Origin: an uncultured Elusimicrobia bacterium
Lineage (GTDB): Bacteria > Elusimicrobiota > Elusimicrobia > 2-01-FULL-59-12
Reading direction: 5' to 3'
DNA: 64,000 nt
Assembly (NCBI GenBank): GCA_963702895.1
Contig: OY969767.1
Span: 2,272,001-2,336,000, forward strand
In this document: positions 1-64,000 of the stretch, in pieces
Position numbering within the stretch: position 1 is the first letter of the stretch
Layout of the letters: every line of letters begins with the position of its first letter
Program-made: the position numbers and the translations under genes
Notes under the pieces: model-generated
The model's input: the letters and a program-made list of their open reading frames with translations, nothing else
What the model was told of the DNA's origin: nothing
Databases searched by the model: none

Positions 1-26
1 TTGCGACGGGCGGTAGCGAGTTTCAT
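1..26 (-). CDS. 5' end of an unidentified gene running off the left edge (MKLATARR...)
   Basis: ATG at 26 preceded by AGAAGGAG RBS and a TAAAAT -10-like box; only 8 codons visible. Confidence 0.5.
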
Positions 27-78
27 GCTCTTCTCCTTCTTAAACGAATTTTACCAAAGCCATAAACCCAGGATCTAT

Positions 79-1031
<953 letters not shown>

Positions 1032-1032
<1 letters not shown>

Positions 1033-2468
1033 TAAATGCCAGCCTTCGGCAAGAGCCGGAACCCTTGCGCGGAGTCCTCGACGACATAGCCGGCGTTCGA
1101 GATGTCCTGGCGCAGGCGGTCCGCCTCTTTCCAATCCTTGCGCTGGCGGGCCTCTTCGCGCGCGCGCGCCAGCGCCGTCACCTCAGGCGGAATCAAAATC
1201 CCCTGCAGGAAGGAAAAGAGGTCGAGCCCCAAGAGCTCCGCGCAGGATCGGACCCACTGCAAAATATAGCGGACCGACCCGCGGGAGATGGTGTTGGAGG
1301 CGAACTGCTTCTCCAGGAGCCGCACGAACTGATGGAGGACCCCCAGGGCTTCCGGCGTGTTGAAATCGTCCTGGAGCGCTTCGCGGAATTCACGAACGAG
1401 TAACGCGCTGGTCGAGGCAACCTCCGGAAGGATCTCGTCCGACTGGTCTACGCCGAATTCCTGCTTTTGGAGGACGCGGGTGGCCCTGGCGATCGCATCC
1501 CGAAGGCCCGAGAGCGCCTGGCGGCTTTGCTCGAGAATCTCCTCGGAGAAATCGAGCGGCGACCGGTAATGGACGGTGAGGAGCATATAGCGCACCACCG
1601 AAGGGTGATACTTGGCGAAGACTTCGGAAAGCGTGAAGAAATTCCCCAGGGACTTGGACATCTTTTCGCGGCTCACGGTCACAAAGCCGTTGTGCATCCA
1701 GAGCTGGACGAAGGGCTTTTGCGTGGCCGCTTCCGATTGGGCGATCTCGTTTTCATGGTGCGGAAAGATGAGGTCAAGCCCCCCCCCGTGAATGTCAAAA
1801 GGAACGCCTAAATGTTTCATCGACATCACGGAGCACTCGATGTGCCAGCCGGGACGGCCCTTGCCCCACGGCGAATCCCACGAGACCTCCGGGGGGTCCT
1901 CGGGCTTGGAAGCTTTCCATAAGGCAAAATCCAAGGGGTCCTTCTTGTCCTGGTTCACCTCGACACGGGCGCCCGCTTGCAGCTCCTGGAGCGGTTTCTT
2001 CGAGAGCTTGCCGTAGGAAGGAAAGGCCTTCACCGAATAATAGACATCGCCTCCCAAACGATAGGCCACTTTCTTGTCGAGAAGATCGCGGATGAGCGTG
2101 AGGATCTCCGGGATGTGTTCCGTCACTTTGGGGTAGGCGTCGGCCCTGGCGACGCCCAGAGCGTCCATTTTGCTAAAGAAATCCTCGATATTTTCACGGA
2201 CCAGATCAGCCGCGCGGACCCCCCGCTCGCGCGCGCGAGCGATGATCTTGTCATCGACATCCGTAAAGTTCTGGACATAGCGGACGTGGTAACCGTTGGC
2301 CACGAGCACCCGGCGCACCACGTCAAAGACCACGTAGCAGCGCGCGTGGCCCACATGGCAGACGTCATAAGGGGTGATGCCGCACACATACATCCGCACC
2401 GCCCCCGGCTCCAGCGGCTGGAAAGGGACGGTTTGGCCCGTTAAGGTGTTGTGAATTTGAATGGTCAT
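1032..2468 (-). CDS. cysS: Cysteine--tRNA ligase
   Basis: MYVCGITPY, HVGH (HIGH), GRPGWHIECS, DIHGGG.DL.FPHHENE, KMSKS motifs. Confidence 0.98.
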
Positions 2469-2516
2469 AAATTACTCATGCTCGTTCCTGGCAGAGTCTC
2501 GGAAAAGCCGAAAAGC

Positions 2517-2637
2517 TGTCATCGCGAGTCCGCCAGACGTCTGGCGGACGTGGCGATCTGTCATGGTCGTCGGAGATGACAGATTGCTTCGTCGGCCTTG
2601 CCCCATGAAGACAGCGGAAGGCCTCCTCGCAATGACA
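2517..2637. repeat. REP/REPIN-like palindromic element (GTCATCGCGAG...GCGATCT / AGATTGC...CTCGCAATGAC type)
   Basis: Terminal inverted arms plus internal hairpins in the ispF-cysS intergenic gap. Confidence 0.8.
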
Positions 2638-2648
2638 CCCTTGAGTCG

Positions 2649-3143
2649 TTATACGTCACCTTGCGTAGAACTTGAAAGCAAAACGACGGCGTGGGCGGCA
2701 ATGGCTTTGCCTTGTCCGATGTCGCCCAGGCCCTCGTTCGTTTTTCCTTTAATTTGGACGCTCGAGACAGGGATCGACAGGGCCTCGGCGATCGCCTCGC
2801 GCATCTTTTCGCGATAAGGAGAGATTTTCGGCTCTTCCGTGATGATGACGGAATCGACATTCACCACCCGGTAGCCGGCTCGGGTGATCTCCTCCACGGC
2901 CTTGGCGAGCATCGCGCGGCTCTTGATCCCTTGGAGGGAGGGATCCGACGGCGGAAAGTAATGGCCAATGTCCGGCAAGGCCGCCGCGCCTAAGAGCGCG
3001 TCGATCACGGCATGCAGCAAAGCGTCCGCGTCGGAATGGCCGTCTAAGCCCTTCTCGAATGGAATTTGGACGCCTCCCAGCCAGAGCGCCCGGCCTTTTT
3101 TCAAGCGGTGAATGTCATAACCGATCCCGACGCGAAAACTCAT
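2649..3143 (-). CDS. ispF: 2-C-methyl-D-erythritol 2,4-cyclodiphosphate synthase
   Basis: RVGIGYDIH, GHSDADALLHA.IDALLGA, DIGH.FP motifs. Confidence 0.97.
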   Translation of the reverse strand: MSFRVGIGYDIHRLKKGRALWLGGVQIPFEKGLDGHSDADALLHAVIDALLGAAALPDIGHYFPPSDPSLQGIKSRAMLAKAVEEITRAGYRVVNVDSVIITEEPKISPYREKMREAIAEALSIPVSSVQIKGKTNEGLGDIGQGKAIAAHAVVLLSSSTQGDV

Positions 3144-3850
3144 CAGCGACCCTCCAAAATAAGCCGTGCCAAGGCCAAATCCATGGGGACCGTGACCTTG
3201 AGATTGTCCGGCGATGATTCCACAAGCTTCACCCTCACCCCAAAACGCTCCACCAGCATTGCGTCGTCAGTAATCACATCATTTCGGCGAATGCCAGCCC
3301 GCCGGGATGACGGCCGTGACGCGTGGGCCCGATCCAATAAGGATCTCCTAAACACCTGCGGCGTTTGCGCCAGCCACACACGCTGTCTGGGCGGCGAGCC
3401 GATCACCGTATGGCCTTTCCCAGCAAGTTTCACCGTGTCCCTGCTGGGGCAGGCGGCGAGCGCCGCGCCGCAGCGGCGTGCCGCGGCGATCACCGACTCA
3501 ATGAGCGCCGGCCGCGCGAGCGGCCGCACGGCATCATGGACCGCGACATACCGGCACGCCTGTGGCACGGCCGAGAGGCCCTCGCGGACAGAATCCGCTC
3601 GAGACTTTCCGCCCGGGACAACCACAAAAATCTTTTTGAATTTCCAAGCCCGGACGAGCCTGCCGATCTGCCCCACATCCCCCCGCGGCACCACGAGCAC
3701 CACGAGCACCACCGACGGACATTTCTCGAAAGCCGCCGCCGACCACCACAAGAGCGGCCGCCCCTTCAAGCGAAGGTACTGCTTGCGAATCCTGCCACCG
3801 TAGCGGAGGCCCTTGCCGCCCGCCACGATGATGGCGGCGGTATCTTTCAT
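3143..3850 (-). CDS. ispD: 2-C-methyl-D-erythritol 4-phosphate cytidylyltransferase
   Basis: AGGKG.R...KQY, VHDAVRP, QTPQ.F, TDDA, N.KVT motifs; adjacent to ispF. Confidence 0.96.
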   Translation of the reverse strand: MKDTAAIIVAGGKGLRYGGRIRKQYLRLKGRPLLWWSAAAFEKCPSVVLVVLVVPRGDVGQIGRLVRAWKFKKIFVVVPGGKSRADSVREGLSAVPQACRYVAVHDAVRPLARPALIESVIAAARRCGAALAACPSRDTVKLAGKGHTVIGSPPRQRVWLAQTPQVFRRSLLDRAHASRPSSRRAGIRRNDVITDDAMLVERFGVRVKLVESSPDNLKVTVPMDLALARLILEGR

Positions 3851-4836
3851 TCTTTCTCTTTGATTTTGGTGAAGATCATGCGGCCCGCGGACGTCTGAAG
3901 CACGGAGCTTACCAGGACTTCCACTTTCTTTCCGACCATCCTGCGGCCCTCTTCGACGACGACCATGGTGCCATCGTCGAGATACCCCACGCCCTGCTCG
4001 CGTTCCTTGCCCTCTTTGGCGATAAAGATCACCATGTTCTCGCCGGGGAGCACGGCGGGCTTCAAAGCGTTGGCCAGGTCGTTGACGTTCAAGACCGTGA
4101 CCCCCTGCAGCGAAGCGACCTTGTTGAGATTGAAATCCGTCGTGATGATCTTGGCGTCGAGCTCGCGCGCCATCACCACGAGCTTGCCGTCCACGTCCTT
4201 CACCTCGGGATAGTCTTTCTCATAGATCTTGAGCTGGATCTCAGGATGGTCCTGGAGCCTTTGCAGAATCTCCAGCCCCCGACGGCCCCTTGCGCGCTTC
4301 ATGGCGTCGGAAGTATCGGCGATGTTCTGGAGCTCTTTGAGGATGAAGCGGCCCACGATGAGCGGCCCCGAGAGGAACTTCGTTTCGAAGACATCGGCCA
4401 CGCGGCCGTCAATGATCGCCGAGGTGTCGATCACTTTGATCTCCACGCCCTTGCGCCGGCCGCCTTTCATGGGAAAGTCCCCCTTGTCCAGATCCTCCAC
4501 TTCCTCCTGACGCCTGACCGCCAGAACGGCCCCTAAGTAGGTGAGCACGATAAAAACATACGGAGCAGCCTTCCCCATCCAGAGCGTGAGGCTGGGCTCG
4601 TTGACACGCGTGATGACCTCATTGACAAGAACAGCAAAGATAAACCCAAGCCCGCCGCCCAAGGCCCCATAGAGAAAATGGCTCAAGGGAACATGCTCCA
4701 TCAGGATTTCGACGCCGATCACAAAGAGCGCCGCGACAACACCCGCGGCGATCCCGCGCCAGTCGGAAGAAACCTTAAACCAGCCGATCACAGGAGAAAT
4801 AATGATGACCGTCAACCTAAAAAACCATAACGTCAT
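3847..4836 (-). CDS. Membrane PIN/TRAM-domain protein (YacL-like)
   Basis: N-terminal TMs, DTSAIIDGR, RGRRGL, TTDFNLNKVA, GVGYLDDGTMVVVE; conserved radA-yacL-ispD order. Confidence 0.92.
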   Translation of the reverse strand: MTLWFFRLTVIIISPVIGWFKVSSDWRGIAAGVVAALFVIGVEILMEHVPLSHFLYGALGGGLGFIFAVLVNEVITRVNEPSLTLWMGKAAPYVFIVLTYLGAVLAVRRQEEVEDLDKGDFPMKGGRRKGVEIKVIDTSAIIDGRVADVFETKFLSGPLIVGRFILKELQNIADTSDAMKRARGRRGLEILQRLQDHPEIQLKIYEKDYPEVKDVDGKLVVMARELDAKIITTDFNLNKVASLQGVTVLNVNDLANALKPAVLPGENMVIFIAKEGKEREQGVGYLDDGTMVVVEEGRRMVGKKVEVLVSSVLQTSAGRMIFTKIKEKE

Positions 4837-6242
4837 GATACAGTCCTTTCATCCCCCGCGACGGGGGGATCTTGAAGTGCTTCGGAAAGCCAGCGGACGC
4901 CCTGGATATCAAGGTGCAAGGAATGGAGCTCCCGTCCGGATTCCCGAAGGTTGGTTTGCGGAACCACAGCGCGCTTAAAACCCAACTGTGCGGCCTCGGC
5001 GAGGCGCAGCGGCAGTCCTGCGACGGAACGAACTTCTCCGCCGAGGCCTACCTCGCCGATCCACACGGTCGCGGGATCGAGCGTCTGGTTGCGATGCGCG
5101 CTCGCCACGGCGAGCGCGACGCCCAAATCGATGGCGGGTTCTTTGATTTTGACCCCGCCCACAAGATTCACGAAAACATCCTCATTCTCAAGATGGAGGC
5201 CCAGGCGCTTCTCGAGAACGGAAATAAGAAGCAGCGCCCGGTTGGCGTCCAAGCCCGTCACCATGCGCTTGGGAAAACCAAAATGCGTCCGCGAGACCAG
5301 GGACTGGACTTCCACCATGAGCGGACGCGTCCCCTCCAGGCTCGCCACCACAACGGAGCCGGGGGTCTTCGTTCGCTCGCTCAGGAAAAGTTCAGACGGG
5401 CTTTTGACACCCTCGAGGCCTCTGCCGGTCATGCGAAAGACCCCCACTTCATGGGTCGGCCCAAACCGGTTCTTGTAGGAGCGCAAGAGCCGGAAGACTT
5501 GCTCGCGTTCCGACTCAAAATAGAGCACGGTGTCCACCATGTGTTCCAGGACCCGAGGACCCGCGAGGTCTCCTTCCTTGGTGACGTGGCCCAGCACAAA
5601 GACGGCGATGCCGCGGGACTTGGCGAGGCGCAAGACCTCAGCCGTGCATTCCCGGACCTGGCCCACGGACCCCGGGGCGCTCACCATATCCTCGCGGTAG
5701 GTCGTTTGAATGGAATCGATGACGCAAAAGGACGGGGCGACTTTGTCGATGGCCTCAATGATTCTCGAAAGCTCCGTCTCGGACATGAGCGAAAGCGCAG
5801 GCGCCTGAAGCCCCAACCGATGCGCTCGGTCTTTGATTTGCTCGAGTGATTCTTCCCCTGAAATATAGAGCCCCCGGCCTTTCGTGCGGCAAAGGCCTTC
5901 CGCGATCTGAAGCATCAGGGTGGACTTGCCGATGCCGGGGGGGCCCCCAAGGAGAATCAAAGACCCCGGCACGACCCCGCCGCCCAGGACGCGGTCAAAT
6001 TCCGCCATACCGCTTGACGCGCGGGCGATGGGCGCGAGCGCCACGTCCTCTAAGCGAACGATCTCGGATGAAAACGAGGTGAGCGCGCGGTTGCGGATGC
6101 CGGCGGAGGTCCTGGCGGAGGGCGCTTCTTCCTCTTCCACGAAGGTATTCCACTGTTCGCACTCGGGGCACCGCCCGAGCCACCGGGCGCTGGAGTGTCC
6201 GCACTCCTGGCAACGAAAAGAGGTTTTGGTTTTCGTCTTCAT
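4833..6242 (-). CDS. radA: DNA repair protein RadA/Sms
   Basis: C4 zinc finger (CQECG...CPEC), GPPGIGKST, KNRFG motif, Lon-like C-terminus. Confidence 0.97.
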   Translation of the reverse strand: MKTKTKTSFRCQECGHSSARWLGRCPECEQWNTFVEEEEAPSARTSAGIRNRALTSFSSEIVRLEDVALAPIARASSGMAEFDRVLGGGVVPGSLILLGGPPGIGKSTLMLQIAEGLCRTKGRGLYISGEESLEQIKDRAHRLGLQAPALSLMSETELSRIIEAIDKVAPSFCVIDSIQTTYREDMVSAPGSVGQVRECTAEVLRLAKSRGIAVFVLGHVTKEGDLAGPRVLEHMVDTVLYFESEREQVFRLLRSYKNRFGPTHEVGVFRMTGRGLEGVKSPSELFLSERTKTPGSVVVASLEGTRPLMVEVQSLVSRTHFGFPKRMVTGLDANRALLLISVLEKRLGLHLENEDVFVNLVGGVKIKEPAIDLGVALAVASAHRNQTLDPATVWIGEVGLGGEVRSVAGLPLRLAEAAQLGFKRAVVPQTNLRESGRELHSLHLDIQGVRWLSEALQDPPVAGDERTVS

Positions 6243-6248
6243 AAAACC

Positions 6249-7658
6249 TTATCGGGCGAAGGTGACAAAGCCGAGGAGATAGGCGACGTCCTTATCCTCG
6301 AAGGCGACATTGACGACGCCATGGAGGTTCGTTGTTTCCGCGATATCATCCGACGTGATGCCGGCCGTGAGCCACTGGTTCAGTTTCACACGCGCCCCCG
6401 CGCTGTAATTGGGGTTGGTAAAGTGCCGGCCTTTAATGATGGCGTCGCGGCCAAAGTCCGACCCCTGCCCCAAAAGCTCCAGGCGATTGAGGACCGGCAC
6501 CTCGGTATTCTGGAAGGGGCGGTAGCGGGCCTCGACGCCTCCGCGCGATTTGATCATCCCGACGGCCCCCGTGAAGGACCCCCAATGCTGACCGATGAGC
6601 GCCGTAATGGTATTGGTCCTCTCGTAATCCTGGTCGTCCTCGCGCGTGCTGCCCGAGAAGGACAGGTGCTGCCCCATAATCTCATAAAACTTGTTGGGCC
6701 GTGGCTCAAGCCTCAGTCCCACATCTCCTTTGGACTGGCCCACACGGAAATCCTGTCGTCCCTGCACGATCCAGAACGCCCTCACCTTGGTGAAGCGCGC
6801 CAGGACCTCTTTGGCGGATTCGCTGGTCTGCTTGAGGTTGGTCACCGTGTCCTTGATGTCCTCACCCGTCTTTTTATCATTCAGGAGCACGCCGAGCGTG
6901 CCTTCCCCGCGCTGCACGCCGGCCAGGATCGTGTTGGACTTATCCAGGGTTTCCTTGAGGTTGCGAATGGCGGATTTGATTTCCTCTTTGCTCGATTTCA
7001 AGATCTCATCCAGGTGGCTGGCCACCGACTTGGCGTGCTCAGAGAAGGACTCGACATTCTTCACAATCGTGACCAGGGCCTGGCGCTGCTGGCCGACCGC
7101 GGCATTGAGCGAATCGGTGATCTGACGGAGGTTTTCCATGGTCGCGTTGAGGTTCGACCCCAGCTTTCCTCCGCCGGTAATGTCATCGAGGGATTTGGCC
7201 ACGCGTTCCATGAGCTCGTCAATGGAGAGCGTATCCTGGCCGCGCAGCGTCTCGCCGCCCTGAAGTTGCTGGTCCTGCGGCGACAGGTTCGGGTCGGGCC
7301 TGCCGGGATCCAGCGCAATAAATTTGGTGCCGATAATGCCGGTGCTGCGAATACGCACCGCGGCGTTCTTATAAATCGGGATCCCCTTTTGGAGCGCCAT
7401 CGTGATGTGCGCGCGCCCGTCCTCAAGCTCCACGGCCTTGACGGACCCCACCTCGACGCCAAAAATCTTCACGGGGGACTTGTCCGTGATGCCTTCGATG
7501 CTGTTAAAGGTGGCGTGGAAATAGTTCTGCGGACGAAACCGGATGTCTCCCAACATGAGGATGCTGATCATCAGGACCGCAACACCCATCAGGACAAAAA
7601 GACCGACCTTGCTTTCGGCGGAAAGCCGCGGGGTGTTCTCCGGGTCAAGCTCACTCAT
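6249..7658 (-). CDS. mlaD: Long MlaD/MCE protein (TM + MCE + helical stalk + beta-rich C-terminus)
   Basis: KVGLFV TM, SPVKIFGVEVGSV and GIIGTKFIAL.PG MCE motifs; downstream of mlaEF. Confidence 0.9.
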   Translation of the reverse strand: MSELDPENTPRLSAESKVGLFVLMGVAVLMISILMLGDIRFRPQNYFHATFNSIEGITDKSPVKIFGVEVGSVKAVELEDGRAHITMALQKGIPIYKNAAVRIRSTGIIGTKFIALDPGRPDPNLSPQDQQLQGGETLRGQDTLSIDELMERVAKSLDDITGGGKLGSNLNATMENLRQITDSLNAAVGQQRQALVTIVKNVESFSEHAKSVASHLDEILKSSKEEIKSAIRNLKETLDKSNTILAGVQRGEGTLGVLLNDKKTGEDIKDTVTNLKQTSESAKEVLARFTKVRAFWIVQGRQDFRVGQSKGDVGLRLEPRPNKFYEIMGQHLSFSGSTREDDQDYERTNTITALIGQHWGSFTGAVGMIKSRGGVEARYRPFQNTEVPVLNRLELLGQGSDFGRDAIIKGRHFTNPNYSAGARVKLNQWLTAGITSDDIAETTNLHGVVNVAFEDKDVAYLLGFVTFAR

Positions 7659-8412
7659 AGGCTCTCACCTTCATCTGAATGGGACCCTGGGCGGAACCGG
7701 TGACAAACTGCTGCACGACGGGGTTGGTTGAATTCTTGATATTGTCCGGCGTGTCAATTTGAATAATTCTCCCTTCGTAAAGCATCGCGATACGACTGGA
7801 TATTTTATAAGCGGACCGCATGTCGTGCGTGATCACGACCCCCGTTTGGCCCAGTTTCGTGTGCAAATCGACGATCAGATCATTGATGACGTCGGACATG
7901 ATCGGATCAAGCCCCGTCGTCGGCTCATCATAGAATAAATATTTGGGGCCCATGGCGATGGAACGGGCGATTGAAACACGCTTGCGCATGCCGCCGGAGA
8001 GCTCCGAAGGTTTCAGGCGCTCAATACCGTGAAGTCCGACGAGCGCGAGCTTCTCCTCAACGGTGCTGCGGAGCTCCTTGTCCGTCACCTGTCCCAGCTG
8101 TCTCAGACCAAAGGCGACGTTTTCTCCGACCGTGAGCGAATCAAACAAGGCGCCTCCCTGAAAGACGTAGGAGAATTGGCGCTGCGTTCCAGAGAGCTCC
8201 TCCTCGCGCATCTGTGTGATGTCCTGGCCGTCCACGACAATACGCCCCCGATCGGCTTTGAGCAACCCTAGCATGAGCTTGAGCGTCACGCTTTTACCCG
8301 TGCCGGAGCCTCCGATGATCGTGAGGGTCTCGCCGTCACGAACGTCGAGCGTACAGCCCCGCAGGACCCGGTTGCGTCCAAACGCCTTATGAACATTCTC
8401 GAATAGAATCAC
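7651..8412 (-). CDS. mlaF: MlaF-type ABC transporter ATPase
   Basis: GGSGTGKS, LSGGMRKR, YDEPTTGLDP, THD motifs. Confidence 0.93.
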   Translation of the reverse strand: MILFENVHKAFGRNRVLRGCTLDVRDGETLTIIGGSGTGKSVTLKLMLGLLKADRGRIVVDGQDITQMREEELSGTQRQFSYVFQGGALFDSLTVGENVAFGLRQLGQVTDKELRSTVEEKLALVGLHGIERLKPSELSGGMRKRVSIARSIAMGPKYLFYDEPTTGLDPIMSDVINDLIVDLHTKLGQTGVVITHDMRSAYKISSRIAMLYEGRIIQIDTPDNIKNSTNPVVQQFVTGSAQGPIQMKVRAYE

Positions 8413-8475
8413 ACCATTAACCCGAAATCTTCCTTTGGAATAGCTTTATCGTCCGGCCCTGATGCACTTTTCTGT

Positions 8476-8564
8476 GCCGTCATCCCCCCCGGCCGTAAGG
8501 GGGGGATCCATCATTTCGTTGACGAAGATGATAGACCCCGGCTAACGGCCGCCGGGGTGACGGC
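8476..8564. repeat. REPIN-like element, GTCATCCCC...GGATCC family
   Basis: GCCGTCATCCCC...GGGGTGACGGC inverted ends with two internal hairpins. Confidence 0.8.
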
Positions 8565-8591
8565 TCTACTATCGAGTACGAACTTCCCCGG

Positions 8592-9404
8592 TTAACCGAT
8601 TCCAAACGAGACCAGGATCGCCGACAAGAAGTAGTCGAGCACCAGCACCAGCACCATCGAGATCACCACGGCGCTCGTCGTGGCCTTGCCGACGCCCTCG
8701 GCGCCTCCCTCACAGGTAAACCCCTTGTAGCAGGAGACCACGACGATAATGACCGCAAAGAACACGGACTTCGTAAGGCCGTGCACGCATTCTCGCCACC
8801 CTATTTCTTTAATTTCGTTCAGATAGACCGTCATGGGGATGCCCAGACGATAGATGGAGACGATCTCTCCGCCGATGATGCCGATAAAGATGGCGAACAT
8901 CGTCAAAAGCGGAATGCTCAAAAGGCATGCGATAAAGCGCGGGACCGCGAGATACTTCACGGGGTTGGTCCCCAGCGTATAGAGCGCGTCAATTTGCTCC
9001 GTCACCTTCATGGTCCCCAGTTCCGCCGCAATGGCCGCGCCCACGCGCCCCGACACCACGACCGCCGTGAGGACCGGGCCCAGCTCCTTGGTGAGCGAAA
9101 GCCCCACCACGGTCCCGACGTAGAGCGGTTCGTTGAAAACTTTGCGGAAGGAATAGCCCGTTTGAAGGGCAAGCACCATCCCCGTGAAGAGGCTGGTGAG
9201 CGCCGTGACCGGAAACGATTCCACGCCGATTGCCACGATCTGCTCGTAGACCGCGCCGCGCTGGGCGGATTTGAGCCAATAAATCGTTTGGCGGGTGAGG
9301 ATCACCATCCTGCCCATGGCTTCCGCGATCGAGACGAGCGTCCCTCCTAAAAGCTGAAGGAGCTTCTGCTCAAAAGGCGATTCGACGACTTCTTCTTCAC
9401 TCAT
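8592..9404 (-). CDS. mlaE: MlaE-type ABC transporter permease
   Basis: KELGPVLTAVVVSGRVGAAIAAELGTMKVTEQIDAL, GGAEGVGKATT. Confidence 0.95.
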   Translation of the reverse strand: MSEEEVVESPFEQKLLQLLGGTLVSIAEAMGRMVILTRQTIYWLKSAQRGAVYEQIVAIGVESFPVTALTSLFTGMVLALQTGYSFRKVFNEPLYVGTVVGLSLTKELGPVLTAVVVSGRVGAAIAAELGTMKVTEQIDALYTLGTNPVKYLAVPRFIACLLSIPLLTMFAIFIGIIGGEIVSIYRLGIPMTVYLNEIKEIGWRECVHGLTKSVFFAVIIVVVSCYKGFTCEGGAEGVGKATTSAVVISMVLVLVLDYFLSAILVSFGIG

Positions 9405-10563
9405 GCGTCATCACCCTTGGGACACGATCCGCAAGTCCGCAAAGAATCTCATAGGCGTTGGTTTGCGCCCACTCCGCCATCTCGAGCGCCGTGATCGTTT
9501 GCGTTCCCTGAGTCCCCAGGAGCACCACCTCATCCCCCACGCGACAGGGGTCGATGTCCGTAACGTCGACCATGGTCATGTCCATCGTCACGCGCCCCAG
9601 GACCGGAGCGCGCCGGCCCTGCAGGAGGACCTGTCCCTTGTTGGAAAGCAGGCGCGGCAGGCCGTCCGCGTAACCCACGGCGAGCGTCGCCACAAGCGTC
9701 TTGCGCCGGGCGGTCCAGGTCCGGGCATAGCTGATGCTTGAACCCGCCGGGACCGTCTTCAAGAAAATGATCCGCGATTTCCAGGTCATCGCTTGTTTTA
9801 ACGAAATCTTCTGGCTGGCGCCAAGGAAAGGATCGACACCATAAAACGCGATACCGGGACGAACCAGGTTCCCGTGCGTTTCGGCAAAACGCAACATCGC
9901 TGACGAGTTGGCCATATGGACCCACCGGGGAGAAATGCCGGCCTCACGGGCGGCCTGAATGACGGATCTAAACGCGGATGCCTGCTCGCGCGTGTAGACA
10001 GGGTCGACATCGGAACTTGCGAAATGGGTGTAGAGGCCTTCCAGCTCCAGGCCCCGCATCGCGGCGACCTGCGTAATGAAACCCAGCGCATTCAGAGTGG
10101 AAACACCGATGCGCCCGAAACCGGTATCGATCTTCAGGTGGACCGGCAGGGATCTTCCTTTTTGCGTCGCCATACGGTCCAGCGCCTGAGCGGCCTCGAG
10201 GCTTGCGACCGTGGGGGTGAGCCGGTAGTCAAAAAGAGGGGCAAAACTCTCGAACGGGAATAGGCTCCCCAGGATGAGAACCGGGACCTGGAAACCGGCC
10301 TTGCGTAGCTGGATCCCCTCCTCCACGCTTGAAACCCCCAGGTAGGCCGCCCCCTCTTCCACCGCGACCTTGGCGACAGAAAGAATCCCGAGACCATAAC
10401 CGTTGGCTTTCACCACCGCCAGCATCTGGACGTCGGGGGCGAGTTGGGAGCGCAGGGCACGCCAATTCGCGCGCAGGGCGCCCTCGTGGACTTCAAGCCA
10501 ACAGGGTCTGAAAAAAGAGGAGGTCGTGGAGGGAGTCGAGCTCAGGCTGGCCGCGGCGCTCAC
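9397..10563 (-). CDS. alr: Alanine racemase
   Basis: AVVKANGYG PLP lysine, HLKIDTG.GR.G, GYADG, GRVTMD. Confidence 0.96.
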   Translation of the reverse strand: MSAAASLSSTPSTTSSFFRPCWLEVHEGALRANWRALRSQLAPDVQMLAVVKANGYGLGILSVAKVAVEEGAAYLGVSSVEEGIQLRKAGFQVPVLILGSLFPFESFAPLFDYRLTPTVASLEAAQALDRMATQKGRSLPVHLKIDTGFGRIGVSTLNALGFITQVAAMRGLELEGLYTHFASSDVDPVYTREQASAFRSVIQAAREAGISPRWVHMANSSAMLRFAETHGNLVRPGIAFYGVDPFLGASQKISLKQAMTWKSRIIFLKTVPAGSSISYARTWTARRKTLVATLAVGYADGLPRLLSNKGQVLLQGRRAPVLGRVTMDMTMVDVTDIDPCRVGDEVVLLGTQGTQTITALEMAEWAQTNAYEILCGLADRVPRVMTHE

Positions 10564-11933
10564 GCCACCGGCTCCGGAATGCCCGTCGGCGCGAGGTTTT
10601 CAAATTTGGTGAATTCCCGAAGGAAAGCAAGCTCTATTTCACCCGTAGGGCCGTTGCGCTGTTTGGCGATGATGATCTTCGCTTTGCCCTGATGGTCGAG
10701 CTCCTGCGGCTTATAGACTTCCTCGCGAAAGATAAAAGCGACGAGGTCGGCGTCTTGTTCGATCGCGCCCGATTCGCGCAGGTCCGAAAGCTGAGGGCGG
10801 CCCTCCCGGCCTTTTTCCTCCGGGCGGCGGGAAAGCTGCGAGAGGGCCATCACGGGGACCCGCAGGTCGCGGGCCAGGGCCTTCAGGTTACGGGAAATTT
10901 CGGAGATTTCCTGCTGGCGGCTCTCCACGCGGCCCATCCCCCGCATGAGCTGCAGATAGTCCACCATGATCAGGGCCAGCGGCGTCCCCTTGGCGGAGAG
11001 TTCCGCGGCCAGGCGCCTCGCGCGAGCGCGCATTTCAAGAACGGAAAGTGCGGAGCTGTCATCGATATAAATGGGGGCTTGCGCAATCTGGCTGGCGGCG
11101 GAGGTCAGGGTGTTCCAGTAGCGCTTTTCAAGATAGCCGCGGCGCACCTTGTGGCTGTCCACCCGGGACTGGGAACAAAGCAGGCGAAGCATCAGCTCTT
11201 CCCGGGACATTTCCAGCGAAAAGATCGCCACGGGCTTTTTTTCATGGATGGCGACGTGCTCCGCGATGTTGAGGGCGAGGCTTGTCTTCCCCATCGAAGG
11301 GCGTCCGGCGATGATGATGAGGTTCGAAGGCTGAAAGCCCGCCGTCATGGTGTCGATCTCGGAAAAGCCGGTCGGGACCCCAGTGACGTGCGCCTTTCTC
11401 TGGTAAAGCTTTTCGACCGTTTCGATCACGTCATGGACAAGCTCCGAGACCGACACAAACCCTTTTTCCGCTTTGGCCTGCGCGATATTAAAGATCTCGC
11501 GCTCGGCGGCGTCCAAGAGGTCCGAAACGTCCCCCTCCTGGTTGAACGCCGAGGTGACGATTTGCGTCGACACCTCGATGAGACGCCGCAGGACCGCCTT
11601 ATCTTTGACGATGCGGGCATAGTAATCGACGTTGGCTGCCGTGGGCAACACATTGGCGAGGTCGGTCAGGTACGAGGATCCCCCGATCTCGGTGAGGAGC
11701 TTCTGGTTTTTGAGATGCTCGCCCACCGTCACCACATCGACCGCCGCGCCCTCGGAGAACAGATGCGCGATGGTCCGGAAGATATGTTGATGGGCGGGCT
11801 TGTAAAAGGAGTGTTCGTCGAGGAGGTCGAGGACCTTCGCCTGGGCTTCGCGCTCAATGAGCATGGCGCCCAGGACAGCCATTTCCGCCTCCAAGGCTTG
11901 AGGCGGGGTTTTGTCAATCAGATAAGAACTCAT
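10560..11933 (-). CDS. dnaB: Replicative DNA helicase
   Basis: PPQALEAE, AGRPSMGKT, VDYLQL, LSQLSR, SDLRESGAIEQDAD, KQRNGP; ATG at 11933 chosen as start. Confidence 0.97.
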   Translation of the reverse strand: MSSYLIDKTPPQALEAEMAVLGAMLIEREAQAKVLDLLDEHSFYKPAHQHIFRTIAHLFSEGAAVDVVTVGEHLKNQKLLTEIGGSSYLTDLANVLPTAANVDYYARIVKDKAVLRRLIEVSTQIVTSAFNQEGDVSDLLDAAEREIFNIAQAKAEKGFVSVSELVHDVIETVEKLYQRKAHVTGVPTGFSEIDTMTAGFQPSNLIIIAGRPSMGKTSLALNIAEHVAIHEKKPVAIFSLEMSREELMLRLLCSQSRVDSHKVRRGYLEKRYWNTLTSAASQIAQAPIYIDDSSALSVLEMRARARRLAAELSAKGTPLALIMVDYLQLMRGMGRVESRQQEISEISRNLKALARDLRVPVMALSQLSRRPEEKGREGRPQLSDLRESGAIEQDADLVAFIFREEVYKPQELDHQGKAKIIIAKQRNGPTGEIELAFLREFTKFENLAPTGIPEPVA

Positions 11934-12024
11934 TTGGAAATCACTCTTCAATCTGACCAGAACTTTTTAGCCCTGGACGGAGGCGCGCCGGAGCGCCGCG
12001 CGCTCAACGGCCGCGCGTGGCGTT

Positions 12025-12486
12025 CTAGCCGTTCTCTCCGACGATCGTGATTTTAAGTTGTGCCGCAATGCCATTGCCCAAATGCACGAGGACGCTCACG
12101 GGCCCCGTCTGCTTGAGAGGCCCCCGCAGCTCGATCATGCGACGGTCCACCGTGATACTTTCTTTGGAAAGGGCGTCCTTGATCTCCTGCCGCGTGACCG
12201 AACCGAAGAGGCGCCCCTCGTCGCTCGCTTTGGCCGCAATCGTCAGGGTGAGGGCCTCGATTCTCTGAGCGACGGACTCCGCGCCCTGACGGAGCTTCTC
12301 GGCTTTGGCGAGCGTCCCCTGGCGTTCAGTTTCCCATTGGCGCAGGGCGCCCTCGGAAGCGGGAAACGCCAGCTTGCGCGGGAAAAGATAATTCCGGGCG
12401 TATCCTGAGGCCACTTTTTTTACGTCGCCTGCGTGCGCGATGCCGCGCACGTCACTTCGAAACACCACTTTCATCGCATGGGGCAT
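12025..12486 (-). CDS. rplI: 50S ribosomal protein L9
   Basis: GYARNYLFP, GRLFGSVT; AGGAGG RBS; rpsF-ssb-rpsR-rplI-dnaB order. Confidence 0.95.
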   Translation of the reverse strand: MPHAMKVVFRSDVRGIAHAGDVKKVASGYARNYLFPRKLAFPASEGALRQWETERQGTLAKAEKLRQGAESVAQRIEALTLTIAAKASDEGRLFGSVTRQEIKDALSKESITVDRRMIELRGPLKQTGPVSVLVHLGNGIAAQLKITIVGENG

Positions 12487-12495
12487 GAGATCCTC

Positions 12496-12804
12496 CTAAA
12501 CCACCAAATAAGGCAGGAGCGCGATGTTGCGCGCCCGCTTGATCGCGCGCGTCAGCATCCGGTGGTGCTTGGCGCAGTTGCCTGTGGAACGGCCGGAAAT
12601 GAGCTTGCCGCGTTCGGTGATGAAATTGCGCAGAAGCGTCATGTTCTTGTAATCGATCTCCACGACGCGGTCGACGCAAAAACGGCAGGCTTTGCGGCGA
12701 GGCGGCCCCCATCGCCGGGGGCGGCCGCCGCCTTCCTCCGAGCGGGGCCCGCCGGGTTTCATGCCTCCTCTGCGACGTGGTGCTGCGGTGATAGGTGCCA
12801 TCAT
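12496..12804 (-). CDS. rpsR: 30S ribosomal protein S18 (zinc-binding C+ type)
   Basis: CRFC...IDYK...GK...TGNCAKH...AIKRAR.IALLPY. Confidence 0.96.
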
Positions 12805-12819
12805 AAGGTCCTTTCTCGT

Positions 12820-13317
12820 TTAAAACGGGATCTCGTCGCCCGCTGTGCTGGACGCGGAGCTTGAAGCCCCAACGGTAGCCGGTTCCGAAAACGACGCGCT
12901 GGAGGAAGCTTCGGCGGCGCCTTCTGTCTCTTCTGAATCCTGAGTGGACGGGGCTCCCTCGCCCGTCATCTTGGCCAAGAATTGGAGCCGGTAGGCTTCG
13001 ACTTCCATGCCGGAGCGCTTTTGACCCTCCTTGGTTTCCCAACTTGTACTCCGCAGACGGCCTTCGACATAGAGCGGGCTGCCCTTTTTGAGACGTTCTT
13101 TGCAGCGCTCGGCCGCGTCCCGCCAAACCGTCACGGGAACAAAGGTGGTGTCATCGCGCCATTCGCCGGTGGAATCCTTATAACGCCTGTTCACCGCCAT
13201 GTCCAGGCGGGCCACGGCTTGGCCCTTGGACGTGTAGCGGACTTCAGGGTCACGCGTGAGCCGGCCAACCAGCCGGACATCATTCATCTGCAACAGTCGA
13301 AGGACGGTAGGGGTCAT
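12820..13317 (-). CDS. ssb: Single-stranded DNA-binding protein
   Basis: LVGRLTRDPEVRYT, VEGRL, acidic tail ending DEIPF. Confidence 0.97.
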   Translation of the reverse strand: MTPTVLRLLQMNDVRLVGRLTRDPEVRYTSKGQAVARLDMAVNRRYKDSTGEWRDDTTFVPVTVWRDAAERCKERLKKGSPLYVEGRLRSTSWETKEGQKRSGMEVEAYRLQFLAKMTGEGAPSTQDSEETEGAAEASSSASFSEPATVGASSSASSTAGDEIPF

Positions 13318-13844
13318 GCGAGAGTTCCTCCTTGAGATGTTTCAGCGGCCGGGACGGCCGCGGGCGCGCTTTCCGGCGCCTTGGCCGCGGGCGCGCTTTC
13401 CGGCGCCTTGGCCGCGGGCGCGCTTTCCGGCGCCTTGGCCGCGGGCGCGCTTTCCGGGCGGGAGCGGCCGCTACCCGAAGGACGCGAGCTATGGCGCGCT
13501 CCTTCGGCTTGTCCCGCGGGGCGTTCTCGCCTGGGCGGGAAAGACTTGTGTTTCTTGATCACCCGGGTGGTCAGGTGGCGAATGACGATATCGGTCACAT
13601 TGTAGAGATGCTCGATCGCCTGGACAGCGCCGGCTTCCGCCGTAAAACTGATCACGGTATAGAACCCTTCCCGGTGGCCCCCAATCGAATAGGCCATGCG
13701 GCGTTTTCCCCAACGATCTTCGGATGTGATGCTCCCCTGGTTGGAGGTGATCGCTTGCTTGATCTTGGCGATCAACTGGTCGACCTGGTCGTTGGAGATA
13801 TCCGGCTCTGCGATAAAGACTGTTTCGTACGTAGTTGAGGACAC
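13314..13844 (-). CDS. rpsF: 30S ribosomal protein S6 with repeat-extended C-terminal tail
   Basis: YETVFI..P, WGKRRMAY.I, EGFY; GTG at 13844 after AAAGGAG. Confidence 0.93.
   Translation of the reverse strand: MSSTTYETVFIAEPDISNDQVDQLIAKIKQAITSNQGSITSEDRWGKRRMAYSIGGHREGFYTVISFTAEAGAVQAIEHLYNVTDIVIRHLTTRVIKKHKSFPPRRERPAGQAEGARHSSRPSGSGRSRPESAPAAKAPESAPAAKAPESAPAAKAPESAPAAVPAAETSQGGTLA
13356..13457. repeat. Perfect 27-bp tandem repeat (about 3.8 copies) encoding (K)APESAPAA in S6 tail
   Basis: GGCCGCGGGCGCGCTTTCCGGCGCCTT at 13356, 13383, 13410, partial at 13437. Confidence 0.95.
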
Positions 13845-13929
13845 GAGTTGTGTCTCCTTTCTGGTTGATGCCCAGCTTGTTTCGCGGGAGGCCCCGAGAA
13901 TGCCGAGCAAAGGAGTCTTGCTTAGTGAT

Positions 13930-14208
13930 TTACGAGCGAGATGATACCAAAATCCGGTACTCGACTTCTCCCTTTTTCACATAGCCGAGGTGCTTGCGGA
14001 TGAGGTATTCCGTGTAGGCGGGGTCCTTCTGGAGGCGCGCCCATTCCGCTTCCAGCGCCGTATGCTCCGCCCGGAGGCGCGTCAGCAAGCGTTCCAACTT
14101 GCGCTTTTCGCGCGTCCTGACGACAAGATTGCGAAATCCCTCATTGGCAAAGAGGAAAAACGCCGCCGCGGCCACCCCGCCCCACCAATAAAGTCTCTTC
14201 TTATTAAT
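13930..14208 (-). CDS. ftsB: Septum formation initiator (FtsB/DivIC family)
   Basis: TM, coiled coil, then DPAYTEYLIRKHLGYVKKGE; downstream of eno as in many bacteria; start uncertain (ATT 14208 or GTG 14175). Confidence 0.8.
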   Translation of the reverse strand: MNKKRLYWWGGVAAAAFFLFANEGFRNLVVRTREKRKLERLLTRLRAEHTALEAEWARLQKDPAYTEYLIRKHLGYVKKGEVEYRILVSSRS

Positions 14209-14241
14209 GGTGTCTCTCCCTCATCCTTAATTCACGCGGCG

Positions 14242-14393
14242 GGTGTATGCCTCGCCTTCCCCGCGCGGGCGGTTCCTGTACACCCGCTTCGGATGGGACC
14301 ACTCCCCCCATCCCCCAGCTCCGCTGGTGGCTCTCCGCCCATCCTCGCGGGTTTGTCGAACCTTACGCGCGGATTCAGGCATCGGCATACACC
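14242..14393 (-). ncRNA. Candidate structured RNA (long interrupted hairpin), family unassigned
   Basis: Nested complementary blocks GGTGTATGCC/GGCATACACC, CCGCGCG/CGCGCGG, GGTTC/GAACC, ACCCGC/GCGGGT, GGATGGG/CCCATCC; TGcTATAGT extended -10 at 14453-14461. Confidence 0.4.
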
Positions 14394-14478
14394 ATCCGTT
14401 GACCCATCACTATTCCCAAGGCATCTGGACTCATCGCCCGTTTGTATGGGCAACTATAGCACCCGAGCCTTATCCAGA

Positions 14479-14652
14479 CCGCATCGGGTCCAGGGGTCAG
14501 GAGGGCGACTGTGCGGCTTTAGCGACGAAGGCCGGAGCGTCATGGATGGCGCCGGACGTCATAAAGCCATCCAGGTCCGGCCGAGGAGTGGTCCAATCGC
14601 TGCGATTGGAAAAGACGCACCGGAGCCCGGATGAACCCTGGACCCGATGCGG
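14479..14652. repeat. MITE/REP-like element with perfect 17-bp terminal inverted repeat
   Basis: CCGCATCGGGTCCAGGG ... CCCTGGACCCGATGCGG with nested internal hairpins. Confidence 0.7.
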
Positions 14653-14682
14653 GCGGACCTACACATAGGGCGATGCTCGTTA

Positions 14683-16120
<1,438 letters not shown>

Positions 16121-16131
16121 TATAAGCGCTG

Positions 16132-17610
16132 TTACTCTTGAATGAGTTTTGTTCCGATTTTTTCGAGTTCTTTGAGTTTCCGCGGCGAGTCCGACTCCAG
16201 ATACAGGCGAACCACAGGCTCCGTCCCGGAAAGCCGAACTCCCATCCAGCTCTCATCCTGAAACACAAATTTGAAGCCGTCCATACGGACGATTTTTTTC
16301 ACGGAGAGGCCCTCGATCTCATTGGGGGTAAAGGTCTCAAACCGTTTGCGCACCCCTTGCATGGTGTCCGTGGATAAGTGGAGGTTCACGCGCTTAGAAT
16401 AATAGGGACCGACCCTGGCTCGGAGCTCCTTCAAAATCTCGCGGAAAGGCTTCCTTTCAAGCGCTCGCACTTCGGCCATGAGCAGACAGGCCAGCACTCC
16501 ATCTTTTTCAGGGACATGCCCGCGGATGGTCAGGCCGCCGGACTCTTCGCCTCCCATCAGAAAGCCGCCGGCCAGCATCGCTTCGGCTATGTACTTAAAG
16601 CCAACGGGAGTCTCTTTGAGCTCAAGGCCAAAGTGCCGGGCCACGGCATCGAGAAAATGGGAGGTCATGACGCTTCGTACGACCAGGCCTTTCCAACGCC
16701 TGGTTTTGACCAAATGCTGAAGGACAATCGGCAAGATTTCGTTGGGCGAAAGGAGTGTGCCGTCCTCGTCCATCACCCCAAAACGGTCCGCGTCGCCATC
16801 GGTGCCAAAGCCCGCGACGAGTTTCTCCTTTTTCATCACGCGAACCATTTCCGCGAGCTGTTCCTGGGCGGGTTCAGGGGGACGGCCGCCAAAGTTGACG
16901 TCACGCCAGTCGTGCAGGACCACCGTCCGGCAGCCGGCCGCTTTCAAAAAGGCATCCAGATACCCCTGCCCAGTGCCGTAAAGGACGTCCGCGGCGACCT
17001 TCAGTTTGGCTTTTTTAAGCAAGGAGACGTCGATGATGTTCTTCAGCCGCGCCAAATAGGCTGGGCGCGGGTCCAAGAGTCGTATCGGGGTAACGGGGTA
17101 ACGGGGTAACGGAGTTGAGCCTTGGTGTGACTCCGATACTCCGGTACTCCGATACTCCGTTACCGAATTGGCGAGGCGTTCAATCTCGTGGGTCACCTCC
17201 GGAGAGGACGGGGCGCCATTGGCCATATTGAATTTAATGCCGTTGTACTCGGCCGGGTTGTGGCTGGCCGTGAAATTAATGCCGCCCGCCGCTTTTTGAT
17301 GGATCACCTGGAAGGACACGACAGGCGTCGGAACGGGATCTTTGGACAAGAGCACCGGAAACCCATAGGACGAAACGATGTCCGCGGACATCTTGGCGAG
17401 CTCCGGAGAGAGGAAGCGTGTGTCGTAACCGATCACGACTGGCGAATCGGCGATTCCCCGGTTCCCCGATTCGCCGGTTCCCTGGTTCGATCCATCACGC
17501 TGATTGGAAAGGTGCTGACTGATCGCATGCACGACGCGACGGACATTCTCGAAGGTAAACTCTTCCGCGATGACCGCGCGCCAGCCGGAGGTTCCAAAAC
17601 GAATGCTCAT
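16132..17610 (-). CDS. Phosphoglucomutase/phosphomannomutase family protein (two repeat-derived insertions)
   Basis: FGTSGWR, TASHNP, DGDADR, GGEESGG, R.SGTEP. Confidence 0.95.
   Translation of the reverse strand: MSIRFGTSGWRAVIAEEFTFENVRRVVHAISQHLSNQRDGSNQGTGESGNRGIADSPVVIGYDTRFLSPELAKMSADIVSSYGFPVLLSKDPVPTPVVSFQVIHQKAAGGINFTASHNPAEYNGIKFNMANGAPSSPEVTHEIERLANSVTEYRSTGVSESHQGSTPLPRYPVTPIRLLDPRPAYLARLKNIIDVSLLKKAKLKVAADVLYGTGQGYLDAFLKAAGCRTVVLHDWRDVNFGGRPPEPAQEQLAEMVRVMKKEKLVAGFGTDGDADRFGVMDEDGTLLSPNEILPIVLQHLVKTRRWKGLVVRSVMTSHFLDAVARHFGLELKETPVGFKYIAEAMLAGGFLMGGEESGGLTIRGHVPEKDGVLACLLMAEVRALERKPFREILKELRARVGPYYSKRVNLHLSTDTMQGVRKRFETFTPNEIEGLSVKKIVRMDGFKFVFQDESWMGVRLSGTEPVVRLYLESDSPRKLKELEKIGTKLIQE
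17083..17165. repeat. Inverted 8-bp arrays (GGTAACGG)n/(TACTCCGR)n in-frame in PGM
   Basis: Encodes VTEYRSTGVSESHQGSTPLPRYPVTPIR. Confidence 0.85.
17441..17490. repeat. 8-bp array (GAATCGGC/CCGGTTCC type) in-frame in PGM
   Basis: Encodes NQGTGESGNRGIADSP before VVIGYDTR; same unit as the rlmB array. Confidence 0.8.
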
Positions 17611-17987
17611 GGGTTTTTCCTGCCTAAGATTTGGGTCACGACTTTGATCACGTCCTTCGCTTGAAAGGGCTTGATCAGATAATCCTGCGCGCCGAGGGCC
17701 AGGGCCTTCCCCCAGGCGGCCTCCTCCCCGTAGACGCTCATCATGAGCGAAGGCAGCGAGAGATGGTTTTCTTTGAGCTTTTCCAAGAGCTCAAGCCCCC
17801 CGAGGCGCGGCATCACCCTGTCGGTAATGAGCAGGTCAGGTTTTCGTTTTTGGATCACGTCCAGCGCCGCGAGCCCGTCAGCGGCTTCCCACACCTCAAA
17901 ACCGGCCTCGGTCAGGATGTCCCGGAGGAAGGTGCGGCTGTTGAGTTCGTCTTCCGCGATGAGAACCGTCTTTTTTAATTCTGCCAC
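17607..17987 (-). CDS. Single-domain response regulator (receiver only)
   Basis: VLIAEDE, PDLLITD..MP..GGLE, YLIKPF; GTG start at 17987 inferred. Confidence 0.9.
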   Translation of the reverse strand: MAELKKTVLIAEDELNSRTFLRDILTEAGFEVWEAADGLAALDVIQKRKPDLLITDRVMPRLGGLELLEKLKENHLSLPSLMMSVYGEEAAWGKALALGAQDYLIKPFQAKDVIKVVTQILGRKNP

Positions 17988-20479
17988 TGCTTCACTTTCA
18001 GAGCGTATTCCTTTAAGAGCGAGCGGGCCTGCGCGTTGTCTGCGGACTCCGCCCAAACATGAAAGGTCGCCTCATCGGGGTCCGGCAGGAGCAACACCCA
18101 GCCGCCCTCGACAAATATTTTGACGCCATCCACCAATTCGTGCGAGCACTTTTCCACGGCCTCAATGGCTTTCCTCATCACGAGCCCCTTTTTGTCCCAG
18201 GGACAAGGGACTTTTTGGTGCAGCGTTTCAAAGGCCGGTATTTCTTTTTCCAGAGCGCTCAAGCTCACCTCGTGGCGCGCGAGCAGCTCGGCAATTTTAG
18301 CAATCGCAAACATCGCGTCAAAGCAAGGCTGAAATTCCGGGAAGATGAAGCCGCCAATACCATCGCCGACCAAATCCATGCCTTTCTCGCGGCTCGCGTC
18401 CATAATATAGCGAGGCGCTGTCCGCAGACGCTGCACGCTGGCGTGGCTGGGTTCCGCCAGGCGCTCCAGGACGCTGGAGAGATTCACCGGAACACCCAGG
18501 CGCACTCCTTTGCGGGTCATCATCATGAGCTTGGCGGCCATAAAAAGCGCCAACTCATTGGGGATGCGTTTGCCTTTATCATCAACGAGAAAGATCTTTT
18601 CGGCCCCCGTATCGACCAGGAAACCGGCGTCCGCCTGGAGCGTGAGGACAATCGTGGAGAGACGGTCGAGGGACGATTGAAATTCTTCCGTCGTTTTGGT
18701 CACCCGTTGGGCACTGAGGTAAGCGTTTAAACTGATGACCTCAATGCCCAGGCGGCCCAAAATGTCCGGCAGGATCATGGAGGCCGATGAGAAGGCGTAG
18801 TCGATCGCGATTTTAAGCTTGGTTTTTTGAAAAATGGTGGCGTCGATCGCCTTCAAAAATCCGGAGCGGTAGTATTGCTGGGCCTGGGGCGGCGTGATGA
18901 TCTCCCCGACCCGGTCAGGCGTGGCCCTCTGGAAATCTTCGCGCAGGAAAAGCTGCTCGATCGAGCGTTCCTGGCCGCTGGAAAGGTCCACGCCCGTCCG
19001 GTCCAGCAGCTTGATGTCCACCAAATGGGGGTCGAAGGGAGATTGCCGAACGTGGATGCCGCCGACTTCCCCCTCCTGTCCCATTTCATAACGCACCACC
19101 GGTATAGGCGAGGTGCGCAAATCCCCCACTTTGACCCCCGTGGACAATAAGCCTGAAATGATCGCCCGTTTGATCATGCGGCTGGCCATATGCGCGTCGC
19201 GGGAGGTGATGACGTAAGCGCCCTGTCCCAAATAGGCGCCATAGGCGGCGCCAATCCGGGTGGCGAGCTCCGGCGTGATCTCGCGGTTGCAGAGCCCCGT
19301 AATGCCGTAGGCCCCAAAGAGACGCCTCGACCACACGTCCCCCCAGACGAGGCTCGTGGAAAGAACGGCCCCGTCTTCAATGCGCTTGTTGGGCCAGACT
19401 TTGACGTTGGCATGGACCGACGACGCGTGGCCAATCTCACAGTCATCGCCCACAATGGCCCCTTCGCCGAGATGCGATTTTTCCGCCAGTCGCGTATGCG
19501 AGCCGACCACCGCCTCTTGGAGCGTCGCGTCCTGCCCCACCTCGACATTGTCCCAAAGGACGCAGCCGGTCAGGTCCGCGCCAGCCCGGATTTTCACCCC
19601 AGGTCCCAGAACGCAGTTCGTGAGTTTCACGCGCTCTTCGATCCGGCAGCCGTCGCCCAGGAGGTTCACGCCTTCGAGCAACGCCTTCGGGCTAATGGAA
19701 CAGCCCGTCCCGATATGCGTGCTGTTGCCTCGCTTGCCTGACTTGACTTTACGTCCGGGGAACGGGATTTTGACCAGTTGCTCGAGAATTTCCACATGGG
19801 CGAGGCGATACTCCATGAGGTCTCCCACGTCTTTCCAATAGCCTTCGGCGATATGGCCGTAAAGGGCCGCCTTCGTTTCGAGAAGCAGCGGAAAAAGGTT
19901 CTTGGAGAAATCAAAGTTTCGGTCGGAGGGGATATCGCGCAGCACGGAGGGCTCCAAGAGATAAATGCCGGTGTTGATCGTGTCGGAGAAGACTTCGCCC
20001 CAGGAAGGCTTCTCGAGGAAGCGCTGGATTCGGCCCTGCTCATTGACGATCACCACCCCATAGGCCAGGGGGTTCGACGAACGGGTCAAGACGAGGGTGG
20101 CCGCCGCTTGGTTCTTGCGGTGGCACGCGAGCGCCGCCTTGAGGTCAAAATCGGTCAACAGATCACCGGAGATGACGAGAAACGTATCGGTCAGATACTT
20201 CTCCGCGAATTTCACGCAACCCGCCGTGCCCAGGTCAGACTGAGGGCGGAGATATTCGATTTTGACGCCAAAGGCGGCCCCATCCCCAAAGTGCCGAATG
20301 ATCACTTCCGGCTGGTAATAGAGCATGACCAAGAGTTCATTAAAACCGTTGTCCTTGAGGAGGTGCACAATGTGCTCCATCATGGGCTTGTTCGCCATGG
20401 GGACCATCGGCTTGGGGATATTGACGGTGAGCGGCCGCAGCCGCGTACCGAAACCACCCGCCATGATGATTGCGCGCAT
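17975..20479 (-). CDS. Mannose-1-phosphate guanylyltransferase / phosphomannomutase-like fusion
   Basis: MAGGFGTRLRPLT..PKP NTP-transferase, hexapeptide LbH region, degenerate PMM domains. Confidence 0.92.
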   Translation of the reverse strand: MRAIIMAGGFGTRLRPLTVNIPKPMVPMANKPMMEHIVHLLKDNGFNELLVMLYYQPEVIIRHFGDGAAFGVKIEYLRPQSDLGTAGCVKFAEKYLTDTFLVISGDLLTDFDLKAALACHRKNQAAATLVLTRSSNPLAYGVVIVNEQGRIQRFLEKPSWGEVFSDTINTGIYLLEPSVLRDIPSDRNFDFSKNLFPLLLETKAALYGHIAEGYWKDVGDLMEYRLAHVEILEQLVKIPFPGRKVKSGKRGNSTHIGTGCSISPKALLEGVNLLGDGCRIEERVKLTNCVLGPGVKIRAGADLTGCVLWDNVEVGQDATLQEAVVGSHTRLAEKSHLGEGAIVGDDCEIGHASSVHANVKVWPNKRIEDGAVLSTSLVWGDVWSRRLFGAYGITGLCNREITPELATRIGAAYGAYLGQGAYVITSRDAHMASRMIKRAIISGLLSTGVKVGDLRTSPIPVVRYEMGQEGEVGGIHVRQSPFDPHLVDIKLLDRTGVDLSSGQERSIEQLFLREDFQRATPDRVGEIITPPQAQQYYRSGFLKAIDATIFQKTKLKIAIDYAFSSASMILPDILGRLGIEVISLNAYLSAQRVTKTTEEFQSSLDRLSTIVLTLQADAGFLVDTGAEKIFLVDDKGKRIPNELALFMAAKLMMMTRKGVRLGVPVNLSSVLERLAEPSHASVQRLRTAPRYIMDASREKGMDLVGDGIGGFIFPEFQPCFDAMFAIAKIAELLARHEVSLSALEKEIPAFETLHQKVPCPWDKKGLVMRKAIEAVEKCSHELVDGVKIFVEGGWVLLLPDPDEATFHVWAESADNAQARSLLKEYALKVKQWQN

Positions 20480-20587
20480 ATCGTTTGTCCTTTAGGAGAA
20501 GTTGTTGTTTGAGATGCGCCGGACGTGGCGCCAGTTTTCGACGAAGATCAGAATACAAAATTGAGGTCCGCTACGACAATTCATACA

Positions 20588-20740
20588 CCAGAATAGCCAG
20601 AACATCAGAATATCCAGGACAGCGGAATATGCACCAGAACGGCAGAAAACGCTCCATGACGGCGGTTCACAGCCGAAGAGATCCGCTGTCTGGCGATTCT
20701 GTCGTCCAGATTATTCTGCTGTTCTGGCTCTTCTGACGTT
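20588..20740. repeat. Degenerate inverted CAGAA/TTCTG short-period arrays in a divergent promoter region
   Basis: CCAGAATAG-CCAGAACAT-CAGAATAT... facing ...TTCTGCTG-TTCTGGCTC-TTCTGACG. Confidence 0.6.
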
Positions 20741-20795
20741 CGACGTTTGTGAATTTGTGAAGAACGTCCCCAAGCCGGAGCAGTATAATGCGCCC

Positions 20796-22940
20796 ATGCT
20801 GCTGCCTGCGCTGGAACGTTTAGGGACGGTCAAAAAGCGCTATGCCCTCGGAGCGCTTCTGCTTATGGCGTGGCTGCTCGGGATGGCCGTCCTGCATATT
20901 CTGCTTGCGGACCTTCCGGACATTGACGCCCTCCAGCACTACACACCGCCGCTCGTGACGAAGATTTACGACCGCCACAACCAGATCATCAGCGAGCTCT
21001 ATACCGAACGCCGCACCATCCTTCCCTTGAACGAAATTCCCGTGAATATTCAAAATGCTTTTCTGGCCACCGAAGACCAGAATTTCTTTGCCCATTGGGG
21101 GATTGATGTCAAAGGGATCAGCCGCGCGGCCATCGCGAACCTCCGGCACGGGCGCGTCGTCGAGGGCGGCTCGACCATCACGCAGCAACTTTCGAAAGTC
21201 CTCTTCTTCTCCCAGAAAAAGACGCTCACCCGAAAAATCAGAGAGCTCCTCTTGGCTTTGCAGCTGGAGCGCCAATACTCCAAGGAAGAGATTTTCCAGA
21301 TGTACCTGAACCAGATTTATTTTGGCCACGGCGCCTACGGGGTGGAAGCGGCCGCCCGAACGTTCTTCGGCAAACACGCCAAAGAGCTGACGCTGGCCGA
21401 ATGTGCCCTGCTGGGAGGGCTCCCCAAGTCCCCCCGGACGTACTCTCCTTTTGTCAATCCGAAGAACGCCCAGCGCCGAAGGGCCTGGGTGCTCTCGCGG
21501 ATGCGTCGCTCAGGCTACGTCACGAACCGGGAAGAAACAGAAGCGAATCTTGTCCCTTTGAGGACCGAGAAAGTACCGCTCGCGCCTCCGGTCGGGGCCT
21601 ACTTTGTGGAATACCTGCGTCAAATCCTCGATCCGAAGTATGGAGACAACGCCCTCTATCGAGGGGGCTTTTCCATCTTCACAACACTGGATCTCAAGAT
21701 GCAGCAGGCGGCCGAAGACGTGATGGGCCGACATCTGGCTGAATTTGATATTGAAAAGCAAAAGGAATTGGACGAAGCCGTCAAAGCGGCGAAAAAATCC
21801 AGGAAACCCCTCGTGGAGACCTCTACGACCGTCGCGAAAGTCCAGGGGGCGCTCGTGGCGCTCGACACGCGTTCCGGAGAGATCCGGGCTCTGGTGGGCG
21901 GCAGGGACTTCAAGGAATCCCAGTTTAACCGCGTCGTGCAGGCCCAAAGGCAGCCCGGGTCGGCCTTTAAACCTTTTGTGTGGAGCGTGGCGATGGATCA
22001 AGAGATGACGCAAGCCACCGTCGTCGACGACGATCTGGTCGGCTTCTTTAACGACGGCTCGGACTGGAAGCTCCTCGATAGCGCCACCGACGCCTATTCG
22101 GTGGCCTTGGCCACGGCACCTTTCCCGCCCGACCAGGCCTGGGTCCCCCAAAATTGGGATCATAAGTACTTCGGACCGGTGACGCTTCGCACCGGCCTCT
22201 CACTTTCCCGAAACCTCGTCTCCATCCGGCTCACAAACCATTTCGGGCCCAAGGCCGTGGTCGACTACGCCAGGAGGTGCGGCATCAAAAGCAAGCTTTC
22301 GGCCGTGCTCTCGATTGGTTTGGGCACGGAGCAAGTCAACCTTCTGGAGCTCACGGGCGCTTTCTCGACGTTTGCCAATGGCGGCATACGGCCTGAGCCG
22401 TACGGCGTACGCCGCATTGAAGACAAAAACGGGAAGGTGCTGGAAGAGAATTCGCCGAGATCAACCGTTGAGCTTTCCGCCCAGACGGCCTATCTGATGG
22501 TGGATCTCATGCGTTCGGTGGTGACCAGCGGCACCGGCCGCCGGGCCCTGGAGCTGGCGCGGCCCGCCGGAGGAAAAACCGGTACGAACCAGGACTTGAG
22601 AGACCTCTGGTTTGTCGGTTTTACGCCGGACATCAGTTGCGGTGTTTGGATGGGCTATGACGATTTCGTTTCGATGGGAAAACACTTTACCGCCGCGACG
22701 AAGGTCCTCCCCTGGTGGACGGAATTCATGAAGAAAGCTCACGCGGGGCTTCCGGTGAGAAACTTTGACGTGCCGCCCGACATCGTCTTTGCCAAGATCG
22801 ATGCCGTGACCGGGATGCTGGCACTTCCCACCTGCCCCAAGGTGGCGCTGGCCGCCTTCAAAAAGGGGACTGACCCCAAGGAACCTTGCCCGGTCGACCA
22901 TATCAGCCAGACCGCGCCCGTCGTGGAAACTGAAGAATGA
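20796..22940 (+). CDS. Penicillin-binding protein 1A family (transglycosylase-transpeptidase)
   Basis: EDQNF..H.G, GGSTITQQL, RKIRE, YLNQIYFG, SAFK, SRN, KTGT motifs. Confidence 0.95.
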   Translation: MLLPALERLGTVKKRYALGALLLMAWLLGMAVLHILLADLPDIDALQHYTPPLVTKIYDRHNQIISELYTERRTILPLNEIPVNIQNAFLATEDQNFFAHWGIDVKGISRAAIANLRHGRVVEGGSTITQQLSKVLFFSQKKTLTRKIRELLLALQLERQYSKEEIFQMYLNQIYFGHGAYGVEAAARTFFGKHAKELTLAECALLGGLPKSPRTYSPFVNPKNAQRRRAWVLSRMRRSGYVTNREETEANLVPLRTEKVPLAPPVGAYFVEYLRQILDPKYGDNALYRGGFSIFTTLDLKMQQAAEDVMGRHLAEFDIEKQKELDEAVKAAKKSRKPLVETSTTVAKVQGALVALDTRSGEIRALVGGRDFKESQFNRVVQAQRQPGSAFKPFVWSVAMDQEMTQATVVDDDLVGFFNDGSDWKLLDSATDAYSVALATAPFPPDQAWVPQNWDHKYFGPVTLRTGLSLSRNLVSIRLTNHFGPKAVVDYARRCGIKSKLSAVLSIGLGTEQVNLLELTGAFSTFANGGIRPEPYGVRRIEDKNGKVLEENSPRSTVELSAQTAYLMVDLMRSVVTSGTGRRALELARPAGGKTGTNQDLRDLWFVGFTPDISCGVWMGYDDFVSMGKHFTAATKVLPWWTEFMKKAHAGLPVRNFDVPPDIVFAKIDAVTGMLALPTCPKVALAAFKKGTDPKEPCPVDHISQTAPVVETEE

Positions 22941-22949
22941 CGGGCCCTT

Positions 22950-23117
22950 CGTCATCCCCCACGGTCGTAAGTGGGGGATCCATCAATGAATCCTTATGAT
23001 GGATCCCGGGTCTCCACAAGAACCGGCGACCCTCCGCCACACGACAGGCGGAGAGCGCCGGGTGTGTGGCGCTCGGCCCGCCGGCAGTTTGGAGGGCCGG
23101 CTTTCGCCGGGATGACG
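22950..23117. repeat. Expanded REPIN-like element, GTCATCCCC family, with nested extra hairpins
   Basis: CGTCATCCC...GGGATGACG ends; first arm matches 8476 and 34912 copies. Confidence 0.75.
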
Positions 23118-23136
23118 GCACTCATTTGAACCGTTC

Positions 23137-23179
23137 AAAAGAAAACCCCCCACCACCCGATTTCCAGGGCGGTGGGGGG
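23137..23179 (-). terminator. Rho-independent terminator of ppdK
   Basis: CCCCCCACC...GGTGGGGGG hairpin followed on the minus strand by TTTTCTTTT. Confidence 0.8.
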
Positions 23180-23196
23180 CTCGTTACTTCCGTGAA

Positions 23197-25854
23197 CTAT
23201 TTCGAGGTGTAAGCCGATTTGCCTTTGGACTTGCCTTCGATCACCGCTTGTGCAGCGGCCAACCGGGCGATCGGCACCCGGTAGGGCGAGCAGGAGACGT
23301 AGTTCAAGCCCGTGCGGTGACAGAACTTCACCGAGGCGGGATCGCCCCCATGTTCGCCACAGATGCCGCACTTGAGGTCTTTCTTCACCTTGCGGCCCTT
23401 TTGAACCGACATCTGCATCAGCTGGCCGACGCCGCTTTGGTCCAGCGTCTGGAACGGATCATCCTTAAAGATCTTCTTGTCCAGATAGACCTTGATGAAC
23501 TTGCCCGCGTCATCGCGCGAAAATCCCAGCGCCATTTGCGTGAGGTCGTTGGTCCCGAAGCTGAAGAAGTCCGCTTCCTGGGCGATCTCGTCGGCCGTCA
23601 AGGCCGCGCGCGGGACTTCGATCATCGTCCCCACCATGTACTGGAGCTTCACGCCCGCTTCTTTGATTGTTTCTTCGGCGACGCGAACAATGATCTCTTT
23701 TTGATCGCGGAGTTCGCTGACGTTGCCCACCAGTGGAATCATGATCTCGGGAACGACTTTGATCTTTTCGGCGGCGAGCTCGCAGGCCGCGCTGATGATG
23801 GCCTTGGTCTGCATTTCGGTGATTTCGGGATACGTGATGCCCAAACGGCACCCGCGGTGACCGAGCATCGGGTTGAACTCATGGAGCTCCTGCGCGGCCT
23901 GCATGATCTTGGAAGTCGGCACACCGATTTTCTTGGAAAGGATGTCCGCATCCGCCTGCGTCTTCGGCAGGAACTCGTGCAGCGGCGGATCGATCAAGCG
24001 GATCGTGACGGGGTACCCTTTCATTTCCCGGAAAAGACCTTTGAAGTCCTCCTTTTGGAACGGAAGGAGTTTGGCGAGCGCCACTTTTCGCGCTTCCACG
24101 TCCGTGGCCACGATCATTTCCTGCATGAAGGGCAGGCGATCTTCGGCAAAGAACATGTGCTCCGTCCGGCAAAGCCCAATGCCCTGCGCGCCGAACTCGC
24201 GGGCGACTTTGGCGTCGCGCGGAATATCGGCGTTGGCGCGGACTCTGAGCACGCGAAGGGCGTCCGCCCATCCCATAAAGATGCCGAACTCTCCTGAGAT
24301 GGTGGGTTCGATCAAGGGAGCAGAACCCATGATGACGCGGCCGGTGGAGCCATCGATCGTGATCCATTCGTTTTCTTTGACGGTCGTGCCATTCGCGCTG
24401 AATTGTTTGTTCTGTTCGGAAACGCGGATCTCTTCGCAGCCTGCAACGCAGGATTTGCCCATGCCGCGGGCGACCACGGCCGCATGAGAAGTCATGCCAC
24501 CGCGCGCCGTGAGGATCCCCTGGGCGGCATCCATGCCGTGGATATCGTCGGGGTTGGTTTCCTGGCGGACGAGAATGACTTTCTCGCCTTTGCCGCCGCG
24601 CTCGGCCGCGGTGTCGGCGTCAAAAACCGCCTGGCCGGTGGCCGCGCCGGGAGAAGCCGGCAGACCCTTGGCGATCACCTTGAGCGCCGCTTTGGGATCG
24701 ATGACGGGATGCAGGAGTTGGTCGAGCTGCTCCGGCTCCACGCGCATGAGCGCTTCGTCTTTGGAAATGAGCTTTTCTTTCACCATATCGACAGCGATTT
24801 TGACGGCGGCTGCCGCCGTGCGCTTGCCGGTCCGGGTTTGCAGCATGAAGAGACGGCCCTTTTCGATGGTGAACTCAAAGTCCTGCACGTCCCGGTAGTG
24901 TTTCTCGAGGCGCGTCGTGATCTCACGAAGCTGCTTGTAAACGACTGGCATATCCTCGCCGAGCTTGACAATGGGTTTGGGCGTGCGGATCCCAGCAACC
25001 ACATCTTCCCCTTGAGCGTTGGTGAGATATTCCCCGTAGAACTCTTTTGTGCCGGTGGAGGGATTGCGGGTAAAGCCCACGCCCGTACCTGAGTCATCAC
25101 CCATATTGCCGAAGACCATGGACTGGACATTGACGGCTGTCCCTAAATCTTCAGAGATTTTATTTTGCTTGCGGTAGTAGATCGCGCGGGGGTTGTTCCA
25201 AGACTTGAAGACCGCATTGCGCGCGCCTTCCACCTGCTTCCAGGGGTCCTGGGGGAACGCCTCGCCGCACTTCGCCTGATAAACGTCCTTGAACTTCGCC
25301 ACAATGTCCCGGAGGTCCTTCACATTGAGATCCGTATCCAGCTTGACGCCGCGCTTCTGTTTCTGGGATTCGAGGAGATGCTCAAACTCGCTCTTTTCAA
25401 TACCCCCCACCACGTTGCCGTACATGGCGATAAAACGGCGATAGGCGTCCCACGCGAAGCGCGGGTTGGACGTGAGGCGGGAGAGTCCTTCCACCACCTG
25501 GTCGTTGATGCCAAGGTTCAAGATCGTGTCCATCATGCCGGGCATGGAAAACTTCGCGCCGGAGCGGACGGAGACGAGCAGCGGATTGTCCGCGTTGCCA
25601 AAGCCCTTGTCCATGATCTTCTGGAGCTTTTCCATGGCGGCTTTTTGCTGGGCTTCGAGCTCCTTGGGGAGCCTCTGTTTATTGGCGTAGTAGTAGCGGC
25701 AAACATCCGTCGTGATAGTAAATCCAGCGGGGACGGGGACCCCGGCGTTGGTCATTTCGGCAAGACCCGCTCCTTTGCCGCCTAACAAATCTTTCATCGT
25801 GCCTTTGCCGTCAGCACGGCCTGCGCCAAAGAAATAAACATACTTCGTAGCCAT
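23197..25854 (-). CDS. ppdK: Pyruvate, phosphate dikinase
   Basis: LLGGKGAGLAEM, SVRSGA..SMPGMMDT, GGMTSHAAVVARG, GLCRTEHMF, SFGTNDLTQ. Confidence 0.99.
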   Translation of the reverse strand: MATKYVYFFGAGRADGKGTMKDLLGGKGAGLAEMTNAGVPVPAGFTITTDVCRYYYANKQRLPKELEAQQKAAMEKLQKIMDKGFGNADNPLLVSVRSGAKFSMPGMMDTILNLGINDQVVEGLSRLTSNPRFAWDAYRRFIAMYGNVVGGIEKSEFEHLLESQKQKRGVKLDTDLNVKDLRDIVAKFKDVYQAKCGEAFPQDPWKQVEGARNAVFKSWNNPRAIYYRKQNKISEDLGTAVNVQSMVFGNMGDDSGTGVGFTRNPSTGTKEFYGEYLTNAQGEDVVAGIRTPKPIVKLGEDMPVVYKQLREITTRLEKHYRDVQDFEFTIEKGRLFMLQTRTGKRTAAAAVKIAVDMVKEKLISKDEALMRVEPEQLDQLLHPVIDPKAALKVIAKGLPASPGAATGQAVFDADTAAERGGKGEKVILVRQETNPDDIHGMDAAQGILTARGGMTSHAAVVARGMGKSCVAGCEEIRVSEQNKQFSANGTTVKENEWITIDGSTGRVIMGSAPLIEPTISGEFGIFMGWADALRVLRVRANADIPRDAKVAREFGAQGIGLCRTEHMFFAEDRLPFMQEMIVATDVEARKVALAKLLPFQKEDFKGLFREMKGYPVTIRLIDPPLHEFLPKTQADADILSKKIGVPTSKIMQAAQELHEFNPMLGHRGCRLGITYPEITEMQTKAIISAACELAAEKIKVVPEIMIPLVGNVSELRDQKEIIVRVAEETIKEAGVKLQYMVGTMIEVPRAALTADEIAQEADFFSFGTNDLTQMALGFSRDDAGKFIKVYLDKKIFKDDPFQTLDQSGVGQLMQMSVQKGRKVKKDLKCGICGEHGGDPASVKFCHRTGLNYVSCSPYRVPIARLAAAQAVIEGKSKGKSAYTSK

Positions 25855-25940
25855 GGATAATCTCCTTTATGTGATTCAGGTTGCTGTTCGATCAGGGCGT
25901 TCGGAATGCCTGAGGCAACGAAGGGGATTTTACAATATCA

Positions 25941-26026
25941 GGGGACGTTCCATCACAAACGTCACAAACTCCAGAAAGCCAAGAACAAGACGTTGGAGTT
26001 TGTGACGTTTGTGATGGAACGTCCCC
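25941..26026. repeat. Long perfect palindrome, GGGGACGTTCC...GGAACGTCCCC family
   Basis: 33-bp perfect arms; near-identical copy at 55084. Confidence 0.92.
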
Positions 26027-26031
26027 TGGAT

Positions 26032-26883
26032 TTATTCGTCTTGGACTTGGACGGGCACGGGCAGCGCCTCGTCAATGGCAGGTTCTTCCTCGACCGCCTC
26101 CGCCCCTTGCTCCTCGGGCGCGTCTGCGGTTGAGGGCGCGTCTGCGGTTGAGGGCGCGTCTGCGGTTGAGGGCGCGTCTGCGGGCGCGGTCGCTTCGACG
26201 ACGGTGGAGTTTTGGGCTGCTCGCTCGGGCGAGACGTCTTCTTTGTTGTCCTTGTTGAAGTTGGGCGGCTTGTTCTTCACAAAGAAGACGACACGGCGAT
26301 TTTTGGCGCGATTTTCATCGCTGTCATTGGCGACCAGCGGATGGAATTCCCCATAACCAATAGCCGCCATATGAGCGGGCGGCATGCCGAGGCCGCGAAT
26401 CATGTACTGCACAACGCGCGTCGCCCGCGCGGCGGAGAGCTCCCAGTTGGAAGAGAAATGGGCGTTGTGGATGGGAATATTGTCCGTATGCCCTTCCACC
26501 ACGATATCATGATCTTCTTTGGCAAGCTTCAGAAGAGACGGCGTGATTTTCGACAGGATCTCCTTCATCCGGGGGGAAAGATCCGCGGACCCGCTTCCAA
26601 AAAAAATGTTTTCACCGCTTTCTTGAAGCGTGATTTGCATTCCTTCTTTGGTCACTTTGACCTCGGTCGCCACACCCTCTTGCTGCATGGCGACGGAGAC
26701 ATCCTTTTTGATCTGCTGGATGTCCTTGCTCAGGGCCGCCGAGAGCGCATAGAGAATAATGAAAAAGCACACGAGCTCCGTCATGAGATCGGCGTAATTG
26801 ACGAGCCACGGAGGAGCGGGATGGCCGATCTGCGACACCCTCGGGTCGTGAATCGAAATCATGTTTTTCAGTTTTTTGGCCAT
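26032..26883 (-). CDS. motB: MotB-family stator subunit (TM + OmpA-like peptidoglycan-binding domain)
   Basis: WLVNYADLMT..VCFF (conserved Asp), VEGHTD, SNWELS..RA, NRRV; 18-bp repeat tail (ADAPST) at 26116-26183. Confidence 0.95.
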   Translation of the reverse strand: MAKKLKNMISIHDPRVSQIGHPAPPWLVNYADLMTELVCFFIILYALSAALSKDIQQIKKDVSVAMQQEGVATEVKVTKEGMQITLQESGENIFFGSGSADLSPRMKEILSKITPSLLKLAKEDHDIVVEGHTDNIPIHNAHFSSNWELSAARATRVVQYMIRGLGMPPAHMAAIGYGEFHPLVANDSDENRAKNRRVVFFVKNKPPNFNKDNKEDVSPERAAQNSTVVEATAPADAPSTADAPSTADAPSTADAPEEQGAEAVEEEPAIDEALPVPVQVQDE

Positions 26884-26905
26884 GGCGTTTCCTCGGCGCC
26901 TTCCC

Positions 26906-27685
26906 CTAGGCGGCCTTCTGGATCAGGGCGCGTTTCGAGGGTTCCAGATAAGCCTTCAAATTGGCCTCCATGATGGAGGGGCTCACACCGCTTTGCAGAA
27001 GAAGCACTCCCCGAATAATGATTTCCTTGATCAGGAGCTCCTCTTCCGATCGGCGGCGAAGCTTACCGGCCATGGGGAGGAAGAGCATGTAGCCGGAGCC
27101 CAAACCGAAAAAGGCGGCGGCCAGACACAGCGCCATCCGGCGCGGAACTTCTTCGACATTGGAAATCGTGTTGAGCATGAGGATCATCCCCAGAACGGTG
27201 CCGATAATCCCAAAAGCCGGACTATAGGTTCCCAGCGAATTGAAAATCTCTTGCCCCACCTGATGGCGCTCACGAATAAAGCCGAGCTCCGTCTCCATCA
27301 TGTTGCGGATAAATTCCTGGTCTGATCCATCGATCACCAGCTGCACGCCACGCTTAAGAAAGTCATTTTTGAGGAGCTTGACGTCGCCTTCGAGCGCCAA
27401 AAATCCTTCGGTACGGCCCTTCTTGGCAAAGTTCACAAAGGTCGTGACGATTTCGGAGGTGTCCTCGCCGCTGGCGGCCATCACTTTTTTGAGAACCCTA
27501 AAGAGACCGAAGACTTGCCCAATGGGATAATTGACCAGAATCGCACAAAAGGTCCCTCCCATCACAATGAGAAAGGCCTCATAGTTGAGAAATGGCTTAA
27601 AACCCGCGACGCCCTCCCCCAAAAAGACGGAGATAATCACGAGCCCAGCTCCCACCACAATTCCTAACAGTGTCGCGATGTCCAT
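26906..27685 (-). CDS. motA: MotA-family stator subunit
   Basis: MDIATLLG, IVMGGT, R.EGFLALE, PAFGIIGTVLG, FLPMAGKL. Confidence 0.95.
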   Translation of the reverse strand: MDIATLLGIVVGAGLVIISVFLGEGVAGFKPFLNYEAFLIVMGGTFCAILVNYPIGQVFGLFRVLKKVMAASGEDTSEIVTTFVNFAKKGRTEGFLALEGDVKLLKNDFLKRGVQLVIDGSDQEFIRNMMETELGFIRERHQVGQEIFNSLGTYSPAFGIIGTVLGMILMLNTISNVEEVPRRMALCLAAAFFGLGSGYMLFLPMAGKLRRRSEEELLIKEIIIRGVLLLQSGVSPSIMEANLKAYLEPSKRALIQKAA

Positions 27686-27812
27686 CTCAACCTCCCGGAA
27701 TCAGGGACGCGTCACGGTCGATGAAGGACGAGACATGCGCTGCCTGTTCCTATCGTCTCACTCACCTTCATGGCCCTCTTGTCCCTTATCTCTTTTCTCT
27801 CATCTCACTCTT

Positions 27813-27983
27813 TTAGGCGGCTTTACGTCTTGGGCTGACGATTCTTTTCCTTATGGTTCTGCCGTGCCTGCTGCGCGTTTCATGGACGACCCTCTGGGGC
27901 TTCGCGTCTTCCATCAAGAATCCAATCACAAGGCAAAGAAATCCCACGAGAATCCCCGTCATGGCAATCAGTGTTAGCGACAT
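27813..27983 (-). CDS. 56-aa single-TM peptide, absent from the ORF track
   Basis: AAAGGAG RBS 6 nt before ATG; overlaps flbD stop; MSLTLIAMTGILVGFLCLVIGFLMEDAKPQRVVHETRSRHGRTIRKRIVSPRRKAA. Confidence 0.65.
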   Translation of the reverse strand: MSLTLIAMTGILVGFLCLVIGFLMEDAKPQRVVHETRSRHGRTIRKRIVSPRRKAA

Positions 27984-28219
27984 GGTGTACTCCTTTCGGA
28001 TTCCCCCCGCAAATACTGGGGAAGGTACGTCGATCCCGCAAAGACCGTCTTCTTGTATTCGATCGCTTTCTGGACCACTTCCGTCACTGGCTCACGAACA
28101 ACAATTTTGTTCCCTGTCGCCATGGCGAGCACCGTTTCGATGCCATGGCTTTCGATGGACTCGATCAGCTCGGCGTTCACCACCGTTTCCTGGCCGTTGA
28201 GTCGGTGGAGTTTAATCAT
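27974..28219 (-). CDS. FlbD/SwrD family protein
   Basis: MIKLHRLNG....VNAELIESIE...ETVL.M.TG.KIVV.E; ATGA overlap with upstream gene; typical position before motAB. Confidence 0.88.
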   Translation of the reverse strand: MIKLHRLNGQETVVNAELIESIESHGIETVLAMATGNKIVVREPVTEVVQKAIEYKKTVFAGSTYLPQYLRGESERSTPCR

Positions 28220-30126
28220 GCGGCCGCTCCCGATTGCAGCTTCCACTGCTCAAACCAGCTCTTGAGCGACGGGTCTTTATTGATCTCACACATTCTTTCG
28301 TAGGCCCCGGCGGCCTCGTTGACCATGCCCTGGGCCGCGTAAGAACTCCCCAAATACTGATAGGCCTGCCAATGGTCAGGCTGGGCCTGGATGGCCTCAT
28401 GAAAGCTGCGAATGGCTTCCGCCAAGAGGCCCTGCGCGAAGAAGGCGGTGCCCGCTTGGAATCTCGCCTCCGCCTCGGCGGGATCCACCTTGGCTGGAGG
28501 GGGGGCGGCTTTGCCAAGACTCAAATGCAGAGGCTCCGTATCATCAGCCGCCTCCTCGCCTTCGAGGATGCCCATCTTTTGTTTCTTGCGGATGCTGATT
28601 TTGTTTTCTTTTTCGAGCTTGGTGATGATGTCCATGAGCTTTTTACGCTCATCCTCAATCTGCTCCATGGAAAGCGGTCGGCCATAATCCATGGATTCCT
28701 TGAGCAGTGCGGCGGCGCCCGCCGACATATTGTTGAAGAACTTGTTGATGTAATCCACCGGCGCTTCGCGCAGCGCCCGCGCGAGCTGCTCCGTACCGAT
28801 TTCGCGAACGATGCCCTGGACCGCCTGGTCCGGGAATTTGAGAATGTCCTCAAAGAGGATGACTTCTTCTCGGACGCGCTCATAGAGCTGCGGTTTCTCA
28901 TTGCGGAGGTAATCCAGAATATTTTCCCGGGTGGTCTTATCAGCCTCATTGAGGATCTTCACGAGGTTTTCAATGCCGCCTAAGACGAAATCGACTTTTT
29001 TCTTAACGTATTCATCGATCGACATCACCTGTTCCAGGGAGGTTTGGCGGATGGTGGCCGTCTCCACAGCGACGCGCGCCTGAAGCTCCGGTGGAAACGA
29101 GGAAAAGATCTCTTTGGCGAACTCCGGTTTGAGGTACGACAGGACGAGCGACACGATCCACGGTTCTTCCTTACGAAGGAGGTAGGCCAGCCCTTTGAGA
29201 TTTTGTTCCGAAACATATTTGAACGGCTCAAACTTTTTCATGGCTGCCTCCTCCTCCTCTAACTTCTGCTGTTCTTCTTCGGTGAGCACCCCATCCCCTT
29301 CTCCGCTGCCCCCTCCTCCACCCCCTTCTTGCTTACCTTCATTTTCATTGGCCATCTCCTGTTCGCTTTCCTCTTTCATCGTGGTCATCTGCTCAATGCG
29401 TTGCGTCTTGTCTTCGAGGGCGGCGTTGAGCCGGCGGAAAAAGCTTGCCAGAGGCCCCCAGAGGAAGAGTAAGAGCCACAAGGTCAGGGCGATGGGAATG
29501 ATCCATTTGGGCGCGAGCAATTGCTGCCAGGCCGTCTCGCTAAAGGTCGTGGGGGTGAAGACCATCTGATTTTCCGTGACTTTCAGAAGCGCGATGATGG
29601 CTTGCTTGACTGCCAGAAGCTTATCTCCAGGAACTTTGTTGTCATAGAGCACCGTCACCAGCAGTTTTTTGATGGTCGTCCGGACTTCGACGCGCTTCTG
29701 AAGCATTTGCCCTCCGGATTCTTGAGAGGAGCCGCCACGATCCTCCTCCTGCTGAAACGGAGACTTGGGCATGGGAACGCCAGGGACAAGGACTTTGGCT
29801 TGCGGGAGGGGCAGGGCTTCGCCCGTGTCTGTCTCGCTCTTTTTTTTGTCGCTCTTTTTCTTTTCCATCCCCAATTCAGAGGCCCGCGATTCAAGACCCA
29901 TCTCCACATCCACGATCACGACCGCTTTTCCCGGGCCTAAGATTTTGTCCAGGACGTTTTCCTGCAGGTATTCCGTCTTTTCCTTCTCAAATTTGGATTC
30001 TTGCTCGAGGAGCATCATATCGGGGGAGAGCCCGGAGGACGCCGCTGGCGAGGCCGACTGCCCCACGGCCGCCCAGACGATCCCGCTGGTCAGCAGGAAC
30101 GATGCAAAAAGTAAATGGATTCGCAT
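28216..30126 (-). CDS. FliF(ring)-FliG fusion rotor-like protein with C-terminal TPR
   Basis: Signal peptide; LDKILGPGKAVVIVDVEM and IKKLLVTVLYD (FliF RBM3-like); TM; FliG-M (EEPWIVSLVLSYL), GG linker, FliG-C (FEDI...NMS..AA.LLKE); TPR helices. Start 30126 or 30165. Confidence 0.8.
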   Translation of the reverse strand: MRIHLLFASFLLTSGIVWAAVGQSASPAASSGLSPDMMLLEQESKFEKEKTEYLQENVLDKILGPGKAVVIVDVEMGLESRASELGMEKKKSDKKKSETDTGEALPLPQAKVLVPGVPMPKSPFQQEEDRGGSSQESGGQMLQKRVEVRTTIKKLLVTVLYDNKVPGDKLLAVKQAIIALLKVTENQMVFTPTTFSETAWQQLLAPKWIIPIALTLWLLLFLWGPLASFFRRLNAALEDKTQRIEQMTTMKEESEQEMANENEGKQEGGGGGGSGEGDGVLTEEEQQKLEEEEAAMKKFEPFKYVSEQNLKGLAYLLRKEEPWIVSLVLSYLKPEFAKEIFSSFPPELQARVAVETATIRQTSLEQVMSIDEYVKKKVDFVLGGIENLVKILNEADKTTRENILDYLRNEKPQLYERVREEVILFEDILKFPDQAVQGIVREIGTEQLARALREAPVDYINKFFNNMSAGAAALLKESMDYGRPLSMEQIEDERKKLMDIITKLEKENKISIRKKQKMGILEGEEAADDTEPLHLSLGKAAPPPAKVDPAEAEARFQAGTAFFAQGLLAEAIRSFHEAIQAQPDHWQAYQYLGSSYAAQGMVNEAAGAYERMCEINKDPSLKSWFEQWKLQSGAAA

Positions 30127-30251
30127 TCTTGTGACAAGTCTAGCCTGCCCCTTTGGGAGTTTCAATGACGTAAAGAAAGTTTTACAGCTAAAAACGAGCT
30201 GTTAAGTAGACGTGTTTTTATGGGTCTAGAAGTGCAGCTGGGTTGGCGAGA

Positions 30252-30551
30252 TTAACCGTATTTGTAAGACACGCCGAAACCGCCACGCGGCGGCTCCCAT
30301 GCGATGTTATTGAAAGGGCAGAGCATGCGCGCCGCTCCGCATTCAATACAGTTTTCGTAGGCGAGGATGATCTTCTGCTTGTCCTGGTCCCAGGTGTAGA
30401 CCCCGGCGGGGCAAGCGCTCACGCAGGGCTTGTTGGGACATCCAAGGCAGACCTGCGGGTCGATAATCTTGATGTGGGTTTGGTGATCGTTCTTATACGT
30501 GAGAAGCCCTAATTTGGCTTCAAGCGTCATGGGTTTTGGATTTTCTGCCAT
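30252..30551 (-). CDS. fixX: FixX-type ferredoxin
   Basis: C..C..KPC..ACPAGVY, CIECGA...CP, W.PPRGGFGV.YKYG. Confidence 0.92.
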   Translation of the reverse strand: MAENPKPMTLEAKLGLLTYKNDHQTHIKIIDPQVCLGCPNKPCVSACPAGVYTWDQDKQKIILAYENCIECGAARMLCPFNNIAWEPPRGGFGVSYKYG

Positions 30552-30552
30552 C

Positions 30553-31848
30553 TTAGCCAATCGCCTTTCTAAGACTCAGCGCGTCCTTCACCATACGGAA
30601 GAGCCCACGTTCCTTGCGGAAGAGGCGGAAAATGCGCCGCTGGTGGTCCCGCTTGGGATGGCCGTCGACAAGAAAATATTCTTTGGCCGCCTCCGTGACC
30701 AAGCGCGGATAGACGGTGAGCATATCGCGGTTTTCACGCACTTTTTCTTCGATGTCCTTGTGGTCTTTCATATCAATGAGGACAAAGGAGCGGTCCAGTT
30801 TTTTGCGGTAGAGCGAAAGCATCTTGGAAGTGAAATCATTTTTTTTCTTCGCTTCGATGGCTGTTTCGGCCGCCAACTTCCCGGCAGCCATGGCAAGGTT
30901 GGAGCCTTCCCGGTGTGTGGGGTTGATCATTTGCGCGGCATCCCCAGCGATGAGCATCCCATCCGTATACAAGGGAGGCATGACGTTGTAGCCCCCTTCC
31001 GGAATCAGATGGGCCGAGTATTCCAGAGGCGTGGCGCCCTGGAGATAGCGTCGCAGGAGCGGATGACGTTTGAGTTCCTCAAGCAAGTCATAAGGTTTGA
31101 TGTTCGTTTTTTGAAAATCGTCCAGGGCGCACCCGATCCCTAAGGAGATGGATTCTTTGTTGGTATACATGAAAGCGTATCCCAGCATGCCCTTGGTGAT
31201 ATCCCCGACCATCTCGAAGGTCGAACCCTGATCCCCTTCGAGGCAGAAGCGGTCTTCGATCTTCTCCCGCGCCAGTCCCAGGACTTCCTTCACGGCAAGG
31301 GCCACTTCCGTCGGCTTCCATTCGCGCGCAAGTCCCGCTTTTTGGGCGAGGATCGAATTCACCCCATCGCAAGCGATGACCACGCTTCCGTAGAGCTCAT
31401 CGCCTTCGGTGGATTTCACTCCGACCACCGCGCCTTCTTTCTTGAGGACGTCCTGAATCGTGACGCCGGTCAGAAGAGTGACACCCGCTTCCTCCGCTTT
31501 CTTGGAATACCACCGGTCAAACTCGGTACGGATAATGGTGTAGCTGTTGGCGGGCGGCTGGTCATAATCGGCGGACTTATAAGCCACTTGAAGGCTTGAG
31601 GTGGCGGTCATGACCATCGCGCGCTCTTCGATGATGGCCCGCTCCAGGGGGCAGTCCTTCCAGAATTCAGGAATGACATCGGCGAGCATCTTGGAGTAGA
31701 GAACAGCCCCTTGGACATTTTTAGCCCCAGGATAGTCCCCTCGCTCAAGGAGCGCAACGGAGAGCCCGCCTCGGGCCGCCGTGATGGCAGCGGAAACCCC
31801 TGCGGGCCCCGCTCCTACAACGATACAGTCAAAGTTGTCGTCTGCCAT
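30553..31848 (-). CDS. fixC: FixC-type FAD-dependent ETF:quinone oxidoreductase
   Basis: VVGAGPAG, ERGDYPGAKN, EYSAHLIPEGG, GDAA, EGSNLAM. Confidence 0.92.
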   Translation of the reverse strand: MADDNFDCIVVGAGPAGVSAAITAARGGLSVALLERGDYPGAKNVQGAVLYSKMLADVIPEFWKDCPLERAIIEERAMVMTATSSLQVAYKSADYDQPPANSYTIIRTEFDRWYSKKAEEAGVTLLTGVTIQDVLKKEGAVVGVKSTEGDELYGSVVIACDGVNSILAQKAGLAREWKPTEVALAVKEVLGLAREKIEDRFCLEGDQGSTFEMVGDITKGMLGYAFMYTNKESISLGIGCALDDFQKTNIKPYDLLEELKRHPLLRRYLQGATPLEYSAHLIPEGGYNVMPPLYTDGMLIAGDAAQMINPTHREGSNLAMAAGKLAAETAIEAKKKNDFTSKMLSLYRKKLDRSFVLIDMKDHKDIEEKVRENRDMLTVYPRLVTEAAKEYFLVDGHPKRDHQRRIFRLFRKERGLFRMVKDALSLRKAIG

Positions 31849-31899
31849 AGGTGATATCCACTGAAGAAATTTGAACAGCCCGGGAAATTGGAAAATCTG

Positions 31900-31928
31900 A
31901 GCATACAGAATTCACCATTCAACGTCAA
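31900..31928 (-). promoter_or_regulatory. Sigma70-type promoter for fixCX
   Basis: TTGACG-17 bp-TATGCT on the minus strand. Confidence 0.65.
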
Positions 31929-32024
31929 ACAAACTCAGGGGACCCTGGGCAGGGGGCAGGGCATCGGGGACAGAAAAAAACCGTTGGGGCATTTTTTACC
32001 CCTAACACCTATGCTCGGATGGCG

Positions 32025-32720
32025 CTATTTGGAGCGGGAAACGACGAATTCGACAGGCGTGGTGACAACAATCGGCGTGGCTTCAGAATAATCTTCTTCC
32101 TCTTGCACGATACGACGGCCCGAAAGCTCGAGCTTCTTGAACTCGGGGCTAAAGGCCTCCATGTGCCAATCCACAGGAGCGCCATCGGCAGCCAGAACCG
32201 GGAACTCGATCGTGTAGGTTCCGTCCTGGCGCGTGATGCCGCCGCGCGCAAAAGTCTGGTGACCCGAAATCACGCGAATAAGAACGCTGGCCTTGGGACA
32301 TGGCACACCGTGATAAGAAGCTTGCCCTTCAAAGCGGTAGGTATAACGGCGCATGGCGACATGGGTGTTGAGGCGCATGCTATTGGGGGATTCAGGAACG
32401 GCTTTCGCGATCCGCGCTGCCGGTGTCATCGGCCGAAAAGGTGCAAAGTGCGGGAGCGATGACGGTGGCGTTACCGGCGAGGCAAGTCCGAGAAAAACGA
32501 GGAGGAGGCGAACCATATGCCTGGCGAGGTGCTGGGCCGATTGAAGGAGCGTTTGCGAATGTCCAGGTGAACCGACCAGGAAGAGGAGCATCGCCCCGAG
32601 CAGGCTCCAAAACTCCCGTCGATCAGCACCGCCTGACGAGGCTCCGTGCTGACTTTTAAACAACATGCGCGCGTCGAAGTGATTAGGGGCTATCCTCATG
32701 GCTATTAAAGGATAGTACAC
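32025..32720 (-). CDS. Hypothetical exported/membrane protein with C-terminal beta-sandwich-like region
   Basis: Fills the intergenic gap; two hydrophobic stretches; G..T..DG.Y.I pattern; start uncertain. Confidence 0.55.
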   Translation of the reverse strand: MYYPLIAMRIAPNHFDARMLFKSQHGASSGGADRREFWSLLGAMLLFLVGSPGHSQTLLQSAQHLARHMVRLLLVFLGLASPVTPPSSLPHFAPFRPMTPAARIAKAVPESPNSMRLNTHVAMRRYTYRFEGQASYHGVPCPKASVLIRVISGHQTFARGGITRQDGTYTIEFPVLAADGAPVDWHMEAFSPEFKKLELSGRRIVQEEEDYSEATPIVVTTPVEFVVSRSK

Positions 32721-32822
32721 CCAGGTTACGGGAATGTTTCTGGCCTGTTACATCTCTGTAAATCTATTTCGCTGAGGGACGACCCTGGCCATGCAGGGCT
32801 ATGATAACTTTGCGCTGATAAA

Positions 32823-34784
32823 TCAAGCTGAAATCCACTCCCAGGCGGAATGGTGAGCCTCGCAGCGTTCGGCGTATTCCAGAAACCGGGCGTAAAAGGG
32901 GTGACGGGCGAGCGTCGTGGAATCTCCCAGAACAATTAAAAGGCGGCGGGCGCGGGTCATGCCGACATTCATCCGACGCGTGTCTCCTAAAAAACCAACT
33001 TCTCCTTTGTCGTTGGAGCGAACGAGCGATAAGATAATGGCTTCTTTTTCCCTCCCCTGGTAACCGTCTATGGATCCAATTTCTATCCCCTCCTCCATCC
33101 CGGCCAACTGCCGCAAGAGCCGGGCCTGAGCGACGTAGGGGGTCAGAAGCGCCATCGATTTGGCTGGCACCCCTGAGCCGCGAAGTTCTTGATAGAGAGA
33201 CAACGCCAAGCGTGCTTCTCCTTCATTCTCTCGACTTTCCAAGAGCTCGTTCCAGGTTTCGTCATAGCCCGCGCCCGCGGTATCGATGAACATCAGGGGT
33301 TTCGACGTGAGGGTCGAGGGGGTAATGCCGGGCAATTCTTCGATGGTGTGATCGCGCACAGACTCGTCCGCCACGAGTTTCCCCTCATAGAGCTGTTGCG
33401 AAGGAAAACCCATGATCGTCTCGTGCATCCGGTATTGCACCCGAAGCAACGTCTGAACCTCTCGGGGGACAAGGCCCTGCAGACGTTCAAAGAGCGTGAG
33501 GCCCAGTCCTTGCTTTTTGGCCTCCTCCGAGTAGATGGTGGGCGGCAGCTGCAGGGAATCCCCCGCAAAGACAACCTTCTTCGCTTGCGTGATGGGGATC
33601 CAGGAGAGCGGTTCGGTGGCTTGCGAGGCTTCATCCATAATCAGGAGATCAAAAGGCTTCTTGGAGAGCGTCTTCGCAAGGCCCCCATGGGTGACGAGCA
33701 CCACATCCGCCGAAGCCACGATCCCTTTGCCGATGCCGTATTCCATATCACGCGCTTCCTGCCAGAGCGCGTTGATCTCTTTTTGCAGGGCGTGACGCTC
33801 ATCCCAACTGAGCCGGCGATCATGCGCGCGCTGGAGCTGCCGAACGAGATGCGCCCGCTGGACGTCCAACTCATCGATGAATTTTTGGTCCGGATGTTCA
33901 GCGACCTGGGCCGAGAGCGTCGCGTGCCGCAAGGAGTCGAGGATGCGGGCGGGGTGGCCCATTCGCACAACCTTAAGATCCGTGTCGAGCAGTTTCTCGA
34001 GCATGTTGTCGACCGCGATGTTCGAAGGGGCGGAGGCGAGGACCCGAGCCCCTCCCGCGATCGCATGACGGATGATTTCCACCAAAACCGTGGTTTTCCC
34101 TGTCCCGGGGGGACCATGCACGAGGGCGACGTCATGGGCGGCCAGGGCTTTCGCGACGGCTTCGCGCTGATACTGATTAAGCTTCTGGTTGAAGTATGTG
34201 CCCTCACCCGCACCAGCAGTTCGCCCTCTCCCGCCTTCGGCGGGAGAGGGTGGGGGTGAGGGCAAATCAAAAGTTGCGGGTTCGGCCCCCATGAAGATTT
34301 CTCTTAAGTGTGCGACTTCCTTCTTCTGAGCATGCTGGACGCTCGCGAGCACCTTCTTCATGCGCTTGTAGGTGGCCTCACTGCCCAGAACGTCCAGCTG
34401 GCATTTCCCTTGTGGCGGGGTCTCGAGGGCGGGAAGGCCCTCCAGCGCGACCGTGATCTCAAATTGGTCGACGTCATAGAGCGTCCCCTTGAACTTGGGC
34501 ACTTCAGGATCCTGGAAAGAGAGACTGACCAGATCTCCCTGGTTGAGTGCCTGAAACGGGGAATACTCCTCCCCATGGGAGGGCCGGGAGAGCACCCAGA
34601 GGACGTGGCTGCCGACGCCGTAGTCCTCGCGTGTGATCACGAGGCGGGTCACGGTCTTGCCCAGCGCCTCGCGTGCTTGCACGGGGAGCTTCTCCAGTTT
34701 TCTCTCGTTTTCCGAGCGCTCGGCTTCCCGTTCGATATCGATGAGCCTCAGAAGCTTTTCAAAATGTTCATCGTGCACGACCAT
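32823..34784 (-). CDS. SF1B helicase, Upf1/IGHMBP2/DNA2-NAM7 family
   Basis: LNQYQ, HGPPGTGKT, SNIAVDN, DEASQ, GD..QLPPT, QYRMH, DGYQGREKE, RRMNVGMTRAR. Confidence 0.93.
   Translation of the reverse strand: MVVHDEHFEKLLRLIDIEREAERSENERKLEKLPVQAREALGKTVTRLVITREDYGVGSHVLWVLSRPSHGEEYSPFQALNQGDLVSLSFQDPEVPKFKGTLYDVDQFEITVALEGLPALETPPQGKCQLDVLGSEATYKRMKKVLASVQHAQKKEVAHLREIFMGAEPATFDLPSPPPSPAEGGRGRTAGAGEGTYFNQKLNQYQREAVAKALAAHDVALVHGPPGTGKTTVLVEIIRHAIAGGARVLASAPSNIAVDNMLEKLLDTDLKVVRMGHPARILDSLRHATLSAQVAEHPDQKFIDELDVQRAHLVRQLQRAHDRRLSWDERHALQKEINALWQEARDMEYGIGKGIVASADVVLVTHGGLAKTLSKKPFDLLIMDEASQATEPLSWIPITQAKKVVFAGDSLQLPPTIYSEEAKKQGLGLTLFERLQGLVPREVQTLLRVQYRMHETIMGFPSQQLYEGKLVADESVRDHTIEELPGITPSTLTSKPLMFIDTAGAGYDETWNELLESRENEGEARLALSLYQELRGSGVPAKSMALLTPYVAQARLLRQLAGMEEGIEIGSIDGYQGREKEAIILSLVRSNDKGEVGFLGDTRRMNVGMTRARRLLIVLGDSTTLARHPFYARFLEYAERCEAHHSAWEWISA
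34200..34263. repeat. CCCTCACCC-family palindrome in-frame in helicase
   Basis: Encodes [21 protein letters not shown] just before the Q motif. Confidence 0.85.
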
Positions 34785-34796
34785 ATCTTACCAGAC

Positions 34797-34833
34797 TCGT
34801 CCGACGTGCGACGTCCGACGTCGGACGTCGGAC
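34797..34833. repeat. Inverted 7-bp array (CGTCCGA)n/(CGTCGGA)n
   Basis: CGTCCGACGTGCGACGTCCGACGTCGG also present at 54460 inside typA. Confidence 0.8.
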
Positions 34834-34911
34834 CCGCCACACTGCTGGCGGGCGCCTGTTGTGTGGCGCCTCGGACGCATGGACCCAAATAATCCGATAA
34901 GCCACCCCTGA

Positions 34912-34947
34912 CGTCATCCCCCGCGGCCGTCAGCGGGGGATCCATCG
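34912..34947. repeat. Single arm of GTCATCCCC-family REP
   Basis: CGTCATCCCCCGCGGCCGTCAGCGGGGGATCCATC. Confidence 0.75.
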
Positions 34948-35129
34948 ACGGCCTTGGTGTAGGTGTTGGTGGCGGGATCGAAGACGAAGGGTTTCACTTA
35001 TTGGGTGAAAAATGAGGGGTCAACACAGGAGGCTTTGAAAAAGGGTGCAGCGCGTGATTTTACAGCGACGCGCAGAGGCAATAAAATACCTCGCAAGCCA
35101 GAGTGGAATCTGAACTGCGAGGTGCTTTT

Positions 35130-36449
35130 ATGTTACTGAAGAACTTGGACGTATACAAGGTCTCGACGACGGATCAAGCGGTGACGAGTTTTGCAGGGCT
35201 GCCGTTGTTGTTGGGGACGGCACGGAGCCTGGGGTTGGAGGAGCGGCTCAATGCGCTGCCGGTGAAGGAGCGGGCGCGGGGATACGATCCTGCCGAGAGT
35301 ATTTTGGGGTTGATGGGATCGATCCAGGCGGGCGGGGAAGCGCTCGAAGACATCGGGCTGCTGCAAGGGGACGAGGGGATACGGCGCTTGCTGGGGGATT
35401 TTCCGGCAGCGAACACGTTGGGCGAATTTCTTCGGCGTTTTGGGCGCAAGACGATTCATGGGTTGGGATGGGTCCAGCTCAAGACGGCGGCGAAGGTGAT
35501 CCGGGCCTGCGAGCTGTCTATTGTGACGATCGATATCGACGCTTATTTTTTGGAGTCACAGAAGGAAGGCGTCTTGATGAATTACGATGGACTGGAAGGG
35601 TATTGTCCGGTGATGGTCAGTTGCGCGGAGCTGAAGATGCCGCTGGCCGGGGCGTTTCGGGCAGGCAATGCGAGCCCGATGGCGAACCTGGCGAGTTTGT
35701 TGCGGCGGGTCTTGCGGCAGTTTTCCGGTTTGCGGATGAGGGCGCGCTCAGACAGCGCGGGGTATCAGGCGAAGGTGGTTCGGGAATTGGATCGGGCCGG
35801 GGTGGACTTCACCATCACGGCGCGCAAGGATGATGCCGTTTTGGAAGCGATTCGGTCGATTCCGGAGAAGGCCTGGAAGAAGTACAACTCGCCGGTCTAT
35901 CCCCATAAGGGATCTGAGATTGCCGAGACGGTGCATGCTTTTGGGGAGGCGGACAAGGATATCGCCGCATTTCGGTTGGTCGTGGTGCGCTGGCAGCAGG
36001 AGCCGCAAGGCGAGCTTTTCGATAAGGAGCACTTTGAATACCATGCGGTGGCGACGCGGTTCACATGGGAACCGGGATTGGTTCTGCAATTTCACCGTAA
36101 CCGGCAGGATGGGTCGGAGAACGTGAACCGGGAGATGAAGAGCGAGGGTGGGTTTGGATTATCCAAGCTGCCGTGCCGGGATTTTATGGCCAATGCCGCC
36201 TATTTCCAGATCGCGATGTTGGCGTCGGTGGTCACGGCAGCCTTCAAGCATTTGGTTCTGCCGAAAGCCTGGCAGAGCTTCACGATCCAGACGCTGCGGC
36301 ACCGGCTGATCCGCTTGGCCGGGACAGTGTGCCGGAAGTCGCGCTATCTGTGGTTAAAGATTCCGGAAAACTACCCGTTCCGGCGGGTTTTTGAAGAGGC
36401 GCGCTATGGCGTGTTGGGGCTGTCTGTGGTGATCGCGTCTACCGGTTGA
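35130..36449 (+). mobile_element. IS1380-family transposase (element ends not resolved)
   Basis: TSFAGL, TIDID, R.GNA, RSDSAGY, R...EN..RE.K, F.AN.A motifs; GAGGTG RBS; G/T-skewed composition unlike flanks. Confidence 0.85.
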
Positions 36450-36713
36450 TTGACGGGACGGCGACACCGAAGGCATCGACGGAGGGAAAGAACCGAACAG
36501 AGGGTCGGAGCGGCGAAAACTGCCGCAAAAGGCCGACAATTGATCAGACGGTAGTCTGAACCGCCTCCGAGGGAAGCCAAGGGTACCCGAAGCAGGCGAG
36601 AAACCTGGTCGCCGCGGCGACCGAGCGGTGAAAAATTGGGACCTATGTGTGGCCTACGTCAAAACGCAGCGCTGCAGAAAATTACCGGAGCTTTTGGGGC
36701 ATGGAAAAAACCG

Positions 36714-36741
36714 TTGCAATCGACCTTTTATGTAGTATCCT
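36714..36741 (+). promoter_or_regulatory. Putative sigma70 promoter for csp
   Basis: TTGCAA-16 bp-TATCCT about 90 nt upstream of the start. Confidence 0.45.
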
Positions 36742-36831
36742 TACGGCGGTGCGTCGCAATTGCTGCCACCCCGGAACGCCTGTCTGCAGACGGGCTGACG
36801 GAATCTAAAAACAGTAGAGGTACATAAACAA

Positions 36832-37038
36832 GTGAGTACAAAAGGTAAAGTGAAGTGGTTCAATGATGCAAAAGGGTTTGGTTTCATAACCCCTGAAGAT
36901 GGGTCAGCGGACGTGTTCGTGCACTTCTCCGCGATTCAGGCTGAAGGATTCAAGAGCCTCGCCGAGAATGACACGGTCGAATTCGATATCGTGCCATCCG
37001 ATAAAGGACCCAAAGCCGCAAACGTGAAGAAAGCCTAA
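36832..37038 (+). CDS. Cold-shock protein (CspA family)
   Basis: [32 protein letters not shown]. Confidence 0.97.
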
Positions 37039-37065
37039 AAACACACTTCCGCTACGGCACAACAG

Positions 37066-37095
37066 AGACCCCGGGACAACCTCCCGGGGTTTTCT
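37066..37095 (+). terminator. Rho-independent terminator after csp
   Basis: ACCCCGGGA-caacc-TCCCGGGGT followed by TTTCT. Confidence 0.8.
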
Positions 37096-37102
37096 GCGTC
37101 CA

Positions 37103-37183
37103 GGGGACGTTCCTCACGATCTCACGGTGTTGAACATCTGGTGCCGGTGCCCGCAACACCGTGAGATCGTGAGGAACGTCCCC
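37103..37183. repeat. Palindrome, GGGGACGTTCC family (divergent arms)
   Basis: GGGGACGTTCCTCACGATCTCACGGTGTTG / CAACACCGTGAGATCGTGAGGAACGTCCCC. Confidence 0.9.
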
Positions 37184-38418
37184 TAGACGTTGCGGCGAAA
37201 GTGGGAGAAGAGGAGCTTTCGAAAGTCCGCGGACACACCCAAGAGAAGAACAAACACGCTCAAGGTCAAGGCCCCGACGGTGAAGAGGACTTGGGCGGGA
37301 TTGAGATGGAGAAGGCTGCTCATGATCCACAGGGCGCCGCTCGCCCAAAGGATGGCGGCAAAGGAAACGAAATTCTGGGTGGCCAGGACCCTGGCGCGCT
37401 CGCCCGGAGGACTCCGCCACTGGATCATGGCGTTCAAGGGGATTTCGTAAAAACCTCCGCTCATGCCCAGCATGAAACAATCGAACAGCGTTCTCGTATA
37501 GGACGGATAGGACCAAAGGAGGTCCATCGCGAAAAGCCCCATACCGAACGCCCCCACCGGGACCCATTTCAAGTCAATCCCCTCCCGCGACCACCGCCCC
37601 GCCAAATAACTCCCCAAGGCAATGCCGACGGTGACCGAAACCAGGAGCGATCCCGACACTTGAGGGGTGGCATTCATCATTTCTTTGGCATAGAGGAAGA
37701 TCACGAGCTGCAACAGCGCTCCCATAAACCAGAAATAGTTCACCGCAATGAGCCCCAGCTTCAAGGCTCTATCTTGACAGATCAAACTCCAATTGGCCCA
37801 CAAATCCTTGAGGGGGTTCCAGGCCCAGGGCTCCTCCGGTTTGGCCGCCGGCAGGGGAGTGATAAAAAGACTTCCCAAGAGCCCCCCGACGCTCCCTGCA
37901 ATGAGCAACGCGCTCGCGACAGGAAGGTGCGTGGAAAGGAAACTCCCGGCGACGGTCCCGCCGAGAATCGCGACAAACGTCGCCATGTTGAGGATCCCGT
38001 TCCCGTAAGAAAGCTCACGCTCGCCCATGAGCTCAGGCATGATCCCGTATTTGGCCGGGCTAAAAAAAGCCGCCTGCATCGAAAGACAAAAAAGAGAGAT
38101 CATCATCCAGGGGATATGCTTCGACAAGAGGCTCACGGTCGCCACGGACACCACCACGAGTTGCCAGATCTGGACCCCGTAAATCACGCGCGGCTTACCG
38201 ATCCGGTCCGAAAGGCGTCCGGCCATCATGGAAAAGAGGAGAAACGGGGCCACAAAAACTGCGCCGCACAAGTTCACCATGGCCGAGCGCTGATCCGGAT
38301 CATCGATCAGCTCGACGATGAGAAGCGTCACGAGTATTTTGAGCAGGTTGTCGTTAAACGCCCCAAAGAACTGGGTGACGATGAGCGCCCAAAATGATTT
38401 CTTCTGAATTTTTTCCAT
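37183..38418 (-). CDS. MFS transporter, LplT-like
   Basis: About 12 TMs; TQFFGAFNDN, FFSPAKYGIMPE; paralog of the aas N-terminal domain. Confidence 0.88.
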   Translation of the reverse strand: MEKIQKKSFWALIVTQFFGAFNDNLLKILVTLLIVELIDDPDQRSAMVNLCGAVFVAPFLLFSMMAGRLSDRIGKPRVIYGVQIWQLVVVSVATVSLLSKHIPWMMISLFCLSMQAAFFSPAKYGIMPELMGERELSYGNGILNMATFVAILGGTVAGSFLSTHLPVASALLIAGSVGGLLGSLFITPLPAAKPEEPWAWNPLKDLWANWSLICQDRALKLGLIAVNYFWFMGALLQLVIFLYAKEMMNATPQVSGSLLVSVTVGIALGSYLAGRWSREGIDLKWVPVGAFGMGLFAMDLLWSYPSYTRTLFDCFMLGMSGGFYEIPLNAMIQWRSPPGERARVLATQNFVSFAAILWASGALWIMSSLLHLNPAQVLFTVGALTLSVFVLLLGVSADFRKLLFSHFRRNV

Positions 38419-38452
38419 GTCCAGCGGCTTCGGGGTGTACTGTACTCCTTTT

Positions 38453-41400
38453 TTAAACCTTCGCGCCAGCGGGCGGCGGGAAATGTTCCCTTGCGAAGAA
38501 GCGGACTTTCGCTAAATCGAGCTTCCCCGTCCCCAAATACGGCAGGCTCTCGATCGTAACGAATCGGTCTTTGGCGGGGACCCATAATTTCGGGAGCTCA
38601 CTCTGGTTCAACTTCTCCCATAGATCCTCGAACGACCCCTCGTAGCCCGCACCGAGCACGACGAGTTGTTCCCCCTTCTTTTCATCGGGGACCGCCGTGA
38701 CAACAAAGGTGGGATCGGTCCGGCCGGCCACGGCGTGGAGCTTTTCCTCGACCAGCACATGCGGCACCATCTCGCCCGCGATTTTGGAAAAGCGGCTCAA
38801 GCGGTCCGTGATCTGAATAAATCCGTCTTGGTCGATGGAGGCAATATCGCCCGTCACGTACCAGCCGTCGCGCATGACCTCGCGTGTCTTCTCCGGGTCC
38901 TTCCAATAGCCCTGCATCACGTTGGGGCCTTTGACGAGCAACAGACCCGCTTGCCCTTGCGGGAGGAGTTGGAACGTTTCAGGATCCACAACGCGCACGG
39001 AGACGCCGGGAATGGGATGTCCGATTTTCCCCGGTTTACGTCCCACTTGAACGACCTCTCCCATCGACACATCGGGAATGTTCGCGCTCACGACGGGCGA
39101 AAGCTCGGTACAACCATAACCTTCCAGCGGCGCCTTGCCGAACTTTTCCTCAAAGGCTTTGGCGATCGCCTCGCGCAAGCGCTCGGCGCCCGTGATCACA
39201 AACCGAAGGGATTGGAACTGCTCCGGCGCGCATTTGCGGATGTAGGCCGCGAGAAACGTCGGGGTCGCCATCAGCATGGTGGCCTTGTGCTTGTGGGTGA
39301 GCTCTCCCACCGTTTTGGCATCCAGGGGATTCGTGTGATAAACCGCGCTGAAGCCATGGACCAAGGGAAACCACAAGGTGGCCGTAAACCCGAAGGAATG
39401 AAAGAAGGGCAGAACACCCAGGATGCGGTCTTTTTTCCCGAGGTCGAAGACCTGCGCCAGCCCCAGGATGTTCGACAAGATGTTGGAATGCGAAAGCGTC
39501 ACCCCCTTGGGGATGCCGGTGGATCCGCTGGAAAACAGAATGGCGGCGGTGGCCGAAAGGGGAACGTTCGCCGCGGCCCCCCAGCGCTTCATCAGGACAG
39601 CCCTTGGCAGGAGAGACAACAGAACACGCTCCAACACCACCTGCCATTTGGGGAGGGTCGCCAAGAGGTCCTCGAGATAAATCATCTCCGGCTTGGCCGG
39701 CAGCGCTGTTTTCTCGAGAAGCTTGCGGCTCGTGAGGACCCGTGTGATCTCGGCCTTCTTGATACATTGCGCCAGGACTTCGGGCCCCGCCGTGTAGTTC
39801 AAGTTGACGGCAATTCGTCCCAGAAGCGAAACCGCGACGTTGGCCAGCGCCCCGCCGACAGAAGGCGGCAGCATGATGCCGACACAGGTTCCTACAACAT
39901 CGTCATTCCGGCGAAAGCCGGAATCCAGCACATTGGCCTGGACCCCGGCTTCCGCCGGGGTGACGTCTTGGGGAGGGGTTTCGCTTGGCTGTAAAAGAAG
40001 TTTTTTTAATTGTCTCGCCAATATAACGCTTGCTGCTGCGAGCTGTCCGAAGGAAAGCTTTTTTCCGGTGGAATCAGCGACCGCCATCAGGGTCGGATGA
40101 CGTTTGGCCCTCCGCAAGAATTCGAGGGGCAGCGATTTCGTTTCTTCCATACGGTGAACAAAGGACTCCGCACCCAGGTCGAGGACGGCATGGCGCACGT
40201 CCTCGGCACTCACGGGCGGCTTGATCGGCTGACCAAAGGTGAGCGTCACGGGGTAGGGAATGCGTCGCGGTTTCTTCCAGAGGACGGATCCCCGCTCAAA
40301 GCTGAAGATGCTCCCCCACACGCGGTCCAGGAACACGGGAATGACCGGGACGTCCAGACCTTTCACGATCACTTCGAAGCCGCGCTTAAATTCCAGCAGG
40401 TTCCCGGTCCGGCTGATTTCCCCTTCCGCAAAGATGCAGACCAGGTGCCCTTCCTCCAAGGCTTTGCGCGCCGTCATCAAGGAGCGCAGGATTTCCCTGG
40501 GCGGGTCAGTCTCCGAAATGGGAATGGCGTTCATCGTTTTCACAAGCCAATGAAGGCGCGGGTCGTCGTAATAGGTGCGCCACATCACAAAACGTACGAG
40601 GCGCGGCAGCGCCGCCCCCACAAGAAACCCGTCAGCCAGCGAGAGGTGGTTCACGACGAGGAGCGCCGGCCCTTTTACGGGAACATGATTCAGGCCACTC
40701 ACCCGGATGCGGTAGATGGTGTTCGTGAGCACGTAAAGGACAAGCCGCAAAAGCGAGTCCGGAACGTACCGGCAAACGGCATAGGTTTCCAGGAGCGCCA
40801 GAACACCCAGAGCGAGAAAGACCTGGGCCGAATCGAGATGGAAGACTTTTCCGAATACCCAGAGCGCCAGGGCCGCCAGGGCAATGGCGACAAAGCTCAG
40901 GAAATTCGTCATGGCCATGACCCGGCCGCGTTCGGCCGCGGGGCTGCGCCACTGGATGAGTGACACAAGAGGAATATAGTAGAGGCCGGCAAAGGCCCCC
41001 AGCATGAAGAAGTCCACAAAGGTCCGGGGCACGGAGGCATGGGCCCAGAAGAGATCCGCCGCGAAAATACTCATCCCCAGGGAGCCAACGGGGACAAGTC
41101 CCACTTCCACTTTCTCTTTGGAAAGACGCGCCGCCAGATAGCTCCCCGCTCCGACGCCCACGGCGATCACCACGATCAGGTAACCGGTTGTTTCGGGTGA
41201 GGCCTTCATGATGTCTTTCACATAGAGGAAGATGTTGGTCTGAAAGGCCGCCCCCATAAACCAGAAAAAGTTCACGGCAATGACGGAAAGATAAAGCGCG
41301 CGGTCCGTACGCAAAAGCGCCCAATTGGAAACGAGGTCGGACAAGGGGTTCCACACCATCGGGGACTGGGGCTTCGCGGCAGGAAGCGGTCTCATGAAGA

Positions 41401-41950
41401 GACTGGCGATGAGTCCCAGAACAGCTGTAGCTCCCATCAGGGCCGCGGCTGTCATGCGCTGGGCCGCGAGATGACTGGCCACAAGCGTCCCGATGAGAAT
41501 GGCGGAGAAGGTGCCGATGTTCACCCAGGCGTTGCCGAGCGAGAGTTCCGACTCTTCCATCATTTCAGGCAAGATGCCGTACTTGGCCGGCCCAAAGAAA
41601 GTCGCCTGCATCGATAGCACAAAGAGACAAAGGAGCATCATCGGAATGCTTTTTTGCCAAAGGGCGACCGCGGCGGCCGCCATGACCAGGAGTTCCCAGA
41701 CTTTGGTCGCCACGATGAGTTTGGGCTTGGGGAGACGGTCCGCCAGGCGCCCGGCGACCATGGAGAAGAGGATAAAAGGGGCGGCAAAGATCGCGGTCCC
41801 CAAGGAGACGAGCTGGCTGCGCGCATCAGGGTCTGCCACCCACTCCACGACGAGCAGGCTGATCAGGACTTTGAGAACATTGTCATTGAACGCCCCGAAG
41901 AACTGGGTGACGATCAGCGCCCAAAACGATCGATTGTTATTCTCATTCAT
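38453..41950 (-). CDS. aas: Tri-domain Aas: MFS (LplT) + PlsC acyltransferase + acyl-ACP synthetase
   Basis: NHLSLAD and FAEG (PlsC); FSSGSTGIPKG, EGYGCTE, TGD, GKLD (AMP-binding). Confidence 0.92.
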   Translation of the reverse strand: MNENNNRSFWALIVTQFFGAFNDNVLKVLISLLVVEWVADPDARSQLVSLGTAIFAAPFILFSMVAGRLADRLPKPKLIVATKVWELLVMAAAAVALWQKSIPMMLLCLFVLSMQATFFGPAKYGILPEMMEESELSLGNAWVNIGTFSAILIGTLVASHLAAQRMTAAALMGATAVLGLIASLFMRPLPAAKPQSPMVWNPLSDLVSNWALLRTDRALYLSVIAVNFFWFMGAAFQTNIFLYVKDIMKASPETTGYLIVVIAVGVGAGSYLAARLSKEKVEVGLVPVGSLGMSIFAADLFWAHASVPRTFVDFFMLGAFAGLYYIPLVSLIQWRSPAAERGRVMAMTNFLSFVAIALAALALWVFGKVFHLDSAQVFLALGVLALLETYAVCRYVPDSLLRLVLYVLTNTIYRIRVSGLNHVPVKGPALLVVNHLSLADGFLVGAALPRLVRFVMWRTYYDDPRLHWLVKTMNAIPISETDPPREILRSLMTARKALEEGHLVCIFAEGEISRTGNLLEFKRGFEVIVKGLDVPVIPVFLDRVWGSIFSFERGSVLWKKPRRIPYPVTLTFGQPIKPPVSAEDVRHAVLDLGAESFVHRMEETKSLPLEFLRRAKRHPTLMAVADSTGKKLSFGQLAAASVILARQLKKLLLQPSETPPQDVTPAEAGVQANVLDSGFRRNDDVVGTCVGIMLPPSVGGALANVAVSLLGRIAVNLNYTAGPEVLAQCIKKAEITRVLTSRKLLEKTALPAKPEMIYLEDLLATLPKWQVVLERVLLSLLPRAVLMKRWGAAANVPLSATAAILFSSGSTGIPKGVTLSHSNILSNILGLAQVFDLGKKDRILGVLPFFHSFGFTATLWFPLVHGFSAVYHTNPLDAKTVGELTHKHKATMLMATPTFLAAYIRKCAPEQFQSLRFVITGAERLREAIAKAFEEKFGKAPLEGYGCTELSPVVSANIPDVSMGEVVQVGRKPGKIGHPIPGVSVRVVDPETFQLLPQGQAGLLLVKGPNVMQGYWKDPEKTREVMRDGWYVTGDIASIDQDGFIQITDRLSRFSKIAGEMVPHVLVEEKLHAVAGRTDPTFVVTAVPDEKKGEQLVVLGAGYEGSFEDLWEKLNQSELPKLWVPAKDRFVTIESLPYLGTGKLDLAKVRFFAREHFPPPAGAKV
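39901..39965. repeat. CGTCATTCCGGCG..GCCGGAATCC REP doublet in-frame in aas
   Basis: Encodes VTPAEAGVQANVLDSGFRRND. Confidence 0.88.
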
Positions 41951-41972
41951 AGTTTCGCACTCTTACTTTCTC

Positions 41973-42083
41973 CCCTCTCCCGCGGACCGCGGGAGAGGGC
42001 GGTCGCCACACTTCTGGTGACTGGGTGAGGGCACAGCCTTGCCCTCATCCCAACCTTCTCCCGTCGCAAGCGCCGGGAGAAGG
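41973..42083. repeat. CCCTCACCC-family palindrome (opposite orientation to the 16017 copy)
   Basis: CCCTCTCCC..GGGAGAGGG...GGGTGAGGGC..GCCCTCATCCC..CCTTCTCCC..GGGAGAAGG. Confidence 0.85.
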
Positions 42084-42088
42084 AGTAT

Positions 42089-43024
42089 CTAAAGGATGAT
42101 TGCTTCCGGGCTCATGCCCGTAATTTCCAACAGCCTGTAATGCCGGTCAAACGGATTTGTCGTTTTAAGGAGTTCCCCATAACCCTTCCATTGCCCAGCC
42201 AGCAGCGCCGGATAGGCGAAGCAGGCGAGCGGATAATCGGTCCCGAAGAGCATTCGGCCGTGAAGTTCCGGATGCCGCCGGAGCCGCAGGAGCATCCCGA
42301 CGCGGTTCGGCAGGCTGAGCGCGGAAGCGTCCCAATAGAAATTCGGATAGCGTCGCACGTACTCCAACAGCGTGGGCCAATATTTCTCGTAAAAGAAGAG
42401 ACCGAAGCTCGCGCCATGCGCCGCGATCACCTTGACGCCCGCTTCCAGTGCGTTTCGAAGCCGTGCCGGATCTCCCGCCGATTGGTCTTTTCCCCACAGG
42501 CTGAATTCGTACCCCACATGACAGAGGAGCGGGATCTTACGCTGAGACATCGCTTTCCAAAACGGCACAAAGGCAGGATCGGCCGGGTCGAATTGTTTGC
42601 TGTTGGGAAGCACCTTGATGAGCGCCGCGCCGCGGTCCGCCACCCGGTGAAGTTCCTCCACCGCCCCCTGTCGGCGCGGGTTGATGGAACAGCCCGGCAA
42701 GAGTTGATCGGGGAAGCGCTTGGCGACTTCCAGCACGTAGTCATTGGGAATCAGAAAGTGGGTTTCTTTCTTGTTGAGGCGGCCGCTGGCGTCGTAAACA
42801 CCATCCATCGCCAGAACGACCGCGCGCTTCACATACTTCGCTTCCTTGAGCAGGCCCACGAGCTTCTGAATATACAGCTCGTTGGTGCGCAGAGGATCAT
42901 CCGGTGATAGCCCCATCTTCTTCAACAACGACCGGAAGAGAATGCCGTTGAGCATCTTCGGCGAGATATAACAGCCGTTCTGGCCGTCCGGCAGCGCCGC
43001 CAGATGCGAGTGGACGTCGATCAT
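42089..43024 (-). CDS. Amidohydrolase_2 family metal-dependent hydrolase
   Basis: IDVHSH, LCHVG, IAAHG, LFGTDYP. Confidence 0.88.
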   Translation of the reverse strand: MIDVHSHLAALPDGQNGCYISPKMLNGILFRSLLKKMGLSPDDPLRTNELYIQKLVGLLKEAKYVKRAVVLAMDGVYDASGRLNKKETHFLIPNDYVLEVAKRFPDQLLPGCSINPRRQGAVEELHRVADRGAALIKVLPNSKQFDPADPAFVPFWKAMSQRKIPLLCHVGYEFSLWGKDQSAGDPARLRNALEAGVKVIAAHGASFGLFFYEKYWPTLLEYVRRYPNFYWDASALSLPNRVGMLLRLRRHPELHGRMLFGTDYPLACFAYPALLAGQWKGYGELLKTTNPFDRHYRLLEITGMSPEAIIL

Positions 43025-44874
43025 AATTCCCCCTGAATAATGGCCAAGACACCCTGCGCGGCCTGGGCCATGCGCTCATAGTCGAGTTTGTCAGCGGTAT
43101 CTTGCGGCGTGTGGTAATGGGGATTCCTGTAAGAGGACGTGTCGGTGAGCATCACGGCGGGATAGCCGTGACGCCAAAAGTTGCGGTGGTCGGAGAAGTC
43201 GACACCGGGCAGAAAGGAGGGCGCCGTCAGGATGCGCACGGGAAGAGGAGACGCCTCACGCATGCGCTTCTTCAAAGCCCAGCACCGTCCGAGAGAGCCG
43301 ACCCTGCCGATCAGAGCAAGATAATTCCCCCGCGAAGGGTAGAGCGCCTTCATGATAGGGACAGGGTACTTCTGGCTTCCGGGTTCGTCGCTAAAATAGC
43401 CCAGCATTTCGAGCGACACCATCAGGCGCACCCGAACACCTTCCTTCGCCAGGCTTGCCGCATGGACAGCGCTGCCCATCTCCTCCTGGCCAAAATAGGG
43501 AGGCTCTTCCAGCGTATAGGCCACGAGATCCGTCCTTAAAGACGGAGGTCTCTCTTTGAGAAGTCTCGCGAGCTCCAGGAGCGCGGCCACCCCGCTCGCG
43601 TTATCATCAGCCCCTGGATAGGGGCCGTCCGCGTCATAGTGGGCCCCGATGATGAGCCGTTCGCCAGCCTCTGGCCCAAAGCTTGCGATCACATTCCTGT
43701 ACGGACCCTTGGCGACTTGCTGATTTCTCTGGTTCCACTCCTTGATCGTATAAGACTGTTCCGTGAGGCGCCCGCCTGACTCTTCTAGGTGACCGCGGAT
43801 GTAATCGGCCGCCCGGTCCAGGTTTTGGATGTGATCTCCGTCCCGCGGGATCATTTTTTCCGATAGGGTGCGGACATGTTCTTCGAGTCTCTCCGGGGAG
43901 GCTTCACCGCTTGTCTGTATTGCTCTCGAAGGCCCCTTCTCCCGCCCTTCGGGCGGGAGAAGGCTGGGATGAGGGCTAAATTGTGCCCTCACCCGGTCGC
44001 CCGAAGTATGGCGACCGCCCTCTCCCACGCTTCGCATGGGAGAAGGACTCTCATCGAGAGATAAAACAAACTTTCTAATCGCATCAACATAGGCCTTGCC
44101 AGTGACTTCAAAACCATCGTTGTGGCCCCCTGTAAGCTCGAATAATTTCTTTGGGCCGGGAGCCGCCGCAAAGAGCGCTTGCGCCATCCAGAATGGAACG
44201 ATTTCGTCCTGCGGGCTATGCAGGATGAGGAGTGGGGCCTTCAGACGCGGGATCTTGGCCAGATTGTCATAGCGATAGCGCACGAGCCACCGGACCGGAA
44301 GCCAGGGGTAGACGAGCTTTCCCATCGCGAGCGTGGAGGTAAACGCGCTTTCCAGGATCAGCGCGGCGGAGGGGTGCCTTACAGCCATCTCCAGCGCCAC
44401 GGCAGACCCCAGGGACTCGCCATAGAAAATGATCTTGCCCTGTGGAATCTTTTGGGTTTCGACCAGATAGCGGTAAGCGGCCTCCGCGTCCTGGTAGGTT
44501 CCCTGCTCGGTGGGCTTGCCTTCGCTCTTCCCGTATCCGCGATAGTCAAAGAGGAGAACATTCAGCCCCAGATCGTGAAACAAGCGAAGCTTGTCCAGCC
44601 GGTGACTGATATTGCCGGCGTTGCCATGGCAGAAGAGCAGGGTAAGTCCCATTTTGGATTTTGGATTTTGGATTTTGGATGGGCGGCTCGGGACAAACCA
44701 AGCATGGATTTTCGTCCCGTCGCTCGCCTTGAGCGAGAGATCCTCATACACAAGCCTATAGACGCTGGGGGTCGCCGCCATGTCGCGCTCCGGATAGTAG
44801 AGCGTCCGCGGCTCAAGAGACCTCAAGCCCAGCCACATCAAGACGAGCAGAACAACGAGAACCATGATTTTCAT
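43021..44874 (-). CDS. Fusion of alpha/beta hydrolase (ABHD/BEM46-like) and M28 peptidase-like domain
   Basis: HGNAGN, DYRGYG, GESLG, HS..DEIVP, GGHN; then GAHYD, GADDNASG, LEEPP, SDH, YH..D. Confidence 0.85.
   Translation of the reverse strand: MKIMVLVVLLVLMWLGLRSLEPRTLYYPERDMAATPSVYRLVYEDLSLKASDGTKIHAWFVPSRPSKIQNPKSKMGLTLLFCHGNAGNISHRLDKLRLFHDLGLNVLLFDYRGYGKSEGKPTEQGTYQDAEAAYRYLVETQKIPQGKIIFYGESLGSAVALEMAVRHPSAALILESAFTSTLAMGKLVYPWLPVRWLVRYRYDNLAKIPRLKAPLLILHSPQDEIVPFWMAQALFAAAPGPKKLFELTGGHNDGFEVTGKAYVDAIRKFVLSLDESPSPMRSVGEGGRHTSGDRVRAQFSPHPSLLPPEGREKGPSRAIQTSGEASPERLEEHVRTLSEKMIPRDGDHIQNLDRAADYIRGHLEESGGRLTEQSYTIKEWNQRNQQVAKGPYRNVIASFGPEAGERLIIGAHYDADGPYPGADDNASGVAALLELARLLKERPPSLRTDLVAYTLEEPPYFGQEEMGSAVHAASLAKEGVRVRLMVSLEMLGYFSDEPGSQKYPVPIMKALYPSRGNYLALIGRVGSLGRCWALKKRMREASPLPVRILTAPSFLPGVDFSDHRNFWRHGYPAVMLTDTSSYRNPHYHTPQDTADKLDYERMAQAAQGVLAIIQGEL
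43935..44046. repeat. CCCTCACCC-family palindrome forming the inter-domain linker
   Basis: Same architecture as the intergenic copy at 16017. Confidence 0.88.
44651..44678. repeat. (ATTTTGG)4 heptamer repeat in-frame
   Basis: Encodes SKIQNPKSKM. Confidence 0.9.
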
Positions 44875-45491
44875 AGAGGCCCCATCTCGCGATCATGTCT
44901 CTTGCTCAAGAAGAGCAAGGCCGCCGCTGCGCCGATCAGCGCCGTCGCCATGTCCCATTGGGTGTCCCAGGGATCGCCTTGCGTGCCGAGGAAGGAGTCG
45001 GCCTTCTCTCCCGTCCAGACTGCTGCCTGCCATTCAATGAGTTCGTAACTCGCGCTGATCGCGAGGCAAATACAGATGACCATGAAGATGAGCCAGCCTC
45101 CGCGCTGAAGCACCCCTTTGCGCAAGAGGATCTCCCGGCTGATCATGGCCGGCACAAAGCCCTGCAGGAAATGCCCCACCCGATCGTAGTAATTCCGGTC
45201 CAGGTGAAACGTGTCCCGGATCCAATTGAAGAGCGGCACCTCCGCGTAGGTGTAGTGACCGCCGACCATCAACACGATAGCGTGAAGCGCCAGCAACCAG
45301 CACACGAGACGCGAAAACCTCCAACGGGAGTAGACAATCAGCAGAATGGCCGATCCAAGAAGAACCGGAAAGACTTCCATGAGCCAAGTGAACTGGTCAT
45401 GACAGCCCACAAAAGACCAGGCCATCACAGCCCCCGCGATGAGCCAAAGCGCCAGGTGTAGCTGTCGGTCAGGATTAGGGGTCAGAATCAC
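44871..45491 (-). CDS. DUF2238 (YjdF-like) membrane protein whose original ATG was displaced by IS4
   Basis: GGHYTYAEVP, RNYYDR.GHF..G, YELIEW, FLGTQGDPWDTQWDM. Confidence 0.88.
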   Translation of the reverse strand: MILTPNPDRQLHLALWLIAGAVMAWSFVGCHDQFTWLMEVFPVLLGSAILLIVYSRWRFSRLVCWLLALHAIVLMVGGHYTYAEVPLFNWIRDTFHLDRNYYDRVGHFLQGFVPAMISREILLRKGVLQRGGWLIFMVICICLAISASYELIEWQAAVWTGEKADSFLGTQGDPWDTQWDMATALIGAAAALLFLSKRHDREMGPL

Positions 45492-46760
45492 TCGTGTCCG
45501 GTTAAAAATGCGAAATCCCCCTGGTTCGGTAGAATGATTGCGACCAAGCAAACCATTCTGTCCGAGGGAGGATTTCGCTCATGCATTCTAACACCATAAT
45601 GAACCAACTGCTTCTCCTTTTACCACGACATCAGTTCGACCAAGCCGTTTCTGGCTTCGGCGGCGACGCCTACGTTAAAAAATTCTCGACTTGGAACCAG
45701 CTCACGACACTCCTCTATGCTCAGGCCAGCGGTAAAACAAGCCTGCGTGACATCCAGACGGCTTTAGGCACGCAACAACCCAAGCTCTATCACTTGGGGC
45801 TGCCGCCAGTGAAACGTTCTACCCTGGCTGACGCTAACGCTGGGCGCGACTGGCGCATCATGGAAAAGCTCTTCTATCACCTGCTGGATCGGTGCCAAGC
45901 CATCGCGCCTAAGCATCAGTTCCGTTTTAAACACAAAGTGACCTGCTTCGATTCCACGAACATGGAACTGTGCCTGAACCTTTTCCCTTGGGCCACCTTT
46001 AAACAGGCCAAAGGAGCGATCAAACTGCATTGCCAACTGGACTTGCGTGGCCAAATCCCTTCCTTTGCCGTCATCACCGATGGAAAGTGCTTCGACCATG
46101 CCGCCAAACGTCTTTTTCCCTTAGAACCGGACAGCATCTATGTCTTCGACCGCGGCTACATGGATTACGGCTGGTACCGTCAGATCGACGATCTCGGCTC
46201 TTTCTTCGTCACCCGTGCCAAAGACAACCTCACCTGCCGCATCACCGGACAGCAAGAAATTCCCTTAAAAAACGGCCTGTTGTACGATCGCACCATTGAG
46301 CTTACAGGCCCACGCACCAAGACGAAATACAAGAAACCTTTACGACTCATCGGCTACTACGATGCCGACACCGCCATCACTTACCAGTTTATGACCAATA
46401 ACTTCAAACTGGCCGCTTTCACCATTGCCCAAATCTATAAGGCCCGTTGGCAGATCGAGCTGTTCTTCAAGTGGCTCAAGCAGCATCTCAAAATCAAAAC
46501 GTTCCTCGGCACTTCCAAAAATGCCGTCTTTACCCAAATCTGGGTGGCCTTGTGCTATTTCCTGCTCCTGGCCTACATCAAGTTCCAGACACGATTCCAG
46601 CGTTCGCTGTTCTTGCTGCACCGGTTGGTTCAGAATACCCTTCTCGACCGGCTCAGTCTCATCGATCTATTGCGTATGCCCGAAAAGAATCTTTCAAAAG
46701 TTCGAACTATGGAGCCTCAGCTATGGCTAAGCTTCGGCTAACTTTTACCGGACACCAGTG
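45489..46760 (+). mobile_element. Complete IS4-family element (1272 bp)
   Basis: TIRs CACTCGTGTCCGGTTAAAA / TTTTACCGGACACCAGTG; 9-bp target duplication GGTCAGAAT at 45480-45488 and 46761-46769. Confidence 0.92.
45581..46741 (+). CDS. IS4-family transposase (DUF4372 + DDE)
   Basis: RSTLADAN, DST, KLH, FDRGY, Y..RWQIELFFK.LKQ. Confidence 0.95.
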   Translation: MHSNTIMNQLLLLLPRHQFDQAVSGFGGDAYVKKFSTWNQLTTLLYAQASGKTSLRDIQTALGTQQPKLYHLGLPPVKRSTLADANAGRDWRIMEKLFYHLLDRCQAIAPKHQFRFKHKVTCFDSTNMELCLNLFPWATFKQAKGAIKLHCQLDLRGQIPSFAVITDGKCFDHAAKRLFPLEPDSIYVFDRGYMDYGWYRQIDDLGSFFVTRAKDNLTCRITGQQEIPLKNGLLYDRTIELTGPRTKTKYKKPLRLIGYYDADTAITYQFMTNNFKLAAFTIAQIYKARWQIELFFKWLKQHLKIKTFLGTSKNAVFTQIWVALCYFLLLAYIKFQTRFQRSLFLLHRLVQNTLLDRLSLIDLLRMPEKNLSKVRTMEPQLWLSFG

Positions 46761-46891
46761 GGTCAGAATCATAAAGATACGTTTGCGGCCTCGGCGATCG
46801 TGATGTCCATCAATATTAGGGCCCTAATATTCCTAATGGGCACTAAGTCCTACCCCCAGAGCTATGCAGAACCAATTCTCTTTGCCCTGAA

Positions 46892-48880
46892 TCATTTTTC
46901 CTCCGGCAACAGTTTGGCAATCACCATCAAAAGACCAAGGACCACCAGGCCCATCACCGCCCAGAAGGCATACTTCATGCTGCCGGAGGGGATGGGCGCT
47001 TCCCACCAGGGTTTGACCTTAAGAACTTCTTCCGCGCCCAGACTCGCTTCGAACGGTGGAGTGGCCAGCAGTTCGCCGGCGATCAGGGCCAAGTCATACT
47101 GAGGCGCCGCGACGTCGTCATTGCCATAGTAGAGATAGATTTCCTTGCCGGGTGCCGCTTTGAACAGCAGGCGGGATGTTGTGTAGTAGCCTTTGGCGCT
47201 CGTGAGATGAATGGGCGGATTGTCCCGGTTGTCCGTTTCCAAGAGCAGCTTCTTGGACATGGGGTAGCGGGATAAGGCGAAATGAAATCCCTCGTTTGAT
47301 TCTCCATGCGTTCGCACCCAAGTGGCCTGACCCAGCGGACGGTGTTGCGTATCCCCCCGCTCGTCGAGAACATCTTCATACAGCGACACCGTGCGCTGAA
47401 AAAGTGGTTCCTGAACCCTAAAACGCAGTCCATTCAAGGGCAGGTTCGCATCAGGCAGGGTCAGTGTCCATTGGCTCACGGACCCTTTGGAGGGGACGGA
47501 TTCGATCGTGACCTCGAGGTCCCGGATAAGACCCCCGTAATCCAGCACGTAAGGCAGTTGCTTCCCCTCCTGCACAATCCTTAAGGCGGACAGACGCTGG
47601 CGGTTATGCGAAAGCACCTCCAAGTCGGGCTCCACACGCTGGATGCCGGCCTGGCTCAGGGTCACCTTCTTCCGAAAGTGCCAGAGCGACAGATCGATAT
47701 CGGTCCCGTGATCACTCACTTGCGGCAGTGTCGCGGGAGCGGCATAGGAGGGGTTCATGTTCAGCGGGCCGAGCTCAGCGGACAAAAAGGCAGCGGTGGC
47801 AAGACTCTCCCGAAGGCTGGCGACATCATAATTTTTTGGAGTGGCGACTGGGTTTCCTGACCAGAGGGAGTAAACTCCCGGAGCCGGCGCATGAAACACC
47901 AGATACGTGGGAACCACTTGGCAGGTGACCTGGGTGATGGACAAAGGCCGGCTATCGCCGTTTTCGATGCGCAGGGTTAATTGCCGGCCCGGCAGCCGGT
48001 GGCCCAAGGCTATGTCGAGCCCTTCTGCAGCTTTCGCGTCCAAGGCCACGCGGTAAATATACCCTTCGCCTAAGATTATCCCCTGAAGCTCCCCGCTGGA
48101 AAACTGTTTCATGCCGGCGGTCACGCGGCGACGGAACGTTCCCTCGGGTGTTTGCAGCCGAATTGAGTCCACCGTTAAGTTGTTCGCGGGAAGCAAGAGA
48201 CGCAGTTCGGTCTGGCGCGTGTCATGGAACGTCTCGAGCACTTGGACCGTCAGCGTGGACAGGTTCCCCACCTTCTTCGGCGCGCTATAGAGCGATACGC
48301 CCTGGATCCGGATCGGTGGTGTGGCTTTGTCGTCTAAGGTGATCCGAAGGTAGGGCCAGTGGGTTCGGGCGAATTCGACCGGCGTGCTCGTGGCCCCGTC
48401 CGGTTGTCGGAAGACCGGATAGGAATTCACCAAGGTGACCCAGTGGGTTTTATCTTTGGACCCCTCCAAGGTCACGGGCTTCAGGAAATCCTGGGTCGCG
48501 GTGTGAAGATAAACCAGATCGTATCCATCCGAGGCCCAGGCGGCGGGGACCTGCCCGGTCATGACGGTTTTCCCATTCGCCATGACGATCGTCATATTGG
48601 CGAGCTGGGTCTGGCGCGCGCTTTCGATCACCGGCTGGTCCATCAGGATAGACACTTCCTGACCCGATGGATCCATCAAGCGCAGGTCGGCTCTCGATGG
48701 CTGCGCGTTGGACAGTGTTTCCAAAGGCAACTGGACTTTGATGAAGCCCTGCTGGGCGACCTGGACATCCTGCGAAAACTGCCACTCCGATGGAACCGGC
48801 ACCGCAGAAACGGCACACCTCAAGAACAATATAGATAGCACTCCCGCCTTCGCGGGGGTGACGGTGAAATATTTAATCAC
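46892..48880 (-). CDS. DUF3999-like exported protein with C-terminal TM anchor
   Basis: Two internal repeats ending Y..Y.GN...P.YD; C-terminal FWAVMGLVVLGLL; follows DUF2339; GTG start inferred; REP half-site at 48841-48863. Confidence 0.7.
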   Translation of the reverse strand: MIKYFTVTPAKAGVLSILFLRCAVSAVPVPSEWQFSQDVQVAQQGFIKVQLPLETLSNAQPSRADLRLMDPSGQEVSILMDQPVIESARQTQLANMTIVMANGKTVMTGQVPAAWASDGYDLVYLHTATQDFLKPVTLEGSKDKTHWVTLVNSYPVFRQPDGATSTPVEFARTHWPYLRITLDDKATPPIRIQGVSLYSAPKKVGNLSTLTVQVLETFHDTRQTELRLLLPANNLTVDSIRLQTPEGTFRRRVTAGMKQFSSGELQGIILGEGYIYRVALDAKAAEGLDIALGHRLPGRQLTLRIENGDSRPLSITQVTCQVVPTYLVFHAPAPGVYSLWSGNPVATPKNYDVASLRESLATAAFLSAELGPLNMNPSYAAPATLPQVSDHGTDIDLSLWHFRKKVTLSQAGIQRVEPDLEVLSHNRQRLSALRIVQEGKQLPYVLDYGGLIRDLEVTIESVPSKGSVSQWTLTLPDANLPLNGLRFRVQEPLFQRTVSLYEDVLDERGDTQHRPLGQATWVRTHGESNEGFHFALSRYPMSKKLLLETDNRDNPPIHLTSAKGYYTTSRLLFKAAPGKEIYLYYGNDDVAAPQYDLALIAGELLATPPFEASLGAEEVLKVKPWWEAPIPSGSMKYAFWAVMGLVVLGLLMVIAKLLPEEK

Positions 48881-51845
48881 GGCGCGCCTCCTTGGTCTTG
48901 TCCTTGGCGACATACTTCTGATAGAGAAACGAAACAAGCATGAGGATGACCGCCAGCCCCACAAAGGAAGCCACACGAAAGAGCTGCCCCAGCCGCCAGA
49001 GGTCGTGCAAGAAGACCTTCACGATCGTGAGGGTGAGCAAGCCCAGGCTGGCGTAGCGCGCCCCCTTGGAGGCCTCGCGAATACCCACCAAGAGCAGGCC
49101 AATCGCAAACATCGCCCAAGCCAGGGAGTAGGTGAGATCCTGGCCAAAACTGCTGGAGAAGTTAAAGGTGATCGTCGCTCCGGTGCTGAAGTAATCAGCG
49201 ATCTCAATGTTCAGCAAGAGGAAGAGCAAGATCGCCCCAAGGCTCTTGAGGAAGGGCGGCATGTCCGTGTTCATGAACATGTTTTTCGGAGATCTTAACC
49301 AAAACGCCGCGGCAAAGTAGCACAGCGCCGACACACCGTACACCCACAAATACCAATTGAGGAGCGGCGTGTCCGTGCGCGGGTGGTAGGAGAAGACCGC
49401 CGGGTTGATCGCCAGGCGGACGAAGGCGATGGTCAACAGTCCGACGGCCCATCCTTTAAGTCCTTCATGGGGTACTCGCTGGAACAACCACAGGAGCGCC
49501 GCTCCTTCCAGCGCCAACCCCAAGGTCAGCCATTCTTTATCGAACTGTATGGGCAGAATCAGCGTGATAAAGAAGAGGGCGACACCTCCGAACCAGGCAA
49601 GCAACGAGGTGCGCCGGGTGTCTGAGACCGGCACGGTCTGCACAATCAGGTAAAGCTGCAGCAGGCAGACCGCAGCAAACATAGCAGGGACTGTCCCGAT
49701 CGATCCTTTCCCCATGGCCTGGGTGGTGGCGTTATACACCAGCCAGAAATGGACCGGTCCCGAGAGGGCGGAAGCGATCCAGGGGAATGTCCCCCGGAGC
49801 CGTTTTTGACAGAGAAATGGGAAAACCGCATATACCCCATAGAAGAACAGATACCAAGCGGCTGCCATAGGCTCCTGCGGATGAAAGCTCTGCCGATGCC
49901 AGACGTATTCCACCAAGGCCGTGGAAAACAGTGCGACGAGCGCCACCGAGTCAACGGCCCGGTAGCGCACCAACCCCAACAAGAGTATTCCTAAAAGCAG
50001 CATCAATCCGAACACAGCGGAAGGATCGGGCATGTTCATTTTGAGACAGACCATGGCCAGCAGCGCAAACGGCATGAGTGCCGAAAAAACCGGCAATTGG
50101 GCGGCTTGTTCCGGGGGGATTCCACACGCCAGGGAGACTTTGGCGTTTCCTGGGAAGAGCGAAGCTCTCCTTGTCACGAGAAGACTCCACGCGAAGAAGG
50201 CGCAGGCAAAAAAAGCTAAGAGAATGAGAATCCCTGGCAAGCCAGCTGCGTCCGGCAGGCGAAAGAGCCAAACACCGAAACTGGCCATGACAAGTGCCAG
50301 GGTGGCCCCAGCCGCGAGGATCGACCCAGCGAGCCATGCCACCGCGACAGCGAGCATTCCGATCAGGAAGACCACCGGCCACATGACAAAGGAAAGGATG
50401 TCGCAGAACACCATCGCAAAGAGAATCAGAAGCAACATCAGGATCGGCGCCATATACCCCCATTGAAATGGGGAGGCAGAGGGTTTGATCCGTTGCAGCA
50501 AGATCGGCAGCGCGGCGTGAACGACAGCAAAGGCCATGTAATACCCCAACCCCCAATACAAGAGATCAGACTTCAAGTGCGCCGTGGTCCAGATCATGAG
50601 CAAGACAAAGGCAACCAGCCCTCCCACCACATACGCCGGTCGCATTTCGTCAAAACGGACCGCGACATAGGCCAAGAGCAGGCTCAAGACAAGCAGTAAT
50701 GTCAGAACCAGACCGGGACGCATCGCCAACGCCTGAAAGGTGAGCATGTATCCCACAAATCCCATCGATGCGAGCGGCAGGACCGCGCCGGGAGCGATAA
50801 AAGCCTGGCCTTTCGCCTGTTTCGAAGAGGCCCACTCGGAGGCGATCAGATAGAGGAGAGAGTTCGCCAGATAGATACCAAAGGCGATCTCGGCTTTAGC
50901 GGGAATGAAAAATTTGCCAGTCCAGCCGATCTCCATGAGGAAAGTCGCCGCGGCGGAGAGGCCCACCAGGAAGCCCCAACGTTTTTTCACGGCCACCGCG
51001 ATCAAGCCGGCGTCCAGAAGCGCGATATAGGAAAAGAGCGTAATCGGGTGATCGACCCCGGTCGACAGCAAGATCGGCGTGAGAAACCCGCCCACAAGCC
51101 CCAAGACCGCCACGTAGCGGGAGTCTAATCGCACGGCCAGAAAGAAGGACGCCACCGTAACGAGAATCATCAGTGGGAAGGCCGCTTCCGGGCTCAAGAA
51201 GTTATAGAACGACCGGCATGCGAAGAGATCGGCATAAAGGATCGAGATGCCCGCCGCACAAAGTGTTTGGACCGTCACCGCATACCCTTTGGGACGCAAG
51301 CCCAGACCAGCGATGATCACACCGATGCCTACCGCAAAACCCATCATCACCCGCATCAAGGGACTGATCAGGTTGTGGTCAATCGAATATTTGACAAAAA
51401 AGGCCATTCCCAGAAAGAGCGCGAAGCCGCCTAACCAAGCGAAAAGTTTCACACCCATAAAGCTTTCCCAATCGATCGCAGGCTTCATGAACGAAGGGTG
51501 GGCCGGCTGAGATCGCACGACAGCCCCTGGCAATGAAAACTTTTTAGGTTGTTCAGGAAAATCGCTCAAGACAGGGAAGACCGGCTTGGACTGGGCAGCA
51601 GGCTCAACCGGAGGAGGAGGCTGAACAGGACCCGTCGGAGTCAACTCAGAAGCAATGCCTGGGCTTTTGGGAGTTTCTTCCAGAAAACCTGGTAGTTGGT
51701 TGACGATCTTGACATGGAGCCGGCGGAGATTTTCTTCGAGCTCTTTGAGGCGGGTACGCATCAGCTTCACGTCCACACTCATGTCCTGGGTCTTAATCAC
51801 CAAATAGATGACGCCGCAAAGAAGAATGAAAACGATAAATCCCAT
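48873..51845 (-). CDS. DUF2339 family polytopic membrane protein
   Basis: WESFMGVKLFAWLGG..LF.G..FFVKYSI, GL.GGFLTP.LLS, C-terminal K.FL.DL...R..SF..L. Confidence 0.85.
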   Translation of the reverse strand: MGFIVFILLCGVIYLVIKTQDMSVDVKLMRTRLKELEENLRRLHVKIVNQLPGFLEETPKSPGIASELTPTGPVQPPPPVEPAAQSKPVFPVLSDFPEQPKKFSLPGAVVRSQPAHPSFMKPAIDWESFMGVKLFAWLGGFALFLGMAFFVKYSIDHNLISPLMRVMMGFAVGIGVIIAGLGLRPKGYAVTVQTLCAAGISILYADLFACRSFYNFLSPEAAFPLMILVTVASFFLAVRLDSRYVAVLGLVGGFLTPILLSTGVDHPITLFSYIALLDAGLIAVAVKKRWGFLVGLSAAATFLMEIGWTGKFFIPAKAEIAFGIYLANSLLYLIASEWASSKQAKGQAFIAPGAVLPLASMGFVGYMLTFQALAMRPGLVLTLLLVLSLLLAYVAVRFDEMRPAYVVGGLVAFVLLMIWTTAHLKSDLLYWGLGYYMAFAVVHAALPILLQRIKPSASPFQWGYMAPILMLLLILFAMVFCDILSFVMWPVVFLIGMLAVAVAWLAGSILAAGATLALVMASFGVWLFRLPDAAGLPGILILLAFFACAFFAWSLLVTRRASLFPGNAKVSLACGIPPEQAAQLPVFSALMPFALLAMVCLKMNMPDPSAVFGLMLLLGILLLGLVRYRAVDSVALVALFSTALVEYVWHRQSFHPQEPMAAAWYLFFYGVYAVFPFLCQKRLRGTFPWIASALSGPVHFWLVYNATTQAMGKGSIGTVPAMFAAVCLLQLYLIVQTVPVSDTRRTSLLAWFGGVALFFITLILPIQFDKEWLTLGLALEGAALLWLFQRVPHEGLKGWAVGLLTIAFVRLAINPAVFSYHPRTDTPLLNWYLWVYGVSALCYFAAAFWLRSPKNMFMNTDMPPFLKSLGAILLFLLLNIEIADYFSTGATITFNFSSSFGQDLTYSLAWAMFAIGLLLVGIREASKGARYASLGLLTLTIVKVFLHDLWRLGQLFRVASFVGLAVILMLVSFLYQKYVAKDKTKEARRD

Positions 51846-51860
51846 GAGAAAGCTCCTCCT

Positions 51861-52451
51861 TTAGTTTGCCCTTCTCAGCATCGTCCAGATCATCTCCGAC
51901 ACCAAAGCTACAGAGTTTTGCAGGTTTTCCGTGATCGCGCCATACATTTTGACGACGGCGACCCGGATGACGCCCCCGACAAAAAGCGATCCCAACACAT
52001 AGGGGTCTCCCGAACGAATTTCCCCGCTCTTTTGTCCCTCTTTGACAATGCGCAGCACCACGTGACCCGGGTGAATATAGGCTTCCGCGAACTTCTCGAG
52101 CTCGCTGTGCTCGCGCAGAATAAGGTAAGTGTAGAGCTCAGGGTCAGACTCGAAAGCGGAAAAAGACTCGGATACAAAGGCCCGGATGCGCTTTTCGGCC
52201 CCCTCCTCCGCAAACACTTTGGCTTCGAGCTCTTTTGTAAAAGCATCCAGGTGGGTGCTGAAGAGGCTCCAGGCCAACTCGTCCTTGCTCTTGAAGTGAC
52301 GGTAGAGCGCTCCTTCCGCGACTCCAGCCTCCCGGGCAATATCTTTAATGGTTGTTCCATCAATGCCCTTCTTCACAAACAGCTTAATCGCTGCCCGCAT
52401 GACCATGGGCAGCTTTGTAGTTTCCTTGTTCTTTTCAATTATGAAATTCAT
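51861..52451 (-). CDS. TetR/AcrR family transcriptional regulator
   Basis: AAIKLF.KKG..GTTIKDIAREAGVAEGALYRHFKSKDEL HTH. Confidence 0.95.
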   Translation of the reverse strand: MNFIIEKNKETTKLPMVMRAAIKLFVKKGIDGTTIKDIAREAGVAEGALYRHFKSKDELAWSLFSTHLDAFTKELEAKVFAEEGAEKRIRAFVSESFSAFESDPELYTYLILREHSELEKFAEAYIHPGHVVLRIVKEGQKSGEIRSGDPYVLGSLFVGGVIRVAVVKMYGAITENLQNSVALVSEMIWTMLRRAN

Positions 52452-52497
52452 GTGAGTGAGTATTCACATATATAACAGACCATCGAAGATTTGTCAA
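52450..52497 (-). promoter_or_regulatory. Promoter plus candidate TetR operator
   Basis: TTGACA-17 bp-TATATA; imperfect palindrome ATGTGAGT-gagt-ATTCACAT at 52450-52469. Confidence 0.6.
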
Positions 52498-52544
52498 ATT
52501 AATTTTTGGTTAATTACTATTTATGTCTATATTTAGATTTGATT

Positions 52545-52943
52545 TTATCCGCGGCGTAGGGTGCGGACAGGTTGCGTGTTTCGAATGGTGAGATGTTGGG
52601 TGTTGCCAGGGCAACTGAGCTCCGAGCTGGCACAACTGTATTGGCGGGAACCGATGCCCTGTGGGATATTGATGCAGCATACGGATGGGTGACTAAAAAA
52701 TCCGGATTTACATTCTTGATTGCCACACCAGAAGGACGGGCATTTTTGTCCAGCGGGAACACACTCCCCCTTAATGTAGGGAGGAGCCGAGGTATGGTCC
52801 CCCGTAAACGTCGCGATCGCATGCTCACAGCAGAGCTCTTGGTCCAGGCACGTCAGCCCCTCATCTCCGCAGGGAGCATCGGCCATCGCGCCGAGGGGCA
52901 CGAGAAGCAAAGCCAGTCCAAGCGAGAATGCCAACGGTTTCAT
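52545..52943 (-). CDS. Small secreted cysteine-rich protein (12 Cys)
   Basis: Signal peptide ending AMA; two 6-Cys modules. Confidence 0.75.
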   Translation of the reverse strand: MKPLAFSLGLALLLVPLGAMADAPCGDEGLTCLDQELCCEHAIATFTGDHTSAPPYIKGECVPAGQKCPSFWCGNQECKSGFFSHPSVCCINIPQGIGSRQYSCASSELSCPGNTQHLTIRNTQPVRTLRRG

Positions 52944-53189
52944 GACACCCCAGAACTACACCAGGAAGAGTCGAAAAGCAATGGAAAAATTGAGGGACCA
53001 GAATCAGAACACGAAGAGGAGTGAGCTAGCAAAATAGGTCTATTATTATACACGTTTTGTTTTCCGTGCTCTTTTCTCGTTCCTCTGCCCTCTCTCTCCT
53101 GAGTTCATGGTTCGTCGTCTTTCGATCGACGCTGCTCAGCGCTCAGGTCCTTCTGGCGACGGCGGACAGGTCCGCTTTAGCAACCCAAT

Positions 53190-55049
53190 TTACTCGTCAT
53201 CCTTCGAACGTCGATGGTCAGCGGTTAAGTCTTTTTTGCGGAGGCGGATGCTTTTGGGGGTAACCTCCACGAGCTCGTCATCAGCGATGAACTCGATGGC
53301 CTGCTCGAGTGAGAGGACCCGCGGCGGGGCAAGGAGAATCAAATCATCGGAGCCCGTCGCGCGCATGTTGGAGAGCTTCTTGGCCTTGCAGGGGTTGACG
53401 ACCGTGTCATTATCGCGGGAATGCTCTCCAATAATCATCCCCTGGTACACAGAAACGCCCGCTCCCAGGAAGAGCACACCTCGTTCCTGGAGGTTGTCGA
53501 GCGCGTAGGCGGTTGTGTCACCCGGTTCCTTGGCCACCATCACACCGTTTAAGCGCTTGGCCACCGAAGCGACTTTGGGAATGTAGCCGTGAAAGCTGTG
53601 GTGCATGATGCCCGTGCCGCGCGTGCGCGTGAGGAGCTCGTTCTTAAATCCAATGAGCGCGCGCGCGGTGATGATGTACTCGAGGCGCAGCCGGTCTTCC
53701 CCCTCCACCACCATGTTTTTCATTTCCGCGCCGCGGCGTCCGAGGCTCTCCAAAACCGCCCCTTGATAGTCTTTTTGCACATCCACAATCAAATACTCCG
53801 CCGGCTCAAGGGTTTTGCCGCCCTCTTCTTTGTAAATCACCTGCGGCCGTGAAACAGAAAGTTCAAAGCCCTCGCGCCGCATGGTCTCAATCAAGATGGC
53901 CAGATGAAGCTCTCCCCGCCCAGACACCTTAAACACGCCGGTATTGCCCATTTCTTCGATCAGAAGCCCGACATTGGTTTCCCTTTCGCGCTCCAGACGA
54001 TCCCGGAGCTGCCGGGAGGTGAGAAAGATTCCCCCGTCTTTTCCGGCAAAGGGACTGTCATTGACCAAAAAGTCCATCGAAAGCGTCGGTTCGTCGACGG
54101 TCAGCGGGGGCAGCGCAACGGGATGGGCCATGTCCGCAAAGGTGAGCCCCACCGTCACTTCGGAGCAGCCCGCAATGGCCACAATGTCGCCGGCCTGGGC
54201 CGAGTCGACGTCCTGCCGGCTAAGACCCACAAAGCCTTGGAGTTGTGTCACACGGAACGGGACATTCCCCTCCGGTCGTACGAGAACCACAGCTTGCCCT
54301 TTCGAGATTTTGCCATTCGAGATACGGCCAATCCCGATGCGCCCGACGAAATCATTGTAGTCGAGCATCGTAATCAGCATCTGCAGCGGCGCTTCTGCGT
54401 GCGCGAGCGGCGCCGGTACGTGTTTGACGATCGTCTCAAACAACGGCTCCATGCTCATCGTCCGACGTGCGACGTCCGACGTCGGGCCTCGGACCTCGGA
54501 CGGTTTGTAGTCGAGGGTCGCCCACCCTTCGCGTCCCGAAGCGTAGAGGATCGGGAAGTCCAACTGGGGGTCTGAAGCGCCCAGGTTGACGAAAAGATCA
54601 AAGGTGTGGTTCAAGGCCTGCTCCGGCACCGCCGCGGGGACGTCCACTTTGTTGATCACCACAATCGGGCAAAGCCCGAGATCGAGCGACTTCTTGAGCA
54701 CGAAACGGGTCTGCGGCATCGGGCCGTCTTTGGCGTCCACCAGCAGCAGGACGCCGTCGACCATCTTCAAGATGCGTTCGACTTCGCTGCCGAAGTCGGC
54801 GTGGCCCGGGGTGTCCACGATATTGATCGTGATGCCTTGATAAGGGACCGAGGTGCACTTCGCCAGGATCGTAATGCCGCGCTCGCGCTCCAGAGGATTG
54901 GAGTCGAGGACTGTCTCTTGGGCCTCGTCCGCCTTCACCTTGAACTCGCCCGTTTGCTGCAAAAGGGCGTCGACTAAGGTGGTCTTCCCGTGGTCGACAT
55001 GCGCAATGATGGCGATATTTCGGACGTTTTGACGGCGTTGTTCGGTCAT
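53190..55049 (-). CDS. typA: Translational GTPase TypA/BipA
   Basis: AHVDHGKTT, ERGITILAK, DTPGHADF, GRGELHL.ILIE.MRREG, EVTPKSIRLRK. Confidence 0.98.
   Translation of the reverse strand: MTEQRRQNVRNIAIIAHVDHGKTTLVDALLQQTGEFKVKADEAQETVLDSNPLERERGITILAKCTSVPYQGITINIVDTPGHADFGSEVERILKMVDGVLLLVDAKDGPMPQTRFVLKKSLDLGLCPIVVINKVDVPAAVPEQALNHTFDLFVNLGASDPQLDFPILYASGREGWATLDYKPSEVRGPTSDVARRTMSMEPLFETIVKHVPAPLAHAEAPLQMLITMLDYNDFVGRIGIGRISNGKISKGQAVVLVRPEGNVPFRVTQLQGFVGLSRQDVDSAQAGDIVAIAGCSEVTVGLTFADMAHPVALPPLTVDEPTLSMDFLVNDSPFAGKDGGIFLTSRQLRDRLERERETNVGLLIEEMGNTGVFKVSGRGELHLAILIETMRREGFELSVSRPQVIYKEEGGKTLEPAEYLIVDVQKDYQGAVLESLGRRGAEMKNMVVEGEDRLRLEYIITARALIGFKNELLTRTRGTGIMHHSFHGYIPKVASVAKRLNGVMVAKEPGDTTAYALDNLQERGVLFLGAGVSVYQGMIIGEHSRDNDTVVNPCKAKKLSNMRATGSDDLILLAPPRVLSLEQAIEFIADDELVEVTPKSIRLRKKDLTADHRRSKDDE
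54460..54503. repeat. Inverted heptamer array in-frame in typA G-domain
   Basis: Encodes PSEVRGPTSDVARRT; shares 27 nt with the intergenic copy at 34798. Confidence 0.82.
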
Positions 55050-55083
55050 AAGGAGGTGGGATTATAGATGATTTCTACAACAT

Positions 55084-55170
55084 GGGGACGTTCCATCACA
55101 AACGTCACAAACTCTAGAGAGCCAAGAACAAGACGTCGGGAGTTTGTGACGTTTGTGATGGAACGTCCCC
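55084..55170. repeat. Palindrome, GGGGACGTTCC family
   Basis: Near-identical to 25941-26026, including the GCCAAGAACAAGACGT loop. Confidence 0.92.
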
Positions 55171-55175
55171 AAGCC

Positions 55176-56276
55176 TTATAACGCGAGGAGTTGTTCGAGG
55201 GCGGAGCTGTCAGCGTCCTTGGGAGCCGAGGGGTTGTCATCCATGCCCGCCGCGGCCGAGGCTTGCTTCATTTGCGCGTGACCAGGCACATCGAGATTTT
55301 CTCCGACAGGTCCAAACTTCACATGCAAGCTAAAGCGGTAAGCGTTGCCGAGTTCGCCGAAGGGAACCCAGGCAAAATCGATGATGCCCCGACCGAGGGA
55401 CAGACCCGATCCGATCGAAAGACCTTTCAATCCATCCACGTCGCTATCGGTCCGATATCCCGCTCGCACCGCATAGCCGAGATCGCTCGTCACCCGCCCG
55501 CGATATTCGGTTCCGAAAGCCGCTCCGATCTCGTGATCCCGCGGCATGATCAAGTCACTCGACACGAGCATCTTCCGTTCAAGCAGCGGCGCGCTCGCGC
55601 CGAGACGGTAGGTGAGCGGAAGGGGGTCGGACTCATCGATGAATTTCACCTTCGAACCCAGGTTTTGGAACGAAGCTCCCAGGCGAACATCGTGCCAGTC
55701 CGTGAGGTAGAGCAAGCCACCGTCAGCTGCAAAGGCATCGGCCTTGACCGAATCGAGCGTCTGCCGGATGTATTTGGCGCTCGCACCGAGGGAGAACCGC
55801 GAGGTCAGGCTCTTGCCATAGCTCAGACCATAAGCGCTGTCCGAAGCACTGAAGTCGCCGATGGGAGCGTCTGTGTCCTCGGTTCTTCGCTCCAGGTCGC
55901 TCATGTGCAAATTGGTGATGGCCACGGCCCAGGTGCCGTGAGAAGTGGTCGGCACGGCAAAAGCCGCAAACTCGTAGGCCATGTTTTGGAAATACTGCAT
56001 ATGCATGCCCGTGATTTCTGAATGCTTGAGCAGACCAAGTCCCGCCGGGTTCCAATAGAGGGCGTGAATGTCATCGGCGACACCCGTAAAGGCCTCGCCC
56101 ATGCCGACCGGACGCGCGCCGGGGGCAATCTTGAGGAAGGCGGCGCCGGAGGTCCCCGCATTGTCCTTGCCGAACGCAGCAACGGCTGACGGCGAAAATA
56201 GAGAATAGAAAATAGTTAGAGCCATCAAGACTCTATTGTCTATTCTCCATTTTCGCTGTTGGCCGTAACCGGTCAT
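55176..56276 (-). CDS. PorV/PorQ (UPF0164)-like outer-membrane beta-barrel protein
   Basis: AAFLKIAPGARPVGMGEAFTGVADD...YWNPAGL N-terminal motif, alternating beta-strands, DFAWVPFGELG; ATGA overlap with upstream gene. Confidence 0.85.
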   Translation of the reverse strand: MTGYGQQRKWRIDNRVLMALTIFYSLFSPSAVAAFGKDNAGTSGAAFLKIAPGARPVGMGEAFTGVADDIHALYWNPAGLGLLKHSEITGMHMQYFQNMAYEFAAFAVPTTSHGTWAVAITNLHMSDLERRTEDTDAPIGDFSASDSAYGLSYGKSLTSRFSLGASAKYIRQTLDSVKADAFAADGGLLYLTDWHDVRLGASFQNLGSKVKFIDESDPLPLTYRLGASAPLLERKMLVSSDLIMPRDHEIGAAFGTEYRGRVTSDLGYAVRAGYRTDSDVDGLKGLSIGSGLSLGRGIIDFAWVPFGELGNAYRFSLHVKFGPVGENLDVPGHAQMKQASAAAGMDDNPSAPKDADSSALEQLLAL

Positions 56277-59200
56277 TTGATCACCGCCATCTTCCATGTC
56301 TTTTTGTGGTCGCCCACTTTGAGCAGCCCGACATAGACGCCCGACGCCACGTTGTTGCCGGAATCGTTTTTCCCGTCCCAAGCCACATAGTGATAGATGT
56401 CTTCGGAGGCGTTGCCCAAGTCAATCGAGCGGACCTTCTCGCCGACGACGTTAAAGATGTCGAGATGTGCGCGCCCCCCTTTGCCCGCCGGAAGGAGGTA
56501 ACGGACGATGGTGCCGGTTGTGTCCATCGTGCTCGTCGAGCCGCCGTGATTGAGCGTCTTGGTCTTCGCGGTCAGATCAAAGGGGTTCGGGAAATTGAAG
56601 ACTTTGATATCGGCGGCGGAGCCGCTGTCGCCGTCGGTGATGACCACGGGGAGGCTGTTTTGAAGAACGACAAAGGTGGAAAAGTGGCTGACGTTCACTG
56701 TGATCGTGCGGTTGACGGCATCGATGGTACGGTTGGCGTTCTCGATCAGATACTTGGAGCCATCAAAATAGTAGATGTTGATCGCGCTCGGGTCCGCTCC
56801 TGTGTCGTATTGAAGCGTGAGCGTCGCCGACTGGTTGAGCGTGTGGGAGAGCCCCGCCGGCAAGAGCACGCTGTAGAACGAGCTCAAGGGGTTGATCGTG
56901 GCTGAGGCATGCGCCGCTTTCATGGCTTGATAGGCCTCGGGGACATAAGCCGCTTCGCCGCGGGCGAGCTGGACCCCGAGCGCCGCCGCGCGCGCGCCGC
57001 GGCCGGCGCGCATGCCCGGCGCCTGCGCGGGCAAATCGGCGGCATCTTCCGTTGCCGTGAAACTGATGCCATAACTCGCATCGGCGTCGACGGCAGCCCC
57101 CTCCTCATCCAACAAGGCATTGGCCGGCAAATCGACGCCGGAGGGATCACCGGCGGATTCCGCCAGCGTCACTTCGCCGCCCAACACAGGGTTAATATTT
57201 TGTTCCGCGGACGCTCTCTGACCAAAGCGCAGGATGACGGATTTGGTGATCGGAAATTCATTGCCGGTGCTGGGATCGATGTCGACGGCAGAGCCGCTTA
57301 AACGCAGCGTGGCGGTCTGCTCCTCCGCCGGCGGCGTATAGAGAACACTCATGGTGCGGCGGTCGCCCCCGATCGCAAACGAGCTCAAGGCCCCATTGCC
57401 TGCGGTCACCGTGAGGAGGCTCGCCATGTCGTTATCCGCGGGCAGGACATTCCTCAACGCCCGGCTGAGATAGAACGTGGCCTCCACCGCGCTGCCGACC
57501 TTCTTTACCTGGACGTAGGCTGTCGGCGCGGAGGGCTGGTAGGTGAGCGTGAGGTTCTTCTCTTCTGAATCGCTCGAGAAAGCCAGGTTTCTGCCTTCGT
57601 TGGGCGAGGTGATGTTGTCACGATTATCGAAGAGAAGCACCGAGTAGCGCTTCGTGGAATCAAAACCGGAGAACCGGATCGACCGGATGGTCCGCGTGTG
57701 CTCGTCTTTCGAGATCTGGCCGAAGATGATCGTGCCAAGATCGGCCGTGACGGCGACGGCAAATTCAACATCCTCCGAGCTGACGTCCGAGCCGTCTGTT
57801 TTCTGCAATGTGGTGTTGAGGATGGCCCCTACCTGCAGCGTGATGGTGCCGGCGTTGTTGGATCCGGCTTCGATGGTGAAAGCGAATTTATGGGGTTTGT
57901 AGTTGAGCGAGACGACCTGCACGTCATACCGGCCCGGAACGAGGCTCGTGATGGAGAAGCTCCCGTCGAGATTGCTCGCCGCCTGGATGTCGCCCAGGGG
58001 ATTGTCGCCGGCCGTCGGCACACCCTGCTTTTGCAGATAGATCGCCGCCGCAGGATAACCCTGCTCTTTGTCTCCGTCGGGATAACCCAGAGGCCCGCTG
58101 TCCATGGTCAGGACCTGTCCGGAGAGCGACGCGTTGGCCCCCTCCAGCGTGAACGCCACCGTGGGCAGGGGGGTCTGCGTCACGTCGACGGCTTTTTTGA
58201 TGACCTGGCCGTAGGCGGAGGGCGGGGTGGTGTCGCCGATCCAGGGACGCGGGGCGGCGATGATGTCATAGGACTTCAGGTCAGGGTTGATGCCGCTCAG
58301 CGTAAACTGACCCGCCGTGTCCGTAAAGGTTTCGGCCTCGTTAGAGTAGTCGTGTTTGCCTGACGGGCGCGCGCGGACCCGGATGTTCGGCAGAGCGTTG
58401 CCGCTTGTATCCTCGACCGTACCGGTCAGGGAGAGCCCCTGTTTGAGCTCGATCGTGCCGAGGTCCGTCACCTGCCCTTCCGTCACGATGAGCTGCCCTT
58501 TGACATACGACGCCAGGCTCACGCTGCCCTCTCCCACGAAAGCGGCACCGAAGGAATCCTGCCGGAACTGCACATCGTAGGTGCCCGGAACGAGCCCGTC
58601 GATGTGGAACTGGTTGCTGGCGTTGATATCGACATGGAACCCCGTGGAGCTCGTCGACATGGAAGCTTCCTGATAGCCTCCCTCCACCCAGGGATTGGCC
58701 ATCGCCGCGATGCGGAAGTTGTTGGGCAGGACCGTGATGTTATTGGGCGTCACCAGGGTTGAGACCGGCTCCCCGTCGGGAGTTTTCCCGAGGATGGAGA
58801 GTTTCCCAATAATGCGGCTCGCGCGCGCCAGGGTGATGTTCAGAGCGGGGATATCAGCCCCATCAATTTCGAAAGTGGCGGGTTTGGCCGAATACTTGCG
58901 CGTCATCTGCATCAGGCTGGGGTCCCATGTCCCAGGATCACGGATGATCAGGGCGTAATTTCCCGAGGGCAGGTTCTTGAAGAGATAGGCGACGGAGGAC
59001 GCGGGACTGCCCGCGGAGCCAATTTGAAGTGAAGAGGATTGCACATAATCCCCCCGATCCGTGACGATGATGACTTCAAAAGTCCTGTGATCGGTGGCTC
59101 CCCCCGGCAGCGAGATCGTGCCGCCCACGCTGTTGCCCGCCGTCAGGCCGAAGTCGATGTCGGTTTTGTTGCCCGCGGTGATGGTCAGCGTCTGCCGGGT

Positions 59201-62200
59201 GACCGCCATGCTCGGCACCGTGCCGCCATCCAGGTACGGGAAGACGCTGACTTCCCACAAACCGGGCGTGATGCCCGGGATGACGTAACTGCCGTCCGCC
59301 TGGATCGCACCGTATTTGATGTCGGCGCCAAAAAAGGAGCTGTCGAATCCTCTCCGGCTGGCCCCGCCATACGAATGGAACTGCTTCGGGAAAGCTTCCA
59401 CGCGCGCGGTGGGAACGATCACGGGAATGCCGTTGATATAGAAATATTGTGTGGTCGCGTTCGACAGGAGCTCACTGATCGTATTGATCGTGACGGGTGT
59501 TCCGCTGGTCGGGGTGACGGTGAACGGCGACTGGATCGTCACGCTGCCGCTGATCACATAGGTCGGCGCGCTCAGATCAAGCTCCAGGGTGCTCGTCTGG
59601 CCATTCACGACCGCGATGGAGCGCCGCATGTGGGCGCCTGTTGTTCCATAAACGGCCGTGACATCGAAGAATCCGCTCCCAAGACGTGGAAGGGCGTAGG
59701 TCGCGCCGGCGGCCGCCACGCTGGTGCTGATCATCGGTCCGTTGACGGAGATGAACACCTGGTTGTAATCCACGCTGCCGCCGGGCAGCGTGATCGAACC
59801 GCCGATTTGGCCCGTATTTTCAGTGAGGAGCAAGTTCAATGTTCCAACACCGCCTGTGACGGTCGCGGATTTGGGGCCTGGGGGCGTCAGTTCAAAACCA
59901 GACACATAGGGTGGGTAGACCTGGTAGGTGCCGTCCGCCAGGCCGCCAATCTGATAAGAGCCGCTGGTGGAGGTGGCGCTCGTCGCGAGCGTCACCTGCG
60001 CGAATTCGCCGGAACCCAGCGACGGCGAATAAGCGTTGATCCAGAGGGACAGGCTTGGGGAGGCCGAGGTATCACCTTGCACCGTGATGGTGCCCGAGAT
60101 CTTGCCTCCCGTACTGAAGCTCGTGCTGGGGATGTCGAGACCACCGTTGATGAAATCGCCGATATCACTTCCGGTGACCGTGGTGGAAACGACGACGGGC
60201 AGGTACCCCTGGGCACGGATTTTGAACGAATAGTTGCCGGCGGGCACGTTATAAACCTGAAAGATGGCCGTGGATTGGCCGATCTCAAAATACGCGCCGC
60301 CCCATACCATCGGGGAGGTTTGGCCGGAGAGGATGCCTTCGACTGGAACCCACATGGAGTGATCGGTTGCCGCGGGCAGGGTGATCAGGCCAAAGACGTT
60401 GGCGGGACGCGTCAGGTTAAACACGGGCACATCGACCGTTTCCCCGGCGCTGACCGTCACCGTTTGCTGCATCGGCGGGAAGCTCGGCATGTGGAGCCGC
60501 ACCGTATAGGAGCCGGGCTGCGCGGCGATGATCGTCCACGTCGACGGATTGAAATAGTCCCCGTTGTCCGAGGTTGTGGAGCTCATCTGGAAACGGATGG
60601 AGCTCCAATAATTTTGTGAATAGTCCGCCGTATACGCATTCACCTGGCCAAAGAGCTGGAAGGGAGCGGCCTGGCTCAAGGTTGCCGCGACGCGGATTTT
60701 GGCCGGCCGGCTCACCGTGATATCCGCCGTGGCGGACGGCGCGGTGATGTTGAAAAGAGAGCCGGATACGGCGCTCATCGTATTCGGGTCGTAGAAGGAG
60801 ACTTGAAGGTGATAAGCTTGTCCGCTGGTCAGACCGTTGATCGAATAATTACCATTTCCATCGGTCATGGCCCCGCCAAAACCATAGCCGGATGTCGCAT
60901 TGGCATTGACCCAGACGTTCGCCATGGGGGTGGCGCCCAGTCGCACTTTCCCTGAGATGCTCGCACCCGAAACCGTGATGGACAAGCTGGTGTCCGGCGG
61001 CATGCCGGGGACCTCCATTCGCACCTGGTAGACGCCATTCGGAACAATCGCACTTCCAGACGGGCCAAACATGTTTCGGCCATCCCACTGCATGGTCCCG
61101 AACGGATCCCCCGTCCCCCAGCGCTCATAGACCCGGGTCACGAAGTTGTCGCTGGAGATTCGCACGCGCCAGGAGATGTCGTCGTCCGACGGCGTAAAGC
61201 GGATGAAGACATAGTCGTTCTCGCCGTCATTGTTGGGAGTGAGTGTAAAGGTGCTGGTCCCGGACCCCGCCATGCCGCTGTCCAGCGACGCGTCGGAGAA
61301 CGTGACAGCAGAGCTGAACACATGGACTTGCCTGGAAACGGAGGTGGGATGGCCGAACTGGATATCCAGATAGCTGGCGCGGATCGAAAGGTTGGTGCCC
61401 ACCGTGTTGGTCCGGTAGAAGAAGGAGCTTTGCGTGGCTCCCGTGGACAAGGTGACGGACGTGATCAGCGCCGAAAAGTCCGACGTTGCGGAAAACTCCG
61501 CGTTCGGATCGGTCGTGATATAGTCCGGCAGCAGTCCACTCAAGTCCATGACCACCGACCCCGCCACGGGAGCGATACTCCAGCAGCTTGACCGGCCTGT
61601 GACGGTAATCGTGGAGGAAGCCAGCCCGCTCACCACCGACAGGGGTTCCTGAGGCGTGAAGGAAATGCTGGCGGCGGTCGATACGATGATGGATTGCGCC
61701 GGCTGCGTGACGATATTCTGGAATGAGGCGCCCCCGGCCGAACGGCTGGACACTGTCCAATAGACCGTCGACTGCCCTGGAAGAGGGCACGGGCTCCACA
61801 ACCTGGAAATGAAGACCTGAATCGTGGCGCCGGCGGCGAGGGTCTGTCCGCTGTCCAGGGTCACCGCGACCGAAGCATCCGACATGGAGGGGGTCAGGGC
61901 GAGCGTTCTGGAAGGATTGCTCGCGGCCGCGACATGGCCCGGCATTCCCGGACTGGTCGTCTGTAAATACGGCCCCCATCCAAAGGGAAGCTGCACTTGG
62001 ACCCCGCCACCCGGGAAATAGTTGCCGCTGGGCACAATAAAGGTCATGGTCGCCGTTTGAACCATCGCGCCTTCCGCAAGGCTGGCCGGTACAAGGGTGG
62101 CCGCACCCTCTCCGGCGGAAATGCCGCCGGGGGATAACGTCCTCGTGCTGGCGATCGTTAGAAAATTCGTGGGGATACCATCTCCATTCCTGGCCCGAAC

Positions 62201-64000
62201 ACGGACGTAATAGGTGGTGAGCGGCGACAAATTGGTCAGCGTCGTCGTATTGGCCGTAAGCGCGGCGGCGAAGGTTACGGGCGTGCTCAGGCCCACCGTA
62301 AAGGAGCTATCAAGGGCCATGGAAATCTCATAGGGCGTATGATCGGGGTTGCTGCTCGTGCTCCACTTCACCGTGAAGGAGCTGGATCCGACGTCGGAAA
62401 CGGGAGTCATCGCCACCGCAGGCGTGTTCGCAAGCGTATAGACGGTCTTGCTGCTGGAAGGGCCCGTCTCCGTCCCGCCCGACCAGGCGGTGACCACGCG
62501 GCTATGGGACGAGTTGGAGACCAGACTGTTCTCCATATAGATCAGCGCGGCAAGATCGGTCGCAACGATCGTCGGGCTGGTCGCGTAGTACAGGGTATAG
62601 CCGGTGGCGCTCGGAGAGAGGTTCCAGGACCATTGGATGGAGGTCACGGCATTCGACACGCCCGTCAGGCCGGACGGAGGCGGCAGGCCGGCGCTCCACT
62701 GAATAAGGTTCGCCGTATCAAACCGTTCATTCGCATCCCCCGCGAGTGAGCCATTGGCGATGTAGTGGGTCCAGGACAACCCGACGCTCGATCCTAGGAT
62801 GGTAAAGTTGTAATTGGCATCGTTGAGCCGGGAGTTGCGATACGTGACGTTATCGAGGGTGATGGTGGACTCCGTGACATCCATCAGGGTGATCAAGGTG
62901 CTGGTGGACGATTGACCGGTTCCACTGAAGTCAAACGTGCTGTGCTCAATGGCGAAGGGGCCTGAACCGGACAACCAGATCCCCTGCTCGTCCATATTGG
63001 TGATGCTGGCGTAGCGCACGATAAAGGTGCCCGAATCGACGAAGCTGTAGTAGGTGCTGCCGGCGTCCAGGCCCCCCATGACGGAGGGATTGCTCATGGT
63101 GCCCGAGAGCTCAAAGGAGCCCGTTGGATCAATGGTGATTTTTGAGCGGCCGTTATTGAGTGAAGGCGCCACCGGCCCGAAAGTCATTTTTTTGCCGATG
63201 CCTGGATCGCTGGAGGCGCCCACCAGCAGAAATTCAACGCGGTCGTTGGCTTGGGGCGTGCCGGGGGTGAAGCTCAAGTAAAACTGCGGGTTCGCCGAAG
63301 GGATGGGCAGGCCGGATTGAGTACCCATGAAACTTCGCATGAAGCCGCTGATGCTTCCGGACACATTCCAAACGGCGCCCGTGTAGACGATGGTGATCCA
63401 CTGCGTCGTCGCGGTCAAGTCCTCCGTGGTGTCGATGCTCGCGGTGTGAATGCCTTGCGTGGCGATGGGATAGAAGGCGAACGAGCCATAGGTGGGTGAG
63501 GATGCGGCGACGGTGAGGGTCTCGCCGGAGATTTTTCGATAGCCCTGGAAACGGATGTTGCCATTGGAGCCATTCTGGTTGAACGACGTGATCCAGCTGT
63601 CTGGAATAGACAGGCCGGAAGAGTCAATCCCCGAGGCGGGATTGATCTTGGCCCCATGGAGTGTAAGACGTGAAGAAGACGAATTGCCAAAGCTGATTTC
63701 GGCCAGCGCATTCGCCGAGGCTGTTTCAATGGGCGTATAACCCAGCTTTCCCCCGACCCAGTCAATCGTTTGACCTCCGTCACTATAGAACCCGTACCCC
63801 GAATTCCCATAGACCGCGTTATTCCAGAACCCGTTTTGATTTCCAGAGATAAGCTTGATGCCGTCCGTGACCTTTGTGATGTCGTTGGAGGTCACGATAT
63901 TCCGGACCGCCGTCTCCAGATGAAGGCCGTCCTGCGTCATCACGCGGATGGTATTGGAAGAAACGAGATTATCGCCTGCGCCAAAAAGACCGATTCCGCC
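56273..64000 (-). CDS. Giant surface protein (>2570 aa, 5'-truncated by window): beta-helix-like, FN3, carboxypeptidase-regulatory-like repeats, FlgD-Ig/T9SS-like C-terminal domain
   Basis: Frame open to 64000; LSPLTTYYVRVRARN (FN3); HFSTF; FNFPNPF...WDGKNDSGNNVASGVY...KMAVIK. Confidence 0.88.
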   Translation of the reverse strand, partial: GGIGLFGAGDNLVSSNTIRVMTQDGLHLETAVRNIVTSNDITKVTDGIKLISGNQNGFWNNAVYGNSGYGFYSDGGQTIDWVGGKLGYTPIETASANALAEISFGNSSSSRLTLHGAKINPASGIDSSGLSIPDSWITSFNQNGSNGNIRFQGYRKISGETLTVAASSPTYGSFAFYPIATQGIHTASIDTTEDLTATTQWITIVYTGAVWNVSGSISGFMRSFMGTQSGLPIPSANPQFYLSFTPGTPQANDRVEFLLVGASSDPGIGKKMTFGPVAPSLNNGRSKITIDPTGSFELSGTMSNPSVMGGLDAGSTYYSFVDSGTFIVRYASITNMDEQGIWLSGSGPFAIEHSTFDFSGTGQSSTSTLITLMDVTESTITLDNVTYRNSRLNDANYNFTILGSSVGLSWTHYIANGSLAGDANERFDTANLIQWSAGLPPPSGLTGVSNAVTSIQWSWNLSPSATGYTLYYATSPTIVATDLAALIYMENSLVSNSSHSRVVTAWSGGTETGPSSSKTVYTLANTPAVAMTPVSDVGSSSFTVKWSTSSNPDHTPYEISMALDSSFTVGLSTPVTFAAALTANTTTLTNLSPLTTYYVRVRARNGDGIPTNFLTIASTRTLSPGGISAGEGAATLVPASLAEGAMVQTATMTFIVPSGNYFPGGGVQVQLPFGWGPYLQTTSPGMPGHVAAASNPSRTLALTPSMSDASVAVTLDSGQTLAAGATIQVFISRLWSPCPLPGQSTVYWTVSSRSAGGASFQNIVTQPAQSIIVSTAASISFTPQEPLSVVSGLASSTITVTGRSSCWSIAPVAGSVVMDLSGLLPDYITTDPNAEFSATSDFSALITSVTLSTGATQSSFFYRTNTVGTNLSIRASYLDIQFGHPTSVSRQVHVFSSAVTFSDASLDSGMAGSGTSTFTLTPNNDGENDYVFIRFTPSDDDISWRVRISSDNFVTRVYERWGTGDPFGTMQWDGRNMFGPSGSAIVPNGVYQVRMEVPGMPPDTSLSITVSGASISGKVRLGATPMANVWVNANATSGYGFGGAMTDGNGNYSINGLTSGQAYHLQVSFYDPNTMSAVSGSLFNITAPSATADITVSRPAKIRVAATLSQAAPFQLFGQVNAYTADYSQNYWSSIRFQMSSTTSDNGDYFNPSTWTIIAAQPGSYTVRLHMPSFPPMQQTVTVSAGETVDVPVFNLTRPANVFGLITLPAATDHSMWVPVEGILSGQTSPMVWGGAYFEIGQSTAIFQVYNVPAGNYSFKIRAQGYLPVVVSTTVTGSDIGDFINGGLDIPSTSFSTGGKISGTITVQGDTSASPSLSLWINAYSPSLGSGEFAQVTLATSATSTSGSYQIGGLADGTYQVYPPYVSGFELTPPGPKSATVTGGVGTLNLLLTENTGQIGGSITLPGGSVDYNQVFISVNGPMISTSVAAAGATYALPRLGSGFFDVTAVYGTTGAHMRRSIAVVNGQTSTLELDLSAPTYVISGSVTIQSPFTVTPTSGTPVTINTISELLSNATTQYFYINGIPVIVPTARVEAFPKQFHSYGGASRRGFDSSFFGADIKYGAIQADGSYVIPGITPGLWEVSVFPYLDGGTVPSMAVTRQTLTITAGNKTDIDFGLTAGNSVGGTISLPGGATDHRTFEVIIVTDRGDYVQSSSLQIGSAGSPASSVAYLFKNLPSGNYALIIRDPGTWDPSLMQMTRKYSAKPATFEIDGADIPALNITLARASRIIGKLSILGKTPDGEPVSTLVTPNNITVLPNNFRIAAMANPWVEGGYQEASMSTSSTGFHVDINASNQFHIDGLVPGTYDVQFRQDSFGAAFVGEGSVSLASYVKGQLIVTEGQVTDLGTIELKQGLSLTGTVEDTSGNALPNIRVRARPSGKHDYSNEAETFTDTAGQFTLSGINPDLKSYDIIAAPRPWIGDTTPPSAYGQVIKKAVDVTQTPLPTVAFTLEGANASLSGQVLTMDSGPLGYPDGDKEQGYPAAAIYLQKQGVPTAGDNPLGDIQAASNLDGSFSITSLVPGRYDVQVVSLNYKPHKFAFTIEAGSNNAGTITLQVGAILNTTLQKTDGSDVSSEDVEFAVAVTADLGTIIFGQISKDEHTRTIRSIRFSGFDSTKRYSVLLFDNRDNITSPNEGRNLAFSSDSEEKNLTLTYQPSAPTAYVQVKKVGSAVEATFYLSRALRNVLPADNDMASLLTVTAGNGALSSFAIGGDRRTMSVLYTPPAEEQTATLRLSGSAVDIDPSTGNEFPITKSVILRFGQRASAEQNINPVLGGEVTLAESAGDPSGVDLPANALLDEEGAAVDADASYGISFTATEDAADLPAQAPGMRAGRGARAAALGVQLARGEAAYVPEAYQAMKAAHASATINPLSSFYSVLLPAGLSHTLNQSATLTLQYDTGADPSAINIYYFDGSKYLIENANRTIDAVNRTITVNVSHFSTFVVLQNSLPVVITDGDSGSAADIKVFNFPNPFDLTAKTKTLNHGGSTSTMDTTGTIVRYLLPAGKGGRAHLDIFNVVGEKVRSIDLGNASEDIYHYVAWDGKNDSGNNVASGVYVGLLKVGDHKKTWKMAVIK

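Follow-up and report, generated by a model that had tools for sequence, protein, structure and literature searches.

Known motor systems and the operon under study

The flagellar motor core unites FliF and FliG with MotA5B2 or PomA5B2 stators and FlbD/SwrD. The joint between the FliF tail and FliG_N is non-covalent in flagella. The MotA/FliG charge pairs of E. coli are given as R90/D288–D289 and E98/R281 (PMC12505986). Covalent joints have been engineered in Vibrio and Salmonella, where laboratory fusions of full-length FliF to full-length FliG (945 aa) are reported to form rings within the flagellum (8z4d/8z4g; PMC11481574, PMC10941966). Outside flagella, a ring-building RBM3-like domain with a beta insertion occurs in SpoIIIAG of the sporulation channel (5wc3).

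Myxococcus Agl–Glt gliding employs flagellum-free MotAB-like stators, proteins that span the envelope, and a cytoplasmic protein with a long coiled coil. The T9SS/gliding apparatus of Bacteroidota (GldLM/PorLM, PorV, SprA, and CTD cargo) is described as a PMF-driven 5:2 motor operating with PorV-family barrels and giant CTD proteins (PMC8986121, PMC9127263). In free-living Elusimicrobiota, a 2022 preprint remarked on orphan motAB, flbD, and fliG genes but not on a fusion (bioRxiv 10.1101/2022.07.08.499144).

Here, a 64,000-nucleotide stretch (the window) of an Elusimicrobia genome (2.72 Mb, complete, one contig, 98% complete) was analyzed. It contains an operon that we regard, with moderate confidence, as the motor half of an ion-driven rotor–stator machine that is distinct from the flagellum and characteristic of free-living Elusimicrobiota. 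The retention of a torque-making flagellar core in a flagellum-free bacterium points to an undescribed ion-driven cell-envelope machine.

Anatomy of the locus

Five co-oriented open reading frames (ORFs) on the minus strand encode a FliF–FliG fusion, FlbD, a 56-aa transmembrane (TM) peptide, MotA, and MotB. They are flanked by fixCX on one side (FixX E 9e-13; FixC E 6e-105) and ppdK on the other (pyruvate phosphate dikinase TIGR01828, 1402.6 bits), so that the first-pass annotation, which had placed five such genes between fixX and ppdK, read the locus correctly. The features are as follows.

28216..30126, minus strand: fusion (rotor) gene, arranged as signal/TM1, FliF RBM3/beta-collar, TM2, acidic/Gly linker, FliG_M, FliG_C, and TPR (ORF, Pfam)
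30058..30126, minus strand: N-terminal hydrophobic segment, ORF residues 14-36 (hydropathy windows >1.5)
29512..30027, minus strand: predicted periplasmic FliF-like RBM3 with beta-collar hairpin and disordered insert, ORF residues 47-218 (AF2, Foldseek, VIA-align)
29437..29511, minus strand: TM2 helix, ORF residues 219-243 (hydropathy; modelled helix 173-206, pLDDT >90)
28990..29190, minus strand: FliG middle domain, ORF residues 326-392 (Pfam FliG_M, E 7e-16)
28591..28911, minus strand: FliG C-terminal (torque) domain, ORF residues 419-525 (Pfam FliG_C, E 8.5e-27)
28267..28473, minus strand: C-terminal cytoplasmic TPR repeats, ORF residues 565-633 (Pfam TPR_2, TPR_16, TPR_1)
27974..28219, minus strand: FlbD/SwrD-family protein, 81 aa (Pfam PF06289, E 1e-20, 73.5 bits; cut-off 24.7)
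27813..27983, minus strand: single-TM peptide, 56 aa, with a basic tail (ORF)
26906..27685, minus strand: MotA/PomA-type stator A subunit, 259 aa (Pfam MotA_ExbB, E 5.7e-25; phmmer)
26032..26883, minus strand: MotB-type stator B subunit, 283 aa (Pfam MotB_plug, E 6.9e-12; OmpA, E 1.9e-18)

The fusion ORF extends over 28216-30165 and encodes 649 aa from a TTG at 30165, and the database copy (P0001, 636 aa) begins 13 codons later, at the ATG at 30126. Residues 14-36 may represent either a signal peptide or TM1. The G-P of TM2 is invariant across 75 sequences, and all 29 sequences of the main type in alignment A1 have the TPR repeats, which a 502-aa paralogue lacks. The translation contains the peptide motifs quoted earlier as well as a hydrophobic N-terminus, one further TM, and the acidic/Gly linker.

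The FlbD frame is open over 27974-28246; its product most likely starts at M10 (81 aa), since an ATGA at 28219-28216 joins the fusion stop to the FlbD start. The ATG of the small peptide, preceded by a GAAAGGAG site, overlaps the FlbD stop, and the reported overlap of the first three genes therefore holds. The remaining genes are separated by 127 nt (small peptide/MotA) and 22 nt (MotA/MotB). The small peptide is clade-restricted, with homologous ORFs in six close relatives (L007, L008, L009, L011, L012, and L022), and it weakly resembles the MotA N-terminus (NCBIfam E 0.19). MotB comprises a plug, a TM with Asp32, an OmpA-like peptidoglycan-binding domain, and an acidic repeat-rich tail.

A predicted FliF fold in the periplasmic domain

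The periplasmic domain, modelled with AF2 (pLDDT 74.3), is predicted to fold as a FliF RBM3/beta-collar, as the first reading had proposed. Foldseek ranks 1-19 consist only of FliF RBM3/collar or SpoIIIAG structures (E 5.2e-6 to 3.1e-3, probability at least 0.98), the next match having E 0.05. VIA-align, a search independent of Foldseek, placed FliF 8z5v first among 48,161 chains (Z 12.0, rmsd 2.0 A over 96 residues), followed by 6scn (Z 11.2), 8z4d (Z 10.6), and then SpoIIIAG (Z 9.1). Across the family, 44/75 N-domains match Pfam YscJ_FliF_C at E<=0.1 (best 1.3e-6), and four of the nine mid- and long-length relatives scanned exceed the cut-off of 23.8 bits (P0214 46.5, P0226 40.6, P0210 34.3, P0175 33.7). 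Counting against the assignment, the window protein itself falls below this cut-off (14.4 bits for the domain alone; 10.8 bits, E 0.68, for the whole protein), and a profile-to-PDB sequence search was marginal (E 0.16-0.3; SpoIIIAG 0.23). The disordered RBM3 insert holds an invariant L-P-G-V-P-x-P-K motif, whose prolines are invariant.

A genome without a flagellum

Searches of the whole 2.72-Mb genome with the profiles FHIPEP, YscJ_FliF, Flagellin_N, FliMN_C, and Flg_bb_rod returned 0 matches for every one of them, and the flagellar profile controls matched in four flagellated genomes. The genome has neither an export gate nor a flagellum, with no FlhA, FliF RBM1/2, FliM/N, rod, or flagellin. 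The absence of other flagellar genes, first remarked for the 64 kb, thus extends to the genome, and the suggested lack of an export gate agrees with the silent FHIPEP profile. Similarly, the proposed loss of RBM1/2 and FliG_N is borne out by the Pfam matches of the fusion and by the missing YscJ_FliF match. Nor does the fusion serve as a flagellar rotor: the flagellated relatives G064 and G242 possess a separate canonical FliG near FlhA besides their fusions.

Rotor–stator interface, ion path, and selection

The FliG part aligns to T. maritima FliG (1lkv, E 8.8e-40), and the fusion protein scores 140.6 bits against TIGR00207 fliG, below the cut-off of 226.7. In FliG_M, the FliM-binding EHPQR motif is changed to E-E-P-W...R, its His and Gln being replaced. 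The conserved FliG_C helix, N-M-S-A-G-A-A-A-L-L-K-E, ranks among the best-conserved parts of the fusion. E490 occupies the column of the T. maritima Asp, where 76/76 sequences have Glu, and position 483, in the column of the T. maritima Arg, is never basic (G 70, N 5, and S 1 of 76).

The stator is of the flagellar type with an intact ion path: phmmer matched the A subunit to MotA 8ucs/6ysf (E 1.2e-47) and PomA 8bri (2.3e-45), P156, P181, and P204 of MotA are invariant in 53/53 sequences, and D32 of MotB is invariant in 50/50. R91 and E99 of the window MotA align with the R and E of solved MotA; position 91 holds a basic residue throughout (K 40, R 13; n=53), and at position 99 44 sequences have Q and nine have E. 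Since a basic MotA residue 91 accompanies the FliG Glu, and a position 99 that is mostly Q accompanies a FliG lacking the Arg, one charge pair survives, whereas both proteins have lost their side of the other; the alignments indicate that the kept pair co-evolved. The missing torque-helix Arg counts against the favored explanation, since force transfer may differ from that of flagella. The fusion is under purifying selection, with dN/dS relative to L007 of 0.056 overall and 0.036 in the FliG part at saturated dS.

Distribution and operon partners in Elusimicrobiota

The fusion is carried by 103/301 sampled Elusimicrobiota genomes, representing 63/98 genera. It is scarce in two small-genome families (1/88 genomes of f2 and 0/89 of f14), outside which it occurs in 101/124 genomes. 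FlhA is present in 6/301 genomes, three of which also carry the fusion, so that 100/103 fusion genomes are without FlhA.

The usual operon of the phylum runs from a PorV-like barrel/TPR gene through the fusion and giant coiled-coil proteins to FlbD-MotA-MotB, the order of the last three being repeated in relatives. Among relatives with enough flanking DNA, the PorV-like barrel/TPR gene lies directly upstream of the fusion in 58/67, and coiled-coil genes lie directly downstream in 64/69. MotA follows the fusion in 42/51 loci; its absence from the 7-kb flank in the other 9/51 counts against the favored explanation, as does a giant-protein match upstream in only 16/53 loci. The PorV-like partner scores 93.6 bits against PorV_fam (cut-off 90), the giant surface proteins bear T9SS-CTD-like ends, and the very long coiled-coil partners look like tethers. 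A c-di-GMP-I riboswitch precedes the PorV-like gene in seven of the nine relatives scanned; none was detected at the window operon, which again counts against the favored explanation.

In the window genome, PorV-like, coiled-coil, and giant-protein genes reside at another locus, not beside the motor genes, and for this reason the proposed load rests on relatives. A second, paralogous operon is arranged as barrel, TPR/LysM, fusion, MotA, MotB, and MotB, and also holds a sensor kinase. The description of the operon as "stand-alone minimal" is thus wrong phylum-wide and fits only the local gene order of this clade, while the suggested tie to secretion or surface proteins is in keeping with the genes conserved beside the fusion in relatives.

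Proposed machine and alternative explanations

The fusion would be inserted with its RBM3/beta-collar in the periplasm and would assemble a FliF-like ring, which would set one FliG_M/FliG_C unit per subunit beneath the membrane, the covalent joint substituting for the FliF-tail/FliG_N contact. MotA5B2-type stators, assisted by FlbD and anchored to peptidoglycan via MotB, would pass protons or Na+ along the Asp32 path and push the FliG_C helix, presumably causing rotation. With no FliM/FliN switch, export gate, or rod, the load would not be a filament. The operon of relatives suggests three kinds of ring partner: a PorV-family barrel in the outer membrane whose TPR arm lies in the periplasm, giant proteins of the cell surface, and coiled-coil proteins of great length in the cytoplasm. 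In many lineages the operon is probably under c-di-GMP control. The most likely job would be moving, holding, or exporting giant surface adhesins in a gliding- or secretion-like manner. Coupling might occur, as a guess, through the invariant PGVPxPK loop and the TPR domains.

An unlikely alternative is a static envelope scaffold or sensor, in which the FliF-like ring and FliG dock and un-plug MotAB without sustained rotation, and ion flow or peptidoglycan anchoring would stabilize the envelope, position a complex, or signal, as in the energized contacts of Tol-Pal/ExbBD. The absence of rod, bushing, and switch proteins, the lost torque-helix Arg, and the tether-like partners are compatible with such a role, as are the LysM/TPR protein, two MotB genes, and sensor kinase of the paralogous operon. 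However, the A subunit is far nearer to flagellar MotA/PomA (E 1e-47) than to TolQ/ExbB (NCBIfam E 0.05 and 0.17), and the conserved FliG_C helix retains the acidic residue that pairs with the invariably basic position of MotA, a torque-interface signature. Moreover, 5:2 stators are rotary by construction, which counts against a static role.

Improbable, too, is that the operon replaces GldLM/PorLM as the power unit of a T9SS-like secretion system, energizing an SprA-like translocon rather than moving adhesins. PorV-family genes (14 matches, nine over the cut-off), an SprA-like protein of 1811 aa, and the CTD-like ends of the giant proteins favor this possibility, although the SprA-like score of 170.9 bits does not reach the 200 bits set as cut-off for the family. 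The genome gave no GldL/GldM match, a result that is uninformative since the control searches likewise matched nothing. Furthermore, the SprA-like protein, found in 256/301 Elusimicrobiota genomes, also occurs where the fusion is scarce or absent (86/88 against 1/88 in f2; 49/89 against 0/89 in f14), so that the fusion is not a general requirement of the putative translocon.

A role as an accessory of type IV pili (T4P) or twitching, suggested for the orphan MotAB of the phylum in the 2022 preprint (bioRxiv 10.1101/2022.07.08.499144), is very improbable. In its favor, the preprint describes T4P genes from free-living members of the phylum and refers to altered twitching of Pseudomonas mot mutants. 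No pilus gene was found in the conserved operon (classified ORFs of 80 loci; Pfam-scanned loci), whose conserved neighbors are instead PorV-like barrels, coiled-coil, and giant surface proteins.

A decaying, functionless remnant of an ancestral flagellum, for which the flagellar gene order flbD-motA-motB and the FlhA genes still present in the phylum (hence flagella) would speak, is close to refuted by dN/dS of about 0.04-0.1, intact frames in 103 genomes of 63 genera, two to three paralogues per genome, invariant ion-path residues, conserved synteny with non-flagellar genes, and the occurrence of the fusion beside a separate canonical FliG in flagellated relatives.

Comparison with known systems

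The proposed rotor–stator machine is similar to Agl–Glt gliding of Myxococcus, which is not known to have a FliG or FliF domain, unlike the window fusion. With the T9SS it shares PorV_fam proteins, CTD-like ends, and an SprA-like protein, but its motor parts are flagellar (MotAB and FliG), not GldLM, and the SprA-like protein scores under its cut-off and has a distribution that does not follow that of the fusion. SpoIIIAG has the RBM3-like domain (Foldseek E 1.7e-3) without a FliG part or a stator, and scores under FliF in both structural searches. The engineered fusion 8z4d is covalent, like the window protein, and is among its structural and sequence matches, whereas the window fusion is natural, lacks RBM1/2 and FliG_N, and belongs to no flagellum.

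The flagellar motor core has the most in common with the operon, namely the predicted RBM3/beta-collar, FliG_M, FliG_C, MotA, MotB with its plug, Asp32, and OmpA-like domain, and the flbD-motA-motB order. In contrast to that core, the genome lacks RBM1/2, FliG_N, FliM/N, export gate, rod, hook, and filament, and other residues stand in place of the Arg in the torque helix and of His and Gln in EHPQR; FliF and FliG are here one polypeptide with an added TPR tail, which in relatives is accompanied by a PorV-like barrel, coiled-coil proteins, and giant proteins of the surface.

Architecture of the operon

The motor genes of the window form an operon of five minus-strand genes, flanked by fixC/fixX and ppdK, the first of which joins a FliF-like periplasmic part to the middle and C-terminal domains of FliG in one polypeptide. 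The genes and the segments of this fusion, with residues counted from the TTG at 30165, are as follows:

First gene (-), open from TTG 30165: fusion; the ATG at 30126, used in the identical database protein P0001, gives 636 aa
Fusion residues 14-36: hydrophobic N-terminus
Fusion residues 37-218 (approximate): periplasmic stretch
Fusion residues 219-243: single, strong transmembrane (TM) helix
Between this TM helix and FliG_M: acidic/Gly-rich linker
Fusion residues 326-392: FliG_M (Pfam E 7.2e-16)
Fusion residues 419-525: FliG_C (Pfam E 8.5e-27)
Fusion residues 565-633: TPR repeats
Second gene (-): FlbD (PF06289, 73.5 bits vs a gathering score of 24.7)
Third gene (-), 27813-27983: 56-aa TM peptide, its ATG overlapping the FlbD stop
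Fourth gene (-): MotA, 259 aa
Fifth gene (-): MotB, 283 aa, with MotB_plug and OmpA domains

This is the five-gene anatomy that the first-pass annotation had claimed, and it proved correct in every part (ORFs, Pfam domains and flanks). The probable ATG of FlbD and the stop of the fusion gene overlap in ATGA, and the FlbD gene sits just upstream of motA, the FlbD-MotA order being kept in relatives. In its N-terminal TM segment, the 56-aa peptide bears a faint likeness to the first TM segment of MotA (NCBIfam PRK08456, E 0.19, positions 3-32). The peptide is conserved in only six close relatives and could be the remnant of a partial motA duplication. Beyond its OmpA-like domain, MotB carries a C-terminal tail (window 26086-26157, minus strand) of about four tandem A-D-A-P-S-T six-residue units, followed by an acidic stretch. 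Scans of 25700-30700 gave no signal for promoters (3 promoter-like sites vs 2.5 expected) or terminators (8 terminator-like sites vs 6.4 expected).

Fold of the periplasmic domain

The sequence match of the window protein to the Pfam family YscJ_FliF_C is weak (E 0.68 for the whole protein and E 0.052 for the domain alone, where its 14.4 bits lie under the Pfam cut-off of 23.8). An alignment of 75 sequences of the periplasmic domain (A2) was therefore built from relatives; when scanned singly, 44/75 members matched YscJ_FliF_C at E<=0.1, the best at 1.3e-6. Against 1.84 billion representative proteins, the A2 profile yielded 447 matches at E<=1e-3, of which 29 (20 short and 9 mid-length or long) were scanned with Pfam. 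The cut-off of 23.8 bits was passed by 4/9 of the mid-length or long proteins, namely P0214 (46.5), P0226 (40.6), P0210 (34.3) and P0175 (33.7), all of which also carry FliG_M and FliG_C. Many short proteins of about 160-240 aa (within P0150-P0258) match the RBM3 profile over most of their length (E 1e-29 to 1e-10); the 20 scanned gave no Pfam match at E<=1e-5, and either gene fragments on short contigs or ring proteins that stand alone could explain them.

Among PDB sequences, FliF (9ydx, 9yh6, 8z5s) and SpoIIIAG (5wc3) fill the top four places for the A2 profile, at E 0.16-0.3 only, so that evidence from the fold itself was needed. The AlphaFold2 model of the domain (pLDDT 74.3) comprises a helix, a long strand, a disordered insert, a second long strand, a helix, a strand and the TM helix. 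When this model was searched against the PDB with Foldseek, ranks 1-19 were all FliF RBM3/collar or SpoIIIAG (E 5.2e-6 to 3.1e-3), followed by a drop to E 0.05. An independent all-against-all search of 48,161 chains with VIA-align placed FliF 8z5v first (Z 12.0, rmsd 2.0 A, 96 residues), with further matches to FliF 6scn (Z 11.2), FliF 8z4d (Z 10.6), SpoIIIAG (Z 9.1) and PrgK (Z 9.0). The disordered insert holds an invariant motif, P-G-(V/I)-P-x-P-K, which aligns with G-V-P-G of FliF in the profile alignment. The periplasmic domain, as modeled, has the FliF RBM3/beta-collar fold.

The Foldseek ranks and the VIA-align Z score thus bear out the earlier proposal of an RBM3 fold, and the two losses proposed with it also stand. 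RBM1/2 (PF01514) has no match in the fusion at E<=1 and zero matches across the whole genome, and the stretch ahead of the RBM3 helix is only about 45 residues long. As to the FliG_N domain, the sole Pfam match in the fusion is at E 0.01 and is positioned over FliG_M, while the FliG profile TIGR00207 reaches 140.6 bits vs a cut-off of 226.7 and is covered at profile positions 92-330 only. There is likewise no free FliF C-terminal tail for FliG_N, since a 69-residue acidic/Gly linker leads from the second TM helix directly into FliG_M.

FliG part and its match to the stator

FliG_M and FliG_C of the fusion align with Thermotoga maritima FliG (1lkv) at E 8.8e-40. EHPQR is the FliM-binding motif of FliG; T. 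maritima E-H-P-Q is aligned with E-E-P-W in the fusion, and within the family both His to Glu and Gln to Trp are found in 65/76 sequences. This alteration fits the absence of FliM/N from the genome.

Against solved structures, the window MotA matches MotA (8ucs/6ysf, E 1.2e-47) and PomA (8bri, E 2.3e-45), and its NCBIfam matches to TolQ and ExbB reach E 0.05 and 0.17 only. On these similarities MotA is classed as flagellar-type; it misses the NCBIfam equivalog cut-offs (217.3 vs 394 and 214.8 vs 340 bits). MotB is recognized by MotB_plug (E 6.9e-12) and OmpA (E 1.9e-18) in Pfam. In the family operons, Asp32 of MotB is invariant (50/50), as are the MotA prolines P156, P181 and P204 (53/53), P156 and P204 being taken as the two channel prolines.

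In E. coli, as described in passages of PMC12505986, the rotor and stator are paired through MotA R90 with FliG D288/D289 and through MotA E98 with FliG R281. R91 and E99 of the window MotA align with the corresponding R and E of solved MotA. For the family alignment, we take the E. coli numbers to fall at the following positions. On the rotor side, Glu stands opposite the T. maritima Asp in 76/76 sequences, the second acidic position of the torque helix is S in 47, E in 20, A in 8 and H in 1, and the T. maritima Arg is matched by Gly in 70, Asn in 5 and Ser in 1. On the stator side, the basic MotA residue is kept throughout (K in 40 and R in 13 of 53), and the acidic position holds Gln in 44 sequences and Glu in 9. 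On this placement, one charge pair is retained in the family and the other is lost on both rotor and stator, a pattern that would be expected for a cognate, co-evolving rotor-stator interface.

Absence of a flagellum

The genome is a single 2.72-Mb contig and is 98% complete. FHIPEP, YscJ_FliF, Flagellin_N, FliMN_C and Flg_bb_rod have zero matches genome-wide, and all were found in four flagellated control genomes; the export gate (FlhA, by FHIPEP) and the rod (Flg_bb_rod) are thus both among the parts with 0 matches. With no flagellar structural or export genes in the genome, MotA and MotB drive no flagellum here. The absence of flagellar genes, first noted for 64 kb, therefore holds for the whole genome, with working controls.

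A second FliG_C match in the genome lies in a 502-aa protein that has the layout of the fusion minus the TPR tail and is followed by a MotA gene. It belongs to a paralogous operon:

L088 (G000:C1:1828001-1846000), 7246-13116 (-): in order, PorV/FadL/TraF-like barrel (336 aa), TPR+LysM protein (406 aa), 502-aa fusion, MotA (269 aa), two MotB (211 and 242 aa) and a Cache/HAMP/PAS histidine kinase, the sensor kinase at the operon's end

Distribution across the Elusimicrobiota

A word-indexed protein search with the fusion gave 242 matches at E<=1e-3; 120 listed matches have the same Pfam make-up as the fusion, and the few named ones are Elusimicrobia or Endomicrobiales MAGs. Scanning a single genome for each species brought up 233 relatives, and the best 80 of these 233 are nearly all Elusimicrobiota records. 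Within the phylum, the N-domain profile was found in 103/301 genomes sampled and 63/98 genera. It is nearly missing from two families of small genomes (f2, 1/88; f14, 0/89), and in the other families it occurs in 101/124 genomes, often in two or three copies per genome.

FlhA was detected in just 6/301 genomes, of which three (G064, G242 and G121) also have the fusion, so that 100/103 carriers of the fusion are without FlhA. Besides their fusions, G064 and G242 encode a canonical FliG of about 340 aa near FlhA, and G062 and G170 have the canonical FliG only. The possibility that the fusion is simply the rotor of a flagellum consequently fails: the genome studied has no flagellum, and the flagellated G064 and G242 own a separate canonical FliG.

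Gene neighborhood in relatives

ORFs in 80 loci were classified by phmmer against the window proteins and against neighbors from L014, L016, L017, L031 and the window's genome. A PorV-like gene lies immediately upstream of the fusion in 58/67 loci with at least 1.8 kb of upstream sequence, and a coiled-coil gene lies immediately downstream in 64/69 loci with at least 1.5 kb downstream; FlbD occupies this downstream position, as in the window, in only 4/69. Farther downstream, MotA is found in 42/51 loci with at least 6.5 kb, and the nine without it include several in which very long coiled-coil genes fill much of the flank. In 16/53 loci a giant protein with a similar C-terminus is encoded upstream.

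The upstream partner is a PorV/PorQ-family barrel with TPR repeats, the copy in the window's genome scoring 93.6 bits with NF033709 vs a cut-off of 90. The downstream partners have no signal peptide or TM segment and are of two types, one with a Pro-rich N-terminus and a long coiled coil, the other a coiled coil of 580 to 2100 aa with C-terminal TPR repeats similar to the tail of the fusion. The C-terminal domains of the giant upstream proteins weakly resemble T9SS substrate sorting domains (E 1e-5 to 1e-8).

A c-di-GMP-I riboswitch is located directly upstream of the PorV-like gene in 7/9 relatives scanned, and in these the riboswitch-bearing PorV/TPR gene heads the fusion operon:

L015, L016, L017, L023, L025, L031, L033: c-di-GMP-I or c-di-GMP-I-GGC, 38-82 bits, all above the gathering score; tandem pair in L016

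The riboswitch was not found in L014 or L018, nor at gathering scores in the window, L087 or L088. For the window operon such control was set aside, as the scan of 29900-30700 gave no match even at E<=1.

In the window's genome, the partners are encoded at a separate locus:

L087 (G000:C1:14001-34000), 4970-19999 (-): partner locus with no fusion and no MotAB; in order, giant proteins, PorV/TPR (582 aa), coiled coil/TPR (1609 aa) and Pro-rich coiled coil (762 aa)
L087, 13920-14079: sub-threshold c-di-GMP-I match (23 bits, E 0.043) at the syntenic place ahead of the PorV-like gene

The motor genes have been relocated to the window. Of the seven closest relatives, six (L007, L008, L009, L011, L012 and L022) share the order fusion-FlbD-small peptide-MotA, and in the seventh, L010, the sequence stops within the fusion gene. 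The description of the operon as stand-alone and minimal thus does not survive: it reflects a local rearrangement of an operon that, in relatives, usually includes the PorV-like and coiled-coil genes.

T9SS-like components and other loci

PorV_fam has 14 matches in the genome, 9 of them above the cut-off. GldL and GldM profiles found no match in the genome and none in the controls either, so these searches say nothing. The T9SS-like parts of the Elusimicrobiota may be worth a separate study. The relevant loci and further observations from the window are as follows:

L093:7972-13407 (G000:C1 about 1185972-1191407) (-): 1811-aa protein with distant similarity to SprA/Sov, the T9SS translocon (TIGR04189, E 2.5e-50, 170.9 bits, cut-off 200)
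Window 56273-63943 (-): 2556-aa ORF with a C-terminal FlgD-Ig/CTD-like domain (E 1e-4)
Window 55176-56381 (-): PorV/PorQ-family barrel following the 2556-aa ORF (NF033709, E 1.3e-53, 182.7 bits)
Window 46892-51845 (-): two large ORFs, 694 and 990 aa, with no NCBIfam match at E<=1e-10
Window 32823-34784: IGHMBP2-family helicase (TIGR00376, E 1.7e-149)

The giant-protein/PorV pair at 55176-63943 resembles the pairs beside the fusion in relatives and lies 25 kb away from the motor genes.

Proposed mechanism and alternatives

The fusion system is real, conserved and functional-looking, and we consider it probable that it works on the envelope as a non-flagellar rotor-stator machine. RBM3 alone forms rings in the solved structures of FliF and SpoIIIAG. 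Engineered FliF-FliG fusions are reported to assemble into rings as well (PMC11481574, PMC10941966), and on both grounds a ring of fusion subunits is inferred. A plausible mechanism is that these subunits would build an inner-membrane ring with a FliG_MC layer below, which peptidoglycan-anchored MotA5B2 stators would drive. Because the cell lacks rod, gate and switch, what the motor produces, torque or at any rate force, would be directed elsewhere than to a filament. Judging by the conserved neighbors, the load would comprise a PorV-like barrel in the outer membrane that bears a periplasmic TPR arm, together with giant surface proteins and coiled-coil tethers in the cytoplasm; our guess is that coupling would take place at the collar's invariant Pro-rich loop and at both kinds of TPR domain.

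Among the alternatives, it is unlikely that the assembly is a static scaffold, energised by the stators and without sustained rotation. That it serves the SprA-like protein as a dedicated secretion motor seems less likely again: the genome does encode such a protein, but its 170.9 bits fall short of the cut-off, and SprA-like frames of about 1800 aa occur in 256/301 phylum genomes, families without the fusion included, a spread that weakens the fusion as an obligatory motor of a SprA-like translocon. A role as a pilus accessory is very improbable. A dead remnant is the least credible of all, and comparison with the closest relative, L007, gives a dN/dS of 0.056 overall and 0.036 for the FliG part, figures that are rough because synonymous sites are saturated.

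Comparison with known systems

Free-living Elusimicrobiota without flagellar structural genes have been described as having "numerous homologues" of motAB, flbD and fliG, whose role was called unclear or enigmatic and among which flbD was treated as a transcription factor, in the relevant parts of bioRxiv 10.1101/2022.07.08.499144. Its passages on FliG, Elusimicrobia, MotA and gliding make no mention of the FliF part, the fusion or the PorV-like neighbors. Literature searches turned up neither a description of a naturally occurring FliF(RBM3)-FliG fusion nor one of its connection with PorV-like genes. By term search, the words Elusimicrobi, fusion and non-flagellated are all absent from the searched text of a survey of MotAB evolution (PMC12505986), and a natural FliF-FliG fusion is not mentioned in that of PMC13277936 and PMC11257099. 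The fusion may account for the 'enigmatic' orphan motAB, flbD and fliG of non-flagellated, possibly motile (magnetotactic) Elusimicrobiota, as portrayed in parts of bioRxiv 10.1101/2022.07.08.499144.

The fusion is natural, conserved across the phylum and under purifying selection, and it presents the ring-building and torque-receiving parts alone, in bacteria without flagella. If the proposed machine is borne out, it would offer a minimal, genetically compact system in which rotor and stator are coupled with no export apparatus, switch or rod. It would also reveal, in a little-studied phylum, a new envelope machine tied to giant adhesins and PorV-like barrels, and would add evidence on a modular origin of the flagellar motor.

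Relatives of the stator have been re-used many times, as in Tol, Ton, T9SS, Agl and Zorya, whereas the flagellar rotor (FliF/FliG) is, to our knowledge, known only within flagella, and we know of no re-use of it. We tentatively raise the possibility that the Elusimicrobiota possess a third stator-driven rotary envelope machine, besides the flagellum and the T9SS, which would be controlled by c-di-GMP and would move or deploy giant surface adhesins. In such a machine, MotAB would rotate a gate-free FliF(RBM3)-FliG ring. The invariant PGVPxPK loops in the beta-collar of this ring would contact the PorV-like barrel at its periplasmic TPR arm, and the cytoplasmic TPR tails of the fusion would engage the giant coiled-coil proteins; the resulting movement or deployment of adhesins would amount to gliding or surface remodelling of a new kind. 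The rotor-stator core of the flagellum could then function in the absence of type III secretion, and this would bear on the origin of the flagellar motor.
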